Shown here one piece after another: positions 1 through 64,000 of a DNA stretch of 64,000 bases. The notes under the pieces are model-generated. The model searched no databases. It saw nothing but the letters and a program-made list of their open reading frames with translations, and was not told the DNA's origin. Position 1 is the stretch's first letter; every line of letters starts with the position of its first letter. Source of the stretch: Amphiscolops sp. MND2022 (taxonomy: Eukaryota); NCBI GenBank assembly GCA_964187785.1, contig OZ076409.1, positions 64,668,001-64,732,000 on the forward strand, in the 5' to 3' direction. Both the position numbers and the translations under genes were made by a program.

Positions 1-73
1 TTGCTAAAGAAGATACGAATTTATCGTCTTAGATAAAGAACCATTTTTACCGTAATAGACCGAGATTACATCA
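1..73 (+). repeat. 3' end of LTR of Gypsy family A (cut by window edge)
   Basis: Matches 5720-5792 and 11435-11507; ends GATTACATCA (other copies TACAACA) directly before the PBS. Confidence 0.93.
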
Positions 74-91
74 TGGCGCAGTAGCAAGATT
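74..91 (+). promoter_or_regulatory. Primer-binding site, tRNA-Ser-like (TGGCGCAGTAGCAAGAT); second copy at 5793
   Basis: TGG abuts the LTR end and resembles the complement of invertebrate tRNA-Ser 3' ends (TGGCGCAGTCGGTAGGAT). The tRNA identity is from memory. Confidence 0.75.
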
Positions 92-132
92 TACTTTTAT
101 CCGTAAATCCAATTTTAACTGACCAATTACCA

Positions 133-3100
133 ATGACGACAACCAAGAGTAATATATTGCTACCATACCTTGAAGACACCGGACTCGATGGAAAAAAATT
201 ATACACCCCTAAAGAATGGACCGAACGATTACGGCATTACATAAAACGAATCCATGATATCGATATAAAACCGGCTTTATCCTGGGAAACAATGCCAACA
301 AGTAACGAATGGACAACAAAAGAACCGGAAATAAGACAAGATTTCATTTGGGGAGCAGGACCATCGGCAATAGAGACGATCACCAAAGGAGAATTCAACA
401 CAGATCCCGATACCATCAATACAGAAAGACTCGTCCAACTATTCAAAGACTATTACATGCCAAAGCGAAACACCTACCACAGCCGAGGAGATTTCTTCTG
501 GGCGAAACAAGAAGACAACGAAGCCCCGGAAGAACACTGGCGAAAATTAGTATCCCTCGAAAAGAACTGCGAATTCAAAGATATCAAACAAGAAGATCTA
601 CTAATATCAAAATTTATCACTAGTATTACCGATAAAAAACTACGGGAAAAACTCATGCGCGAAAAAACCCTGAATCTGAAAACTACCATGGATCTGGTAA
701 CCCAAGATAGTTATGAAAAGAGACACAAGCAATCAACAATACCACCAGCACTGGCGAAAGAAAAAGAAATAAAAGAAGAGCCCATACAGAAGATACAACC
801 ACGAAACTATCGGAAAAATACCGAAATAACAGCAAAAAACAACAACTACGGTTTCTGCGGACAGCAAAACTGGTCACCATCACACAAATGCCCGGCAAAA
901 ACGGCAGAATGCAACAATTGCCACAAAATGGGACACTTTGCAAGAGTTTGCCGGAGCAAAACCAATAAGAACACGAGAGAACAAAAAATCAACTACCTGG
1001 AAGAAACATACACCGAAGAAGAAGAAAGTGAACCAGAAGAAATACAACAAATCACGCAAATCAATAGAGTACTACCGGATGAAAATGACAACTACGGGAT
1101 TAAACTAAAAATTAACGGTAAATACCAAAATTTCACCATTGACACCGGCTCTCCAGTTACAATAATGCCAAACAACCCAGAACTCTACAACCAAAGAGAT
1201 ATAAAACCCCTGGAAGAAAGATACCAAGACGTAAACAAAAACGAAATCCAATTCCTCGGGAAAATATGGGCAGATATCGAATACAACGGAAAGACGACAA
1301 AATTACCAATCCTAATTACAAAAAGAAACGATATCACTCCATTATTAGGCGTGAACTGGTTGAAACAATTACCAATCACCATCAACAAAATTCAATTGGA
1401 CGAACCAACCAACCAATCAGAAACCATCTACGCGAAATTCAACAAACTATTCGAAACAAACCATACAATCAAAAATATAGAAGTGAAAATCCAAATAAAG
1501 CCAGGATGCTACCCATCCAGCAGAAAGCCAGACCGATACCGTACCATTTACAAAAAAGACGTAAAAAACGAACTGGACCGACTAATAAAATCCGGACACC
1601 TCGAACGATTAGAAAAAATCGAAGAAGATTGTTTTGTATCACCCGTTGTAATTACGGTAAAGAAAGACAAGACGGTAAAAATCGCGCTAGACGCCCAAAA
1701 ACTCAACGACAGCTGCGTAAAGAAAAGGCCACACATGCCAAATATGGAAGAACTATTAAATCAAATATCAGCCGAACTATCCAAAAACGACCGTGACCCA
1801 ATTTGGATATCCGTAGTAGACCTTGACTATGCATACGGACAAATGAAACTGGCCCCCGAGACAAGCAAACACTGCAACTTTGCAATGACAGGAGAGAAAA
1901 TAAATGGATATTACCGATTCTTAAAAGGATTCTACGGTCCCGCTGACATACCAACGGTTTTCCAAGAGAAAATAGACAGAACCCTGGGCCACCAAACACC
2001 AGTTTGGTTAGATGACATTATAATTGTCACACGCGGAACCAAAGAAGAACATACCCAAAAATTATATTCGGTACTAACAAAACTGGAAATTGAAGGCTAC
2101 AAAGCAAGCAAAAAGAAGTCAAAATTCTATCAAAAAGAAACAATATGGCTCGGACATACGATATCACAAGACGGAATCAGACCAAACAAAGAAAAGACAG
2201 ATACGATAAACAAATTAGAACCACCAACAAACGCCAAAGCATTAAAATCCTTCCTCGGAGCTATACAGTATTTTGCGAAATTCATACCGAATTTATCCGA
2301 GAAAACAGACAACATGAGACAACTACTCAAAAAAGGGACGAAATGGGAATGGACAACCGATCGAAATTCGGATTTCAACAAGATAAAACAAGAACTAACA
2401 TCATTACCCTGTTTGGCACATTACAACGGCAACAAAGAAAACATCGTCACAACCGACGCATGCAAAACCGGTTTGGGAATAGCACTCTGGCAAAAACAAG
2501 GCAACGGAGAACTAAAACCGATAGCATTTGCCAGCCGCTACCTAAACGACGCCGAAAAAAAATATTCCATCGGAGAACTAGAATTACTAGCCGTCGTATG
2601 GGGCTTGGAAAGATTTAGATTCCATTTATATGGCAAACAAGTCCAATTATTCTCGGACCATCAAGCACTAGAACCCCTCCTGAAGAGAAACAAGACAAAT
2701 AAACAATATAGTGCGCGACTAACACGATGGCTAGACAGATTGAACCACTTCGACATCTGTTTAAAACACACTGCCGGCAAAGAAATCAAATTCACAGATT
2801 TTATCAGCCGAAATCCCACCGAAAATCCAGAACCGGAAGAAAATTACGAAGAAGAATTTGTTATTAACGCCATCGCGCAACTAGCAACGGTAAACGCCCG
2901 AATAGGACGGATTTTCGACCAATCAGAAGACGCAACCACGGCAGCCGAAGCAAACATGCGTGATACGCGCTCGCTAATTGACACGCGACGCCACCAAACA
3001 AACAAAAGCCATATTGATTCTAATTACCGCATACAACAGCATTCATTCAATACTGACCGTATAAAAATGAATAACAATGAAAACAATACACGTTTCTTCC

Positions 3101-5622
3101 GCACAGACGGACAATTACGACACCATTGGGGTGCAGATGACGATATCATGGCTATTGTCAATGCAAGAGACAAATCACCCGAAACTACGGAACTCGTGAG
3201 GAGAAGAGTACAATTGGCGAGACCGGGTATAATGAGACCACACTTCAACAAGAATTTGGGCCGAGAAATTTACATACCGAGAAGACCGGAAGAAGATGAA
3301 AGAAGAGAAATAAAGCGAATCGACATTCAACTGAGACAAAAGATCAGAGAACAACACATCGGCGGAGGATATTTTCAAAACTTTGGGGACGACATTCCCC
3401 AGAGACAAAACACCGAACAACAACAAACCGAGAGAAATGAACCGGCACCAGGAAATGAAACCAACCGAGACACAGAATCCACCGTCTCAAACAACTCGGA
3501 GGAAGCAGTAGCCACCCACGAACCCGGAACTTACCCAGCAATACCAGTCCAAGAATACAGAGACGGGCCAATCGAAGAAATTGCCGTACACTACGTGAGA
3601 ATTAATCGCGTAGTTGAAGAAAAACCGAAGCGCAACAGACAACAAGAAGACAACGTCAGATCGGCAGAACTAGATTTCATGCTAGACTTGGAAACGATAA
3701 TCAATGAGACGGCCGCTGACCCCGATCTCATCGAATTAAACTGCTGCATCGAGGACAACAAATTGGATCAAATTCCGCAGAACTACAAAACTGTAGCCAA
3801 GAAATTGACATACCGTTGGGGCATTATATTGGTTGATGACCGCATCGTAATCCCAAAATCATTACGCTACGCAGCACTCAATGCACTACATTTTGGACAC
3901 CCCGGGATACACAAAATGTACAACGACGCGGCAATATTCTGGTGGCCGAACATGCGGGAAGATAATGAAAAGAAATCAAAAACCTGCTCAGCCTGCCTCA
4001 ACGCTGGTAAGAACCTAAAATTCCAAATACCCCAAACCGAAAAATCAAAAATCGAACCGCCAAAAACACCTGGCGAAGAAATACAAATTGACTTTACGGG
4101 AAATCTCAACAATAAAAAACTGCAAAGCAATCCGTTCATACTAATTGCGGTGGATAAAAATAGCCGATGGCCCGTAGCAAAAATATGTAAAAATACGAAC
4201 CACGAAACCGTAATTTCATTTCTGAATGAATATATAAATGTATACGGAGTACCGAAACAAATAAAGTTGGACAAAGGCGGCGCCTTTATTTCTAAAGAAT
4301 ACATAGAATACTGCAAGACGCACAATATCAACCGCGTATACGGTACGGCAAACCTACATACTGGCACCGGATTGGTCGAGCGCACAATCCAATCGTTGAA
4401 GAATTTAACTCTGGCAAATTTAGAAGACAACCAAAATCTTCGTGAAAGCGTAAATAGAGCATTATACGTCCTAAGATTTACAATACACTCAGAAACAAAG
4501 AAAACCCCGTTTGAATTGCACTTCGGACGGAGACCAAGAACCAAACTGTCTAACTTAAAAAATTCTATTTCAGTGGATTCCAAGGATCTCTCGGTGTACA
4601 TCACCAGAAATTCAACCGGACAAATCACGGATCATCTGGTAATGTCAAAGAAAAAGATAGCCGAACCAAGATACAAACGAGGGATGACATTCTCCCAAAC
4701 AAAAAAACCGACCAGTGCGGTAAGTAAATTTGAATATCCTTTCAAATTCTACGAAAAAAACCACAAAAAAGGATCCATGGAAAGTAAATTCAAAAATAAA
4801 GTACAAACCGCTGTATCGGGAACAAGACACACCGTGACAACGGATAAAAATAAAGTTATCCACAGGAAATTAATATCCAACCCGCTACCATTTCAGCAAA
4901 CAACAACACCGGCAAAGAAAATCAACACCCGCCAAAACACCGCAGACCAACCCACCTGCTCCAAAACACTGGACAATGCAACCACCAGCGGAGCACCCTG
5001 CATCTACAGCAGGAGAGAAACACCGAAGAACACCGCAAACTACGAAATAAGCGAGGACTGGTCGAAAAGAAAGGAAATACCCAGAAACAACAAGGGACAA
5101 TTTACTTCACCAAACAAAAACACAGAAAACTTAAACCTGAGCATCATATCTGACGACGACGACTTCGAATGTTACAATAAAGCGGAAGGAAAACCGATAC
5201 AAGTCAACATCGAAGATGAACTTCAACTCCACCCGAAGGAAACTAACTTGACACCGGAACAAGGTAGCTATAAAAGAAAAAATAGAACAGAAAAACCGAT
5301 AGAACCGGTCAGAAGATCCAATAGACTACCTTTTGCAAAACAAACCGAAAAATTAGGCGGGATACCGTACCACATTAGTAACAGTAAGAAAAAATTAACT
5401 AACCACGGTAATCTATTACAAGAAACAACAGCGGAAACAGCGGAGAGAAATGAGACGGAGAATGACCGTCCTATGCGGCAAAACAATGAAGAAATCCGTA
5501 CCATACGGCCATTGCAACAAACCCCCATTGGACAACTCCGAAGAGGGAGGAATGTGATATCATGCAGATATCATGACCTTCAAAACTATGAACCTAGACA
5601 GAGAGCATACTATTGTTGTTAA
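133..5622 (+). CDS. gag-pol: Single-ORF Gag-Pol polyprotein, 1829 aa (gag, two Zn knuckles, protease, RT, RNase H, integrase)
   Basis: CNNCHKMGHFARVC knuckle; IDTGS protease; VDLDYAY and WLDD in RT; TDAC...ELLAV...FSDH RNase H; HFGHPG...CSAC and IDF...DKGG...LVER integrase. The stop codon lies inside the 3' LTR. Confidence 0.93.
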   Translation: MTTTKSNILLPYLEDTGLDGKKLYTPKEWTERLRHYIKRIHDIDIKPALSWETMPTSNEWTTKEPEIRQDFIWGAGPSAIETITKGEFNTDPDTINTERLVQLFKDYYMPKRNTYHSRGDFFWAKQEDNEAPEEHWRKLVSLEKNCEFKDIKQEDLLISKFITSITDKKLREKLMREKTLNLKTTMDLVTQDSYEKRHKQSTIPPALAKEKEIKEEPIQKIQPRNYRKNTEITAKNNNYGFCGQQNWSPSHKCPAKTAECNNCHKMGHFARVCRSKTNKNTREQKINYLEETYTEEEESEPEEIQQITQINRVLPDENDNYGIKLKINGKYQNFTIDTGSPVTIMPNNPELYNQRDIKPLEERYQDVNKNEIQFLGKIWADIEYNGKTTKLPILITKRNDITPLLGVNWLKQLPITINKIQLDEPTNQSETIYAKFNKLFETNHTIKNIEVKIQIKPGCYPSSRKPDRYRTIYKKDVKNELDRLIKSGHLERLEKIEEDCFVSPVVITVKKDKTVKIALDAQKLNDSCVKKRPHMPNMEELLNQISAELSKNDRDPIWISVVDLDYAYGQMKLAPETSKHCNFAMTGEKINGYYRFLKGFYGPADIPTVFQEKIDRTLGHQTPVWLDDIIIVTRGTKEEHTQKLYSVLTKLEIEGYKASKKKSKFYQKETIWLGHTISQDGIRPNKEKTDTINKLEPPTNAKALKSFLGAIQYFAKFIPNLSEKTDNMRQLLKKGTKWEWTTDRNSDFNKIKQELTSLPCLAHYNGNKENIVTTDACKTGLGIALWQKQGNGELKPIAFASRYLNDAEKKYSIGELELLAVVWGLERFRFHLYGKQVQLFSDHQALEPLLKRNKTNKQYSARLTRWLDRLNHFDICLKHTAGKEIKFTDFISRNPTENPEPEENYEEEFVINAIAQLATVNARIGRIFDQSEDATTAAEANMRDTRSLIDTRRHQTNKSHIDSNYRIQQHSFNTDRIKMNNNENNTRFFRTDGQLRHHWGADDDIMAIVNARDKSPETTELVRRRVQLARPGIMRPHFNKNLGREIYIPRRPEEDERREIKRIDIQLRQKIREQHIGGGYFQNFGDDIPQRQNTEQQQTERNEPAPGNETNRDTESTVSNNSEEAVATHEPGTYPAIPVQEYRDGPIEEIAVHYVRINRVVEEKPKRNRQQEDNVRSAELDFMLDLETIINETAADPDLIELNCCIEDNKLDQIPQNYKTVAKKLTYRWGIILVDDRIVIPKSLRYAALNALHFGHPGIHKMYNDAAIFWWPNMREDNEKKSKTCSACLNAGKNLKFQIPQTEKSKIEPPKTPGEEIQIDFTGNLNNKKLQSNPFILIAVDKNSRWPVAKICKNTNHETVISFLNEYINVYGVPKQIKLDKGGAFISKEYIEYCKTHNINRVYGTANLHTGTGLVERTIQSLKNLTLANLEDNQNLRESVNRALYVLRFTIHSETKKTPFELHFGRRPRTKLSNLKNSISVDSKDLSVYITRNSTGQITDHLVMSKKKIAEPRYKRGMTFSQTKKPTSAVSKFEYPFKFYEKNHKKGSMESKFKNKVQTAVSGTRHTVTTDKNKVIHRKLISNPLPFQQTTTPAKKINTRQNTADQPTCSKTLDNATTSGAPCIYSRRETPKNTANYEISEDWSKRKEIPRNNKGQFTSPNKNTENLNLSIISDDDDFECYNKAEGKPIQVNIEDELQLHPKETNLTPEQGSYKRKNRTEKPIEPVRRSNRLPFAKQTEKLGGIPYHISNSKKKLTNHGNLLQETTAETAERNETENDRPMRQNNEEIRTIRPLQQTPIGQLRRGRNVISCRYHDLQNYEPRQRAYYCC
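5540..5552 (+). promoter_or_regulatory. Polypurine tract (GAAGAGGGAGGAA); second copy at 11255-11267
   Basis: Purine run immediately before the TGT start of the LTR. Confidence 0.85.
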
Positions 5623-5792
5623 ACATAAAACTCTAATTACTGTCAATTTGAGTTTACTACATTTTGTGTTGTACAATAGAGTATTGACCATTGTACTTAA
5701 GATTGATGCTGTAGATTAGTTGCTAAAGAAGATACGAATTTATCGTCTTAGATAAAGAACCATTTTTACCGTAATAGACCGATATTACAACA
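5553..5792 (+). repeat. Shared central LTR, 240 bp
   Basis: TGTGATATC...TACAACA, flanked by a PPT upstream and a PBS downstream. Confidence 0.95.
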
Positions 5793-5851
5793 TGGCGCAG
5801 TAGCAAGATTTACTTTTATCCGTAAATCCAATTTTAACCGACCAATTACCA

Positions 5852-8800
5852 ATGACGACAACCAAGAGTAATATATTGCTACCATACCTTGAAGACACCG
5901 GACTCGATGGAAAAAAATTATACACCCCTAAAGAATGGACCGAACGATTACGGCATTACATAAAACGAATCCATGATATCGATATAAAACCGGCTTTATC
6001 CCGGGAAACAATGCCAACAAGTAACGAATGGACAACAAAAGAACCGGAAATAAGACAAGATTTCATTTGGGGAGCAGGACCATCGGCAATAGAGACGATC
6101 ACCAAAAGAGAATTCAACACAGATCCCGATACCATCAATACAGAAAGACTCGTCCAACTATTCAAAGACTATTACATGCCAAAGCGAAACACCTACCACA
6201 GCCGAGGAGATTTCTTCTGGGCGAAACAAGAAGACAACGAAACCCCGGAAGAACACTGGCGAAAATTAGTATCCCTCGAAAAGAACTGCGAATTCAAAGA
6301 TATCAAACAAGAAGATCTACTAATATCAAAATTTATCACTAGTATTACCGATAAAAAACTACGGGAAAAACTCATGCGCGAAAAAACCCTGAATCTAAAA
6401 ACTACCATGGATCTGGTAACCCAAGATAGTTATGGAAAGAGACACAAGCAATCAACAATACCACCAGCACTGGCGAAAGAAAAAGAAATAAAAGAAGAGC
6501 CCATACAGAAGATACAACCACGAAACTATCGGAAAAATACCGAAATAACAGCAAAAAACAACAACTGCGGGTTCTGCGGACAGCAAAACTGGTCACCATC
6601 ACACAAATGCCCGGCAAAAACGGCAGAATGCAACAATTGCCACAAAATGGGGCGCTTTGCAAGAGTTTGCCGGAGCAAAACCAATAAGAACACGAGAAAA
6701 CAAAAAATCAACTACCTGGAAGAAACATACACCGATAAGAAGAAAGTGAACCAGAAGAAATACAACAAATCACGCAAATCAATAGAGTACTACCGGATGA
6801 AAATGACAACTACGGGATTAAACTAAAAATTAACGGCAAATACCGAAATTTCATCATTGACACCGGCTCTCCAGTTACAATAATGCCAAACAACCTAGAA
6901 CTCTACAACCAAAGAGATATAAAACCCCTGAAAGAAAGATACCAAGACGTAAACAAAAACGAAATCCAATTCCTCGGGAAAATATGGGCCGATATCGAAT
7001 ACAACGGAAAGCCGACAAAATTACCAATCCTAATTACAAAAAGAAACGATATCACTCCATTATTAGACGTGAACTGGTTGAAACAATTACCAATCACCAT
7101 CAACAAAATTCAATTGGACGAACCAACCAACCAATCAGAAACCATCTACGCGAAATTCAACAAACTATTCGAAACAAACCATACAATCAAAAATATAGAA
7201 GTGAAAATCCAAATAAAGCCAGGATGCTACCCCATCCAACAGAAAGCCAGACCGATACCGTACCATTTACAAAAAGACGTAAAAAACGAACTGGACCGAC
7301 TAATAAAATCCGGACACCTCGAACGATTAGAAACAATCGAAGAAGATTGTTTTGTATCACCCGTTGTAATTACGGTAAAGAAAGACAAGACGGTGAAAAT
7401 CGCACTAGACGCCCGAAAACTCAACGACAGCTGCGTAAAGAAAAGGCCACACATGCCAAATATGGAAGAACTATTATATCAAATATCAGCCGAACTATCC
7501 AAAAACGACCGTGACCCAATTTGGATATCCGTAGTAGACCTTGACTATGCATACGGACAAATGAAACTGGCCCCCGAGACAAGCAAACACTGCAACTTTG
7601 CAATGACAGGAGAGAAAATAAACGGATATTACCGATTCTGAAAAGGATTTTACGGTCCCGCTGACATACCAACGATTTTCCAAGAGAAAATAGACAGAAC
7701 CTTGGGCCACCAAACACCAGTTTGGTTAGATGACATTATAATTGTCACACGCGGAACCAAAGAAGAACATACCCAAAAATTATATTCGGTACTAACAAAA
7801 CTGGAAAATGAAGGCTACAAAGCAAGCAAAAAGAAGTCAAAATTCTATCAAAAAGAAACAATATGGCTCGGACATACGATATCACAAGACGGAATCAGAC
7901 CAAACAAAGAAAAGACAGATACGATAAACAAATTAGAACCACCAACAAACGCCAAAGCATTAAAATCCTTCCTCGGAGCTATACAGTATTTTGCGAAATT
8001 CATACCGAATTTATCCGAGAAAACAGACAACATGAGACAACTACTCAAAAAAGGGACGAAATGGGAATGGACAACCGATCGAAATTCGGATTTCAACAAG
8101 ATAAAACAAGAACTAACATCATTACCCTGTTTGGCACATTACAACGGCAACAAAGAAAACATCGTCACAACCGACGCATGCAAAACCGGTTTGGGAATAG
8201 CACTCTGGCAAAAACAAGGCAACGGAGAACTAAAACCGATAGCATTTGCCAGCCGCTACCTAAACGACGCCGAAAAAAATATTCCATCGGAGAACTAGAA
8301 TTACTAGCCGTCGTATGGGGCTTGGAAAGATTTAGATTCCATTTATATGGCAAACAAGTCCAATTATTCTCGGACCATCAAGCACTAGAACCCCTCCTGA
8401 AGAGAAACAAGACAAATAAACAATATAGTGCGCGACTAACACGATGGCTAGACAGATTGAACCACTTCGACATCTGTTTAAAACATCTGCCGGCAAAGAA
8501 ATCAAATTCACAGATTTTATCAGCCGAAATCCCACCGAAAATCCAGAACCGGAAGAAAATTACGAAGAAGAATTTGTTATTAACGCCATCGCGCAACTAG
8601 CAACGGTAAACGCCCGAATAGGACGGATTTTCGACCAATCAGAAGACGCAACCACAGCAGCCGAAGCAAACATGCGTGATACGCGCTCGCTAATTGACAC
8701 GCGACGCCACCAAACAAACAAAAGCCATATTGATTCTAATTACCGCATACAACAGCATTCATTCAATACTGACCGTATAAAAATGAATAACAATGAAAAC

Positions 8801-11337
8801 AATACACGTTTCTTCCGCACAGACGGACAATTACGACACCATTGGGGTGCAGATGACGATATCATGGCTATTATCAATGCAAGAGACAAATCACCCGAAA
8901 CTACGGAACTCGTGAGAAGAAGAGTACAATTGGCGAGACCGGGTATAATGAGACCACACTTCAACAAGAATTTGGGCCGAGAAATTTACATACCGAGAAG
9001 ACCGGAAGAAGATGAAAGAAGAGAAATAAAGCGAATCGACATTCAACTGAGACAAAAGATCAGAGAACAACACATCGGCGGAGGATATTTTCAAAACTTT
9101 AGGGACGACATTCCCCAGAGACAAAACACCGAACAACAACAAACCGAGAGAAAAGAACCGGCACCAGGAAATGAAACCAACCGAGACACAGAATCCACCG
9201 TCTCAAACAACTCGGAGGAAGCAGTAGCCACCCACGAACCCGGAACTTACCCAGCAATACCAGTCCAAGAATACAGAGACGGGCCAATCGAAGAAATTGC
9301 CGTACACTACGTGAGAATTAATCTCGTAGTTGAAGAAAAACCGAAGCGCAACAGACAACAAGAAGACAACGTCAGATCGGCAGAACTAGATTTCATGCTA
9401 GACTTGGAAACGATAATCAAAGAGACGGCCGCTGACCCCGATCTCATCGAATTAAACTGCTGCATCGAGGACAACAAATTGGATCAAATTCCGCAGAACT
9501 ACAAAACTGTAGCCAAGAAATTGACATACCGTTGGGGCATTATATTGGTTGATGACCGCATCGTAATCCCAAAATCATTACGCTACGCAGCACTCAATGC
9601 ACTACATTTTGGACACCCCGGGATAAACAAAATGTACAACGACGCGGCAATATTCTGGTGGCCGAACATGCGGGAAGATATTGAAAAGAAATCAAAAACC
9701 TGCTCAGCCTGCCTCAACGCTGGTAAGAACCTAAAATTCCAAATACCCCAAACCGAAAAATCAAAAATCGAACCGCCAAAAACACCTGGCGAAGAAATAC
9801 AAATTGACTTTACGGGAAATCTCAACAATAAAAAACTGTAAAGCAATCCGTTCATACTAATTGCGGTGGATAAAAATAGCCGATGGCCCGTAGCAAAAAT
9901 ATGTGAAAATACGAACCACGAAACCGTAATTTCATTTCTGAATGAATATATAAATGTATACGGAGTACCGAAACAAATAAAGTCGGACAAAGGCGGCGCC
10001 TTTATTTCTAAAGAATACATAGAATACTGCAAGACGCACAATATCAACCGCGTATACGGTACGGCAAACCTACATACTGGCACCGGATTGGTCGAGCGCA
10101 CAATCCAATCGTTGAAGAATTTAACTCTTGCAATTTTAGAAGACAACCAAAATCTTCGTGAAAGCGTAAATAGAGCATTATACGTCCTAAGATTTACAAT
10201 ACACTCAGAAACAAAGAAAACCCCGTTTGAATTGCATTTCGGACGGACACCAAGAACCAAACTGTCTAACTTAAAAAATTCTATTTCAGTGGATTCCAAG
10301 GATCTCTCGGTGAACATCACCAGAAATTCAACCGGACAAATCACGGATCATCTGGTAATGTCAAAGAAAAAGACAGCCGAACCAAGATACAAACGAGGGA
10401 TGACATTCTCCCAAACAAAAAAACCGACCAGTGCAGTAAGTAAAATTTAATATCCTTTCAAATTTTACGAAAAAAACCACAAAAAGGATCCATGGAAAGT
10501 AAATTCAAAAATAAAGTACAAACCGCTGTATCGGGAACAAGACACACCGTGACAACGGATAAAAATAAAGTTATCCACAGGAAATTAATATCCAACCCGC
10601 TACCATTTCAGCAAACAACAACACCGGCAAAGAAAATCAACACCCGCCAAAACACCGCAGACCAACCCACCTGCTCCAAAACACTGGACAATGCAACCAC
10701 CAGCGGAGCACCCTGCATCTACAGCAGGAAAGAAACACCGAAGAACACCGCAAACTACGAAAGAAGCGAGGACTGGTCGAAAAGAAAGGAAATACCCAGA
10801 AACAACAAGGGACAATTTACTTCACCAAACAAAAACACAGAAAACTTAAACCTGAGCATCATATCTGACGACGACGACTTCGAATGTTACAATAAAGCGG
10901 AAGGAAAACCGATACAAGTCAACATCGAAGATGAACTTCAACTCCACCCGAAGGAAACTAACTTGACACCGGAACAAGGTAGCTATAAAAGCAAAAATAG
11001 AACAGAAAAACCGATAGAACCGGTCAGAAGATCCAATAGACTACCTTTTGCAAAACAAACCGAAAAATTAGGCGGGATACCGTACCACATTAGTAACAAT
11101 AAGAAAAAATTAACTAACCACGGTAATCTATTACAGGAAACAACAGCGGAAACAGCGGAGAGAAATGAGACGGAGAATGACCGTCCTATGCGGCAAAACA
11201 ATGAAGAAATCCGTACCATACGGCCATTGCAACAAACCCCCATTGGACAACTCCGAAGAGGGGGGAATGTGATATCATGCAGATATCATGACCTTCAAAA
11301 CTATGAACCTAGACAGAGAGCATACTATTGTTGTTGA
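5852..11337 (+). pseudogene. gag-pol: Disrupted gag-pol of the second tandem copy
   Basis: Near-identical to 133-5622, with 1-nt deletions (about 6735, 8278, 8486, 10485) and stops at 7639 (TTA>TGA), 9839 (CAA>TAA) and 10448 (GAA>TAA). Confidence 0.93.
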
Positions 11338-11507
11338 ACATAAAACTCTAATTACTGTCAATTTGAGTTTACTACATTTTGTGTTGTACAATAGAGTATT
11401 GACCATTGTACTTAAGATTGATGCTATAGATTAGTTGCTAAAGAAGATACGAATTTATCGTCTTAGATAAAGAACCATTTTTACCGTAATAGACCGAGAT
11501 TACAACA
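11268..11507 (+). repeat. 3' LTR, 240 bp
   Basis: About 3 substitutions versus the central LTR; followed by unrelated sequence ATTAT (candidate TSD half). Confidence 0.95.
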
Positions 11508-12335
11508 ATTATCAGTGTCATTGATCCAGTGGGTCAAGAGAACATGTATCTTCCTCGGGGTGTACATGAACACTCCTTGTTCTGACTGGCTGCTGTCCAG
11601 TGCAACCGTGAGGAAGTGTTCCATGATTCTCTTGGCCTCCGAGTTGGGCACATAACTAAGGTGCGAACCACGACATCATCTAACAAAGTTTACTTGAAAC
11701 TTCATGCCACAACCCCACAGTTGTGCTGGTACTGTTGGGCAACTGTGAAGGAGAATGAAGAATCTAGCCCTAGAGAGAAACCAAGCTGTTTAAGAACCTG
11801 AAAACTGTCGAACTTTCGACCCCTCCCCCCGCCAATTTTCTCTGAATTGTTTCAATTAAAAGTTAAAAGTTGTCATGTGAATATTGAATTCTGTATCTTC
11901 TGAAACGGGTGGACAATGAACATAACTTACAATGCACCAGTAGTTTTTTGACCTTTTCTTGTTCTAAATGAACGATAATGAGTCAAAAGTTTTGGGTTTA
12001 TATTGGTGTTTTGTTTAAATTTGAAATGATGTCGTAAAGAAAGTACCAATTATGCGTCACCATACAGAACCGGTAGTGATGAGAGTACGTCACTATTCGG
12101 AATTTGACTCATATTATATGCGGCACTTAGCTTTTAATATTTGATGATTATACGTCACCCTGCAGAAATCTTAGTGATGTATATTACTACGGTTTTCCAG
12201 GGTTTTGTTTTTCATTTTCCGCCCACAAAGAATGGGAGAGGAAAACCATAATCTGTGTTGCGTTTATCTTCCAAATTCTGCAAAATCTCCTCCGAGGTCC
12301 TCAATCGACTTCACTACTTGACTATTTTATAAAGC

Positions 12336-12377
12336 TACTTGACTATTTTAGTTAATAGTAACTAAAATAGTCAAGTA
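12336..12377. repeat. Perfect 19-bp inverted repeat with 4-nt loop
   Basis: TACTTGACTATTTTAGTTA-atag-TAACTAAAATAGTCAAGTA; part of the left arm also occurs as a direct repeat at 12314-12329. Confidence 0.9.
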
Positions 12378-12981
12378 ATTATCACAGCTCAGGGGGAAAT
12401 AATATCTCAAGTAAAAATAGAAATAAGATCTAGAGGGAATAAGATCTAAAATTTCAGGACGTGAATAATATCTAAAGGGAAAAAGATCTGAAATTACTAA
12501 ATTTTAGGTCTTATGCTTTAAATCCTTTTTCCCCCATATAGTTTAGCTCAGTTGGTGAAGGCGAAGAAGGCGGAAGGTATCCGGGTGCTTAGCGGGCGTC
12601 TTGTTATTTTCATATAACTTGTAATTCAAAAGTAAAGTAGTACCAATTGGTGGGTCATAAACAGGATTGCGTTATTTGACGCAACCCTATAAAAACATTT
12701 GGATACCAACATTGAATGTGAGCGTCATGAACCACGATTTTATACAAACCCAAGTGCAGTAAAGAGAAATTTCACTTAAAAAGAATCCTTGCTGGACACA
12801 GTAGCGTTTCTAAAGCAATTCGAACATTCCCACGAGCAATATATCTGATCTTCAAATCATCATGTGTTTTGGTTTCCACACATCGTGTGAATGAATTCAA
12901 GTTCTTGCCTTGCCCTACAACCCATTTTTCAATCAAGAGAGAAGGGAAACAGAAGAAATAGGAGAAATAGATAGCCCTCAC

Positions 12982-12983
<2 letters not shown>

Positions 12984-13014
<31 letters not shown>
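12984..13014. repeat. (AG)n microsatellite
   Basis: About 15 AG units. Confidence 0.95.
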
Positions 13015-13017
<3 letters not shown>

Positions 13018-13079
13018 CTTCAGAGCTAGAGACAGCAAATAGAGGTAGTGTGACTTTGACTAACAGTTATGAAGAACGT

Positions 13080-15020
13080 TAGGAGAATTTAGTTGATAAT
13101 AACCTAAGTTCCCAAATAACCGACCCAGCCAAGTAAGTAATGAAATCCAAGTTTAGACTCAAATCCTTGAACAAAAGAAGAACGAGAGAATAAAGTGAAT
13201 GAAACTGGAAACGGATGATATGTTGGAAGAGATTCTCAACGAATTAAGATCGAATGAAAGTGCCTCATCTACAACAAACACCAGATCGGAAACAAATGAA
13301 ATACAAAATACGCAAGCTGTGCGATCTAAAATAGAGCTTATTGGAGTTTGCGCATCAGACAAGATAAATACTTCTTCTTGAAGATAAAGACTTTCCTCCA
13401 AGAGCCTCAGAAAAGAGGGAATCAGGACATCTTGCTAAACCAGTGTTCCGAAATGAAGAACATTTAGGCGAAACAGTACTCATATGAAGAACCGTAATGA
13501 AGAAAGTTATCACATGTTGCCAGGAGCCAACCGACAACTCTATAGACAAAACTCACAAAATTTTCAGACTCGAAATGACACTACAACATCCCATGCTGAA
13601 CAAATTACGTCAACTTCGACATCAAAGGCATTTGACCCCGTGAATCACATTGCTTTTGCAATAGAAAAACAAGCAAACACAAACTGTTCACAATCACTCT
13701 TTCACCCCAAAAATACACCCAGAATTAACAGAAATACGAGACAAACGCAAAACTCGAATATTTCGGAGACCTATTCTATACAACCTTCCGATTGCAACCG
13801 AACCTAACAGAAGAAAAGAATATCAACAGCTTTCATGCACATCTCAGAGGCTTGGCACCAAAAACATACAAAGAACATCCACCACAACTCTTGAAGATCA
13901 CAAACGCATCACAACACATGGTAGGGAAAAAAGTATCCTGCAATATAGACTGCTGCCAGCCTCACCATTGCCTACAGATGGCCAACTACCAATCCAACGA
14001 AATGCCTGCCTTCCACTTTGCAAGCTGCTTTTTCGCAACCGTAGATCTCTCTCTGTGTTTTGAGCTTCATTAGAGAATACTTTGTGATTTTGGCAAAGCA
14101 ATAAAAACCTACCAGTGCTCTTAAAATGTCGCTGACATTGGCATAGCAGCAAATGACACGACACAGTTTCGTAGAGACATAAGAACTGTTTTTGAATGTA
14201 TCCCAAATGCTTGCCTGAAACTCACGATGTCATCATGCTATTTCGGAGTCAAACAAGTCACTTTCCTGGACGCACGATCACACCTTCCCGAGTTGCCCCG
14301 CAAGCAGACAAATTGAAAAACGTTCAAATTAGAAACGTCAAATCTCCGTTTTCCTAAATCTTAGAAAGCATTACAACGGTACATAGATTTCTTCCACTAC
14401 TACCGGAACTACATTCCACCACATTCTGAACGCCTATCACAATTCGTCAATTTCCTCAAGAAAACCCATAATTTTTACGTAACAGCAAATCTAGTAGACA
14501 ATTTCAACAACTTGAAAAACTGAGAAAAAAAACCTTAAAGTCATGCCAATATTCTTTCAGGCAACACTTCAAAGACAAACAACGCATTGTCATGTCTGAC
14601 AAAAGTGTCACAGCTGGCGGATATGCAATCATGAAAGAAGATGACCCAAACCACAAACTGCAGTCCAAGCCTAAAGCATACGCACCTATCACTTTTGGAT
14701 CTGAAACCTTCAATACAGCACAAACGAAATTGTCCATATATGCAAATGAATTTCTCTCTTATAGTTCGCATTTATCAAGTTTGGACATTTTATGTAGGAA
14801 AGCACACTCCCAGTAATCGTGTTTACTGACAGTAAATCAGTAACACGATTTTCCCATGCAAAACCTATCCCTCCACTCTTTGGAATGCATGCGAGGACGT
14901 ATTCCAACATAACGTCATAATTGCCCATGTCGCTGGCTCAATGACAGAAATAAATCCAACAGAGAAATTTTATATGAGCCTGCGTAATGACACACAAACA
15001 AAGCAATAGAAGTCAACTCT
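13080..15020 (+). pseudogene. Heavily decayed, internally deleted Gypsy gag/RT/RNase H remnant (different family)
   Basis: Frame fragments HHCLQMA...AFHFAS (RT), FGVKQVTFL, KALQRYIDFFHYYRNYIP, and MSDKS...AYAPITFGSETFNTAQTKLSIYANEFL, PVIVFTDSKSV (RNase H). Boundaries approximate. Confidence 0.7.
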
Positions 15021-15665
15021 CGCTGAAATCGAATACTTTGCCATCACACTACCAGTTTGAACAAATGTTTTGCACATCCCAATACGTTACTGCTGTCAGT
15101 TGAAGTCTCACAGCGACATATTAATGTTTACAAAGTTTTTTCGAAATAAAACGCGCTGGCTTTTCAAGCATTTTTTATCACATAATTTTCAGTTCTTGAA
15201 GGGATCAAAATCTCCAAAGAAGTAACGCTGTTTAACGCTTTAAACACGCATTTCTGGTTACTATATGGCCGATTTGATTTCGCATTAAGATGAAATCAAC
15301 TGAAACAATCCGTACTTTTCTCCTTTCAGATGTTAGTATCTCTAGGCTTTTTAAGTGAAGATTAGGTACGAATGAAGAAACCCAAAGATGCCAACATCAT
15401 AAATGTATAGCTAATGAAAAGTAGTTTAGCATGGCTCATAAACATGTATACCATTTACTGTAGCCATGTATTAGGGTCCACAATCCTATAAGCAGCGGGT
15501 GGAATGATTTTATAAATTGTGATTGAATATGGAGAAAGCTTAGCCCAAATTACGGCTTCATAAACTACAAAAAAGTCACGAGGAACCTTTCAGTTTTTCG
15601 GGTCCAATACATGGAATCGCATAGCACAAGCGTAATATAGTCAAAGGAAAAAACTAGTTACTCCT

Positions 15666-16235
15666 AAAATACGTTTTTGTATCAAAAAATTTGGAAGTTT
15701 TTCTCTGGAAAGTCAGAAAAACCTGGCAAAATTGCAATTATACGTATGAAAATGCGACGGAATTGAGCTTCCATTGCTGAGAAAACCAACTGCTTGTAAG
15801 AAGAAAACATATCTGAAAAATGCAGAAATTTGACTCTGAAAATACGTTTTTGTATCAAAAAATTTGGAAGTTTTTCTCTGGAAAATCAGAAAAAACCTGG
15901 CAAAATTGCAATTATACGCATGAAAACGCGACGAAATCAAGCTTCCATTGCTGAGAAAACCATCTGCTTGTAAGAAGAAAAATATCTGAAATATGCAGAA
16001 ATTTGACTCTGAAAATACGTTTTTTGTATCAAAAAATTTGGAAGTTTTTCTCTGGAAAATCAGAAAAAACCTGGCAAAATTGCAATTATACGCATGAAAA
16101 CGCGACGAAATCAAGCTTCCATTGCTGAGAAAACCATCTGCTTGTAAGAAGAAAAATATCTGAAATATGCAGAAATTTGACTCTGAAAATACGTTTTTTG
16201 TATCAAAAAATTTGGGGTTTTTCCTTGGAAAATCA
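15666..16235. repeat. Tandem repeat, 173-174 bp unit, about 3.3 copies
   Basis: AAAATACGTTTTTGTATCAAAAAATTTGG recurs at about 15666, 15839, 16012 and 16186. Confidence 0.95.
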
Positions 16236-16429
16236 ACAGAATCCGGTTTTTCACAAAGGTAAATAGTATGGATAACTATGTATAACTTCATTTCCGAATA
16301 AAATATTTGGGCACCCTCGAAATCCCAAACCAAGTTTAAATAGACTGAATAAAAAACTTAAATGGCCAGAGTTTTGTTGAAATTTTGAACATGGCCAAGT
16401 CGAACGAATTTTTGTGATGGAAAATTTCG

Positions 16430-16557
16430 ATTCCCATCGATGGGTCATCGTTAGAAAAACCTCATCGATGCCCATCGATGGACCATTGATGGCCATCGAT
16501 GGGCCCCATGGGACTGTGATGGCCATCGATGAACTGCGATGGGATCTCAGTGCGGGT
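16430..16557. repeat. Cluster of CCATCGATGG palindromes, possibly a DNA-transposon subterminal array
   Basis: At least five CATCGATG cores plus degenerate copies in about 120 bp; ends TCAGTGCGGGT. Confidence 0.6.
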
Positions 16558-18191
16558 TGTTACAATGGCTGTCGTGGTTAGTACTGCAAAGAGTTTTTCA
16601 TTCTGAGCATCACCGATCGTAGAATTCCTTCTAGTGCTTCGGTTCTATCTTGCAGGTTTCTATTAAATTTCTGCAGATCTGATCTCACCAACAGCCGTGT
16701 CAAGTAAATGGAAAAGTAAGACGCCTCCATGAAAATAGGAGTCGAGTATATACATCTTGCAGTAAAGGGTGCAACACATAAGCAAAGATCATCCCTTTCG
16801 TGAGAAAATCCTTCAAAATAACTCACATCAGTTTCTCTCAAGCTCAAAAATATCAGATTCTCACGGTTAGCAATTCCAAGTCTTTTTGGATGAGAGCCCC
16901 TTTACAGTAGCTTTCTTGCAAAAACCTATCTTGAATAGGTACAAAGCTTGAATTGCAGTCAAAATTATAAATGTTCGGAAATGAGGTTTTCACAAATTTT
17001 GACCGCTTAAGAGATCATTTAACCAATTAATCAATTCAAAGTCCTTGAAAATTCACATGACTGAGTATTTTTATGAGAGGAAGGATTGAATTTGTGGAAT
17101 TGAAATTAGGGGTGATTAGTTAACAGAAAGACCCGCAATTCGTTTTTGGGATGGAAATTGACAATTTCAAAATTGAAAAGTGCTTCGGACCAAATTTTCT
17201 CCGATCGGTAAGGCAGCAATTGTTCAAAGAAGAATATAAATTGATCTGAAAGACTTTAGAAATTGTTTTGAAGTTGACTTCCCCACTACCGCCGGGTGGC
17301 TTTAAAAATTGATGTTCTGAAACGATGACAACGCTTTTTTGAGTTATTGAAATTTCTGAAACAATTGTACCGTAAATCTTGATGAAAAGTCAAAACATCT
17401 CACCTTCTGTAGAAAAAATTTAAAATGTTTGCTCGTTTTCAAAAATTTTTGTTTCTATTGACTTATTTATTACGAGACTGTAGAAAGAAAACAAGAGAAT
17501 GGAAGAAAGGGCATTTTTCTGACAAAAGGCACCTTCTAAGAATGTGTGTTGCACTGCGCACTTTTCAACTGCGTCGTATCCTCTGTGATCCTCCCAGTTC
17601 CAGAGCAAATGAGTCAACTGGGCAAAAGATTGCACCCCAATATAATGAACCCAGACTTCTGTATTGATTTGCTGTTTGTTTAAGTTGTTTAAGCGCAGAC
17701 ATGGAAAAATTGAATGTCTTGACAAATGATATAGCAAAAACTTTGAAAAACTTATTTTAGTGTCAACCCAATGATATACTACTGAAAAATAATTTTAGTT
17801 TCTAAAACAATTATTACACTCTTTTTTGATGATGCCACTGATGATGAAACTTGCTAATTTAGTAATATCTTCTATTACTTCCACAAAGTTTTTCAAGGAG
17901 GGAAGTCTCTCAAAAAAAATTGAACTTGAGATTTCTACCATTTCTTAAAACGAGTTTGAACCCTGCCACAAAACTGTATCCAGTTTGTGACATGAGCTTT
18001 AGAGATTTATGTCTTCCATACACTTTTTACGAAAACGTAAATGTAGAAAACGAAAAAATGTAGAAGGGGACTTCAAAAAAACCTAATTACCTTCTATCTC
18101 AAGTGCCAGTGGAAGTAGTGTGGCATTTAGTGTTAGTTCAAGTCAGCTTATAAAGCTTATAAAATCTGTCATTTCGTTGGTCTTAAAAGAA

Positions 18192-18238
18192 GTCCTACTA
18201 TAGTCTGCGTTTTTCTACGAAAAGCGCCGACTAAAAAA
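18192..18238 (-). mobile_element. HINE-like terminal fragment
   Basis: GAAAAGCGCCGACTAAAAA is the reverse complement of the element end at 51929. Confidence 0.6.
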
Positions 18239-18623
18239 CGAGTGCAACTTACTGGTTATTTTCGAAGACAATTTCTAGAAGGTGGTTGCGAGGCGTGAAT
18301 AAAAGTGCTGTTTTTTTCGAAGCGTCCAGCAACATAAATAAAACAGATAGTTTTTGTGTAGGAGTTGATTTGACTTGCAGTTGGTGATGTCACCAGGTAT
18401 GAGGTCAAACTTTTCCAACCAGTTGAAGCAAACTCTGATAGCATTGGATATAAGCCAAGTTGTGTTCTGCGAGTTTCATAAATGAAAATATTCCCATCAT
18501 GTGCAGGAGTATCAGGCGAAGAGTTCCCTTTAGTTCCAAAAAGACGATTCAGCTCACGTTAACAAAATTTAGATGCTGTGAGAAGTTTTGTATTTAGTCA
18601 GAACAATAAATAGGCTTCCAGTA

Positions 18624-18980
18624 TTTTTAGTGGGCTCTTTTCCTGAGAGAAAAGTGTCCGACTACTACAGTGACTAGCTTTTGTTCATTTTTTTGTCACA
18701 CAAATATACCCCTTCAAAGCTCACCCTGTATGTACCACGTTTGGTACGGGTTATTCAACCAGGTTATTCAGTTTAGGGAGAATGTAGCGTTCGCGGGTTC
18801 GATTACCTGCGTCAGTCAGAAACTTTTTGATGCGTTTGCAAAACCGGTCGAGACTAAAGGGTCTCTCGGTTTTTTCCGGCTCTGTGACACTTTTTTCTCA
18901 GAATTTTTTAAATGTCCCCAAAGATCCATCTTCAGTTTTTTTGATATTTTGCAACAAACTTGATTTTCAAAAAGCCAAAG
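18624..18980 (+). mobile_element. Truncated HINE-like element
   Basis: Similar to 51929-52290 plus 58313-58360 (5' end, GGTTCGA motif, TATTTTGCAACAA...GATTTTCAAAAAGCC). Confidence 0.65.
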
Positions 18981-19141
18981 GATTCGTCTTCAAATTAGCT
19001 CATCTCAAGCCCAGCACGCTTTATTCAAAATTTTTATTTAGAATGGCGCTATTTGCAATTATTTTGATTTTTACTTTTGACGAAACCCCCCTCAATGTTT
19101 ACTAAAAACGAAACATTTTTGCTGGCATGCCATTTTTGCTG

Positions 19142-19275
19142 CATGAGTTTTTTGAATGAGGTCTCCGGTTAGTAGCATAAAGCTGAAAGCCCTAAGGAGT
19201 CCTCTATGCATAGAGGACTCCTTAGGGCTTTCAACTTTGTGCTACTAACCGGAGACCTCATTAAAAAAATTCACG
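19142..19275. repeat. 134-bp spacerless palindrome
   Basis: Centre CTATG|CATAG at 19208/19209; arms of about 67 bp with about 5 mismatches. Confidence 0.93.
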
Positions 19276-22200
19276 GAGTATTCGTCGTTGAGCTTTTCCA
19301 ATATTATCGATGTTTGTTTTTGCTGGGCCACCAAGGAGCTAAAGACACTCGATTTCGCTGAGGAAAAAATTTCAATCACAATTAATCTTCACAATCAATT
19401 GACACAAAAGTCTAAGATCCAAATTTTTGTCCCCTTTGGATCAGAATTACCGGGGTTTAGATAACTTACAAAAGTGTTGACACTTAGCTTCTTTTTGATT
19501 TTCGGTGTTTTTCGAAATGTATCATGCAATATCTTAAAAACCGCTGTTCGTATCAAAATAGCCCAAATTACGTACTTGTATCTTCGGTTCGAATCTCTAA
19601 CTATTGAATCTCACAGTTTTTCTGAAATCACGCTCCTTGAGAATTTACACAGCGAACTGGTGACAAAATGAAAATTCTCAGCAGAAACATTGTTTCGACG
19701 GAATTTCTACTACTTTGTCTCAAGAAAACAGATTCAGAGAAAACGCTGAAGATGGAAAACAAAGAATGCTGTCACGACTAAAAATTTTAATGAGGGAGCA
19801 AAACTTTTGACCGGAATTTAATTTTTTATATTTTTATTCGACTTCAAAACAAAAAATATTGTTGTAATTCCCGATCGAATTCGGAGAAATAGACCCTTAA
19901 CCACTTAACCTTCTTTCTGCTTTGTTATTTCTGTTTCTATTGCGCTGTTAACTGCGGCTGCTTAATAAAAGTAAGTTGAACCCAGTAACCAACTCATCCA
20001 TTTGTTGAAAAATTACCAGTGGATAATTTGTTGTTCAAAGATGTCTTTCTTTTTGTAAGCGAGGCCGCTGCAACTTCGCCTTGAATGTTCCACCGAAGTT
20101 TTGTATTCAGAAATTTGATCTTTAGGATGGAAACATTATCAGTGACCAGAGTGAAATATTTGAAAAAATGGAATTCTATAAATGACAGGTTTCCAAGTAG
20201 CTGGGGGACTGTTTTCAGGAGGTGCAACTTGGGGGGCCAATGGTTCATAAGGTGACCATTACCATCAGAAGCGTTAATTGGTTCCTGTCGCTCATAAGAT
20301 CCGTAATTTCTACAATGTATGTAGACTTTTGTACTAAACAATTTCTAGCTATTTTTAAAAACCAAAATTGAAAAGCATTAGGACAAGTTTTTGACACTAC
20401 TTAGAATGAGAAGAAAAATGAGATTCTGAGATTTGAACCACGATCAGTACATTTAACAAGTGTAGTGCCCGTGCCCGTGCTCCTGAATGTCTACCATCCA
20501 GCCTCTATTCTCTGTTGTACTTGTTCTGTTTGTTTATTCTGTTTTGTTCTGTGTTTATTCTACGACTTTTGTTTTTTTTTTCAGTGTAAGGTCTTGCATC
20601 ACGAGTTCACTTTATGTTTTGTCGTAATGGAATATTAAATATAATGAACTCCTTGAACTTCGGTAAGAGAAGTATAAGATTAAAATTTTCCATTCCTGCT
20701 TGTAGAGCTCTGAGATACTTTTATAGTAGCTCATAGGTCGGATGTAGGTCAAGTCGTCCATCATGCTCACAGAAAGACAGTATTTCCGCTCTAAAAGGTC
20801 CAGGAAATGAAAAAAGAGGCCCCTGAGATTCAAATCCCGTTCGCTTATGTCTTTTTCAGGGTTTCCCAAAGTAGTGATGAGATCCTTTTCATTCTCTTGG
20901 AATAATTGATCACTACGATCTCCAAGAAAAACAAAATTGCAAAAATATTTAACTGTAATTATCTTGGTGGTGCAGTGGCACTGAAATATTTTTGAAGACT
21001 GTTACAGGACGAAATTGAGAAATCAAGACGGTAACTGGCACAAGTCGGCGCCCCGCTCGAATCTCAGAAAGTGACAAGTATTTCATACAGTTTTGTAACT
21101 CTAATAGCAAATTAATTAATGCATTCATACATATAGTGTTCCAAAGCCGAGCATCTCCATTGCTGTGGTGATTCTCGAAGAACAAGATTCTTGAAACACT
21201 CTTAGTTTGGATATACTGCTTTTTTCATCATTATAAACGTTATATCAGATCACTGTTTTATTCAGGTTCAATTGGGAAAAATGCGAATGTTCGAAACCAA
21301 CTTGGGCCTACTTTCGGACAGATTCACTATAATGTGATTATAGCGCATTTTTATTGAGGTGCAATTCAATTTGAAAAGATACAGAAGTTCGACACAGGTT
21401 AGATGCAAACGCTCGCAATTAGTGACAAGTTCAAAAAAGGCTAAAAGTAAGTTTTTTTTCATATTTTTTTAGAAGAGGACCAAATTTGAGAAAATTGATG
21501 CTTCAGTTTATCGTCTTTCTGATGTAATCTAAGATTACCTTTCCAATGGAGCCATTGTTATTGTCTCGACGACAAGGAACGTAGAACCATCAATAAAGAA
21601 TCCGGAAAATGGAAAAATGGACTGAGCTGAACTTGTAGAATGCGATGAACCGCAGTGATTGAACAAGGAGGGTTGTCCGGCAAAAACGAGGGAAAAACTA
21701 AAACTCACCAATGATGCAGCCTACCGCTTCGGAGTAAAGACATTTCATTCAAGGTGCCTTGCTTTTGTTATTTCAGCAGCGTGACACAAGTTCGAAGAAA
21801 ATTATGATAAGTTTTGTTGTTCATGTTGTTCATTTTCGAAGAAAAATTCCCAATTTTTGTTGCTTTGCTATAGAAACAAAATAAAAAGAAGCCTGACCTC
21901 GACCAAACTCAGAAAGAGGAGACTCTGGGCGAAGGAAAGATGATGGCAATACATATTTTTAAACTTTTGGAAATCATTTACAAGCCCTAGAAGTGGCACA
22001 TAATCCAGTGTCTCTATTGTCTCTATCTAGAGGAAAATCAATGAATGGGTCCGATAAGTTTCCATTCATTAGTCCTTTATTTGCCCTTTATACTAGCGTC
22101 GTTCGCTACCAAAAAATGTCAGATATCATTTGAGTTTCATTGGAGGTTTTTATTGAGTCAGAGAAGTGTCACACGAAAGTCGTTCATGTCAAAAAAATTT

Positions 22201-23370
22201 ATGATATGCGTGCATTTAGACAGCTCCGTTTGGTCCATACTTTACCACTATACCAGCGTCGATTATTTCGAAAAAAAATGCTCAGAAAGAAAAAGGACAG
22301 AAAAAAGTTGATACCGGAATGAAAACATATTATCCCGATTAGTACTTGAAAAAAGGCGGAGATATTATTTTGATAAAATTAAATATGGTTGGAAATTAGT
22401 GGTTGTAATATCAGGAAAGTCGGTTCAAGGCTTTCATGTTTTGCACTAACGTTAGCGGGCCTGTTATAGGTCATAGCAATACTGCCATATTCTACAACAG
22501 GCCGGCTAAGAAGAATCGGGGTTCGTGGATGCTTTGTTTCTGTTCTTCGTATACTCCACGTTTTATTCATTGGGAAACCCTGGTTGTCGGTTTTCTGCGG
22601 GATGACGTATTTGTGACGTTTGGAATTCGGTGAAACAAATTCAGCTATTTGACTTTCTAAACCACTAGTTAGAAATAGCCTGCCAAAATGTTGATTGAAT
22701 GTTGGTTTTACGTTGAAAATTTGCTTGGAAATGTATTTATAATTGGTATGTTCAAATCACCCCGGTTGCAACTGAACGTTTTCTGAACCTACTTCAATTT
22801 CACAGCATCTTTCAGTCTTTTAGTAACATGCTTCATCGGCACAATTCTTTGGAATAGAAAGACTCAATGTCAAAGCTATAATCAAACTTGAAAGTAAGTT
22901 TTTCAATTGAATTTCAAATAAAAAGCAATTTAAAAAACAATGAAAAGCAATAACTGTTGTAAAAAAACAATACAAACTCCTGCTGGTGTTTATTTCCAAA
23001 TGAAGCTTCATTGATTTCAAAAATGGAATTTAGAATTGTTTGGAAGTAGGATACTTTTTGCAAGTCAGCTAAAGCTCCGAAAATGGCAAAAATGATCAAT
23101 TTTGAGCGCAGTTAATACTTTTTCTTTTCGGGTTTTCCAGAAGATCATTTAGTGGAATTTCGCATTTTGTTAATCAGTCATATAAAATTGACCCTAATCA
23201 CGTTTCGTTTTTCCAAATCTTCTTTTTTATCAAACGCTACTTAGCAAGTATGCACGGTATGATTGCAATTATAAGAACTTCTAGATACTTCGCGCTTCAC
23301 GAAGTATCGAACGTACTTCACCTTCAAAATTATATAGTTTCTGAAACATTTTTTTGAGTTCCTGCTTTTT

Positions 23371-24114
23371 CTAATATGGGCTCATTTGTTTCACCTGCAG
23401 ACTTTCAGATTGGTCGGGACTTCCTGTTCCAGGTATTTTCTCCATTGCATCCGTAAAATTGCAATGACGATCTGAATGGGCAATATCCAGCAGCAATTTG
23501 TGCACACTCTTCGAAAGTTCAGCGACCCCTTCGCGAACTTTAGGCTTCAAAGAAAAATAATCCATATAATTGCTGATTAATTTGTTCAGGATTCGTTGAC
23601 CGCGCATTGTTTCGTTTTCATGATCATACACTGTATACATTTGAGTGATTTCAAAGCTATAACGTTTTTCATTACAATGAGACGTCATTGGAAAACATTG
23701 GCGATAATGTAATAAACCAGGTCTTCTGGTGAGTATTACCACAAATGCAGAGTTTTTGAGTTCCAAACAAAGTTTGAACGTAATTATTGAATGTTAATGA
23801 ACAATTTATCTGGTATTCTTATGGGCAGCAAAAGTAGTTTATGATACAAGGCAACAATTCCAAGAAAAATACGAAACTGTTTTAATTCAATCAAAAGGAG
23901 GCAGTGGCATAGTCATTTTTTCATTTCTTGCCGCTTTCAGCACGTTTTCAGCACGAAATACAAGGTCTACTTGAAACAACAAAAATTCATTGAATGCTTC
24001 TTGATTTTCTATCCTAAGTAACATGTTCCTAAATTCTGTATGCAAATGTTTATTGGAAGCAAATAAAAATTTCTCGTTTAAAATCACGTCACCCACTTTC
24101 GGAAATTTCCACAT
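23371..24114 (-). pseudogene. Possible decayed coding sequence or exon of unknown protein
   Basis: Two adjacent same-strand ORFs (75 and 131 aa) with protein-like composition, and a CAG|GTGAAA donor-like site near 23395. No recognisable motif. Confidence 0.25.
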
Positions 24115-24224
24115 GTGAAGTGATGTCCGGGGACGTCAAAAAGCGTCTATCTCACCCAAAAGTTATTCGAAAGCTCTCAAACTAAACTCCAAAGCTTGGA
24201 GTCAAAGAATTTCCAGTTTCTCCA

Positions 24225-24304
24225 TTTAATTGAGTGCAATTTAAATTGGGCAATTTAATTGAGTGCAATTTCAATTGGGCAATTTAATTGGGTGCTATTT
24301 AATT
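24225..24304. repeat. Minisatellite, about 29-bp unit (AATTGAGTGCAATTTAAATTGGGCAATTT), about 2.7 copies
   Basis: Directly visible; built from 14/15-nt subunits. Confidence 0.85.
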
Positions 24305-24582
24305 CAGAGGAAGTTGTTGTGAACTTGAAATTTTGTTATTGAAAAGTCACAAACAGTACCTACTGGCAATTTACCTAGAAACAGATTTTCGAAAAAAAAA
24401 ATACAGCGATAACTTTGAATTTGAAGTTTGTACATTTTGAATAAGTAAATAAAAAGAACAAATAGCAAACTCTTGACTGAACCAAAAAGTTTTTATTTTG
24501 TTCATCAACATTATCATAGAGTAATTGCAGAATAATCATTTAAACAAAATTCGCAAAGGCAAGGTTAAAAATTGGTTGGGTA

Positions 24583-24780
24583 CGTGGCGAATTTCTTAAG
24601 CCAAACAAGAGGACAGAGAAACTCCAGAATAAAATTGGATAAGAAACTGATTTACAAGTAAGAAGCTGCGAGTTCAAAGACAAAAAACAAGAGGATCTAC
24701 TAATCTCCAAACTTATGACAAGCAACACTGAAAGAACTTCAGCGAAAAATTCACACAAAAGAAAATACTAGATATTGAAA
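24583..24780 (+). pseudogene. Decayed gag fragment related to family A; continues at about 33715-33950; duplicated at 34815-35011 and 36450-36690
   Basis: CEFKDKKQEDLLISKLMTS versus CEFKDIKQEDLLISKFITS in the 133-5622 ORF; the continuation contains NDCGFCG. Confidence 0.8.
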
Positions 24781-24806
24781 TAAATATGTAATTGAGTACT
24801 CATGCA

Positions 24807-25764
24807 TGATACTCGAACGGCAAGCTGTCGCCATTCATTCTGCGCCAATAGAGAGGAAAGAATCAATGACATGGGTATATGACCGGACAAGTACCCATAA
24901 CCATAGGCCCATTTTCGTCCTGGAGTAAAATGTCTCCCGTCAGGAGGAGATTCCACCTCTCAGGAGCACTTGCCGACATGCTCTAGTCTTAAGTGCTGTC
25001 ACTGACATAAATTATGCTATTCTTCTTCTTCAAAATCAACGTCTAGACAGCCTTTAAAAATGAAGGTGGTATGGTGCCAAAGGTAAATTCTTTCAGAATA
25101 CAGGACATCAAGAAATCAAAGCTCACGAGCTAATGCAACAAAAAAACACGATAAATAACAGCATCATTGACAATCTACGGCAAATAGTAACGGAACACAA
25201 GCATAGCATGCTTGATTAAGCAAAGAGACACATTCAATGCAATCATTACTTTGAGAAGGATTTTTTTAAAGAAAGCGTCAGTCTTATGCGCGGTCTGTCC
25301 TGGCAAGATTTGCAGTTTGCTTATTGAGAGTTCTCGTGAGAATTTTACGTTCTTTTTGATCTCCTATTTTGGGTCTGCTACGTGGCAGATATGATTCGGA
25401 GACTTCCCAATTCTCCGGAAAACACTTTTTACTGAGACCGAAGCAATTTTTTTGGTAAACAATTGAAAATCGCAGTTGCCTTGTTATTTGATCGAATTTT
25501 TAACCACGATGTAATGCGTGTCCGTTTCATATTCCCCGGAGTCCATGCTGGGCTTCCCCGCCACGCAGGCAGCTGAGTTGCTGCTTGGGAGTATGAAGTT
25601 ATCATGATTCAATCATGTTTTCAATGATTCTTTCTACACATGTTTTCGAAAAGTGTGGGGTTATGCGTCTTAATGTTCGTCCTCCATCGCGGATGTTGTC
25701 ATTCAAGTGTGCCGTTCACGGAATCACGTGTGATTCCATGAATTTTACTATAGCTTGTTATGCT
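24807..25764 (-). repeat. 3' LTR of the minus-strand element (lacks about 435 bp present in the other LTR)
   Basis: Aligns with 32325-33626 except for about 33065-33500. Confidence 0.8.
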
Positions 25765-28700
25765 AAAACATTAAATTCAAGTTGGAGGTTTGCCTTTCGT
25801 GAGTTGAATTTGGCAGGACTAAAATTCCTTTTCGGTCCATCAAAACATTACTTTTTCTTCGAATGACCATAATCAACTAAAAATCTTTTAGTTGTGCAAA
25901 AAGTCCTATTGGTCATAAACAATACAGTCAACAAGCTGTGGTGGTAGAGCACCTGGATGAGCTGTTTCGCGTCCAGGGTACAGAACTAGGGTGGTTGGCT
26001 TGACACATTGATGTCCTGTAATCCAGGTGGTGTCCAGGTCAAGACTTGTTTTGGAGCACCAACTTTGGCTTGTGTAGAGGTTAACTTTTTGCTACCAAAC
26101 ACTATGGATCGCAGTTTGTAATTTTCTTGGGTCCTTGCCATTGTTGGAGAAAACACGATAAGGCTATGCCACTTGCGTCAGTGGTAAACCTCTTGCGACG
26201 AACTCTGAGTCTGGTTGACCTCAGACTGTAGCCCCATTTAGTGCAACCTTGATACCGTTGAAAGTTTGTTGTTGCTCTTTCCACTCAAAAAAGAGGTGTT
26301 AGTGCCAGTGAGTGCATGCAAATGGGTCAAATGTTTGTCGTGCCATGGATGGAAATCGCGATAATAAATAACGAAATCCCAGAACCTTCACATCTCGGTT
26401 TTGTTGCGGGGAATATCCCATTCACGTACCTCAGCAACCAACTGTTTTTTGGTGAGGTTTGATTCCGTCGGCTGAATGAACTCTGCCAAGACATTTGATC
26501 AAGGACTTTATGAAGTGACACTTGGATACTCTCATTTTGATTCCAGACTCACGTAGGCACTAAAAAGATTCACGAAGTCTTTCCATGTGATCTTCGATCT
26601 TCTCGTTTCATTAACCCTTCCATCAATGTATGCCATGACCATACTTCTTTCAGATTGATTTTCTTAACGCTCGCGCTATAGCTTGTTGAATAATTGCTCT
26701 TTCCGGAGACATGCGCCGCACTTCGACGAACCCAAGTTCTTTTGCGAAGACAGTTTTCTGGCGGTCGGCTTTGCGTACAGGAGTTTGGCAGAAAACGCAT
26801 GCGATGTCAAAACTGGTGCAGATCTTTCCTTTCTCGATGCGTGACAAATTTTGTTCAGTACGTGGCAGTGGGTGAGCGTCTCTGATAGTCACCTCCTTGA
26901 AAAGACGGACATCGCAACAAAATTGTAACTATCTATTCTTTTCCTTTCCCATCACAATACCACTCGCTCAAGCAGAAAGAGAAGGCTGAATCATGCTCGA
27001 GGCAAGGAGGTTGCGTTTTTTCTGATTGGCACATTCGGTATTTTCAGTTGACATCCGACGTGTACCTTCTCGGTGGAGTATAGGCTTCACCTCCACCGGA
27101 TGTTTGGCATTTTACATTTACCCATGTCTGGTGTGAATTTCATGAAAAGATCATCAAATTCAGGTTAAAGTTTATTGAGAGTGATCCCCGCAATTTTGTA
27201 CTTCGTGTAATTGCATTTCAGGGCCTGGGATCGAGGTCATCGATTCCAGATGCGTACGTTTTTTACATACCTTTCCACTAAGCCGGCGTCCGATGTCTCC
27301 GTCGTAAACAAAAATTTGAATTCATGTGAAGAACTAAATTTAGAGGTCAATCCATATTCATTTCATCATATTAGTTGAATTCATTAACTTCATTAGTTCA
27401 TTTCATCTATTCGTTTACGTTTTGGGATCAGTTTGTTGCTATTGAGCAGTTTGAGCAATAGCTTGATGAACTAAAATCACGGGTAGGGCTATTTCCAAGA
27501 GGGTACCGTTTTTCACTCTTTGGATGTTACTTTTTAATTTGCCTACGCTGGCATACAGTAAACCTGTTTCTCCAACGCTAGTCACGCTGTCCTCCAAAAA
27601 GACCGAATGTTTTAGGAATATCCTACTTGTTGCAAAGTTTATCAACGTTTCAAAACTCAAAATATTCCAAGTCGTTGGCGAGCAGTAGCACTCGAAATAT
27701 AGTGCAATTGGATGTGGATGAAATACTATGTTCTGTGCTGTAGCTACCTACGCACTCAACGTTTCACTATTTACTGGTGCGTCCGCCTGGTACCTTATTG
27801 GCTCGGAGGGTGCTCTCACGACAACTTTCATCGCCGTCAGGTCAACTAAAACATGATAGGTTCGCAGGAAGTTTCTGCCCACAAGGAAGTCTTCCACACC
27901 CATGGCATCGTCGACGACGACAACTTTCGTTTTCAATTGATAGCCACTCAATTGAAATTTATTGCCTTCTGCTGACCCGAAAAATTTGATTGGTTTTTTG
28001 GTACATACAAGTCAAGACCATAAGTTCAGCGTATGGCACGCGTCTCTCTCCGCCGCTAGCTTGGTGTAGGTCAAAAACGCTAGAAGGATGACTCCTGGGT
28101 CACTATCAATCAGGCCTTCCAACGGTAAGGATGCGGCCTCTGGCATGGTGAAAGACACCACGAGCGGTGCACGCTCATCAACGAAGGCTTCACCCGTCAG
28201 CTTGTGTTTGTTGTTGCTATAACAGCGTAGTTATTTTCCCAGGCATATGCCAAGAGAAAAAGCGTCAGTGATCACTGTAGCATTAAAATGCATCTTAACT
28301 CCATCAATTTCAATTCGGACATGGAAAAGGGAATAGGCATGGTACAATGAGATAACTTCCTTTACCCGTTATTCTTCAGGTTGTGTCAATGTTAATTGTT
28401 GTTATGCAGGATTTTTGGATATCTCACCTAACAAAGGTTCCATTGGAAGTTCGGGGTGACGCTCTCTTTCAGCGGCTAAAACCTGCCGTATACTCATCAC
28501 TGTTCTTCTCGAGGGATCAAAAGTGGTTGATTCTGGGCTTGTTTGCAATTGGATTTTTCCAAAATTAGCTAACAGGTGTAGTTACTTGTGTGGTTTTTGC
28601 AGGTTGCCAAAAAGACCTTCTCATCGTCGCTGGTGGTTTGATGTGAGGGTGATTGCTCAGACTACAGGCTGTAGGCGAAGTCATCATGCACTGCCATATT

Positions 28701-31700
28701 TTGGCAATCTGATCTTTTCACGACTGACACAAAAAACTGGGCCTGTGCATTCAGCAGCAAAGTTGATTCACTTGTGTTCACTTGATCATTCTGTGCGGCG
28801 GCATGCTCTGTATCAGCTGCTTTACAAGCTTGATCTCGTATGAGGTTTTCACGGACAAAGGGATCAGACTCCCCGCAGTTGAAGCAAGGTCCTTGGGCAG
28901 CTCTCATGCGTTGCATTGGTGCCAGCATTTGACACAGGATGCACCTTGTTGAGATGCTGCTGATTTTGTGAACGTTTGCTGGGTTTCGGTACTCCAGGCG
29001 TGGTGTGCACCATTTTGTCTGGCACGCAATGATGACGTCCTGACCTCAAGGAGTATCTGGGAACAAAAGGCGGCTAGAAAGTTGTTGGTCGATGCTGAAT
29101 TTGGCGGGTCGTGAATCTCAATGATTCAACTGTAGGGGGTTCCGTTAAATAGATGCTATCCCCGGACACGACAGCCAATTCCTGTCTCAGGATTGGGTCC
29201 GCACTCCATCTGCAAACCTTTGGAGGATTTCGAATCCTCGCGTAGTGATAGGACATTGAAATGAGATATCACTGTGAATTGAAGTTGTTCAGGTGATGAT
29301 GCTCCTTCTTCGGCGACCAGGGATGGTGCTAGGCTGCTGCCCTTGGTATATTTAAGAGAGTCATTGATGGCGTCCAAGGCAATTGCCTCCTTTTTTCTGG
29401 TGCTGCTGGCACAAGGGTTGTCGGTAGGCAAGCGCTCATCGACAGTTGAAAGGCTGAAGTAGTTTCGGAGAGTTGCAATTGCAGATAGAAAGTTGCCATT
29501 CCAGTCGTTGCATCAGCATAAGTAGGATCTTGTAGGTCCGAGATCTCCATAGTGGAAGTTTCAATGGATATTGGATCAATCCTTGTATCGTTTGTGCATG
29601 ACGTGTGTGGTCGATAAAGGTTTCGTTTGTTTTGGATAGATATCTGTGTTAAGTCGATTGCGGTAGATTTAAAAAATTCCTATAGATTTGAACATCCCGT
29701 TCCTTGAGGCTTGGGCCAGTGATACTTCAATGTCATTCAGTAAGTCCTTGGCAGTACCTCCCAAAGACTCAGCAGCAGGTCCTGCCTTTTGCAAGCCCGT
29801 GCTCTCTGCCTGAATCTGTGAGCACATCTCATGCATTTGTGTCTCCACACGGAAGAATTCTAGCTGTGTCAGAAATCTTCCATTTTGGCTGTTCGATAAC
29901 CCATGGCGTCCATACGAGCGACATGGGCTTCTTGACTCTGCGAATGACGTTCAGTTGACATTCACAATTCGTCCTGGTCAGTTTCAATTTCTGCGATGAT
30001 AACTTAGTGCTCTCGTAATCAACCTTACCTTCCGTTAGCCTTGTGGCAGAATTTCGTGCTTCCATCTCCGCCTTTAACAATGATTTGCGGACAAAATTTG
30101 CTTCATGTATGCTGAAGATCTGCTAGACGTTGCTTTTGCTTCCTGTGGAGTTGATAGCAATGCATCATGCGGCTCGGAAATTGTCGTTTGAGTGAGCAAA
30201 AGCCCTCACATGCTTGCCCGACCAGATGCCCTATAAGCTGTGGCTTCCTCAAGGCGTTCGCGGGCATTGCTCATCCCATCCACGTGAGACATCTGTAGCC
30301 ATATGTACGTTCAGTGTCATCACTTGCCATGCTGGTTACGTCTGTGGGTTTCAAGCAACATAATCCTTCTTCGCTCTGGGCTCAAGTGTAGTTAGGTCTT
30401 GGCCTAGTATCATGTGCTTCCGCTCTTGAAGTTAGGTTTTGGGAAATTCCGGTGGCGTTTTGGTTGTCTAAACCCGACCATCAGATTCATCAAAACTTTT
30501 CTATGTGACTCCTTTTGTTCTAACCGTCTCCATCGTTTGATACTCGTCATACGCCTCGGATACTTCGTGACTATTAAACTGTGCTCGGTTTGCCAATCTT
30601 TCTTTCTTGGATGAGAAGTGAAGTCAGAGACCATGCTGATATTTGCCTTCTTCATCTCCGATTTCACTTCCAAAACCCTTGTGGGATGATTAGGTTGCAT
30701 CGCGCTACCCTACCCTCCCACTTGCAAAGAAACGATGGGCTCCGAGGCATCACAGTGACTCAATCTGTTGAATTCTAATTTCCACTACGTTCTGAGTAGT
30801 TTTCCAGTATAGATTTTTTGATTAGTCGAGTCAATTTTTCCAAAACTTGCAACCACTTGCTTTATTAGTTCAACGCGTTGCTACATTGGTGGTTACCTTC
30901 AGCATCCAAATAGAAGGCATTGTTGGTTCGTCAAAGTTGAAAAAGTTCGGAAATTTCGTTCTTTTCTGAACTGAAAGCATCAAAGAACTTTTCTCGAGTT
31001 TGGAGAACGCTAGGTCGACCACAGTTTTTGGTCAAACGTTTATTTTAGTGACAGTTATGGAGGGTTAATTGTTCTTTGGGTTGAGTCACAATTTACGTGA
31101 CCCGCCTTCTGTTTTGGGACAGACCGATTTGATGAAATGTTGAGGGTTTTCAATGTGATTATTGACCTTTCTCGACACTGAAAAAATATTAGATACGTGT
31201 TTTACATTTAATGTTAAAAGTCACGTAGTAACCAGAACCCTTGCGCTTCAACTAATTTAAAACAAAAACCTACCTATTGAGTTTTAACAACCATGCATTG
31301 TACTCTAGAAGCAATCGAGGTTTTTCGGGCTAACTTGATATCAAGTTTTTCAAAAATGCAGAAAAAGTAGCTTTCGGGTGCCCTGACGTGCGCGTCAAAC
31401 TAGTCATTGACCACTAGCGTTTTAGGTTTCGGATCACACCGCAGTGGCGTTTGGTGCCGTGCCTTACTCACTTTTGATAAAATTGGTTTTTTACAACAAA
31501 GGTTTGCATAGTGCTAAAATTGCAACTTTGGGTACCAAAACGTTTTTTGACGAATCCTTAGGGACTCTGCGCTCTTTTTGTTTGTGTACTGCAGTTGTAC
31601 TGGTTTATGTACTGGTTGCGACTTGTGTCAAGAGCTCTTACGCTCTACTCTCACGTAGTAGTTTCAGCTCGAAAATGCTAAACAAGGCAATTTTTGCTTA

Positions 31701-32301
31701 CAAAACACAAAACACGAAAGAAGTGTAAAAACACTCAAACAGTTACAAGAGGTTGGTAATGACAGTAGCTTTGAGCAATCCCATTTCCTTTCATCATATT
31801 TTCTCGCCGAAGCCAGCCAAAAACAAACGATTTGAACCTTTTAAAACGTCAGCAATTGTGCTAAATTCCATCAAATGCCATTCCTCCAGAACGTCACCAC
31901 GAGAAATGGGAAGAGAGAGTCGCAAACACTCGTTTTGGCATGATTCAAATTTCTTCCGAGCAAGGTTTGTCCCGTCTTCAACCCCCGCTTGCATGGTCCA
32001 AAAAGCTAAAAAGGTTCCAAAACCCCTGTTAACATTCACTGCGGTCCAATAGCGGCACGCTAGACCAATACCGGATTACCCGTTGAGGGGACCAAGAAAC
32101 ATTCCACTTATACCTGTAAATTTGTCAAAAAAAATTACACAGGGTAATTTCAAAAAATTACTCTTCAACAGCAGTCGAAAAGCCTCAAATGATATACATA
32201 CGTTCCGCAATAGTGAAGACCTATTCTCCTGTCAGAATGGGGTTGAACTTGGCGTCAATCATCGGTTCGTTTAATACCACTGAGGGAAGTACTCCGAGGA
32301 G

Positions 32302-32319
32302 ATCCCTCCGTGGTCTTCA
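32302..32319 (-). promoter_or_regulatory. Degenerate PBS, tRNA-Arg-like
   Basis: Minus strand reads TGAAGACCACGGAGGGAT, resembling TGGCGACCACGAAGGGA, 5 nt from the LTR end. Confidence 0.55.
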
Positions 32320-32324
32320 TAAAA

Positions 32325-33626
32325 TGAAATGTCTCGATGTAACGGCAAGCTGTCGCCATTGATTCTGCGCCAATCGGATAGAATCTATGACATGGGCATG
32401 TGCCCGGACAGACACCCATAGCCATAGCCCATTTTTGTCCGGGAGTAAAATGTGTCCTGTCAGGTGGAGATTCCACCTCTCAGGAGCACTTGCCGACATG
32501 CTCTAGTCTTGAGTGCTGTCACTATCATAAATTATGCTGCTCTTCTTCAAAATCACCGTCTAGACAGCTTTTATAAATGAAAATGGTATGGTGCCAAAAG
32601 TAAATTCTTTCAGAATACAGGACATGGAGAACTTATAGCTCACGAGCTAATACAACCATAAAACACGATGAATAACAGCTTCCTTGACAATCTACGGAAA
32701 TTAGTAAGGGAACACACGCACCTTTTGCTTGATTGAGCCAAGAGACTCATTCAATGCATTTTTTTACTATGCGAAGCATCTTACTAAAGAAAGCACCAGT
32801 TTGTCATGGCAAGATTTGCAGTTTGCTTTTTGAGAGTTCTCGTGAGAACTTTGCGTTTGTCTTTATCTGCTATTTTGGGTCTGCTACGTGGCAGATATGA
32901 TTCGGAGCCTTCCCAATTCTCCGGAAAACTCTTTTCACTGAGACGGCAGCATTTTTTTGGCAACCAAATGAAAATTGCGGTTGCCTTGCTCCTTGACAGC
33001 ATTTTTAACCACGATGTAATGGGTGCTCGTTTTATACTCCCCGGAGTCCATGCTCGGCGTCCCCATTAGGATACTTATGCCGCAACCAACTAGCAAGACC
33101 TTGCTAGTTCGAATAACATCCAATAAAAACGCGTTCTTATTTCAGATACGCGTTACGAGTATTGCTCGTTACACTGGTTGATTTGGCGTTACGCTTAGTG
33201 ATCAAAATTCAGTAAATGACTACTTTACACTCTCTACAATTACGTACTGTGACTGGTTTCCACTTCACACACGAATGGAAACATCGTTTGGAGTTATTTT
33301 TACTCACGGTGTGTACCAAAATTCTTTACTGGTAATCACTTTTTTCTAATTACGCTCAATGATCTCATTCCGAAATTTCTGATTACACTGTGCATCAACA
33401 TGCACTGTTTGACTAGAATACGGTTCGCTCTCGTCTTACGGAAAATTCACTTTACACTTGATGATAAATTCCACTTTTGCGGCATATGTATCGTAATGCC
33501 CACCAAGCAGGCAGCTGAGTTGCTGCTAGGGAGTATGAAGTTATCATGATTCGTCTTGCATCACGGATGTTGTCATTGAAGAGTGCCGTTGCCGGCATCA
33601 CGTGTGATTCTACAGCTTGTTATACA
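32325..33626 (-). repeat. 5' LTR of the minus-strand element, about 1.3 kb
   Basis: TGAAATG...TTATACA on the plus strand; aligns with 24807-25764 and 35039-36360. Confidence 0.8.
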
Positions 33627-34774
33627 CTGCAAGTTGCAGGTTTGCCTTTGCAGCAACTTGATTGCAACTCGCAGTTCCCTTGTTCATTGAACGAATTTTT
33701 CAATCTTGATATAAGATGTGATCGCTACATACATACGACAAACGATATCTAAAGCACTAAAGAAAAATGAAGAGACATAAGAACCAACAAAAATGCCATG
33801 AAAACGCAAAAGAAATCACGAAAGACCGCAAATACAACGACTGCGGTTTCTGTGGACTACCTTTATTATTCAACACAGATGCCCCGCGAAAGAAGATGCC
33901 TGCAACAACTGGGAAAAAAGCGGACACTTTGCTTGAGTGTCACAAAACTAACTGAAAACAACGCCAGAAAAGTAGTGATGTACACAATGACCATCGATGT
34001 CCAGGCGAAGACGAAGACTATGTTCAATTATGCTATATAGATGTGTCAACGTTTTTATCCAGAAACAATACTATTTTGTACAAAAGCTTTGCAAGACCAC
34101 GTTTCCTTGTTTCAAGATCTTTAAAGGTAATTTTGGGTCTGACGGAGCACATCCAAAGTTCCAATTTTTTTTCCAAATTGCGCCAAACAACTAACCCCAC
34201 GTCAAAAATGAGTCAAGGAAAAAATCTTATAAAAAAGTTTTGGCATCGCAAGTAGAGTTTCTCTTGATGTCGCGAAACCTTCAAAAAAATGGCCCCCAGC
34301 AGAATTCTGACTCACCGAAATTTGACATTTCGTTTTTGTCTCTTTGCTCGAGGAGCCAAACTTAGTGCTTGAATTTTAAACTGTCGTAATTCGTGAAAAA
34401 AATTAACGAAAAAAAGAACGAAAAGAAGCATGGAAAAAGAACGCTGAAACGAAAATATTGGGAAACCACTGAAAACTTAGTTGATTTAGAAGCCTTCTTT
34501 CTGTTTCAAAGATATTGTAATGAAGAACAGCCACAAAAAAACTGCATGTCAAATGCATCAATAGAGGTGTTTCTCAATCATTTATTCTTCGGTTATAAAA
34601 ATAATAAATCTTGGAAACATTTATCGTCGACTGGGGACAATAAAACATGGGGAGCATCTATTTTTTGCATTTACTATTCAAAAGTTTTAGGAGTTTTATC
34701 TTTGTGGAAGCGCGAAAGCCGCCAAAATTACGTAAATCTTTTAAAGAAATGCTAGAACTAACAGGTTGTGTACT

Positions 34775-37510
34775 AACAAAATTCGCAAAGGCAAGGTTAA
34801 AAATTGGTTGGGCACGTGGCGAATTTCTTAAGCCAAACAAGAGGACAGAGAAACTCCAGAATAAAATTGGATAAGAAACTGATATACAAATAAAAAGCTG
34901 CCAGCTCAAAGACAAGAAACAAGAGGATCTACTAATCTCCAAACTTATGACAAGCAACATTGAAAGAACTTCAGCGAAAAATTCATACAAAAGAAAATAC
35001 TAGATATTGAAATATATATGTAATTGAGTACTCATGCATGATACTCGAACGGCAAGCTGTCGCCATTCATTCTGCGCCAATAGAGAGGAAAGAATCAATG
35101 ACATGGGTATATGACCGGACAAGTACCCATAACCATAGGCCCATTTTCGTCCTGGAGTAAAATGTCTCCCGTCAGGAAGAGATTCCACCTCTCAGGAGCA
35201 CTTGCCGACATGCTCTAGTCTTAAGTGCTGTCACTGACATATATTATGCTACTCTTCTTCTTCAAAATCAACGTCTAGACAGCCTTTAAAAATGAAGGTG
35301 GTATGGTGCCAAAGGTAAATTCTTTCAGAATACAGGACATCAAGAAATCATAGCTCACGAGCTAATACAACAAAAAAAAACACAATAAATAACAGCATCA
35401 TTGACAATCTACGGCAAATAGTAACGGAACACAAGCATAGCATGCTTGATTAAGCAAAGAGACACATTCAATGCAATCATTACTTTGAGTAGGATTTTAT
35501 TAAAAAAAGCGTCAGTCTTATGCGCGGTCTGTCCTGGCAAGATTTGCAGTTTGCTTTTTGAGAGTTCTCGTGAGAACTTTGCGTTTGTTTTTATCTGCTA
35601 TTTTGGGTCTGCTACGTGGCAGATATGATTCGGAGCCTTCCCAATTCTCCGGAAAACTCTTTTCACTGAGACGGCAGCATTTTTTTGGCAACCAAATGAA
35701 AATTGCGGTTGCCTTGCTCCTTGACAGCATTTTTAACCACGATGTAATGGGTGCTCGTTTTATACTCCCCGGAGTCCATGCTCGGCGTCCCCATTAGGAT
35801 ACTTATGCCGCAACCAACTAGCAAGACCTTGCTAGTTCGAATAACATCCAATAAAAACGCGTTCTTATTTCAGATACGCGTTACGAGTATTGCTCGTTAC
35901 ACTGGTTGATTTGGCGTTACGCTTAGTGATCAAAATTCAGTAAATGACTACTTTACACTCTCTACAATTACGTACTGTGACTGGTTTCCACTTCACACAC
36001 GAATGGAAACATCGTTTGGAGTTCTTTTTACTCACGGTGTGTACCAAAATTCTTTACTGGTAATCACTTTTTTCTAATTACGCTCAATGATCTCATTCCG
36101 AAATTTCTGATTACACTGTGCATCAACATGCACTGTTTGACTAGAATACGGTTCGCTCTCGTCTTACGGAAAATTCACTTTACACTTGATGATAAATTCC
36201 ACTTTTGCGGCATATGTATCGTAATGCCCACCAAGCAGGCAGCTGAGTTGCTGCTAGGGAGTATGAAGTTATCATGATTCGTCCTGCATCACGGATGTTG
36301 TCATTGAAGAGTGCCGTTGCCGGCATCACGTGTGATTTTACATTCTACCTGTGTTATACACTGCAAGTTGCAGGTTTGCCTTTGCAGCAACTTGATTGCA
36401 ACTCGCAGTTCCCTTGTTCATTGAACGAATTTTTCAATCTTGATATAAGATGTGATCGCTACATACATACGACAAACGATATCTAAAGCACTAAAGAAAA
36501 ATGAAGAGACATAAGAACCAACAAAAATGCCATGAAAACGCAAAAGAAATCACGAAAGACCGCAAATACAACGACTGCGGTTTCTGTGGACTACCTTTAT
36601 TATTCAACACAGATGCCCCGCGAAAGAAGATGCCTGCAACAACTGGGAAAAAAGCGGACACTTTGCTTGAGTGTCACAAAACTAACTGAAAACAACGCCA
36701 GAAAAGTAGTGATGTACACAATGACCATCGATGTCCAGGCGAAGACGAAGACTATGTTCAATTATGCTATATAGATGTGTCAACGTTTTTATCCAGAAAC
36801 AATACTATTTTGTACAAAAGCTTTGCAAGACCACGTTTCCTTGTTTCAAGATCTTTAAAGGTAATTTTGGGTCTGACGGAGCACATCCAAAGTTCCAATT
36901 TTTTTTCCAAATTGCGCCAAACAACTAACCCCACGTCAAAAATGAGTCAAGGAAAAAATCTTATAAAAGTTTTGGCATCGCAAGTAGAGTTTCTCTTGAT
37001 GTCGCGAAACCTTCAAAAAAATGGCCCCCAGCAGAATTCTGACTCACCGAAATTTGACATTTCGTTTTTGTCTCTTTGCTCGAGGAGCCAAACTTAGTGC
37101 TTGAATTTTAAACTGTCGTAATTCGTGAAAAAAATTAACGAAAAAAAGAACGAAAAGAAGCATGGAAAAAGAACGCTGAAACGAAAATATTGGGAAACCA
37201 CTGAAAACTTAGTTGATTTAGAAGCCTTCTTTCTGTTTCAAAGATATTGTAATGAAGAACAGCCACAAAAAAACTGCATGTCAAATGCATCAATAGAGGT
37301 GTTTCTCAATCATTTATTCTTCGGTTATAAAAATAATAAATCTTGGAAACATTTATCGTCGACTGGGGACAATAAAACATGGGGAGCATCTATTTTTTGC
37401 ATTTACTATTAAAAACTTTTAGGAGTTTTATCTTTGTGGAAGCGCGAAAGCCGCCAGAATAACGTAACTCTTTTAAAGAAATGCTAGAACTAACAGGTTG
37501 TGTACTAACA
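34775..37510 (+). repeat. Second unit of a tandem segmental duplication (of 24543-34778) in which the element is reduced to a solo LTR
   Basis: 34775 to about 35540 is near-identical to 24543 to about 25310, and about 35540-37510 is near-identical to about 32810-34778. Confidence 0.88.
35039..36360 (-). repeat. Chimeric solo LTR
   Basis: Same ATGCA/CTGCA flanks as the full element; left part carries left-LTR variants, right part carries right-LTR variants including the 435-bp segment. Confidence 0.85.
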
Positions 37511-37621
37511 CAACCGTACTCGAAAAAGATTAGAAAGGAATCATTGCCACATGGTGTAAATTCAAAATACAGTTACTCCAAATTTTAATATTTTTATCTG
37601 AGAATCGAGTTAGCTACAACA
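37435..37621 (+). repeat. 5' LTR family B (187 bp); truncated duplicate at about 34703-34778
   Basis: Aligns with 48075-48260 with many substitutions. Confidence 0.9.
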
Positions 37622-40313
37622 TGGCGCTGCGAGATTATTCATCGGACAGCGGGAACATGGCAAAAGCAGCCGGAACATCAGCAGTCGCGAAATTGCCAAC
37701 ATATTGGGAGTCGCCAGAATCAGCTGCTAAAATAGAATGTGAGGAGTGGTGGAAGCTGTTCATGGTCGCCGTAACCGCCAAATATTCAATATCGGTAGAA
37801 GAATTACTTCGAACTGTAACAGAGCAAAGACCACGAAATGCGGCCTAACTCAATAATTTGAACAAGCAAGCAGCTGAACAAAAACTAGTCAGTCTATTAT
37901 TCTTATCATTAGGAACTGCGGCAAGAAAAAACCTGACAGACAAAATTCTGTACATGATAATAGCCACAATGTCCATGAGAGAGATTAAAGACAATTGTGA
38001 ACAAGCATTCATGAAACCCCGAAATAGAACATTAGAACAATAGAAATTCTTTGCACAAAAAATGATAGAGAAAGTAACCTCACGACAGTTCTGGCACGCA
38101 TTAACAGGACAGTCAGCCAAATGCGAATTTGGAGATCAAACGGAGAGCCTTATAATGGACGCGTTCATACAAAAAAGGAACAACAAGGCATTACAAGAAA
38201 GACTCAAACACAAAACGTACGAAGGAAGAAGCACAGGAAAACGCGAAATGAAGCTAAACCAACATTCATGGTAAACGAAAACGAAAAACATGCACCAGGT
38301 GTGGATTCGATTTCACAAAAGAACATTTAGCTTGTTGTAACGAAAAGAACGAACAGTGCAGAAGTTGCGATATGTTTCCGCACGAATGTGCAGAATAACA
38401 AAATCTGGCAATTCGGGAGGAAGCGGAAGAAACACAAATCGTGCTAGAATGACACGACTGAATTTAATTGGACGAGAAGACGATCAATTAGAAGTTGGCT
38501 GCGATAACGACAAAGACAAAATGGTATTACACGTTAATTGAAGCGGTAATCAACCTTTCGTAATGAAAGGGAAAGTAAACAAAGAATCATTTACAGCTAT
38601 GACTGATTCAAGATCTCCAATTACAATTTTTACGCAAGCGGACTTACGAAAAATACGCAAATTAGATGTCATCTTCCCCGCTCGACCAATGCTGATCAAC
38701 GACAAATATGTCGATTACAATAATCAACCGCTTAATCTAGCGGGATTCATAACAGCAGACTTACAGTGGGGCGGAAGAACATCAAAAACGCAAGGATAGT
38801 CAACAATCGAGACAGGAAAAGATCACTAAATGGAAGAGACTGGCTAGCAAAACTGAACTTTAGAGTAGATGGAGCAAGTGAGAACAGTGGGAATAATAAC
38901 GCTGTTAATTACATAGATAACCAAAACATTTACATTGAAAAACTTAAACAAAAATTTCCAAATCTATTTACAACACAAGGAAAAATGAAGACTATCAAAA
39001 ACACATTGAGTTCAAGCAAAATGCAATGATTACCCAACAGAAGGGACGAAGAGTGCCACTGCAATGACAGGGAGCAGTAGAAAAAGAAAACGATAAACTG
39101 CTGGGAGAAGAACCAAACATCATCAGAAGAAATGAGGAACGACTGGTTCACAGGTAACGAAATGAAACATGAAAAGTCTGTTTGAGGTGAGCAGAAACAG
39201 AGTGGAGAAGGAAAACAACCAATCACACACGAGCTGGCAGAAAGAAATGAGCGCGAGAAAACGGAGAAAGCGGCAAGTGTGAACGTAGAGAGTAAACAGA
39301 CTAAACAAACAATAAAAAGCATAATTGGTCTCAATTAACGAGAACGACAGCGATAGTAAAACGGACAAAATAAGCTCAAGTGAATCAGAAATGGAAATAT
39401 CAGCTACTGAATTTGCAAACAAACTGCCATTAAGAATTCCAATTTGCTACTCAAAAAATCAAGTTGAGATTCTCTAAACACAAGGGAACTACACGTTTGC
39501 CGCAAATTTCGAAAGCGACGAATTTCACAAAAAAAACCAAGACTAATGAAAACGCCGGACATTACAAAGCTAAACTGATTACCGGCTCCGTGGCGTGAAA
39601 GTTTCGCTGCTTCAGTAGAGACAGCAACGATTACATTTTATTGGACAAAAGACTGGAAGTCCAAAAAGCACTGTGCCCCATTAACTTACGAAGTCTACAT
39701 TATGGCCTACCAGGACGCGACAGCATGCTGGCAACAGTTGAAAACGTATTGTGGCCAAAACTACACCGAGAAGTAGTGGGGCTAGCAAAACACTGCCAAC
39801 AATGCCAAGTATCCGGTAAAAACAAAAAACCAATGCTAAGACAAAAGGAAAGAGGCGACTTCCAACGTGTACTGTTGATCACTACAATAGATGGCCAGAA
39901 GCTAAATGTCTATGAAAACCAAACACAGAGAAAGTAATAGAATTTCTAAAGGAAAACATAGCAAGACATGGAATCCCACAATACGAACGGACCCTTCCAC
40001 AATTTTGAAAAGTAACCGATTCAAACTGTTCTGTGAAACTAGATGAAAAAAGTACGTAGTGTCGCGCTATGACTAACGCTCTAACAAACGGTGCTGTTTA
40101 TATTAAAATGACACAGGCATAAAAGAAACAGGAAATGGAACTAACGTTGTGTGGGAGCGAAGAAGTGAAGGGAATAAAATGGTAATGGCGGCGGCCATAA
40201 CGCGGCGGCCGCGAAGAGAAATAGAATAATAAGGAAGTACTACGCGAGAGGAATTGCACAAGTGAAAAGTTCTATTGTTTACCGCGTAGATTTAAAATTT
40301 TACTGAAACCGTC

Positions 40314-40413
40314 ATTGGCTGTCCGCAAGTCATGCCGGTCTAGGCCCTCCAGCGGAAAGTGCGGAAAGTGCGGAACGGTTTTTATACCGCGCGCACAGGC
40401 TGGAGCTTCATTC
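40314..40413 (+). promoter_or_regulatory. Putative Pol II promoter in the LTR (also at +4901 in the 3' LTR)
   Basis: ATTGG at 40314; GCGGAA three times at 9-nt spacing (40352-40375); TTTATA at 40381; Inr-like TCATTC at 40408, about 27 nt downstream. Confidence 0.6.
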
Positions 40414-40877
40414 TTCCCGCCGAACGGCCTGAGCTCAACTTAACCAGCTCTCTTCCCTCTTCCCTTCTCTTCCTTCACTTCACTTCTCTTCGCTTATTTT
40501 TACTCTTTTCCCCCCTTCACTCCCATTTCCCACTTTCTCTTATTTTCCCTCACTTCCCTCTTCTTACGCTTACCTTAGACTTAAAAAAGTCTATCTCCCT
40601 CTTTGGCTCTTACTTCAGCCAAATCCCCCTTGCTCACAATTCATTCTCTTCCCCTTATCTTCAGCAAATCCTATCTTTGCAAATTTTCAATCTCCTTCCC
40701 AAAAATTTTCTATCTTAGAAAATTTTCCCCAACACTCCTCGGTCTTCGGTTTGGTGAGTCGAAAATATCTTAGATTCTTTTCTCAGTGGAGAGATTTCTC
40801 TCTCCCTTTTTCTAAACCTTTTCTAACTTAGAACAAATTTTCCCGGATACCATTCCGCGGTTTTAACCAGTTCTAAC

Positions 40878-41318
40878 TTAGATTTTTCTCCGCTGATTTC
40901 ACTCTGCGGGTCTAACTGATTTTATCTTAGCATATTTTCCGCTGATTTTACTCCGCGGTTCTACTTAGATTTTTCTCCGCTGATTTCACTCTACGATTCT
41001 AACTGATTTCATCTTAACATATTTCCCGCTGATTTTACTCCGCGGTTCTAACTAAGATTTTTCTCCGCTGATTTCACTCTGCGGTTCTAACTGATTTTAT
41101 CTTAGCATATTTTCCGCTGATTTTACTCCGCGGTTCTAACTTAGATTTTTCTACGCTGATTTCACTCTGCGGTTCTAACTGATTTTATCTTAGCATATTT
41201 TCCGCTGATTTTACTCCGCGGTTCTAACTTAGATTTTTCTCCGCTGATTTCACTCTGCGGTTCTAACTGATTTTACCTTAGCATATTTTCCGCTGATTTT
41301 ACTCCGCGGTTCTAACTT
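40878..41318 (+). repeat. 88-bp tandem repeat, 5 copies (dimer of 39/49-nt subunits), inside the LTR; also at about 45779-46219
   Basis: TTAGATTTTTCTCCGCTGATTTCACTCTGCGGTTCTAAC alternates with TGATTTTATCTTAGCATATTTTCCGCTGATTTTACTCCGCGGTTCTAAC. Confidence 0.95.
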
Positions 41319-42012
41319 TGAATATTTCCTGCTGATTTATGCAGTAAATTTACAAAATAGAATTATCAAGATTTAGCCCTAACCTACGAAATATATGACA
41401 TATATTTATTTCTTTGAAAAGTCTTAAAGCTATTTCTGATCAAAAGAAATAGAGACTCAAAACTATAAAAGTGCTGTTTAAACTAATACAGCTTGTAAAC
41501 TTATTGCTCAATGAATTAGTTTCCTAAAAATAAAGGAAATTTCGATGATTATTTTAATCTTTGCTCCGGATTGTAACAGTAAAAATATTACTTTGGTTGA
41601 AGATAAATTGAATAGTTGAAGCGACTGGAAATTATAAACTTGGGAACTGATACTGCTATGCCTAGTAAATCATAATATGTACTAACACCCATTCCCTTTA
41701 CACAATTCAACGCTTTTGCTAAATTTGTTTTCCCTTCCCAGATAGCTCATTTACGTACACAGCCTTGCACTTACTCACGCAACTTCCTTTGTCCGCACGT
41801 ACACGCAAGGCATTCCTTTTCAATACTACACTGAGTAAGCTATTGAGACTTCCTTTCTCATTTCTAATCTATAAAGGAATGGTCGCCTGAGAATACTTTG
41901 CAAAAAGCAACAGAAGTTTAACTGACTAATACTGATAACAATTGAACTGTCCCTTGAAAGGAGTAAACAGGAAATAGAAAATAGTAAGATTTTATTCATG
42001 CGTGCGACAAAC

Positions 42013-42030
42013 TGGTGCGACCAGTGAGGC
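42013..42030 (+). promoter_or_regulatory. Primer-binding site (TGGTGCGACCAGTGAGG), tRNA uncertain, possibly Leu
   Basis: TGG 3 nt after the LTR end. Confidence 0.75.
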
Positions 42031-42391
42031 AGTTTCTTCAGTAAATGAGCAATCAGTTGGAATCCCTACTCGTTGAAGTTAGGGTTAACTACTCACTCAC
42101 TCTGATTTCAATCTCTACTTTGTTTCTTTGTTTGCCACAATATGTTACAACGTTACCAGGGAAAACGCACATTTCCGAGGTACTCATCAGCAATAGAGCA
42201 CGAAGCCCTCACCGCACAGACTCAGGTATCACCTCACCGGAAAACCAGCAGTTTCTGACGCCCACCTCTCCTGGTCAACCGTCAACCTCCCAACCACCTG
42301 GCATTGAGACACTACTTCAAACCAAAATACAACCACTTGCTATACAAAAATAGCTCCCCTGAACAATTTTCCCAAAGACCCAACTCTGAAG

Positions 42392-42940
42392 ATGTCAACA
42401 ACGTCAAACACTCTCATACTCCATGACGACCCCCAAATAACTCTATCACCTCCAATACTTACAAAGGTGTCTACAAGAGGTGGAATGGTACTTATCAAAC
42501 TGGACCAAATCGCCGTTACACATCTGAGAACAGCCGGGCTGCCACACCCGTTTCACAGAAGCTATTACCACTGGGCTACCACAGGACCCCTTGATTTGCA
42601 ACCTCTCGAATTGCCACCCCTCATAGCAACAGTCAAAATTTATTGGAATGGATGTTCCAAACAAGAAACTAATAAATTTGTATCTGTTTTCGTTGCAATC
42701 CGAGACCCTGACCACAAACCTCTCTCCACCCCCCTCATTGTACGGCTATTTTACAAAAACTTCAAGAACAAAAACGGACAGTCACTGCACCGAAGCTTCA
42801 AATTAACGCCTTCTGGAAATAGCATCGAAGGTGGAATCAAAGACTTCCTGCCCCTCACTATTTTCAACGCTACTCTAGCTAAAGACAATATCGTCTCTTT
42901 CGGCATTCTTATCAAACGCTTCTCACCCCCAGCTCCATAA
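42392..42940 (+). CDS. Stand-alone MATH/TRAF-domain-like protein, 182 aa
   Basis: GMVLIKLDQI, VKIYWNG...KFVSVFVAI and GIKDFLPL...LAKDNIVSFGILI follow the MATH motif order (FxWKI; LxIYPNG...LSVFL; GxxxFIxLxxL...L.DDxLxI). ATG to TAA intact. Confidence 0.72.
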   Translation: MSTTSNTLILHDDPQITLSPPILTKVSTRGGMVLIKLDQIAVTHLRTAGLPHPFHRSYYHWATTGPLDLQPLELPPLIATVKIYWNGCSKQETNKFVSVFVAIRDPDHKPLSTPLIVRLFYKNFKNKNGQSLHRSFKLTPSGNSIEGGIKDFLPLTIFNATLAKDNIVSFGILIKRFSPPAP

Positions 42941-43356
42941 GATACATTTCTACCCTCAGTAGTCTTTGGTACTTTCTCGGACCCTTTCTTCTGGGCAATC
43001 CTCTGATAGCAAAATTTTAAGCAGACAACCTGGACCCACCGGTCTTCCTAGAATACTTAGACTTAGTTTACTATATAGACAACAAAGAAAGACAATTCTT
43101 GTAATTCTCTCCATTGTCTAAAAAAAAAGGCTGCAATAATTCATGTAGAAATCCACAGCTTCGGGCTACACCAACCAGAACTTTGGGTTATCCTCGGTCA
43201 ACACGACCTCAGTTAGCACTTTTCCTTCTCAACAAACTAATCGACTTCATTGATTCGAGAAGAAGAAACAAACTCTCTCCCAGTCTACAATCAATCAGCG
43301 ACAGTTACAGTTGAACCTTCACAAATAGTTGAAGTTAGTTTCTTTCACATTTCCAT

Positions 43357-43635
43357 TTAGGCACTTTTTAACAGTAGTGAGGTTACTACTATAAAATTTT
43401 AACCTCCGCTTAGTGTTAGTGCCCACTAAGCTGTCGGTTTGATATTACGACTTGCCTTTTTACGGCCTTATTACGGATCCACAATCTTGAACAAAACAAA
43501 GAAACAACTAGACTTATATACCTCTTAGGCACGTTTGAACAGTAGTGAGGTTACTACTATAAAATTTTAACCTCCGCTTAGTGTTGTGCCAGCTAAGCTG
43601 CCGGTTTGATATTACGGCTTGCCTTTTTACGGTCT
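43357..43635 (+). ncRNA. Duplicated structured RNA motif of about 111 nt (43357-43468, 43525-43635)
   Basis: Three hairpins and two loop-distal complementarities in both copies; compensatory change GTCG/CGAC to GCCG/CGGC. Confidence 0.6.
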
Positions 43636-43943
43636 CTACTAAAAACTTAGGAACACTTACGCAATTGATTGCAAAAAGACTGAAGATTTTCTAAAATGAA
43701 ATTATTACTCATTTTATTTTTTGCGCCAAATTACGCGCCCGTTGTGATATCACAACGTCCAACCCCAAACCTCGCTAGCGTTGTTAAAAATCTGCGAGTT
43801 ACTCAGTTCCTCTGCTAAGAGATGACCCAAAATAAACTCTACGAGATGAATCAAGTCACCCGAAATAGTGGGTAAAGGCAGACTTGCCGGATACTTGCTC
43901 ACGGGGCACGAACTAAGTCCCCAAACACTGATGGAAGCCTTGC

Positions 43944-44912
43944 TTGGCTTCAACACTGTCTGAAACCCGTCTCACTCCTTCACACAATGAATTAATGATG
44001 CGAACGCATCCCTATCTTCTACAAAAAAGTAGTTGCTTTCGTGAACCCATTGAACAGCAAAACCTATCGTTATACGAACGTGCAAACTTCACTGAATTGC
44101 GCCAAGAACCTCTTCCAAGGAAAAACTTGAAAGACAAAGATTCCTGGTTTACACTTATACTGTCACCCGAAAATTGGGACCTACCAGCTTTCTTCGGAAC
44201 AAAAGACATCCAGCCAATGATTACCAGGTCCTCCCCTGGATCACAATATACAAGAATGTACACCCCAAACAACTATCTGATATTTGGTCCAGCATCCTCA
44301 TTAGCGCAGCATCAATGAATGCCCTTCAGAAGTTTTCCAGCGAACTCAGTGTACCCTCCATGGCTCACATCAAAAAAAAAAAGATCAAAATGGAAGATGA
44401 AAATGAGCGAGTAGAACTCTAAGAAAAATCAAACTGCCCATCCGTGTAGAGATTTGTTACTCCAATCTAAACAATCTAAACAATGTTTCACTTTTACTAA
44501 TTGCAACCTATTATTCTACATACCAAACCTGGACGACGACACCCTTGATCCAATCTTAGAAGACTATCTACACTTTGATGAACAACTACGAATCTACCCA
44601 AACAACTTCACCCTCCCTCGAGCATGGCCTTTCGACCGACAAGTGGAAATCTCCATCATAGATCAAAAGGACAGAAACAATAAGTGGTCTACCTACTTCC
44701 CAAACAACTCTGACAAGACCTACCTAGATGACACCAACATCAGCGCTTACACCCTTCCTCACCTCACGCGAGAAGATTTCATCCCCCAAACAAAACTTTT
44801 GGTCAACTTCAGAGAAGCCTTCTTAAACAACGACTCTATAACCCTCCAAATTAAATTTAACGAAGCCCCCTTCACAATCCCAAGTGCTAAAGAAAGCCCC
44901 CCTCATTTCTGA
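43944..44912 (+). pseudogene. Second cargo gene, apparently frameshifted, with a C-terminal TRAF-type MATH domain (44454-44912 open)
   Basis: AWPFDRQVEISIIDQ resembles TRAF LxWPFxxKVTLxLLDQ; DFIPQTKL...AFLNNDSITLQIKF resembles the MATH C-terminus; the expected upstream strands (IRVEICY...VSLLLI) lie in another frame at about 44440-44505. Confidence 0.65.
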
Positions 44913-44948
44913 CCCACTCCTCCTACCCCATCCTCTTTTCTCCCTGCC

Positions 44949-44960
44949 AGGGGGGTGAGC
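44949..44960 (+). promoter_or_regulatory. Polypurine tract (AGGGGGGTGAGC)
   Basis: Immediately precedes the TGT of the 3' LTR. Confidence 0.8.
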
Positions 44961-46910
44961 TGTCGCGCTATGACTAACGCTCTAACAAACGGTGCTGTTT
45001 ATATTAAAATGACACAGGCATAAAAGAAACAGGAAATGGAACTAACGTTGTGTGGGAGCGAAGAAGTGAAGGGAATAAAATGGTAATGGCGGCGGCCATA
45101 ACGCGGCGGCCGCGAAGAGAAATAGAATAATAAGGAAGTACTACGCGAGAGGAATTGCACAAGTGAAAAGTTCTATTGTTTACCGCGTAGATTTAAAATT
45201 TTACTGAAACCGTCATTGGCTGTCCGCAAGTCATGCCGGTCTAGGCCCTCCAGCGGAAAGTGCGGAAAGTGCGGAACGGTTTTTATACCGCGCGCACAGG
45301 CTGGAGCTTCATTCTTCCCGCCGAACGGCCTGAGCTCAACTTAACCAGCTCTATTCCCTCTTCCCTTCTCTTCCTTCACTTCACTTCTCTTCGCTTATTT
45401 TTACTCTTTTCCCCCCTTCACTCCCATTTCCCACTTTCTCTTATTTTCCCTCACTTCCCTCTTCTTACGCTTACCTTAGACTTAAAAAAGTCTATCTCCC
45501 TCTTTGGCTCTTACTTCAGCCAAATCCCCCTTGCTCACAATTCATTCTCTTCCCCTTATCTTCAGCAAATCCTATCTTTGCAAATTTTCAATCTCCTTCC
45601 CAAAAATTTTCTATCTTAGAAAATTTTCCCCAACACTCCTCGGTCTTCTGTTTGGTGAGTCGAAAATATCTTAGATTCTTTTCTCAGTGGAGAGATTTCT
45701 CTCTCCCTTTTTCTAAACCTTTTCTAACTTAGAACAAATTTTCCCGGATACCATTCAGCGGTTTTAACCAGTTCTAACTTAGATTTTTCTCCGCTGATTT
45801 CACTCTGCGGGTCTAACTGATTTTATCTTAGCATATTTTCGGCTGATTTTACTCCGCGGTTCTACTTAGATTTTTCTCCGCTGATTTCACTCTACGATTC
45901 TAACTGATTTCATCTTAACATATTTCCCGCTGATTTTACTCCGCGGTTCTAACTAAGATTTTTCTCCGCTGATTTCACTCTGCGGTTCTAACTGATTTTA
46001 TCTTAGCATATTTTCCGCTGATTTTACTCCGCGGTTCTAACTTAGATTTTTCTACGCTGATTTCACTCTGCGGTTCTAACTGATTTTATCTTAGCATATT
46101 TTCCGCTGATTTTACTCCGCGGTTCTAACTTAGATTTTTCTCCGCTGATTTCACTCTGCGGTTCTAACTGATTTTACCTTAGCATATTTTCCGCTGATTT
46201 TACTCCGCGGTTCTAACTTTGAATATTTCCTGCTGATTTATGCAGTAAATTTACAAAATAGAATTATCAAGATTTAGCCCTAACCTACGAAATATATGAC
46301 ATATATTTATTTCTTTGAAAAGTCTTAAAGCTATTTCTGATCAAAAGAAATAGAGACTCAAAACTATAAAAGTGCTGTTTAAACTAATACAGCTTGTAAA
46401 CTTATTGCTCAATGAATTAGTTTCCTAAAAATAAAGGAAATTTCGATGATTATTTTAATCTTTGCTCCGGATTGTAACAGTAAAAATATTACTTTGGTTG
46501 AAGATAAATTGAATAGTTGAAGCGACTGGAAATTATAAACTTGGGAACTGATACTGCTATGCCTAGTAAATCATAATATGTACTAACACCCATTCCCTTT
46601 ACACAATTCAACGCTTTTGCTAAATTTGTTTTCCCTTCCCAGATAGCTCATTTACGTACACAGCCTTGCACTTACTCACGCAACTTCCTTTGTCCGCACG
46701 TACACGCAAGGCATTCCTTTTCAATACTACACTGAGTAAGCTATTGAGACTTCCTTTCTCATTTCTAATCTATAAAGGAATGGTCGCCTGAGAATACTTT
46801 GCAAAAAGCAACAGAAGTTTAACTGACTAATACTGATAACAATTGAACTGTCCCTTGAAAGGAGTAAACAGGAAATAGAAAATAGTAAGATTTTATTCAT
46901 GCGTGCGACA
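44961..46910 (+). repeat. 3' LTR, 1950 bp
   Basis: Direct repeat of 40060-42009. Confidence 0.97.
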
Positions 46911-48074
46911 GTAGAATGTCCCATTCGTGACCATAAAGGGAACGGTAAAATAGAACGACTAATTAGAACAATCAACGAACAATTAAAAGCAAAAAAGAAC
47001 GTAATTATCAAAGTAAATAAAAGGACGCAACTGGGCTGTGTGAAATACTATTCCAGCTGAGAATGAATCTATCAGCCAATAAGAAATCACCTAATGAAAG
47101 ATACACCGGAAAGGAACCAAATACGATAAAAAGACTGGTAACTAATCACCCTCGGTTTATTTTAGAACACCCAGAATTCAGCATCACTGAATAAGACTTT
47201 GAACCCGAACAGGACTCAACAATTTTTGGCCGCGAACGAACGAAAGGCTCAAAGCTCGAGGGAACATACAAAAAGATAAAGTCAGTACTGCTCGAACAAA
47301 ACAACTACACAATAACTCGCTTGCCAGCAGGAAGATCATAAACGACCGTAATCTCGAAAAAAAAGTGGGACAATAAATACACCATGTTGTTCAAAACGGC
47401 GACAATCGCAAAAGATGCCAAAAACCAACAAAATGGCAGAACACGAAGAAACGGCAACAAGCGAGGATGAGTCAAAAACAACGACAACATCAACCACACT
47501 GAGCAAACAAAATCAAAGGGACTCAACAACTCAAACAGAAATGACGGTAATAAACGAAAACGCGAAAAAGAAGCAAACAAAGGCATTGACTACTTTGAAA
47601 CAAAAAATCCGAAAAAGACAACAGACAGAACGTCACAAAAAGACAAAGCAACTACAAAACCAATGGATTGAACAAAATACGATTCAATCAATGTCAGAAA
47701 ACGACGAGAATGAAGAAGCTAACCAAAACCCAGAAAACCCAGGGAGTGAGAGAGAGAGAGACAAGAGAGACAAGAGATCGAAAATCAACAAGCTGGAAAC
47801 AACCAGCAGGTAGACCGAGAACAAAAACACGCCAATACTCAGAGAAGAAACCCAACTTGGCCGAAATCGAACGTTGCCGCGACCAAAAAACCGAAGCAAA
47901 CCCAACTTCTTTGCCCTAAAACGCTGGATCACCTGAGCACTAAAAACCTTAGTGCATTTAAGCACTGAAACATTAAAATTTGAGTTGCTACATTTATATT
48001 ACTTACCATTCGCCTTCACATACAGAGTACTGTAAATACGTAGACCCGAGTTCTTTTCCATAAATTGTGGGAGA

Positions 48075-48260
48075 TGTGGCAGAGCGAATGCCGCCAGAAT
48101 TATGTAACCCTTTAACGAAATGCTAGAACTAAGAGGATGTGTACTAACACTACCGTACTCGAAAAAGATTACAAAAGAATCATTGCCACATGGTCTAAAT
48201 TCAAAGTACAGTTACTCCAAATACTATTAGTTTTATCTGAGAATCGAGTTAGCTGTAACA
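48075..48260 (+). repeat. 3' LTR family B (186 bp)
   Basis: Aligns with 37435-37621; followed by ATCCT. Confidence 0.9.
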
Positions 48261-49589
48261 ATCCTTAGTATGTGTTTTTAATAAGATGAGAAAGACGTTT
48301 TTACTTGTGGATGCCGGAATGTTGGTGGGAAGACAGAGTGAAAAGAACCTTTATGCCTTGCTTCCAAGCGTGAGTCAGCGTTTCTGCAAAGCTGCCTTTA
48401 TGTATAATTTCCTTCTCCACTATCTTCAACGCCTCCATTTTAAACTGTTCACTGGATAAAACAGCTCAAATAAACAATTATCCAAATACCTTGTTTTTGA
48501 AAAATGCCAGTGAAGCTTCATATATCAAACTATATCATTTTCAAATCATTGAATGACCAGTTTCTATGAATATTTGGAATTATTATTTTCCACCCACATT
48601 TGCATATGGTAAAGAAAAATTACTAACTTTGCCGTTAACTCTACATTCCACAGAATTAAAACACACATTTTTGGCTACTTAGCATACTTTTTTAATGAGA
48701 AATAATTGCATTTAGTGTGAACAAAGCCTGAACGAACCAAAAAAGCCAAAAATACAATTTTCGAACGCTTTTCGTCCACACTTATGCACAACCTTGGGAT
48801 CTTTCCATGGGTATGAACGGAAGTCAGATCGAAATGTCTGGAAAGCAAATTTATTAGCTACTAATTAACTTTTAAAACTTGAAATTATGTTTTTTTTTCA
48901 AAAATAGTCTGGAAAGGACAAATTTCCTGTTTTCATAATGAAGTAATTAAAACGTCAGCCCTGTGTTGGTACGGTATCATGTTTGAACCTCACTCAACTC
49001 GGGATTGAGCTTAAAATTTGAGTCTCGGCATTAACAAAAACCATCTACTTTCCTTTAGGATGTGATATTAATGTGTCTTATAGATCTATTTCTCTAGTAA
49101 CAACAGGACATACAGATCGGCGCAGTTCCATGGCTTCTGAAACCCTGATCGTTCTTGATGTTGGTAATCTCGTTTGACGTTTCGTTTTGTTCAGAATTAA
49201 GATTCACAGCAGAATCAATTCGTTTCTCCTTAAACTCTTGTACTACATTTTCAACTCGGCTAGTTATCCCTTGAAATTCTCTAGGTTCAGATTTGGAAAT
49301 CTGTGCAAATTACAGAGGAATGTGGTTAAATGTGCTTAAAAGTTCGTTTCTTTCAGACTACTTGCGAATCTAAATTTCTCTACAGAATAACACTTTTGGC
49401 GTCAGTGGGTATTTCAAGTGTTGTTCATTTAAAAAGTTTCCCTCTCCAACACAACTGATTTTATTGGTTGGGTTGGGATAGTCATGTAACAGGTCACCAT
49501 AATGTGATGAAAAATCGAACTTTATTATGTTTATCATATTGATGAAATCTTTGAATTTAAAATTCCGCATATGTTTGTAAAAAGAACTT

Positions 49590-50345
49590 CACATGACTTT
49601 AAAAGTCAAGGGTCGAAGCAATGTACAAAACGCACTAGTAGAACTCTTCAACCGCCTCGAGAAGTTTGAACTACGCATTAACTTCAACAAATGCCAATGC
49701 AGAAACCGAGAAATAGACTTTTCAGGATACAGCATCACCTCGGTAGGAATCGAACCACAGACAGTAAGGACCAAGACCCTCGCTGAACTACCAGAATCAT
49801 TAGATTACAAAGAACTTCGACGTTATATGGCAATGATCGCATTTTATCGACAACATATCCCACGCTACGCACATCCTTGAACCGCAACGAAAACTACTCA
49901 ACGAAACCCAGCCGTAACAATCGTACCGCTGAAAGAAGAATTACCAAAAACAACCAGTACCAACATCTTTCATCATGTTAGAAGAACATCGCAAAGCTTC
50001 TGCCACTTGGAAAACCGCACTCTCTAGTGTAACACTTCTTCATCGCCTCACAGGAAACTCAAAACTCTCTCATACAAATGCATGTGATAGAACCATGCGA
50101 ACCCTGTTACACGAGAAAAGAGACAATAGTTGCTACACTATTGCGTTTCTCTCGTCGACTCACTGCTGTAGAAAAAATTACAGGACATTTGATAAGGAAC
50201 TAAGGAACTCCGCTCTAACTTCGCAGAGACAAAAAAGTTGAAACACCTCAATGAAGTACGCCATAATGTCATTTTCAAGGACCACAAAGCAATCACGATT
50301 CCATTTCAACGAAGCCAGAACAACTCCAAGAATCCTCGACAGAGT
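49590..50345 (+). pseudogene. Decayed Gypsy RT-thumb/RNase H fragment (another family)
   Basis: LRINFNKCQ...IDFSGYSITSVGIEP, ELRRYMAMIAFYRQHIP, TNACD, IAFLS, NYRTFDKEL. Confidence 0.8.
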
Positions 50346-50615
50346 CATTCAAGGAGCAACTGAGAATAGGAGATGATCAAGCAAATTACTCCTGAACTTC
50401 CTGGTTTATTTGCTTTTTTTAGCTGGTTGTTCTGATAAATCTTTTTTCTCTTGAGCGGTTGTTTTCTGATTTAGTTAATAGTGAAATATTTTTAACGACT
50501 AATGAAACTGGTTTCTGTATCAAGCATAATATAATTTCTTTCGTTATCGACTGTATGCAGAAATGAGCACAGTTCCATTTTCTGCGTGATACAGAAACAA
50601 GTTTCATTAATTGGT

Positions 50616-51139
50616 AACAAGACGGGTACGTCTAAAGTCGGCGCTATATCTAAGGCTCAAAAAGCGCGAAACATTTTTAAAAAAAACTTGAAATTTTTGA
50701 ATTTTTTTCGCATAGTGTCAAAAAATGTAAAAGGGGAGTCGCATTATTGTCGCATAGTGTCAAAAAATGTAAAAGGGGAGACCCTTTGGGCTTTTTTAAC
50801 ATATATTCAGTTGCAAAATATCAAAAAACTTGAAAAGGGGACTCTTTTGTGACATTAAAAAATATTCGAAAAAAGTCGCACAAAGCCGAAAAAATCGAAT
50901 GGGGGGACCCTTTAGTCTCCTCCGGTTTTGCAGGTTACGTTAGAAAAAGTAAAAAATGAAAAGGGAGACCCTTTTGCACTGCTTTCCGCTGACCGGACTT
51001 GGCCTTAGTAGTTTTAGAAGTTTCTATTGTAAGAAAAGTGTACCAATCAGAGTGAGATTGTAGTCTGACGAAAAAAAAAGAAAAAAAACTAGCCACTGTA
51101 ATAGTCGGGCTCTTTTCACTAAAAAGCGCCAAATAAAAA
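50616..51139 (-). mobile_element. Helentron/DINE-1-like non-autonomous element (HINE-like)
   Basis: Both ends are reverse complements of the ends of 51929-58445 (52-bp end with 1 mismatch); internal 30-bp direct repeat at about 50708-50780. Confidence 0.72.
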
Positions 51140-52290
51140 CACTTCACTGTTTACCAAATCAGTAGAAAACGACGGCACAATAGACAAAAATAGCTATTAT
51201 ATTGATCAGCTAGATATAGCAAAGAACTTTTTTACAACTCGTCAGTAAATTGTAGAAACGAGGCTTTCCTGTGAGCATCTAGTTGTCACGCAGACTTGTT
51301 CTCTGGCCAATTGAAGAACGCGTTGCGAAGAATCTACTCACATATTTGTGAAAACCTCTTCAAAATTTTCCAGGACATAAAGAAAAAGTGAAAGTGTGTA
51401 TATGTTTAATACGTGCATCTTTTAATGCATATTTATAAACGACGGGGTGAATATGAAACGCTTAAAATGTCACCGTACGTACTTAGGATGATTTTTCTTG
51501 TAAATAATGCTGATATGGTTCTCTTTGGGCATTTTCAATCATCCCTAGGTATATTTCTGCTTCACTGTTGCTTCGTAATAAAATGTAGCAGTTAGCGGCC
51601 GTGCATATGCATTGTACCAAAAAAGACACCGACTTTGGTATCACTGATGGCAAAGGCTGACTTTATCAAATAGACTGCAATACTCGTTGTTTTTAGGTTA
51701 TGTGAGCAACGTACTCTCTGAATGAGAACTTTTTATCACTATAAACACCCAAGTACTTCATTGTTCAGAACGTTCAGTTTTCCCCATGGCAAAATTCATG
51801 CTCTCACATTTTGATGATTTTGGGATCGGACGGATCAGTCGCTGATTTTAATTTGACGGAATTAGTCGCTGACTCGTTCGAGAGCAGAATTTAAATCGGT
51901 TGCGTCTCGTTTTCTTGCCTTCATCATGTTTTTAGTCGGCGCTTTTCTAGTGAAAAGAACACGACAATTACAGTGGCTAGTTTTTTTTCTTTTTTTGTCA
52001 GACCACAGACCTCATCGTGTATGTACAACTTTTTAGTACAGACTTTACTCGGCTTACTGTAAACCCAGCGGTCACGGGTTCGAGTCCTTGCTTTAGCAAG
52101 AAACTTTTTCGAGCATTTGCGAAAGCGGACGAGACTGAAGGGTTACCTCTTTCAATTTTTTTTCGGTACTGTGCAAGTTTTTTTCGATTTTTTTTGCCTT
52201 CAAAGGGTCCCACCTTCTCATTTTTTGTTTTTTTTTTCAAGTATTTTTGAAAATTTTTCGATAAGTTTTTTGTCTCCAAAGGGTCCCCCT

Positions 52291-55200
52291 TGAACAGTAA
52301 GAAGAACTTAGAGGACAAACTGTTATGAGATTTATCCTATTTATGTAATTAGTCTCAAGTACCTGCTACCATTTTATCATTATTGATCTTACTCAGTAGC
52401 AAATGATTAGAGAAAATATACAGTTTTGTTACGATACTAAATTCTTATAATCTGAAGTTAGAACGTGGCGCAGTCAGTGTCAGTTTAACTGACAATTACA
52501 ACGGAACTAGCTAACAACTACCCACTGCAAACAACTCAACGAATAAGCAATTCCACCAACACCTCTCCACAGACGGGAGGACAACAGAATCGGGTAACCG
52601 ATCACTCTACAAGCAGCCGATTGATACCCAATGAGACAACACTGAGAGCGGGTGAACGGACATGCACTCAGAAATTATCCATTCCAAGTCTAGAGAAACA
52701 TCATAGTTCCAGTGCAAGTCTTTGGTGGCGGACGTTTGTACAATACATCAAAATGACAAAAGACAGCGACTTGTCAACTATGACAATTCGAAAGAAATAC
52801 TGCCACAATTCCGTGACCAATTGGAACTCGAGATAAAAGATACATTCCTATGGGCGATCGGACAACGTGCACTCACAGAAATGAACAAAAACGGTGAGAT
52901 AACGGGAACCCAGCGCCTTACCGTTACATAATCTGTACACTCTTTTCCGACTGCACTTTACCCCAGAAAGGAATGTAGAACATAGCCGGACCGATTTGTT
53001 TGATTAAAAAAGAGAAACTAACGAAACAGCCGCAGATGTATGGAAAAAAATCTAAGACTTCGAAAAGAATTGCGAATTCGTGACAACAACAGCAGCAGCC
53101 AATTTCATAGCTTCAAAACTCAGTAATAGGAAATTCCACGGGGATTATGAGCTAAAGAAAGAGATCCGAAGAGTGATATGTCTGTAGAACCAATCAGAGA
53201 CGCAGTACATGAATATATGTACGAAAAACTAAACGAATCACCTGAAACAGAAGAAGAAACAAAAATCAGACACATGGACAAAAATAATTAAAAAATAGTA
53301 AAGAACAAATCGAACGATACTCGAAATAAGACGACTAAACTGCAATAAACAAGGAGCACCTAACTGGTCCAAGAAACATGAATGTCCCGCAAGAGGTAAG
53401 AAATGCATCAAACTAGGTAAATTGGGACATTACGCAAAATGTTGCAGATCAGCCAGGAAAATGTACCATATAGCTGATGAAGAAGCATACAGCGCAGATG
53501 AAGACGACTGGATACCAGATGGAATACATTCAATTCAGCGATAGATACACTCAATGGGATCAAAAAGCAAGAACGAACTACCGTTCTACACCAAAACATT
53601 ATTGGTTAATAACCGACCAATAAAATTCATCGTCGATACAGGTTTTCCGGTAACAATAATACCGAACACAAGATTCAACAAAATAACCACAATTGGACCG
53701 GTATTGGAAGATTACCGGGATATAAACGACAACAAAATAAAGTTCGAAGGTGAAAGCATGGCCAAAATCGAAATCGACGGTAAAGTTAGAGAACTGGAGC
53801 TATTGATAACAACCAAACAAACACATCCATTACTCGGACTCAACTGAATAGAAAAACTGGGTATAACACTGAAAACAGAAGCTCCACACCAAACAGTCAA
53901 TCACATTGCCACTGAAAACAGAAGCTCCACACCAAACAGTCAATCACATAAACAAACCGGACCTAGTCAACAACAGACCGAACGCAGACATAAAAAAACT
54001 AAAAAATAGGTTTCACAATTTTTTCACAAAAAACCACAGAATAAAAAATGTAGAATTAGATATCCAACTAAAAGAGGGATCAAAATTGTTACAGCAAAAG
54101 GGTGGGCCATCCCTATTCACTTACAACCCGCGGTAGAAAAAGAAATAGGAAAACTGAAAAAAAGGACACATCGACAAAGCAAAAAACATTGACGAAATCT
54201 GAACTGTTTAGTAAGCCCAGCGGTGATTACAATCAAAAAAGATAAATCGGTGAAAATAGCATTAGACTCAAAAAAATTGAATGAAATAACTATAGAAAGA
54301 AAGGCACAAATGCCAAATATGGAAGAATTAGTACCAAGAATTTCCAGAAAAATACCAGACGGAGCAGCGGATGAAATCCAGATTTCCAAATTTGATCTCG
54401 ACTACCAATACGGCCTATTACAAACAAATCTCAAAGAGAGCAATGGAACTAAGCATATTTGCAGTTACCGGGGGGGAATTTTCACTGGATACTATTGGTT
54501 TTTAAATGGCTTTTACGGGCTAGCGGATATCCCGACGAAATTACAAGAAAAAATTGACTGAACACTAGAAAACATACACCCAGTCTGGCCGGAAGACATA
54601 ACAAAAGGCTCCAAACAAAAACATATGGACGAGTTAATGGACGTACTATCCAAATTAGAGAACACAGGCTACCGCCTGAGCGAAAGCAAACCCAAACCAT
54701 TCAAAGCAAAAATAGAGTTGATTGGTCATAAAATAGACCAGAACGGAATCCGATTGTTGCAGGACAAATTATTCGCGATCAAGGAGTTGAAAACACCGGA
54801 AAACGGAAAAGAAATAAAGTCTTTTTGGGGGGCAATTTAATACTTGTCCAAGTATACTGAAAACCTTTCAGCTCAAACGGACATTTTGAGACAACTGCTC
54901 AAAAAAGAGACCAAGTGGGAATACACTGAAGAGAATACAAAAGCATTTGAAAATTTGAAACAAAAAATCGCGGAGATACCGTGCCTGGCACACTATAATT
55001 CGAACTATCCAAATATTAAAGCAACGGACGCAAGCACAAGAGGCCTTGTGGCCACGCTCTGGCAAGATAAACCAGACGGTAAATTGAAACCGATTGGATT
55101 TGCCAGTCGCTTCTTTTCCAATACGGAAAAATATGCCATTATTGAATTCGAAACACTCGTGGTGCTTTGGGGACTTGAGCGTTTTGACCTACATTTTTAC

Positions 55201-58200
55201 AGGAACCGATAAAATCGCTCACAGAACACCAAGCTTTCGAACCACTGATTAAAGGTAATCGTTCGAACAAAACTTACAGTGCAAGAGTAACGAGATGGCC
55301 GGACCGGCTAGCTCACTTCTCAAATAACGTAAGTCATATAGCCGGCAAGCACTTAGCAGTCACGGATGATCTCAGTAGAACTCCGTTCGCATCACCGCAA
55401 ACTGTTGACACATACGAAGAAGAATAGGTGATCAACAGCATCATATGGCATTACAAATTCATGACCAAATATGGTTGCCTTAGCAACCATCTAGACCAAT
55501 CACAAAGCGAGATATTACGTAACGAACCGAAACAAACCAAAACGCGTGAACAAACTGTCGTTGCTTGCCATAATCGGTCGACAAAAAGCTGCGTAAATTC
55601 CCGACTTACAAAAGGTAATTCAAAAATGGATGCACGCACCATCGACAACCTAGAACTCGCTGATCATTCCGCGGAAACCAGAAACCTGGTTACACACTGG
55701 CGAGACATAGTTAAACCCGGCGTCTACAGACAAGCCGGCGGCCGGTGGAAAAAACACCACGAGCCCAGATTGCTCCCAAATGAAAGACAAATCAAAGAAG
55801 AGCAACTACAAATAGCTATCCGGATCATAGACAACGGACAAACAAATCAGCCTCAGGGCTTCCAAGTACGAGAAAGACGGAATGAACAGTGGACAGTGGA
55901 TTCCTCCTAGTAGGTAGACCGCCCAAAACGCCAACAGCCACAACAAGATTACGATCCCGGACCGTCTTCAAAACAAACACAGTACACCCCGATAGAAGAA
56001 GGCGGAATTGGTTCGGAGACCAAGACCCGTCAGTATTGGAGGTCCCGGCAGTCAATTGGGCAAAATAGGTGGCCGTCAAGAGCGTCCAATACATAAAAGT
56101 GGGATACGCAACGAAAGTGGACGCAGAGGAACCAAATGATAGGGACCTGTGGAATGCCTCAGGGAGACAGAAAATCAGTTCGCCACGGAATTGCAATTAC
56201 TCATGACGGAGACAACAAAGGATCCCAGCCTACTCAAAACGCTCGTCTGCATAGTACGACAACAGCATAACGACATGCATGATGAACACTCCTTATACGA
56301 AAAGAAGCTATCAACCAGATACGGGCTGGTTTTCTACGAATACCGGATAATAGTCCCAACGAACCTAAGGAAAACCGTCATCAGCCACCTACACAAGGGA
56401 CACCCAGATACAAACAAAATATCAATGGCGGCGAGACAGTTCTCCGAAGCCATACCGAAGTCATACAGAAGAAATGCGGAAGTTGTGTCTCTTGCAAAAT
56501 GTCCGGTAAGAACATCAAACCTAATATACCTAGTACGGAAAAAAATACCACCAGTAAGTAGACCAAACAAATAAATCCAATTGCATTTCATCGGTCCAAT
56601 CACTGAGAAGAACCATAGATTTCATATCATGCTCTCTAATAACCGGCTTAGTAAATGACCGGCAGTCAGTTTCTGCAAAACAACTTAAGACCAGACAGCG
56701 GTCACGTTCTCGGAACTATATATAAATCTGAACGGCGAACCCATAAACGATTAGAAACAATTAGAGACAAGGATGAGGCGACCGCGTTTGTTTGGAGAAT
56801 TTTGCAAAAACTACCAAATAAACGTGATATACGGCACACCGTATATACACACACCTACAGGACTAGTCAAACGGGGCGTTATAACGTTAAAGGAAATGTT
56901 ACAAACAAACATAAAAACAGGCGAAAAATTCGGTAAAGAACTAGATATCGCACTGGATGTAATGCGGCAAACTCCCCACACACAATTAAACAAAACCGCA
57001 TTCGAGCTACATTATAGTCGTGAACCAAATGAGGGAATCAGTGATTTATGAAATCCGGACGGGTTGAAAACAATAGCGAAAACGTGTATTTCAGCAAAAT
57101 CAGACACCCTACAGGTGTACTCGTTCAACGGATCTGACAGTGTTTTCGACTGATGAAGCAGAAGAAAGGATCTAAACGAGTTACAAATTATCTCTTCTTT
57201 TTTCACGAAAAAAAAGTAAAACCGAAAATTGACTGTGCATATTCCAATAAAATCCAACTGGCTGTATCGGGACCCAATCACGCTGTTACGACGGCCGATA
57301 ATAGAATCTTACATAGAAAACATAAATAAACCTATCTCTGAACTAACACAGGAACCCAACAACAGAGGAACAGTGCCACGTGGACCGGATGGCCGGTTTA
57401 TGAAATCTCCCCCGGCCATTCACCATACACGACTCGGACAACGAATCCGAAGATTCGGAACCGGAGACTCCAGCCACAACTAACCAGAAAAAAGCGGCAC
57501 ACTGGGAAGAGGATACAACCACCAAATGTCGGACTCACCAGGGGTCACCACAAAGAAGCCAGTCGCAAGCAATTACTGGACCGTTGACCATAGTGGCGGA
57601 GAACATGACAAAGAAGATGTAGACCGCGCTATTGAGGATGCTAAAAAGGCAAATACAGAGCTACATATTAAAAACAACAACGGCAAGGTATTTCAAAATA
57701 ATTTTGAAATCCCCGAAAGAGGGGAGGAAGACGAAGAAATAAGGAAATTGGACAAAAATTCTGAACTAGAACTGTTAAGCAATGTAGCAATGTTAGCTCA
57801 AGCACCGGAATAGAACAACAAACAAAAGAATATAGTTTACGTAGATCAAAACGGTTGACAACAACGAACCCGGTTGTTAGACTAAATAACCCAGGACCTT
57901 CCGATCACAGGAAATACAGTCAAAAGACTAAACAACCGCGAAATAACACCAGACACCAGAGACAACAACTAAATGCACCCGATGAACGAGCCTGTCCAGA
58001 AGGAAACCACAATGACCGGACCACAACCATGGATACAGCGCGGATTACCGCGGCGATACATTTGCTTGGGCCGGACAACCGCCACCAAAGAAAACAACAT
58101 CCACTATTTGGCCAATTCTTGCCCAATTGCAGAGAGTCGAATGAAGAGTAAGAAGAACTTAGAGAACAAACTGTTATGAGACTCTATCCTATTTAGGTAA

Positions 58201-58307
58201 TTATTCTCAAGTACATACTATTAATCTTACTCAGTAGCAAATTTTAGATCAGAGATAAAATACAGTTTTGTTACGATACTATATTTTTGTATTCTGAAGT
58301 TACAACA
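52291..58307 (+). mobile_element. Full-length decayed Gypsy family C (Mag-like)
   Basis: LTRs 52291-52465 and 58142-58307 (TGAA...TACAACA); perfect CCCCT TSD; PBS TGGCGCAGTCAGT at 52466; gag, VDTG protease, RT, TDAS RNase H and LHKGHP integrase with many stops and frameshifts. Confidence 0.93.
53867..53949 (+). repeat. 40-bp perfect duplication with a 3-nt spacer inside pol
   Basis: CACTGAAAACAGAAGCTCCACACCAAACAGTCAATCACAT twice, separated by TGC; single in the related copy at about 62040. Confidence 0.9.
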
Positions 58308-60423
58308 CCCCTTCGTTTTTCAAAAATATTTTGCAACAAGCTGGATTTTCAAAAAGCCCGTAGGGTCCCCCCTTTTACAGTTTTGAAAACTTAGCGCTTT
58401 TTGAGCCTTAGATATAGCGCCGACTTTAGACGTTCCCGTCTTGTTTATAACTACAAATAGATCTTTTTCGTTATCTCTTCAGTCGGGTTGGTTCATATTG
58501 GTTGGGACAAAAAAGTTTTCAGTTCACTTTGTACAATAGTTTTTGAAATGTTTTTCTTTCTGATCAAAAATTTTTTATCACACGATCAAGGCAACAAATG
58601 GCAGTGTAGATGTTTCGAATTGCGAAGATTTAAACAAATTGGGCATTAGTTTATTTCGATTTTCCTGAAATTTCATCAGGCTTGCTTGCTTTTCAATTTT
58701 AAAAAAGTTCTGGAAAAATCTTCTAAATCTCACTGGTCTTTATTTACTCTGGTGTTTGAACATTATATTCCTTGCTAGGATTTTGTAAGAAAAATCAATC
58801 AATTTCTTGCCAGATTTTTTGTCACTTTGTTTTTAAAGAATATATTACAGACATGGATCGTGCAGGATTTTTCCAGGAACCCGTGAAAGTTGCATTACCG
58901 TTCCAGATTTTGAAAATTTTTGACAAGATCCTGGAAAAAAGCTATTTTTGTCAGCCAGAGTAACCTAAGCGTCCGATGTGTTTTTTTCCTCTCGCTCAAA
59001 AAGTTCATATGTCAGTTCCGCCAACAGTTACTCTGAAAAAACTCTTGGAAGAAATATATTCAACTTGAAGAATAACAACTCACTGCCTTGTTTGGATCCA
59101 GTGATAAAAAATTCTGAAGCTTAAATTTAATCATCGACATTTGCGTATCAGTCTGGCAAAAAATAAACTTTGCTTGACCTATAAGCTGCAATTTTTGAAG
59201 CCACATTCCGATTGAACTAACTCCTAAACTTCTTTGATTATTGAGTTGATTGCATGATTGTGTAATGCATGAAACTGAAAACAAACACATTTAACTTCAC
59301 TTTGTAATTTTCAAAAGAGCCATGCAAAAAAGAGAGACTTTCGAATATTCGTTTCGTAACTTTTCCGGATGCAGCAGTCAGCTGAAAATTAAATTCATTA
59401 AATGGGTCAATCCCCATAACCCGCCTTCATCCTCTTACTTGTAAGCATCTTTGACATTGGAATTCGACATGAAGAAATGTCTCTCGCATCCACGGAAGTA
59501 TTCTCGCAAGAAGTGCTTTGTAAGTGAGTGATTCATGTGCTCGTCCGAACTGGCTCAACCATTTTTTCTGACACCCCCTTTAAAAAGGAGTTCCATAAGA
59601 ACTATTCAACTCTCGTTAAAACATGCACGTTTTCGATAAACCTATATAAATTGTTCTGTAAACCGAAAGTCGGTTCGAGAACTATGGCCGCGTTATTAAA
59701 ACACAGGCTAAACTTTTTCAGAGTCATTTTTTGAGTCAAATCATTGAAATAGTCACATTGATGTAAAAAATTTCAAAAACGTTCAATTCTGGAAAAGAAC
59801 CAAAAATGGACCCAATTTTTTCCCGAAATTGTCGAAACTCAAGCATGAATTTTCAAGATAGTCTCGTATAACTTATATTTTAAAGGTAGTCGTTTTTTTA
59901 TAATTTTTATTATTTCACTGATTTTATTTAGAGTCAAATCATTGAGTTAGTCACATTGGTTTAAAAAAATCAAAATAACGGTCAGTTTTGAATAGAAACC
60001 TGATGAATCTGATTGGAAATGTTGACGAAGTCTGGAAAAAATTTCGGAGGTGTGAAAAAAAGCCTAAGTTGGCTGTCGATGGCGCTGTTGACAATCTTGT
60101 GGTTGTATTTCAAAGACTCGCCCTGAAGCAGCTTCTCTGGGATATCTTCCTCCACAAAGGTATCCAAGAAGAGCCGGTCACAGCTGTATGAGAACATATT
60201 TTCACAAGCATCTGAAACAACCGATCTGAAAAGTGTATCAAACTATGCATAATACCAATAGTATGCAAAATATCAGTACCTAAAAAAACCGTTTCTATAA
60301 TTTTTAGTTGGCGTTATTTAAATAGTAACAAGCTGAATGCTACAGTGGCTTCTCCAATCGCACACTGGAAAGTCATTTAGAATCATTTCTTCAATTTCTA
60401 AGAGGAATTTATCGTACTTCAGC

Positions 60424-63400
60424 TGAAGAATAAGAACAACTTAGAGGACAAACTGTTATGAGACACTAACTTTGCTATTCTGTTTATCTTTTTACTAAAT
60501 TAGTCTCAAGTACATGCTACCATTTGATTATGCTGTAACGCTAATCCTACTCAGTAGCAAATGATACGAGATAAGATACAGTTTTGCTTGTAATGTTAAA
60601 TTCTTGCATTCCCAAGTTACAACATGGAGCAGTCAGTGTCAGTTTAACTGACAATTACTCCAGAACAAACCATTATTAACGAGTATCCACTCCGAACAAC
60701 TTCAACGAATGGATGACTCTAACACCACCTCCCCACAAACGGGAGGGCAGCAAAATCGAACAACTGATCAATCTACAAGCAGCCGGTTAATACCCAATGA
60801 AACGACATTGAGAACGAGTGACCAGACATGTACCCTGAAATTATCCATCCCAAGTCTAGAGAAACATGATCGTTCCAGCGCGAACCTTTGGTGGCGGAAA
60901 TTTGTACAATACATCAAAATGACAAAAGATATAGACTTATGAACTATGACCAACTCGAAAGTAGTACTGCCACAATTCCGGGACCAACTGGAACTCGAGA
61001 TCAAAGATACATTCCTTTGGGCGATCGGACAAAAGTGCATTGACAGAAATGGCAAAAACGGTGAGAGAACGGCAACCCAGTGCATTACCGTTACTTAAAC
61101 TATACACCTTGTTTAGACTACACTTCACCCCCGAAAGGAATGTACAACACAGCAGTGCCGACTTCTTCGACTTGAAAAGAGAAACGAACGGAACAGCCGC
61201 GGATGTATGGAAAAGAACTTTTGACAATGAAAAGAGTTGCAAAATTGAAACCAAAACCGCACCTGAACTCATAGCTTCAAATTTCCTATCACTCATAAGA
61301 AAATCCAAGGGGGAGTATAAGCTAAAGAAAAAGATTCGGAAAAGTGACATGTCCGTAGAAACAATCACGGACGCAATACATGAATACATGTACCAAAAGC
61401 TAAACAAATCCCCTGAATCAGAGGGAGAAAAGCAAATCCGACACGTGGATAAAAGAAAATCAAAAAATAGTTCAGAACAAACCGAACGATACCCGAAAGG
61501 AAGACGACTAGACTGTAATAAATGAGGAGCAACTAAGTGGACCAAACAGCACAAATGTCTCGCAAGCGGAGAGAAACGGATAATATGCGGTAAATTGGGG
61601 CACTACGCAAAATGTTGCAAGTCATCCCGGAAAACAAACCATTTAGCAGACGAAGAAGCATACAGCGCAGACGAAGACGACTGGATATCGGATAGAGTAC
61701 ATTCTATCCAACAGCAGATAAACTCAATGGGAACAAAAAGCAAGAACGGACCACCGGTCTATACCAAAACAATATTGGTTAATAACCGACCAAGAAAATC
61801 CATTGTCGATACAGGCTCACCGGTAACAATAATATCGAAGAGAAAATTCAGCAACATAACTATATTCAGACCCGTAACGGAAGATTACCGAGACGTAAAT
61901 GATAACAGAACAAAGTTCGAAGGCAAAATGACAGTAAATGTCGAAATTGACGGTAAAGTGGGACAATTGGAGCTACTAATAACTAGCAAACAAAAAAGCC
62001 CGTTACTCGGACTCAACTGGATGGAAAAACTGGGGATAACAATGAAAACGGAAAATCCACAAGAAACAGTCAACCGCATAAACAAACCGGACCAAACCAA
62101 CCGCAGACCGGACAAAAACATAACAATGCTGAAAAATAAGTTCCATAAACTCTTCACAAAAAACCACACCACAAAAAACGTATAAGTAGAAATTCCATTA
62201 AAAGAAGGAGAGAGACTGATACAGCAAAAAGGCAAACCGACACCTACTCACTGACAACCCGCGGTGGAAAAAGAAATTGAAAAACTGAAAAAACAAGGAC
62301 ACGTCAAGAAAAACAAAAAACATTGACGAAACCTCTTTGGTAAGCCCCGCGGTGATCACAATCAAAAAAGATCAATCGATAAAAATAGCATTAGATTCAA
62401 GAAAAATGAACGAAATAATGATAAAGGCACAATTGACAGAAACCAATTTCGCGAATTTCCAGAAAAATAGCACATGGACCAGCACACGAAATCTGGATTG
62501 CCAAATTCGATCTCGACTACGCTTACGGCCAATTACATACAACTCTCGAAGAGAACAATGGACGTATGCATCGTTGCGGTCACTGGAGGGAATGTTACCG
62601 GATATTACTTTTTATTTAAAGGGTTTTACGGTCTAGCGGATATCCCAACGATACTCCTGGAAGAAATCGACCAAACATTGGATACCAAACACCCAGCTTG
62701 GCTGGAGGACATGATAGTTGTAACAAAATGTTCCAAACAAAAACATATGGACGATTTGATAGATGTAATATCAAGATTACAAAACGCGGACTACCAAAGC
62801 AATTCCAAGCTATTCAAAACTGAAAAGTAATGGATCGGCCATAAAATATAACAAAACTGAATTCGATCGTTACACGATGAGTTACTCGCGATCAAATAAC
62901 TGAAAAAACCGGAAAACGACAAAGAACTAAAATCATTTCTGGGCGTAGTTCAGTACTTGTCCAGATACATTGAAATTTTTCAGCCCAAACGGATAGTTTG
63001 AGACAATTACTCAAAAAAGACACCGAATGGATATAGACTGAAGAATAAACAATAGCATTCGAAAATTTGGAACAAAAAACGACGAAAATACCGTGTCTGG
63101 TACACTATAATTCAAATTATCCTAACACTATAACAACGGACACAAGCACAAAAGGCCTTGGGGCCACACTATGGCAAGAACAACCGGATAGTAAAATGAG
63201 GCCAATTGGTTTAACCAGTCGCTTCCTTTCCGACACGGAAAAGAGGTATGCTATTAAGGAATTGGGGTTACTGGCGGTCGGATGGTCTGGGGACTTGAAC
63301 ATTTTCGCCTAAATACATACGGAAAACAGATCAATTTGCTTACGGATCATTAAGCACTAGAACCGCTAATTAAACAAAATCGGTCGAAAAAATCATACAT

Positions 63401-64000
63401 ACAGCACAAGGCTAACTAGATGGTTAGACCAATTAGTTCACTTTTCAATGAACGTGAGCCATATAGCCGGCAAACAATTAGCACTCAGGGATTATCTAGG
63501 AAGAAATCCGTTCGCACCACCGCTAGCGGATGACGGATAGCGATCAAGAATAGCTAATCAACAGCATCATACAGCACTACAAACTTAAGACCAAATGTGG
63601 TAGCCTCAGCAACCATTTGGACCAATCACAAAGCGAGATATTACGTAACGAACCGAAGCAACCCAAAACGCGTGAACAAACTGCCATTTCTGGCCCTAAT
63701 CAACCGAAAAAACTTACACAAATTCTCTTCCGACAAAAGACTATTTAAATTTGGACGCACGCACTAATGACAAAGAAATCGCGGACTCTTCCGCAGAAAC
63801 CAGAAAGTTGATTCCACGCTGGCGAAACATCGTTAAACCTGGGTTTATGGACAACCTGGTGGCCGATGGAAAAAGTACCAAGAACCCAGATTCCTTCGTA
63901 ATGACAAAAAGGTCATAGACGAGAAGTTACAGTTGGCAATTCGAAACATAAAGAACGATAAAACAGCTCAACACCAAATCTTCCAATAACAGGAAAGACG
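60424..64000 (+). mobile_element. Second decayed family C Gypsy, running off the window
   Basis: 5' LTR 60424-60624; PBS TGGAGCAGTCAGT at 60625; gag from 60709; VDTGS protease, RT and RNase H collinear with 52466-55880. Confidence 0.92.

Follow-up and report, generated by a model that had tools for sequence, protein, structure and literature searches.

An LTR element without recognisable gag or pol carries an intact ORF with a predicted MATH/TRAF-C fold in Amphiscolops sp.

Within a 64,000-nucleotide stretch of the Amphiscolops sp. MND2022 assembly (GCA_964187785.1, contig OZ076409.1, positions 64,668,001 to 64,732,000, forward strand; hereafter the window), an LTR element of 6,851 bp (40060-46910) carries ORF1, an intact gene whose 182-aa product is predicted to be a single MATH/TRAF-C domain. 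We propose, with a probability of roughly 45%, that ORF1 is an old capture from host genes encoding lone MATH domains, that it has been kept by selection, and that its product is a competing binder of the partners of that family. MATH cargo in LTR elements is already known from Burro/GYPSM1, giant gypsy-like LTR retrotransposons of planarians that carry MATH_TRAF_C; in the sections of the Burro review cited here, the domain forms a separate upstream accessory ORF in Dugesia tigrina, and its action on apoptosis or ubiquitination in the host is a proposal only (PMC6431247). Both are LTR retroelements with a MATH/TRAF-C domain, predicted in the present case, whereas Burro, as described in those sections, is autonomous, exceeds 30 kb and contains BIR, BCL2 and ankyrin motifs alongside its gag-pol-env polyprotein (PMC6431247). 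The element described here, in contrast, is 6.85 kb long, has no gag, pol or env, and retains the MATH gene as its sole intact long ORF.

LTR retrotransposons are marked by direct LTRs with TG...CA ends, a target-site duplication (TSD), a primer-binding site (PBS) and a polypurine tract (PPT). The element around ORF1 has TG...CA direct LTRs, a TSD, and PBS-like and PPT-like sites, which rules out a segmental duplication in place of LTRs. The LTR pair and the GTAG duplication enclose ORF1 and confirm the location in an element that had been suggested by a first, sequence-only reading of this DNA. The features are as follows.

40056..40059, no strand: left target-site duplication, GTAG
40060..42009, plus strand: 5' LTR, 1,950 bp, TG...CA ends, 8-bp terminal inverted repeat with 1 mismatch
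40870-41338, plus strand: 88-bp tandem array of 5.3 copies in the 5' LTR
42013..42029, plus strand: PBS-like sequence starting with TGG, 3 bases past the 5' LTR
42045..42353, plus strand: 102-aa upstream ORF in a different frame, without a Pfam match at cut-off
from 42142, plus strand: second upstream ORF, 38 aa
42392..42940, plus strand: ORF1, lone MATH/TRAF-C-fold protein (fold predicted), 182 aa, ATG at 42392, stop ending at 42940 (Pfam and structure model)
43357..43635, plus strand: internal direct repeat, two ~112-bp copies, 93% identical
43918..44912, plus strand: ORF2 remnant, pieces in different frames (Pfam, tblastn)
44415-44912, plus strand: 165-codon frame of ORF2 without ATG
~44571-44861, plus strand: C-terminal half of a TRAF-C domain within ORF2
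44949..44960, plus strand: PPT-like purine-rich tract abutting the 3' LTR
44961..46910, plus strand: 3' LTR, 1,950 bp, 4 mismatches against the 5' LTR
46911..46914, no strand: right target-site duplication, GTAG

Since the LTRs are 99.8% identical, the insertion is recent. The 2,951-bp interior contains five frames of at least 100 codons, none of which has a Pfam match to reverse transcriptase, integrase, protease or gag, and tblastn of the window's own intact gag-pol protein found no match in the interior. We infer that the element is mobilised in trans by an autonomous Ty3/gypsy helper; within the 64-kb window there is no helper sharing its PBS or LTR, and there are no tRNA genes. The element resembles LARDs, which the cited part of a plant study describes as exceeding 4 kb, with LTRs, PBS and TSD and no transposition enzymes (PMC13570524). 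It has the LARD size and lack of enzymes (6,851 bp, none) but departs from the traditional non-coding interior: LARDs in that part of the study are mainly non-coding or hold fragmented ORFs (PMC13570524), whereas this element codes for an intact captured ORF with signs of selection. An Rfam scan of 40000-47000 gave 0 matches. On its left the element borders the decayed remains of a gypsy integrase region, and tblastn of the right flank gave no match. A 77-codon frame (46827-47060) has a part, at 46899-47060, that starts inside the 3' LTR and runs into the right flank; the cluster member P0045 similarly extends from ORF2 into the 3' LTR.

ORF1 is intact on the plus strand from its ATG to its stop, as the sequence-only reading had reported, and first-order resampling of the element interior produced an ATG-initiated ORF of such length in 5 of 2000 trials. 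Two upstream ATGs (42045 and 42142) precede it. Pfam MATH_2 matched ORF1 weakly (E 0.008; 16.9 bits, cut-off 32), and its relatives scored up to 29.3 bits. No MATH chain was recovered when PDB sequences were searched with ORF1, either by phmmer or with a profile. A MATH/TRAF-C sandwich has 7-8 antiparallel strands. An AF2 model based on a 21-row alignment (pLDDT 78.9, pTM 0.74) shows a core of eight strands together with two helices and a conserved additional strand at the N-terminal side (residues 25-29), and agrees with the MATH fold that had been supposed. The best 13 Foldseek matches to this model were all TRAF1/2/3/5 domains (E down to 3.8e-7). Among 48,161 chains compared with VIA-align, the eight at Z of at least 8 were all MATH/TRAF folds (TRAF1, TRAF3, TRAF6, two of USP7, meprin and two of SPOP); TRAF1/3/6 scored Z 11-12.5, with TRAF1 as the top match (Z 12.5, rmsd 2.9, 137 aligned). 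Iridovirus TRAFs were the best named matches among viral models, and MATH clusters in the ESM Atlas at 0.91-0.92 give a weak lead only. We conclude, as a prediction, that ORF1 folds as a MATH/TRAF-C sandwich.

The product also appears to be a single domain as first described, given that neither Pfam nor the model shows a RING, BTB, coiled coil or peptidase. RING and zinc fingers are a canonical TRAF trait, TRAF1 being without RING; ORF1 has no Pfam match to either and contains one cysteine only. Regarding the TRAF-N coiled coil that precedes TRAF-C, the model has no helix before residue 39. The Pro-rich ends claimed for the protein apply to its last 5 residues only, the N-terminal 21 being a low-confidence Ser/Thr-rich tail.

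According to the sections of the TRAF study cited here, TRAF2 reads receptor motifs at three hot spots, namely a hydrophobic pocket, a polar pocket (R393 and Y395) and a serine finger carried by the strand 6-7 loop, and the TRAF-N coiled coil is the stalk of the functional trimer (PMC6125299). ORF1 is similar to the TRAF1/2/3/5/6 TRAF-C domains described there in its predicted beta-sandwich, its strand-3 motif and, as it seems, its polar-pocket positions (PMC6125299), with Lys82 and Tyr84 of strand 3 falling at the latter when mapped by eye on TRAF5 sequences. However, unlike these domains, ORF1 has no coiled coil, RING or zinc fingers, it has the extra N-terminal strand at 25-29, and its strand 6-7 loop is ~5 residues long against ~17 in TRAF5, as judged by eye from the model and sequences. 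This mapping of the groove was done by eye because the aligners returned no residue pairs.

These comparisons bear on a classical dominant-negative role, the form taken here for the dominant-negative binder suggested by the sequence-only reading, in which a RING-less lone TRAF-C domain would occupy the receptor motifs of canonical TRAFs and block NF-kB or death signalling. Such a role is consistent with TRAFs 1, 2, 3, 5 and 6 being the best structural matches, with a Lys/Tyr pair that looks retained at the polar-pocket positions, with the presence of a second captured TRAF that is intact in other records (see below), and with the inhibition of TRIF signalling by overexpressed RING-less TRAF1, as given in the cited part of PMC3697994. 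However, ORF1 is 11-18% identical to TRAFs, it lacks the trimer-forming stalk, and its nearest relatives are already lone-MATH proteins. The serine-finger loop also looks lost, which weakens the dominant-negative reading at canonical TRAF receptor sites, and we consider this reading very unlikely.

The relatives of ORF1 argue for a capture from lone-MATH genes instead. Fifteen of 96 candidates match ORF1, representing 60 distinct sequences in 15 clusters, 36 of them in the closest cluster, although these counts may span both haplotypes or more than one assembly. The exact ORF1 protein is present on 5 contigs, and identity to ORF1 is ~90-100% in subfamily A, 77% in B and 51% in C. Near identity to a host exon was looked for and none was found, all close matches being further copies. 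Relatives are known from protein sequences alone, and intact copies are favoured because the database contains only called ORFs. Nonetheless, of 42 lineage proteins compared, 23 span the core and 19 are partial, so that many copies decay. Three subfamily-C proteins (P0011, P0043 and P0059) have different N-termini that switch at one shared point; two of them share a short phenylalanine-rich stretch ending in Gln right before this point, which could reflect a splice acceptor.

A length-free search returned 18 matches. One of them, P0066, is a mucin-binding repeat protein of 3,471 aa and was discarded as spurious; the other 17 are relatives that do not exceed 309 aa. Twelve of the matches are lone-MATH proteins of 153-309 aa (family P0051-P0065) with 27-40% identity to ORF1 over the whole core. 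These low-copy relatives have 1-2 member sequences per cluster, and two appear to share contigs. We found no longer fused forms among 8,000 scored candidates of 542-2000 aa, which is weak evidence, and no related loci among 45 pattern matches in viral contigs and 268 in metagenome contigs. A lone MATH had initially been regarded as unusual, a premise that is now weakened: the nearest outside relatives have this architecture, and MATH-only proteins are a recognised host subtype in the cited portion of PMC12785250. Their single MATH with a variable N-terminal tail is shared by P0051-P0065 and ORF1 (PMC12785250), whereas ORF1 differs from both in being multi-copy, element-borne and shifted in composition. 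Judged by their sequences, the low-copy relatives are likely a host family of MATH-only genes. They also have the short strand 6-7 loop and no coiled coil, and because they share both, the lone state and reshaped groove of ORF1 were probably inherited from the host family rather than cut from a TRAF at capture. Likewise, the source gene probably already lacked a RING and a coiled coil when it was captured, since the nearest relatives are already lone-MATH proteins.

The sequence-only reading had also suggested long residence in the element, based on a C/A-rich, G-poor coding strand. The measured base composition agrees with this (A 0.31, C 0.30, G 0.15; third-position G 0.11), and the LTR, the element interior and the window's gag-pol are G-poor on the same strand, too. 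In the A, B and C cores, a fraction of 0.20-0.23 of the residues has G-starting codons, versus 0.26-0.33 in 12 of 12 distant relatives, and a 24-row tree places the multi-copy lineage (A, B and C) on one side of a 0.98-long branch (support 100/100), both of which support long residence. Because this tree is unrooted, with a midpoint root only, the host-to-element direction of transfer is a matter of inference. The opposite flow, with the low-copy relatives domesticated from older elements, or a benefit to the host from an element that amplifies a useful gene, would suit a tree without a true root and low-copy relatives called as unbroken ORFs on long contigs, their cores seeming intronless for this latter reason. 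However, the low-copy set is more diverse and does not have the element's compositional shift, and inserted copies gather neutral-looking changes and truncations, making both options highly doubtful.

Selection on ORF1 was evaluated at the protein level using 17 A, 3 B and 4 C rows, with conservation scored on 12 distant rows; most truncated copies were omitted, and the closest cluster was entered with 15 of its 36 members. Differences between A and C avoid conserved columns (30 of 79, versus 47 of 80 variable columns; p 0.011), as do those between B and C (32 conserved versus 48 variable; p 0.017), whereas the tendency for A and B is not significant (13 of 79 versus 20 of 80; p 0.24) and singletons are even (26 of 79 versus 26 of 80; p 1.0). 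Mean BLOSUM scores were +0.27 for A/B differences (P 0.009) and +0.23 for A/C differences (P 0.0006), compared with -0.41 for random single-base changes, while singletons averaged -0.69. The TRAF half of ORF2 compared with whole TRAFs was near-neutral (-0.18 to -0.47; expected -0.29). At this level, changes fixed between ORF1 lineages look selected, and single-copy and ORF2 changes look neutral, which suggests purifying selection on ORF1 in active lineages. Selection between lineages combined with neutral single copies is what one would expect to see if a gene benefits active elements. Subfamilies B and C were read as proteins only, and their placement within LTR elements is assumed.

Alternatively, ORF1 could be a passenger, captured from the host without benefit to the element and intact as the copy is very young, with the conservative subfamily differences having arisen in host paralogues before separate captures. 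The near-identical LTRs, neutral singletons, partial lineage proteins (19 of 42), upstream ATGs, and the reading of B and C without genomic context are all in keeping with this. However, A, B and C lie together on one side of the long branch and are all depleted in G-starting codons, and ORF2 has decayed in the same element while ORF1 has not. We therefore regard a passenger as unlikely. Another option is that the protein serves the element's own cycle by binding the helper Gag or a particle-assembly factor, favouring packaging of the non-autonomous RNA. ORF1 is the sole long conserved ORF of a helper-dependent element, selection is seen between lineages and not on inserted copies, and the fold is a peptide-binding module. 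Against this, no helper was found in the window and ancestry in a likely host family suggests host partners; we give such a role little credence.

Under the preferred reading of ORF1 as a captured competing binder, the gene would be an ancient copy of a member of a lone-MATH gene family of the host. It would be translated, and the predicted TRAF-C-fold product would compete as a peptide binder for the partners of the host lone-MATH proteins, and so damp some step of signalling or ubiquitination in those host cells in which the element is mobile. By analogy with accessory genes of satellite and giant viruses, the helper-dependent element might also be a gene-carrying satellite that shed its replication genes, with selection on the captured adaptor and a second, independently captured TRAF once aboard; its protein would win helper packaging or blunt the host response against retroelements. 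We hold this scenario to be possible but rather unlikely.

The first description of ORF1 as stand-alone needs amending: the element has a second TRAF-type segment at 44415-44912. Pfam detects MATH_2 (E 3e-4) and TRAF-mep_MATH (E 3e-3) in this frame, and 8 of 11 candidates match ORF2. An intact second MATH can be ruled out for this copy, which has no ATG, matches only over the C-terminal half and has a predicted model, from a mixed alignment, with pLDDT 39. Three of the matching candidates and one cluster member (P0021, P0022, P0024 and P0048) are whole TRAF-C ORFs above Pfam cut-offs and RING-less, and three of these four are 68-77% identical to ORF2 in their C-terminal half. They are closest to TRAF5, which for P0048 is the nearest solved structure (E 5e-7), and have a short upstream segment that is coiled-coil-like by eye. 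The TRAF5-like cargo suggests that the eukaryotic host is likely an animal. These four ORFs likely represent the intact form of the second cargo, and are likely a better classical dominant-negative candidate than ORF1. A profile comparison of ORF1 with the TRAF/ORF2 proteins found no similarity, which rules out duplicates of a single capture and makes separate captures likely. Two contig sizes (474,716 and 456,556 bp) are each common to ORF1-type, whole-TRAF and ORF2-type proteins, and a third (49,705 bp) is common to ORF1- and ORF2-type proteins; this size match of contigs, the basis of the comparison, suggests that longer element versions carried both ORF1 and the TRAF gene.

Capture of extra ORFs by animal LTR elements has precedent in rotifer LTR retrotransposons, although the accessory ORFs in the cited part of that work encode env, a GDSL esterase or a DEDDy exonuclease, and the elements have gag and pol (PMC5408684). 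The main text of PMC3597677 mentions neither TRAF nor MATH. In the open-licence literature we found no description of an element that lacks gag/pol yet keeps a MATH-only ORF, which does not prove absence. The sections of the Burro review cited here do not settle whether MATH/TRAF cargo does anything (PMC6431247); in the present case the element is small and recently active, and the cargo is its sole intact long ORF. Selection, expression and partners are directly testable here, given the many copies, the several subfamilies, the likely host paralogues and a decayed neighbour that can serve as internal control. If selection holds at the DNA level, a non-autonomous element would maintain a protein gene for its own spread, unlike the usual picture of a non-coding passenger.

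Elsewhere in the window, a Ty3/gypsy gag-pol region of ~5.72 kb is duplicated head to tail at positions 1-11507 (98.8% identity), with an intact 1,829-aa ORF in the first copy (133-5622) and the second copy in pieces. At 52291-64000 there are two copies of a gypsy pol, both decayed, with 76% identity between them. A 173-174-bp tandem repeat is located at 15660-16235, and a 140-bp palindrome, whose arms are 91% complementary, at 19139-19278. A ~2.7-kb tandem repeat (96% identical) is found at 24543-25559 and 32341-37513, with related pieces upstream; three of its units carry TGTCGC, the hexamer that opens the LTR of the MATH element, with no wider similarity.

Follow-up and report, generated by a model that had tools for sequence, protein, structure and literature searches.

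Most of what is known about how gypsy elements express their env gene and mark genomic RNA comes from Drosophila. In Drosophila gypsy, env is made from spliced RNA, and the element contains two IRESs (PMC4276936; this and the following sources are cited from part of their text). Gypsy elements that carry env occur widely among animals (PMC13524379), and the available main text of that source mentions neither IRESs nor pseudoknots, splicing, MATH domains or RNA structure. The extra ORFs of bdelloid elements are typically spliced, with MATH likewise unmentioned in the part of the source available (PMC5408684). Among structured RNAs of LTR elements, the musD transport element (MTE) combines a kissing interaction with a pseudoknot and is required for export (PMC5767303), while the ENE of Evade, a triple-helix element, promotes LTR-element mobility (PMC12501189). 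Viral points of reference are the type 6 (dicistrovirus IGR) IRESs, where a pseudoknot (PKI) lies directly before an open frame that begins at a non-AUG codon (PMC12221177), and the class 1 xrRNAs, which have five stems in fixed order and a base triple (PMC8632102).

Here we describe a tandem RNA motif found in a 64,000-nt stretch of DNA (hereafter the window, meaning the whole stretch that was analysed). The motif is real and, going by covariation, structured, and its function is predicted below; we found no description of it in the literature searched, a scope outside which most subscription papers and supplements fall.

Two putatively structured units inside a young LTR element

The motif consists of two 107-nt units on the + strand with a period of 168 nt (Table 1). 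Unit-to-unit alignment (43357-43468 against 43525-43635) gives 92.9% identity over 112 nt; the spacers look unrelated. We infer that the sense RNA of each unit would fold into an H-type pseudoknot (S1/S2, including an A-rich strand) packed against a second hairpin, P3, the loop of which forms P1 with the 5' end of the unit. No nucleotide intervenes at the S1/S2 junction, where one pair probably opens. A sequence-only reading of the window had drawn attention to this arrangement, and the GGCAC, AGTAGT/ACTACT, GAGGTT/AACCTC, GTGCC-loop hairpin and 168-nt period that it named are all in place in both copies. That reading had also put the motif between two cargo ORFs, which turned out to be mistaken: the 3' ORF is the remnant of a deleted env (ATG 43696), not cargo.

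Table 1. Positions of the motif and of the element that carries it, counted from the first nucleotide of the window.
Feature	Position	Strand	Basis or remark
Target-site duplication GTAG, 4 bp	left 40056-40059, right 46911-46914	+	read from sequence
5' LTR, 1950 bp, TG...CA, with 88-nt tandem repeat	40060-42009	+	99.8% identical to 44961-46910
PBS-like sequence	42013-42029	+	after 5' LTR in 5/5 full elements; 0 shared substitutions in 21 sites
MATH1, intact 182-aa ORF	42392-42940	+	Pfam MATH_2, E 0.008, below cut-off
Accessory ORF B, broken remnant	43105-43314	+	precedes array in autonomous relatives
Unit 1	43360-43466	+	sequence, covariation, descriptor search
Unit 1 P1, GGCAC / GTGCC (P3 loop)	43360-43364 / 43419-43423	+	read from sequence
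Candidate 3' splice acceptor, pyrimidine stretch and CAG overlapping S1 start	43365-43374	+	YAG in 49/52 distinct 5' contexts; inferred
Unit 1 S1, AGTAGT / ACTACT	43373-43378 / 43385-43390	+	read from sequence
Unit 1 S2 (loop-loop helix), GAGGTT / AACCTC	43379-43384 / 43401-43406	+	read from sequence
Unit 1 L3, A-rich	43391-43400	+	
Unit 1 P3, GCTTAGTG / CACTAAGC	43408-43415 / 43424-43431	+	read from sequence
Unit 1 P4, GTCG / CGAC, loop conserved	43433-43436 / 43448-43451	+	GCCG/CGGC in unit 2
Unit 1 P5, extra short hairpin, GCC / GGC	43454-43456 / 43464-43466	+	read from sequence
Variable spacer	43467-43527	+	top identity to env-intact relatives 77%; 9 shared substitutions in 61 sites
Unit 2	43528-43633	+	sequence, covariation, descriptor; 3 shared substitutions in 106 sites
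Unit 2 P1	43528-43532 / 43586-43590	+	
Unit 2 S1	43541-43546 / 43553-43558	+	
Unit 2 S2	43547-43552 / 43569-43574	+	
Unit 2 P3	43576-43581 / 43593-43598	+	
Unit 2 P4	43600-43603 / 43615-43618	+	
Unit 2 P5	43621-43623 / 43631-43633	+	
Env remnant, from ATG 43696	43696-44367	+	tblastn/blastn against env of L066
MATH2, 5'-truncated post-env MATH/TRAF ORF remnant	44415-44912	+	Pfam MATH_2, E 3e-4
Polypurine tract	44949-44960	+	read from sequence; same in relatives
3' LTR	44961-46910	+	99.8% identical to 5' LTR

Both units sit inside a young non-autonomous LTR element (40060-46910) whose 5' LTR is 97-98% identical to that of a gag-pol-bearing relative (L222/L223). MATH1 has 132 matches in the source genome. 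Just upstream of the array, 43200-43310 is 63-90% identical to the end of ORF B in six relatives; downstream, env keeps residues ~1-54 (43696-43856) and ~406-567 (43883-44367) of a 715-aa protein, its middle deleted and the remainder broken in the window copy by stops and frameshifts. An intact 312-aa relative of MATH2 scores 40.5 bits, above the cut-off.

The 88-nt repeat of each LTR (40853-41338, 45771-46239) has an internal 44-nt likeness. LTRs of the copies L199-L217 are only 66-72% like the window's, although their internal regions are 90-97% identical; taken with the helper-like LTR of the window copy, this points to repeated LTR swapping. Just 5' of the array, both subfamilies carry a conserved ATG followed by two codons and GTTAGT (GTAAGT in L120), at 43326-43340 in the window, whose copy has lost the ATG, and at L051:5918-5935; this may be a donor-like site or a short upstream ORF. 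An in-frame mini-exon from this ATG-NNN-NNN-GTTAGT to env was rejected, as distances of 47/48 nt are not conserved. Elsewhere in the window there are a 5.7-kb tandem duplication (98.8%; 1-11507), a 173-174-nt tandem repeat (15660-16235), a palindrome with 70-nt arms and no spacer (19139-19278) and a 2.7-kb tandem duplication (32341-37513).

Compensatory changes in four helices

Within the 64-kb window, a Watson-Crick descriptor comprising the pseudoknot, P3 and the 5' pairing matches the two units on the + strand and nothing else on either strand. When unit 1 was shuffled 30,000 times with dinucleotide composition preserved, not one shuffle contained even the H-type pseudoknot. Because the descriptor was built from this motif, these figures speak for rarity, not function. 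Variation among relatives was followed in two hand-picked sets. In the larger (20 units looking shared or intact, drawn from 78 distinct cores) 99.0% of 620 cells are paired and five pairs show two-sided changes, two of them in S2 and one each in P1, P3 and P4. The other set, of 13 units, adds the short units of L051 and the diverged unit of L233, and has two-sided changes at 4/6 pairs of S2 and 2/4 pairs of P4. Note that the sequences in these sets are related, so that shuffle counts are not to be read as probabilities. Compensatory changes thus fall in four helices, including both pseudoknot helices; in P1, for example, a GGTAC variant is matched by a loop changed to GTACC. S1 is the exception, its sequence being invariant in both sets; it never covaries. 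Two proposals of the sequence-only reading come through this check well: the double-pseudoknot model, with compensatory changes in S2 and P1, and a covarying third stem (GTCG/CGAC versus GCCG/CGGC), since two-sided changes in P4 occur in both sets of units. Covariation of S2 and P1 also suggests long-range tertiary pairings of the sort that characterise transport elements.

Which strand folds is less obvious from nested models, where the + strand is unremarkable (z -1.8 and -0.5) and the - strand does better (z -3.6 and -2.6). In an H-type pseudoknot, however, an A-rich loop takes the place of L3 on the + strand only. We prefer the + strand for this reason, because it is the sense strand of the element, and because among the 20 units G-U variants occur at nine pairs against six unpaired cells overall.

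The search of Rfam that had been suggested returned no family overlapping the motif (Rfam 15, E up to 10; none of six weak matches lies there); five loci gave one weak unrelated match and L233 two sub-threshold ones. The sequence-only reading had also envisaged a switch, with a downstream TGCCT as alternative partner of the 5' AGGCA. Both sequences are present in the window, but variation lends the switch no support: shared variants have T, C or G in place of the A, TGCC fails to track the GGTAC change, and the duplex is predicted at -7.0 versus -10.0 kcal/mol. Pairing of L3 with the P4 loop (-0.1 kcal/mol) and a palindrome in L3 as a dimer site (weak, at -4.6 kcal/mol) were rejected as well.

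The array is a standard part of giant env-bearing elements

In the source genome (1.07 Gb) a DNA search returned at least 59 matches, with 40 of 140 candidates scored, and an exact 31-nt core pattern has 221 matches versus none for its control. Diverged units were sought there via env neighbours, MATH1 neighbours and exact patterns. Arrays comprise one to five units per element, single-unit elements included, and lie directly 5' of env; in the fuller relatives of this family (family 1) the last S1 precedes the env ATG by 116-174 nt. Some units are short, those of L051 having no P1 of their own. Env of the fuller relatives is 715-716 aa long and matches Pfam Monjiviricetes_fusion (E 1e-32 and 8e-35). 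Autonomous relatives span ~17.8-19.6 kb: gag comes first, then a 1750-aa pol and some small accessory ORFs, and the array stands before env, after which a MATH/TRAF ORF follows. Pol has the domain order RT-RNaseH-IN, and the gag match is weak (E 1e-4). Judged by LTRs, gag, pol domain order and env, the host elements are env-carrying Ty3/gypsy retrotransposons, and in giant autonomous elements of this kind the motif is no cargo spacer but a standard env-proximal part.

Two other env families occur in the genome, with env ~53-61% identical and different tandem repeats at the same place; the PBS-like sequence is common to all three families. An array is followed by env in 30/30 sampled loci of family 3 and 28/30 of family 2. 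In family 3 the array consists of five units. Their stems covary, the first stem is followed by an A-rich strand and there are U-rich internal loops; TATAAA comes after the first stem in units of both family 1 and family 3. Since our model of the family 1 unit (R1) finds neither the family 2 and 3 arrays nor the distant MATH1 loci, these arrays would be analogues or very distant homologues of the family 1 array.

Several further observations concern these relatives. The autonomous elements (L218/L113/L219, L220/L051/L221, L224/L110/L225 and L226/L105/L227) share one PBS. Between pol and env they have several accessory ORFs without Pfam match, some of which overlap stop-to-start (L113:7572-7967 and 7957-8301), as in termination-reinitiation. 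The post-env ORF (L066:8204-9142, L051:9119-10000, L219:3157-4056; in the window the MATH2 remnant) has a TRAF-type MATH domain preceded by an N-terminal PAM2-like motif (in L066, Pfam E 0.009, below cut-off); a MATH ORF also closes the elements of families 2 and 3. Such a PAM2-MATH protein may have poly(A)-binding protein and signalling adaptors as partners. In family 3, the env leader L110:7400-8170 holds five covarying multi-stem units in a 1.1-kb AUG-free stretch, four of the five with ENE-like U-rich internal loops; in family 2 (L105:7950-8540 and L101) it holds imperfect repeats of 76 and 147 nt with predicted multi-hairpin units. Close to the env start, the two families share a short motif that resembles a hairpin. 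Distant MATH1-like ORFs (22-26% identity) lie at L059, L063, L064, L065 and L070 within inverted repeats of 1.6-4 kb and 86-99% identity, which suggests a fold-back family carrying MATH genes.

The motif is present in more than one source, as judged from sequence. A metagenome contig (L233), one of eight metagenome loci found by env alignment and of five inspected upstream, has a diverged unit (55.3 bits, E 4.8e-10 against the model) in front of an env 48% identical to that of family 1. It retains S2, P3, the GTGCC loop, two upstream GGCAC and a TGATATTA loop; there is an ATG in its P4 loop, and env of the same copy also has a stop. Its env is 87% identical to a clade with a close member, P0004, that is absent from the source genome above 59%; given this and the 48% identity, L233 probably derives from another host. 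Across the board, env clades P0013, P0004, P0011 and P0084 were not found in the source genome beyond 59-72% identity. The model found no unit in the more distant loci L229, L231, L232 and L234, motif patterns had no match in viral contigs or in prokaryote genomes, and env had no relative among the viral contigs searched.

A putative AUG-free leader, and conservation after env loss

Two signals bear on function. One lies between the array and env. ATG is missing from the stretch between array start and env in 40 of the 42 env-intact loci of family 1; these loci are not independent, many being near-identical or one insertion. In family 3, two copies have none in 1,099 and 1,101 nt and two older copies have two and three; family 2 has one or two. 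Other non-coding stretches of the same elements, used as a control, contain 97 ATGs in 9,851 nt; L149, L096, L099 and L120 are left out of the count that goes with this control. Units begin at YAG in 49/52 contexts. Together, the AUG-free stretch and the YAG starts suggest that the array belongs to the leader of env mRNA.

The other signal comes from copies that have lost env. The env deletion is common to 20/20 window-type copies, which are separate insertions with paired LTRs 84-100% identical and in which neither ORF flanking the array is intact. Across these 20 copies, shared substitutions affect 9/213 sites of the units (six in unit 1, three in unit 2) versus 245/1816 other internal sites, a comparison set without MATH1 and PBS (Fisher p 2.6e-5), and a test of shared versus singleton changes in units against elsewhere gives p 0.006. 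Shared counts are likewise low in MATH1 (37/549) and over the initial 100 nt downstream of the LTR (3), and the counts are overdispersed, one stretch of the env remnant (43719-43825; four in 107) falling between unit 2 and unit 1. In six young copies, 54-59 of 373-382 first and second codon positions that are invariant in intact env have changed (~15%), and the units of the same copies differ at 1-4/106 nt from the nearest of 34 env-intact units, a comparison biased low. Unit 2 is 98% identical to intact relatives; its neighbours reach 77%, 84% and 86%. Taken at face value, conservation of the units in env-deleted copies suggests purifying selection. There is another route to the same pattern: in a recombinant (L094/L029) a window-type 5' half is joined to intact env, and unit 1 is 100% identical to it. 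With recombination this frequent, as the helper-like LTR of the window copy also indicates, units could be refreshed from env-intact partners. Separately, MATH1 shows weak constraint in env-deleted copies (12 synonymous and 19 non-synonymous shared changes versus 20 and 75 singletons; p 0.06).

What the array might do

We tentatively favour the view that the motif is a cis-acting post-transcriptional element of the element RNA, akin to the MTE or CTE and serving export or packaging. Env-deleted copies keep the array and are still mobilised, so it is likely a handle without which the element's own RNA would not spread, most likely through nuclear export or stabilisation, possibly through packaging, of full-length RNA before copying. 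Invariant S1 and the P4 loop (UGAUAUUA) may form a recognition surface for a host or element protein, and additional unit copies would then be additional binding sites. The array would form the 5' margin of the env exon and overlap with its likely splice acceptor. Given the pyrimidine-YAG unit start and the absence of AUG before env, it would be present on both the unspliced genomic RNA and env mRNA, which is easier to reconcile with a role in export or stability than with packaging alone; a protein-binding post-transcriptional element in this position fits both the AUG-free leader and the independence from env. Against this reading, the fixed position 5' of env in all three families and the AUG-free leader point more naturally to a role in env expression, the minus strand folds better in nested models, and a comparison with Rfam over the motif and five loci found no sequence likeness to known transport elements.

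The functions listed in the sequence-only reading include the likely packaging-type cis signal as well as the main rivals, IRES-like element and xrRNA. If the array were an IRES or a land-and-scan site, env would be translated from polycistronic or uncapped RNA and env-deleted copies would keep the array through recombination with helpers. An array always directly 5' of env in family 1, and followed by env in all sampled loci of family 3 and nearly all of family 2, would make sense on these terms, as would the lack of ATGs between the two, and Drosophila gypsy with its two IRESs offers a precedent (PMC4276936). We nonetheless consider this unlikely. An IRES for the second ORF, as originally put forward, cannot explain why units are conserved once env is gone; a stop precedes env in all three offsets after the pseudoknot in 7/8 elements (one element is open at PK+1), so that type 6 initiation fails; the ATG in the P4 loop of L233 sits badly with it, though that env also has a stop; and a splice acceptor, if present, makes an IRES unnecessary. 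Alternatively, each unit might block Xrn1/Xrn2, so that decay leaves env subgenomic RNAs starting at units, with tandem copies as back-ups in flavivirus-like manner. In its favour, conservation sets in abruptly at the 5' G of P1, the sequence upstream of it being free, and two pseudoknots (one involving the 5' end), tandem copies and an AUG-free path to env agree with it. Yet the helix order is unlike that of the five-stem flaviviral xrRNA (PMC8632102), no Rfam xrRNA matches, short units of L051 manage without their own P1, and env-deleted copies would have no evident benefit from conserving units; we regard the nuclease block as decidedly doubtful. A joint reading, a shade more probable than the block by itself and less so than the IRES, would make the array part of a new class of modular retroelement RNA machine. 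Giant env-bearing gypsy elements would have interchangeable tandem structured RNAs at the env boundary; by nuclease block or ribosome entry, perhaps aided by the element's PAM2-MATH protein, these would make or translate env subgenomic RNA without a promoter, and they would also license genomic RNA for spread.

Splicing offers a further explanation, which we rate on a par with the nuclease block: S1 would hide the AG of the env 3' splice site and set the ratio of unspliced genomic to spliced env RNA, splicing itself removing the P1 strand and remodelling the leader. Here the YAG at the S1 start becomes meaningful, all the more so as its first base is C or T, though only T extends the stem; the invariance of S1 and retention without env are accounted for too, and gypsy env in Drosophila is made from spliced mRNA (PMC4276936). 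The family 3 array and one family 2 array begin at acceptor-like sites whose AG-free runs measure 92 and 129 nt; among control gaps, 9/397 reach 75 nt. However, the sequence ahead of the AG is only moderately rich in pyrimidines (0.5-0.75), in the other family 2 subtype the AG-free run is just 23 nt long, and the conserved P4 loop is left unexplained. A new self-cleaving ribozyme that cuts env RNA from a longer transcript seems very improbable, even if a compact double-pseudoknot fold, invariant unpaired residues, tandem copies and a sharp 5' boundary are features one might look for in one, since env-deleted copies conserve the motif and cleavage would cost them their genomic RNA. Nor were known cores found, in line with the earlier judgement by eye that hammerhead, HDV-like and twister consensus do not fit. 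Hammerheads have CUGANGA and GAAA in their core, and CTGANGA is absent from both strands of both units; HDV-like ribozymes have P3/L3 before the 3' strand of P1 and P4 with the catalytic C before that of P2 (P4-J4/2), places at which we read only 3-5 nt and 1-2 nt; twister and pistol have a conserved catalytic core, and the AAGC found is a paired P3 strand, with no Rfam ribozyme match at E up to 10. A -1 frameshift signal, which needs a slippery heptamer in an open frame 5' of its stimulator, was also rejected: AAATTTT lies in L3 and TAA closes the frame immediately before it. Finally, the TATAAA after the first stem might be read as a tandem core promoter or poly(A) signal acting at the DNA level, which we find scarcely credible, as the diverged homologue L233 has AGAAAAATTT in its place and compensatory pairs in four helices are unexpected of a promoter.

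If the array is, as we tentatively hold, a post-transcriptional element, its kind is already known, that of retroelement cis-acting RNAs; the double-pseudoknot tandem module itself is undescribed in the literature searched. With natural variants, variable copy number, two analogous arrays in sister families and an outside homologue, it lets each rival function (export, packaging, IRES, Xrn1 block, splicing) be tested on an RNA of 110 nt. Should it prove to be a compact new fold for export, Xrn1 resistance or ribosome entry, it could also serve as a tool.

Comparison with known systems

The elements themselves resemble the Ty3/gypsy elements with an env of the gB type (class III) that PMC13524379 surveys, 'errantiviruses' if the term is taken broadly. 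They share gag, an RT-RNaseH-IN pol, a Monjiviricetes_fusion env and many near-identical copies, and they differ in size (18-19 kb), in the extra ORFs before env and in the MATH/TRAF ORF after it.

As for the motif, its first half resembles PKI of a type 6 IRES: a hairpin loop pairs with a strand ~10 nt downstream over an A-rich loop, and the location is intergenic. Unlike in the IRES, the unit opens with its PKI-like part: the H-type pseudoknot comes first and hairpins follow, so that a ribosome-binding PKII/PKIII domain 5' of it is absent; moreover, env has its own AUG and a signal peptide. With flaviviral class 1 xrRNAs the motif shares tandem copies and two pseudoknots, one of which uses the 5' end. 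It departs from them, compared by eye with the published description as far as available, in helix order, in having no three-way junction with a base triple and in not lying in a 3' UTR. An ENE is a U-rich internal loop flanked by stems near a poly(A) tail. The family 3 array has such U-rich internal loops, whereas the family 1 unit has none between its stems and lies ~1.3 kb 5' of the 3' LTR.

The MTE, RTE, CTE and MLV PTE differ from the motif in that it is only ~107 nt long, is repeated one to five times, has no sequence or Rfam match to them, belongs to a Ty3/gypsy element with env and is predicted to act in export. What unites them is that all are structured cis-acting RNAs of LTR retroelements, that the MTE has a loop-loop interaction and a pseudoknot (PMC5767303), as predicted for the motif, and that the motif, like them, would be needed by the full-length RNA.
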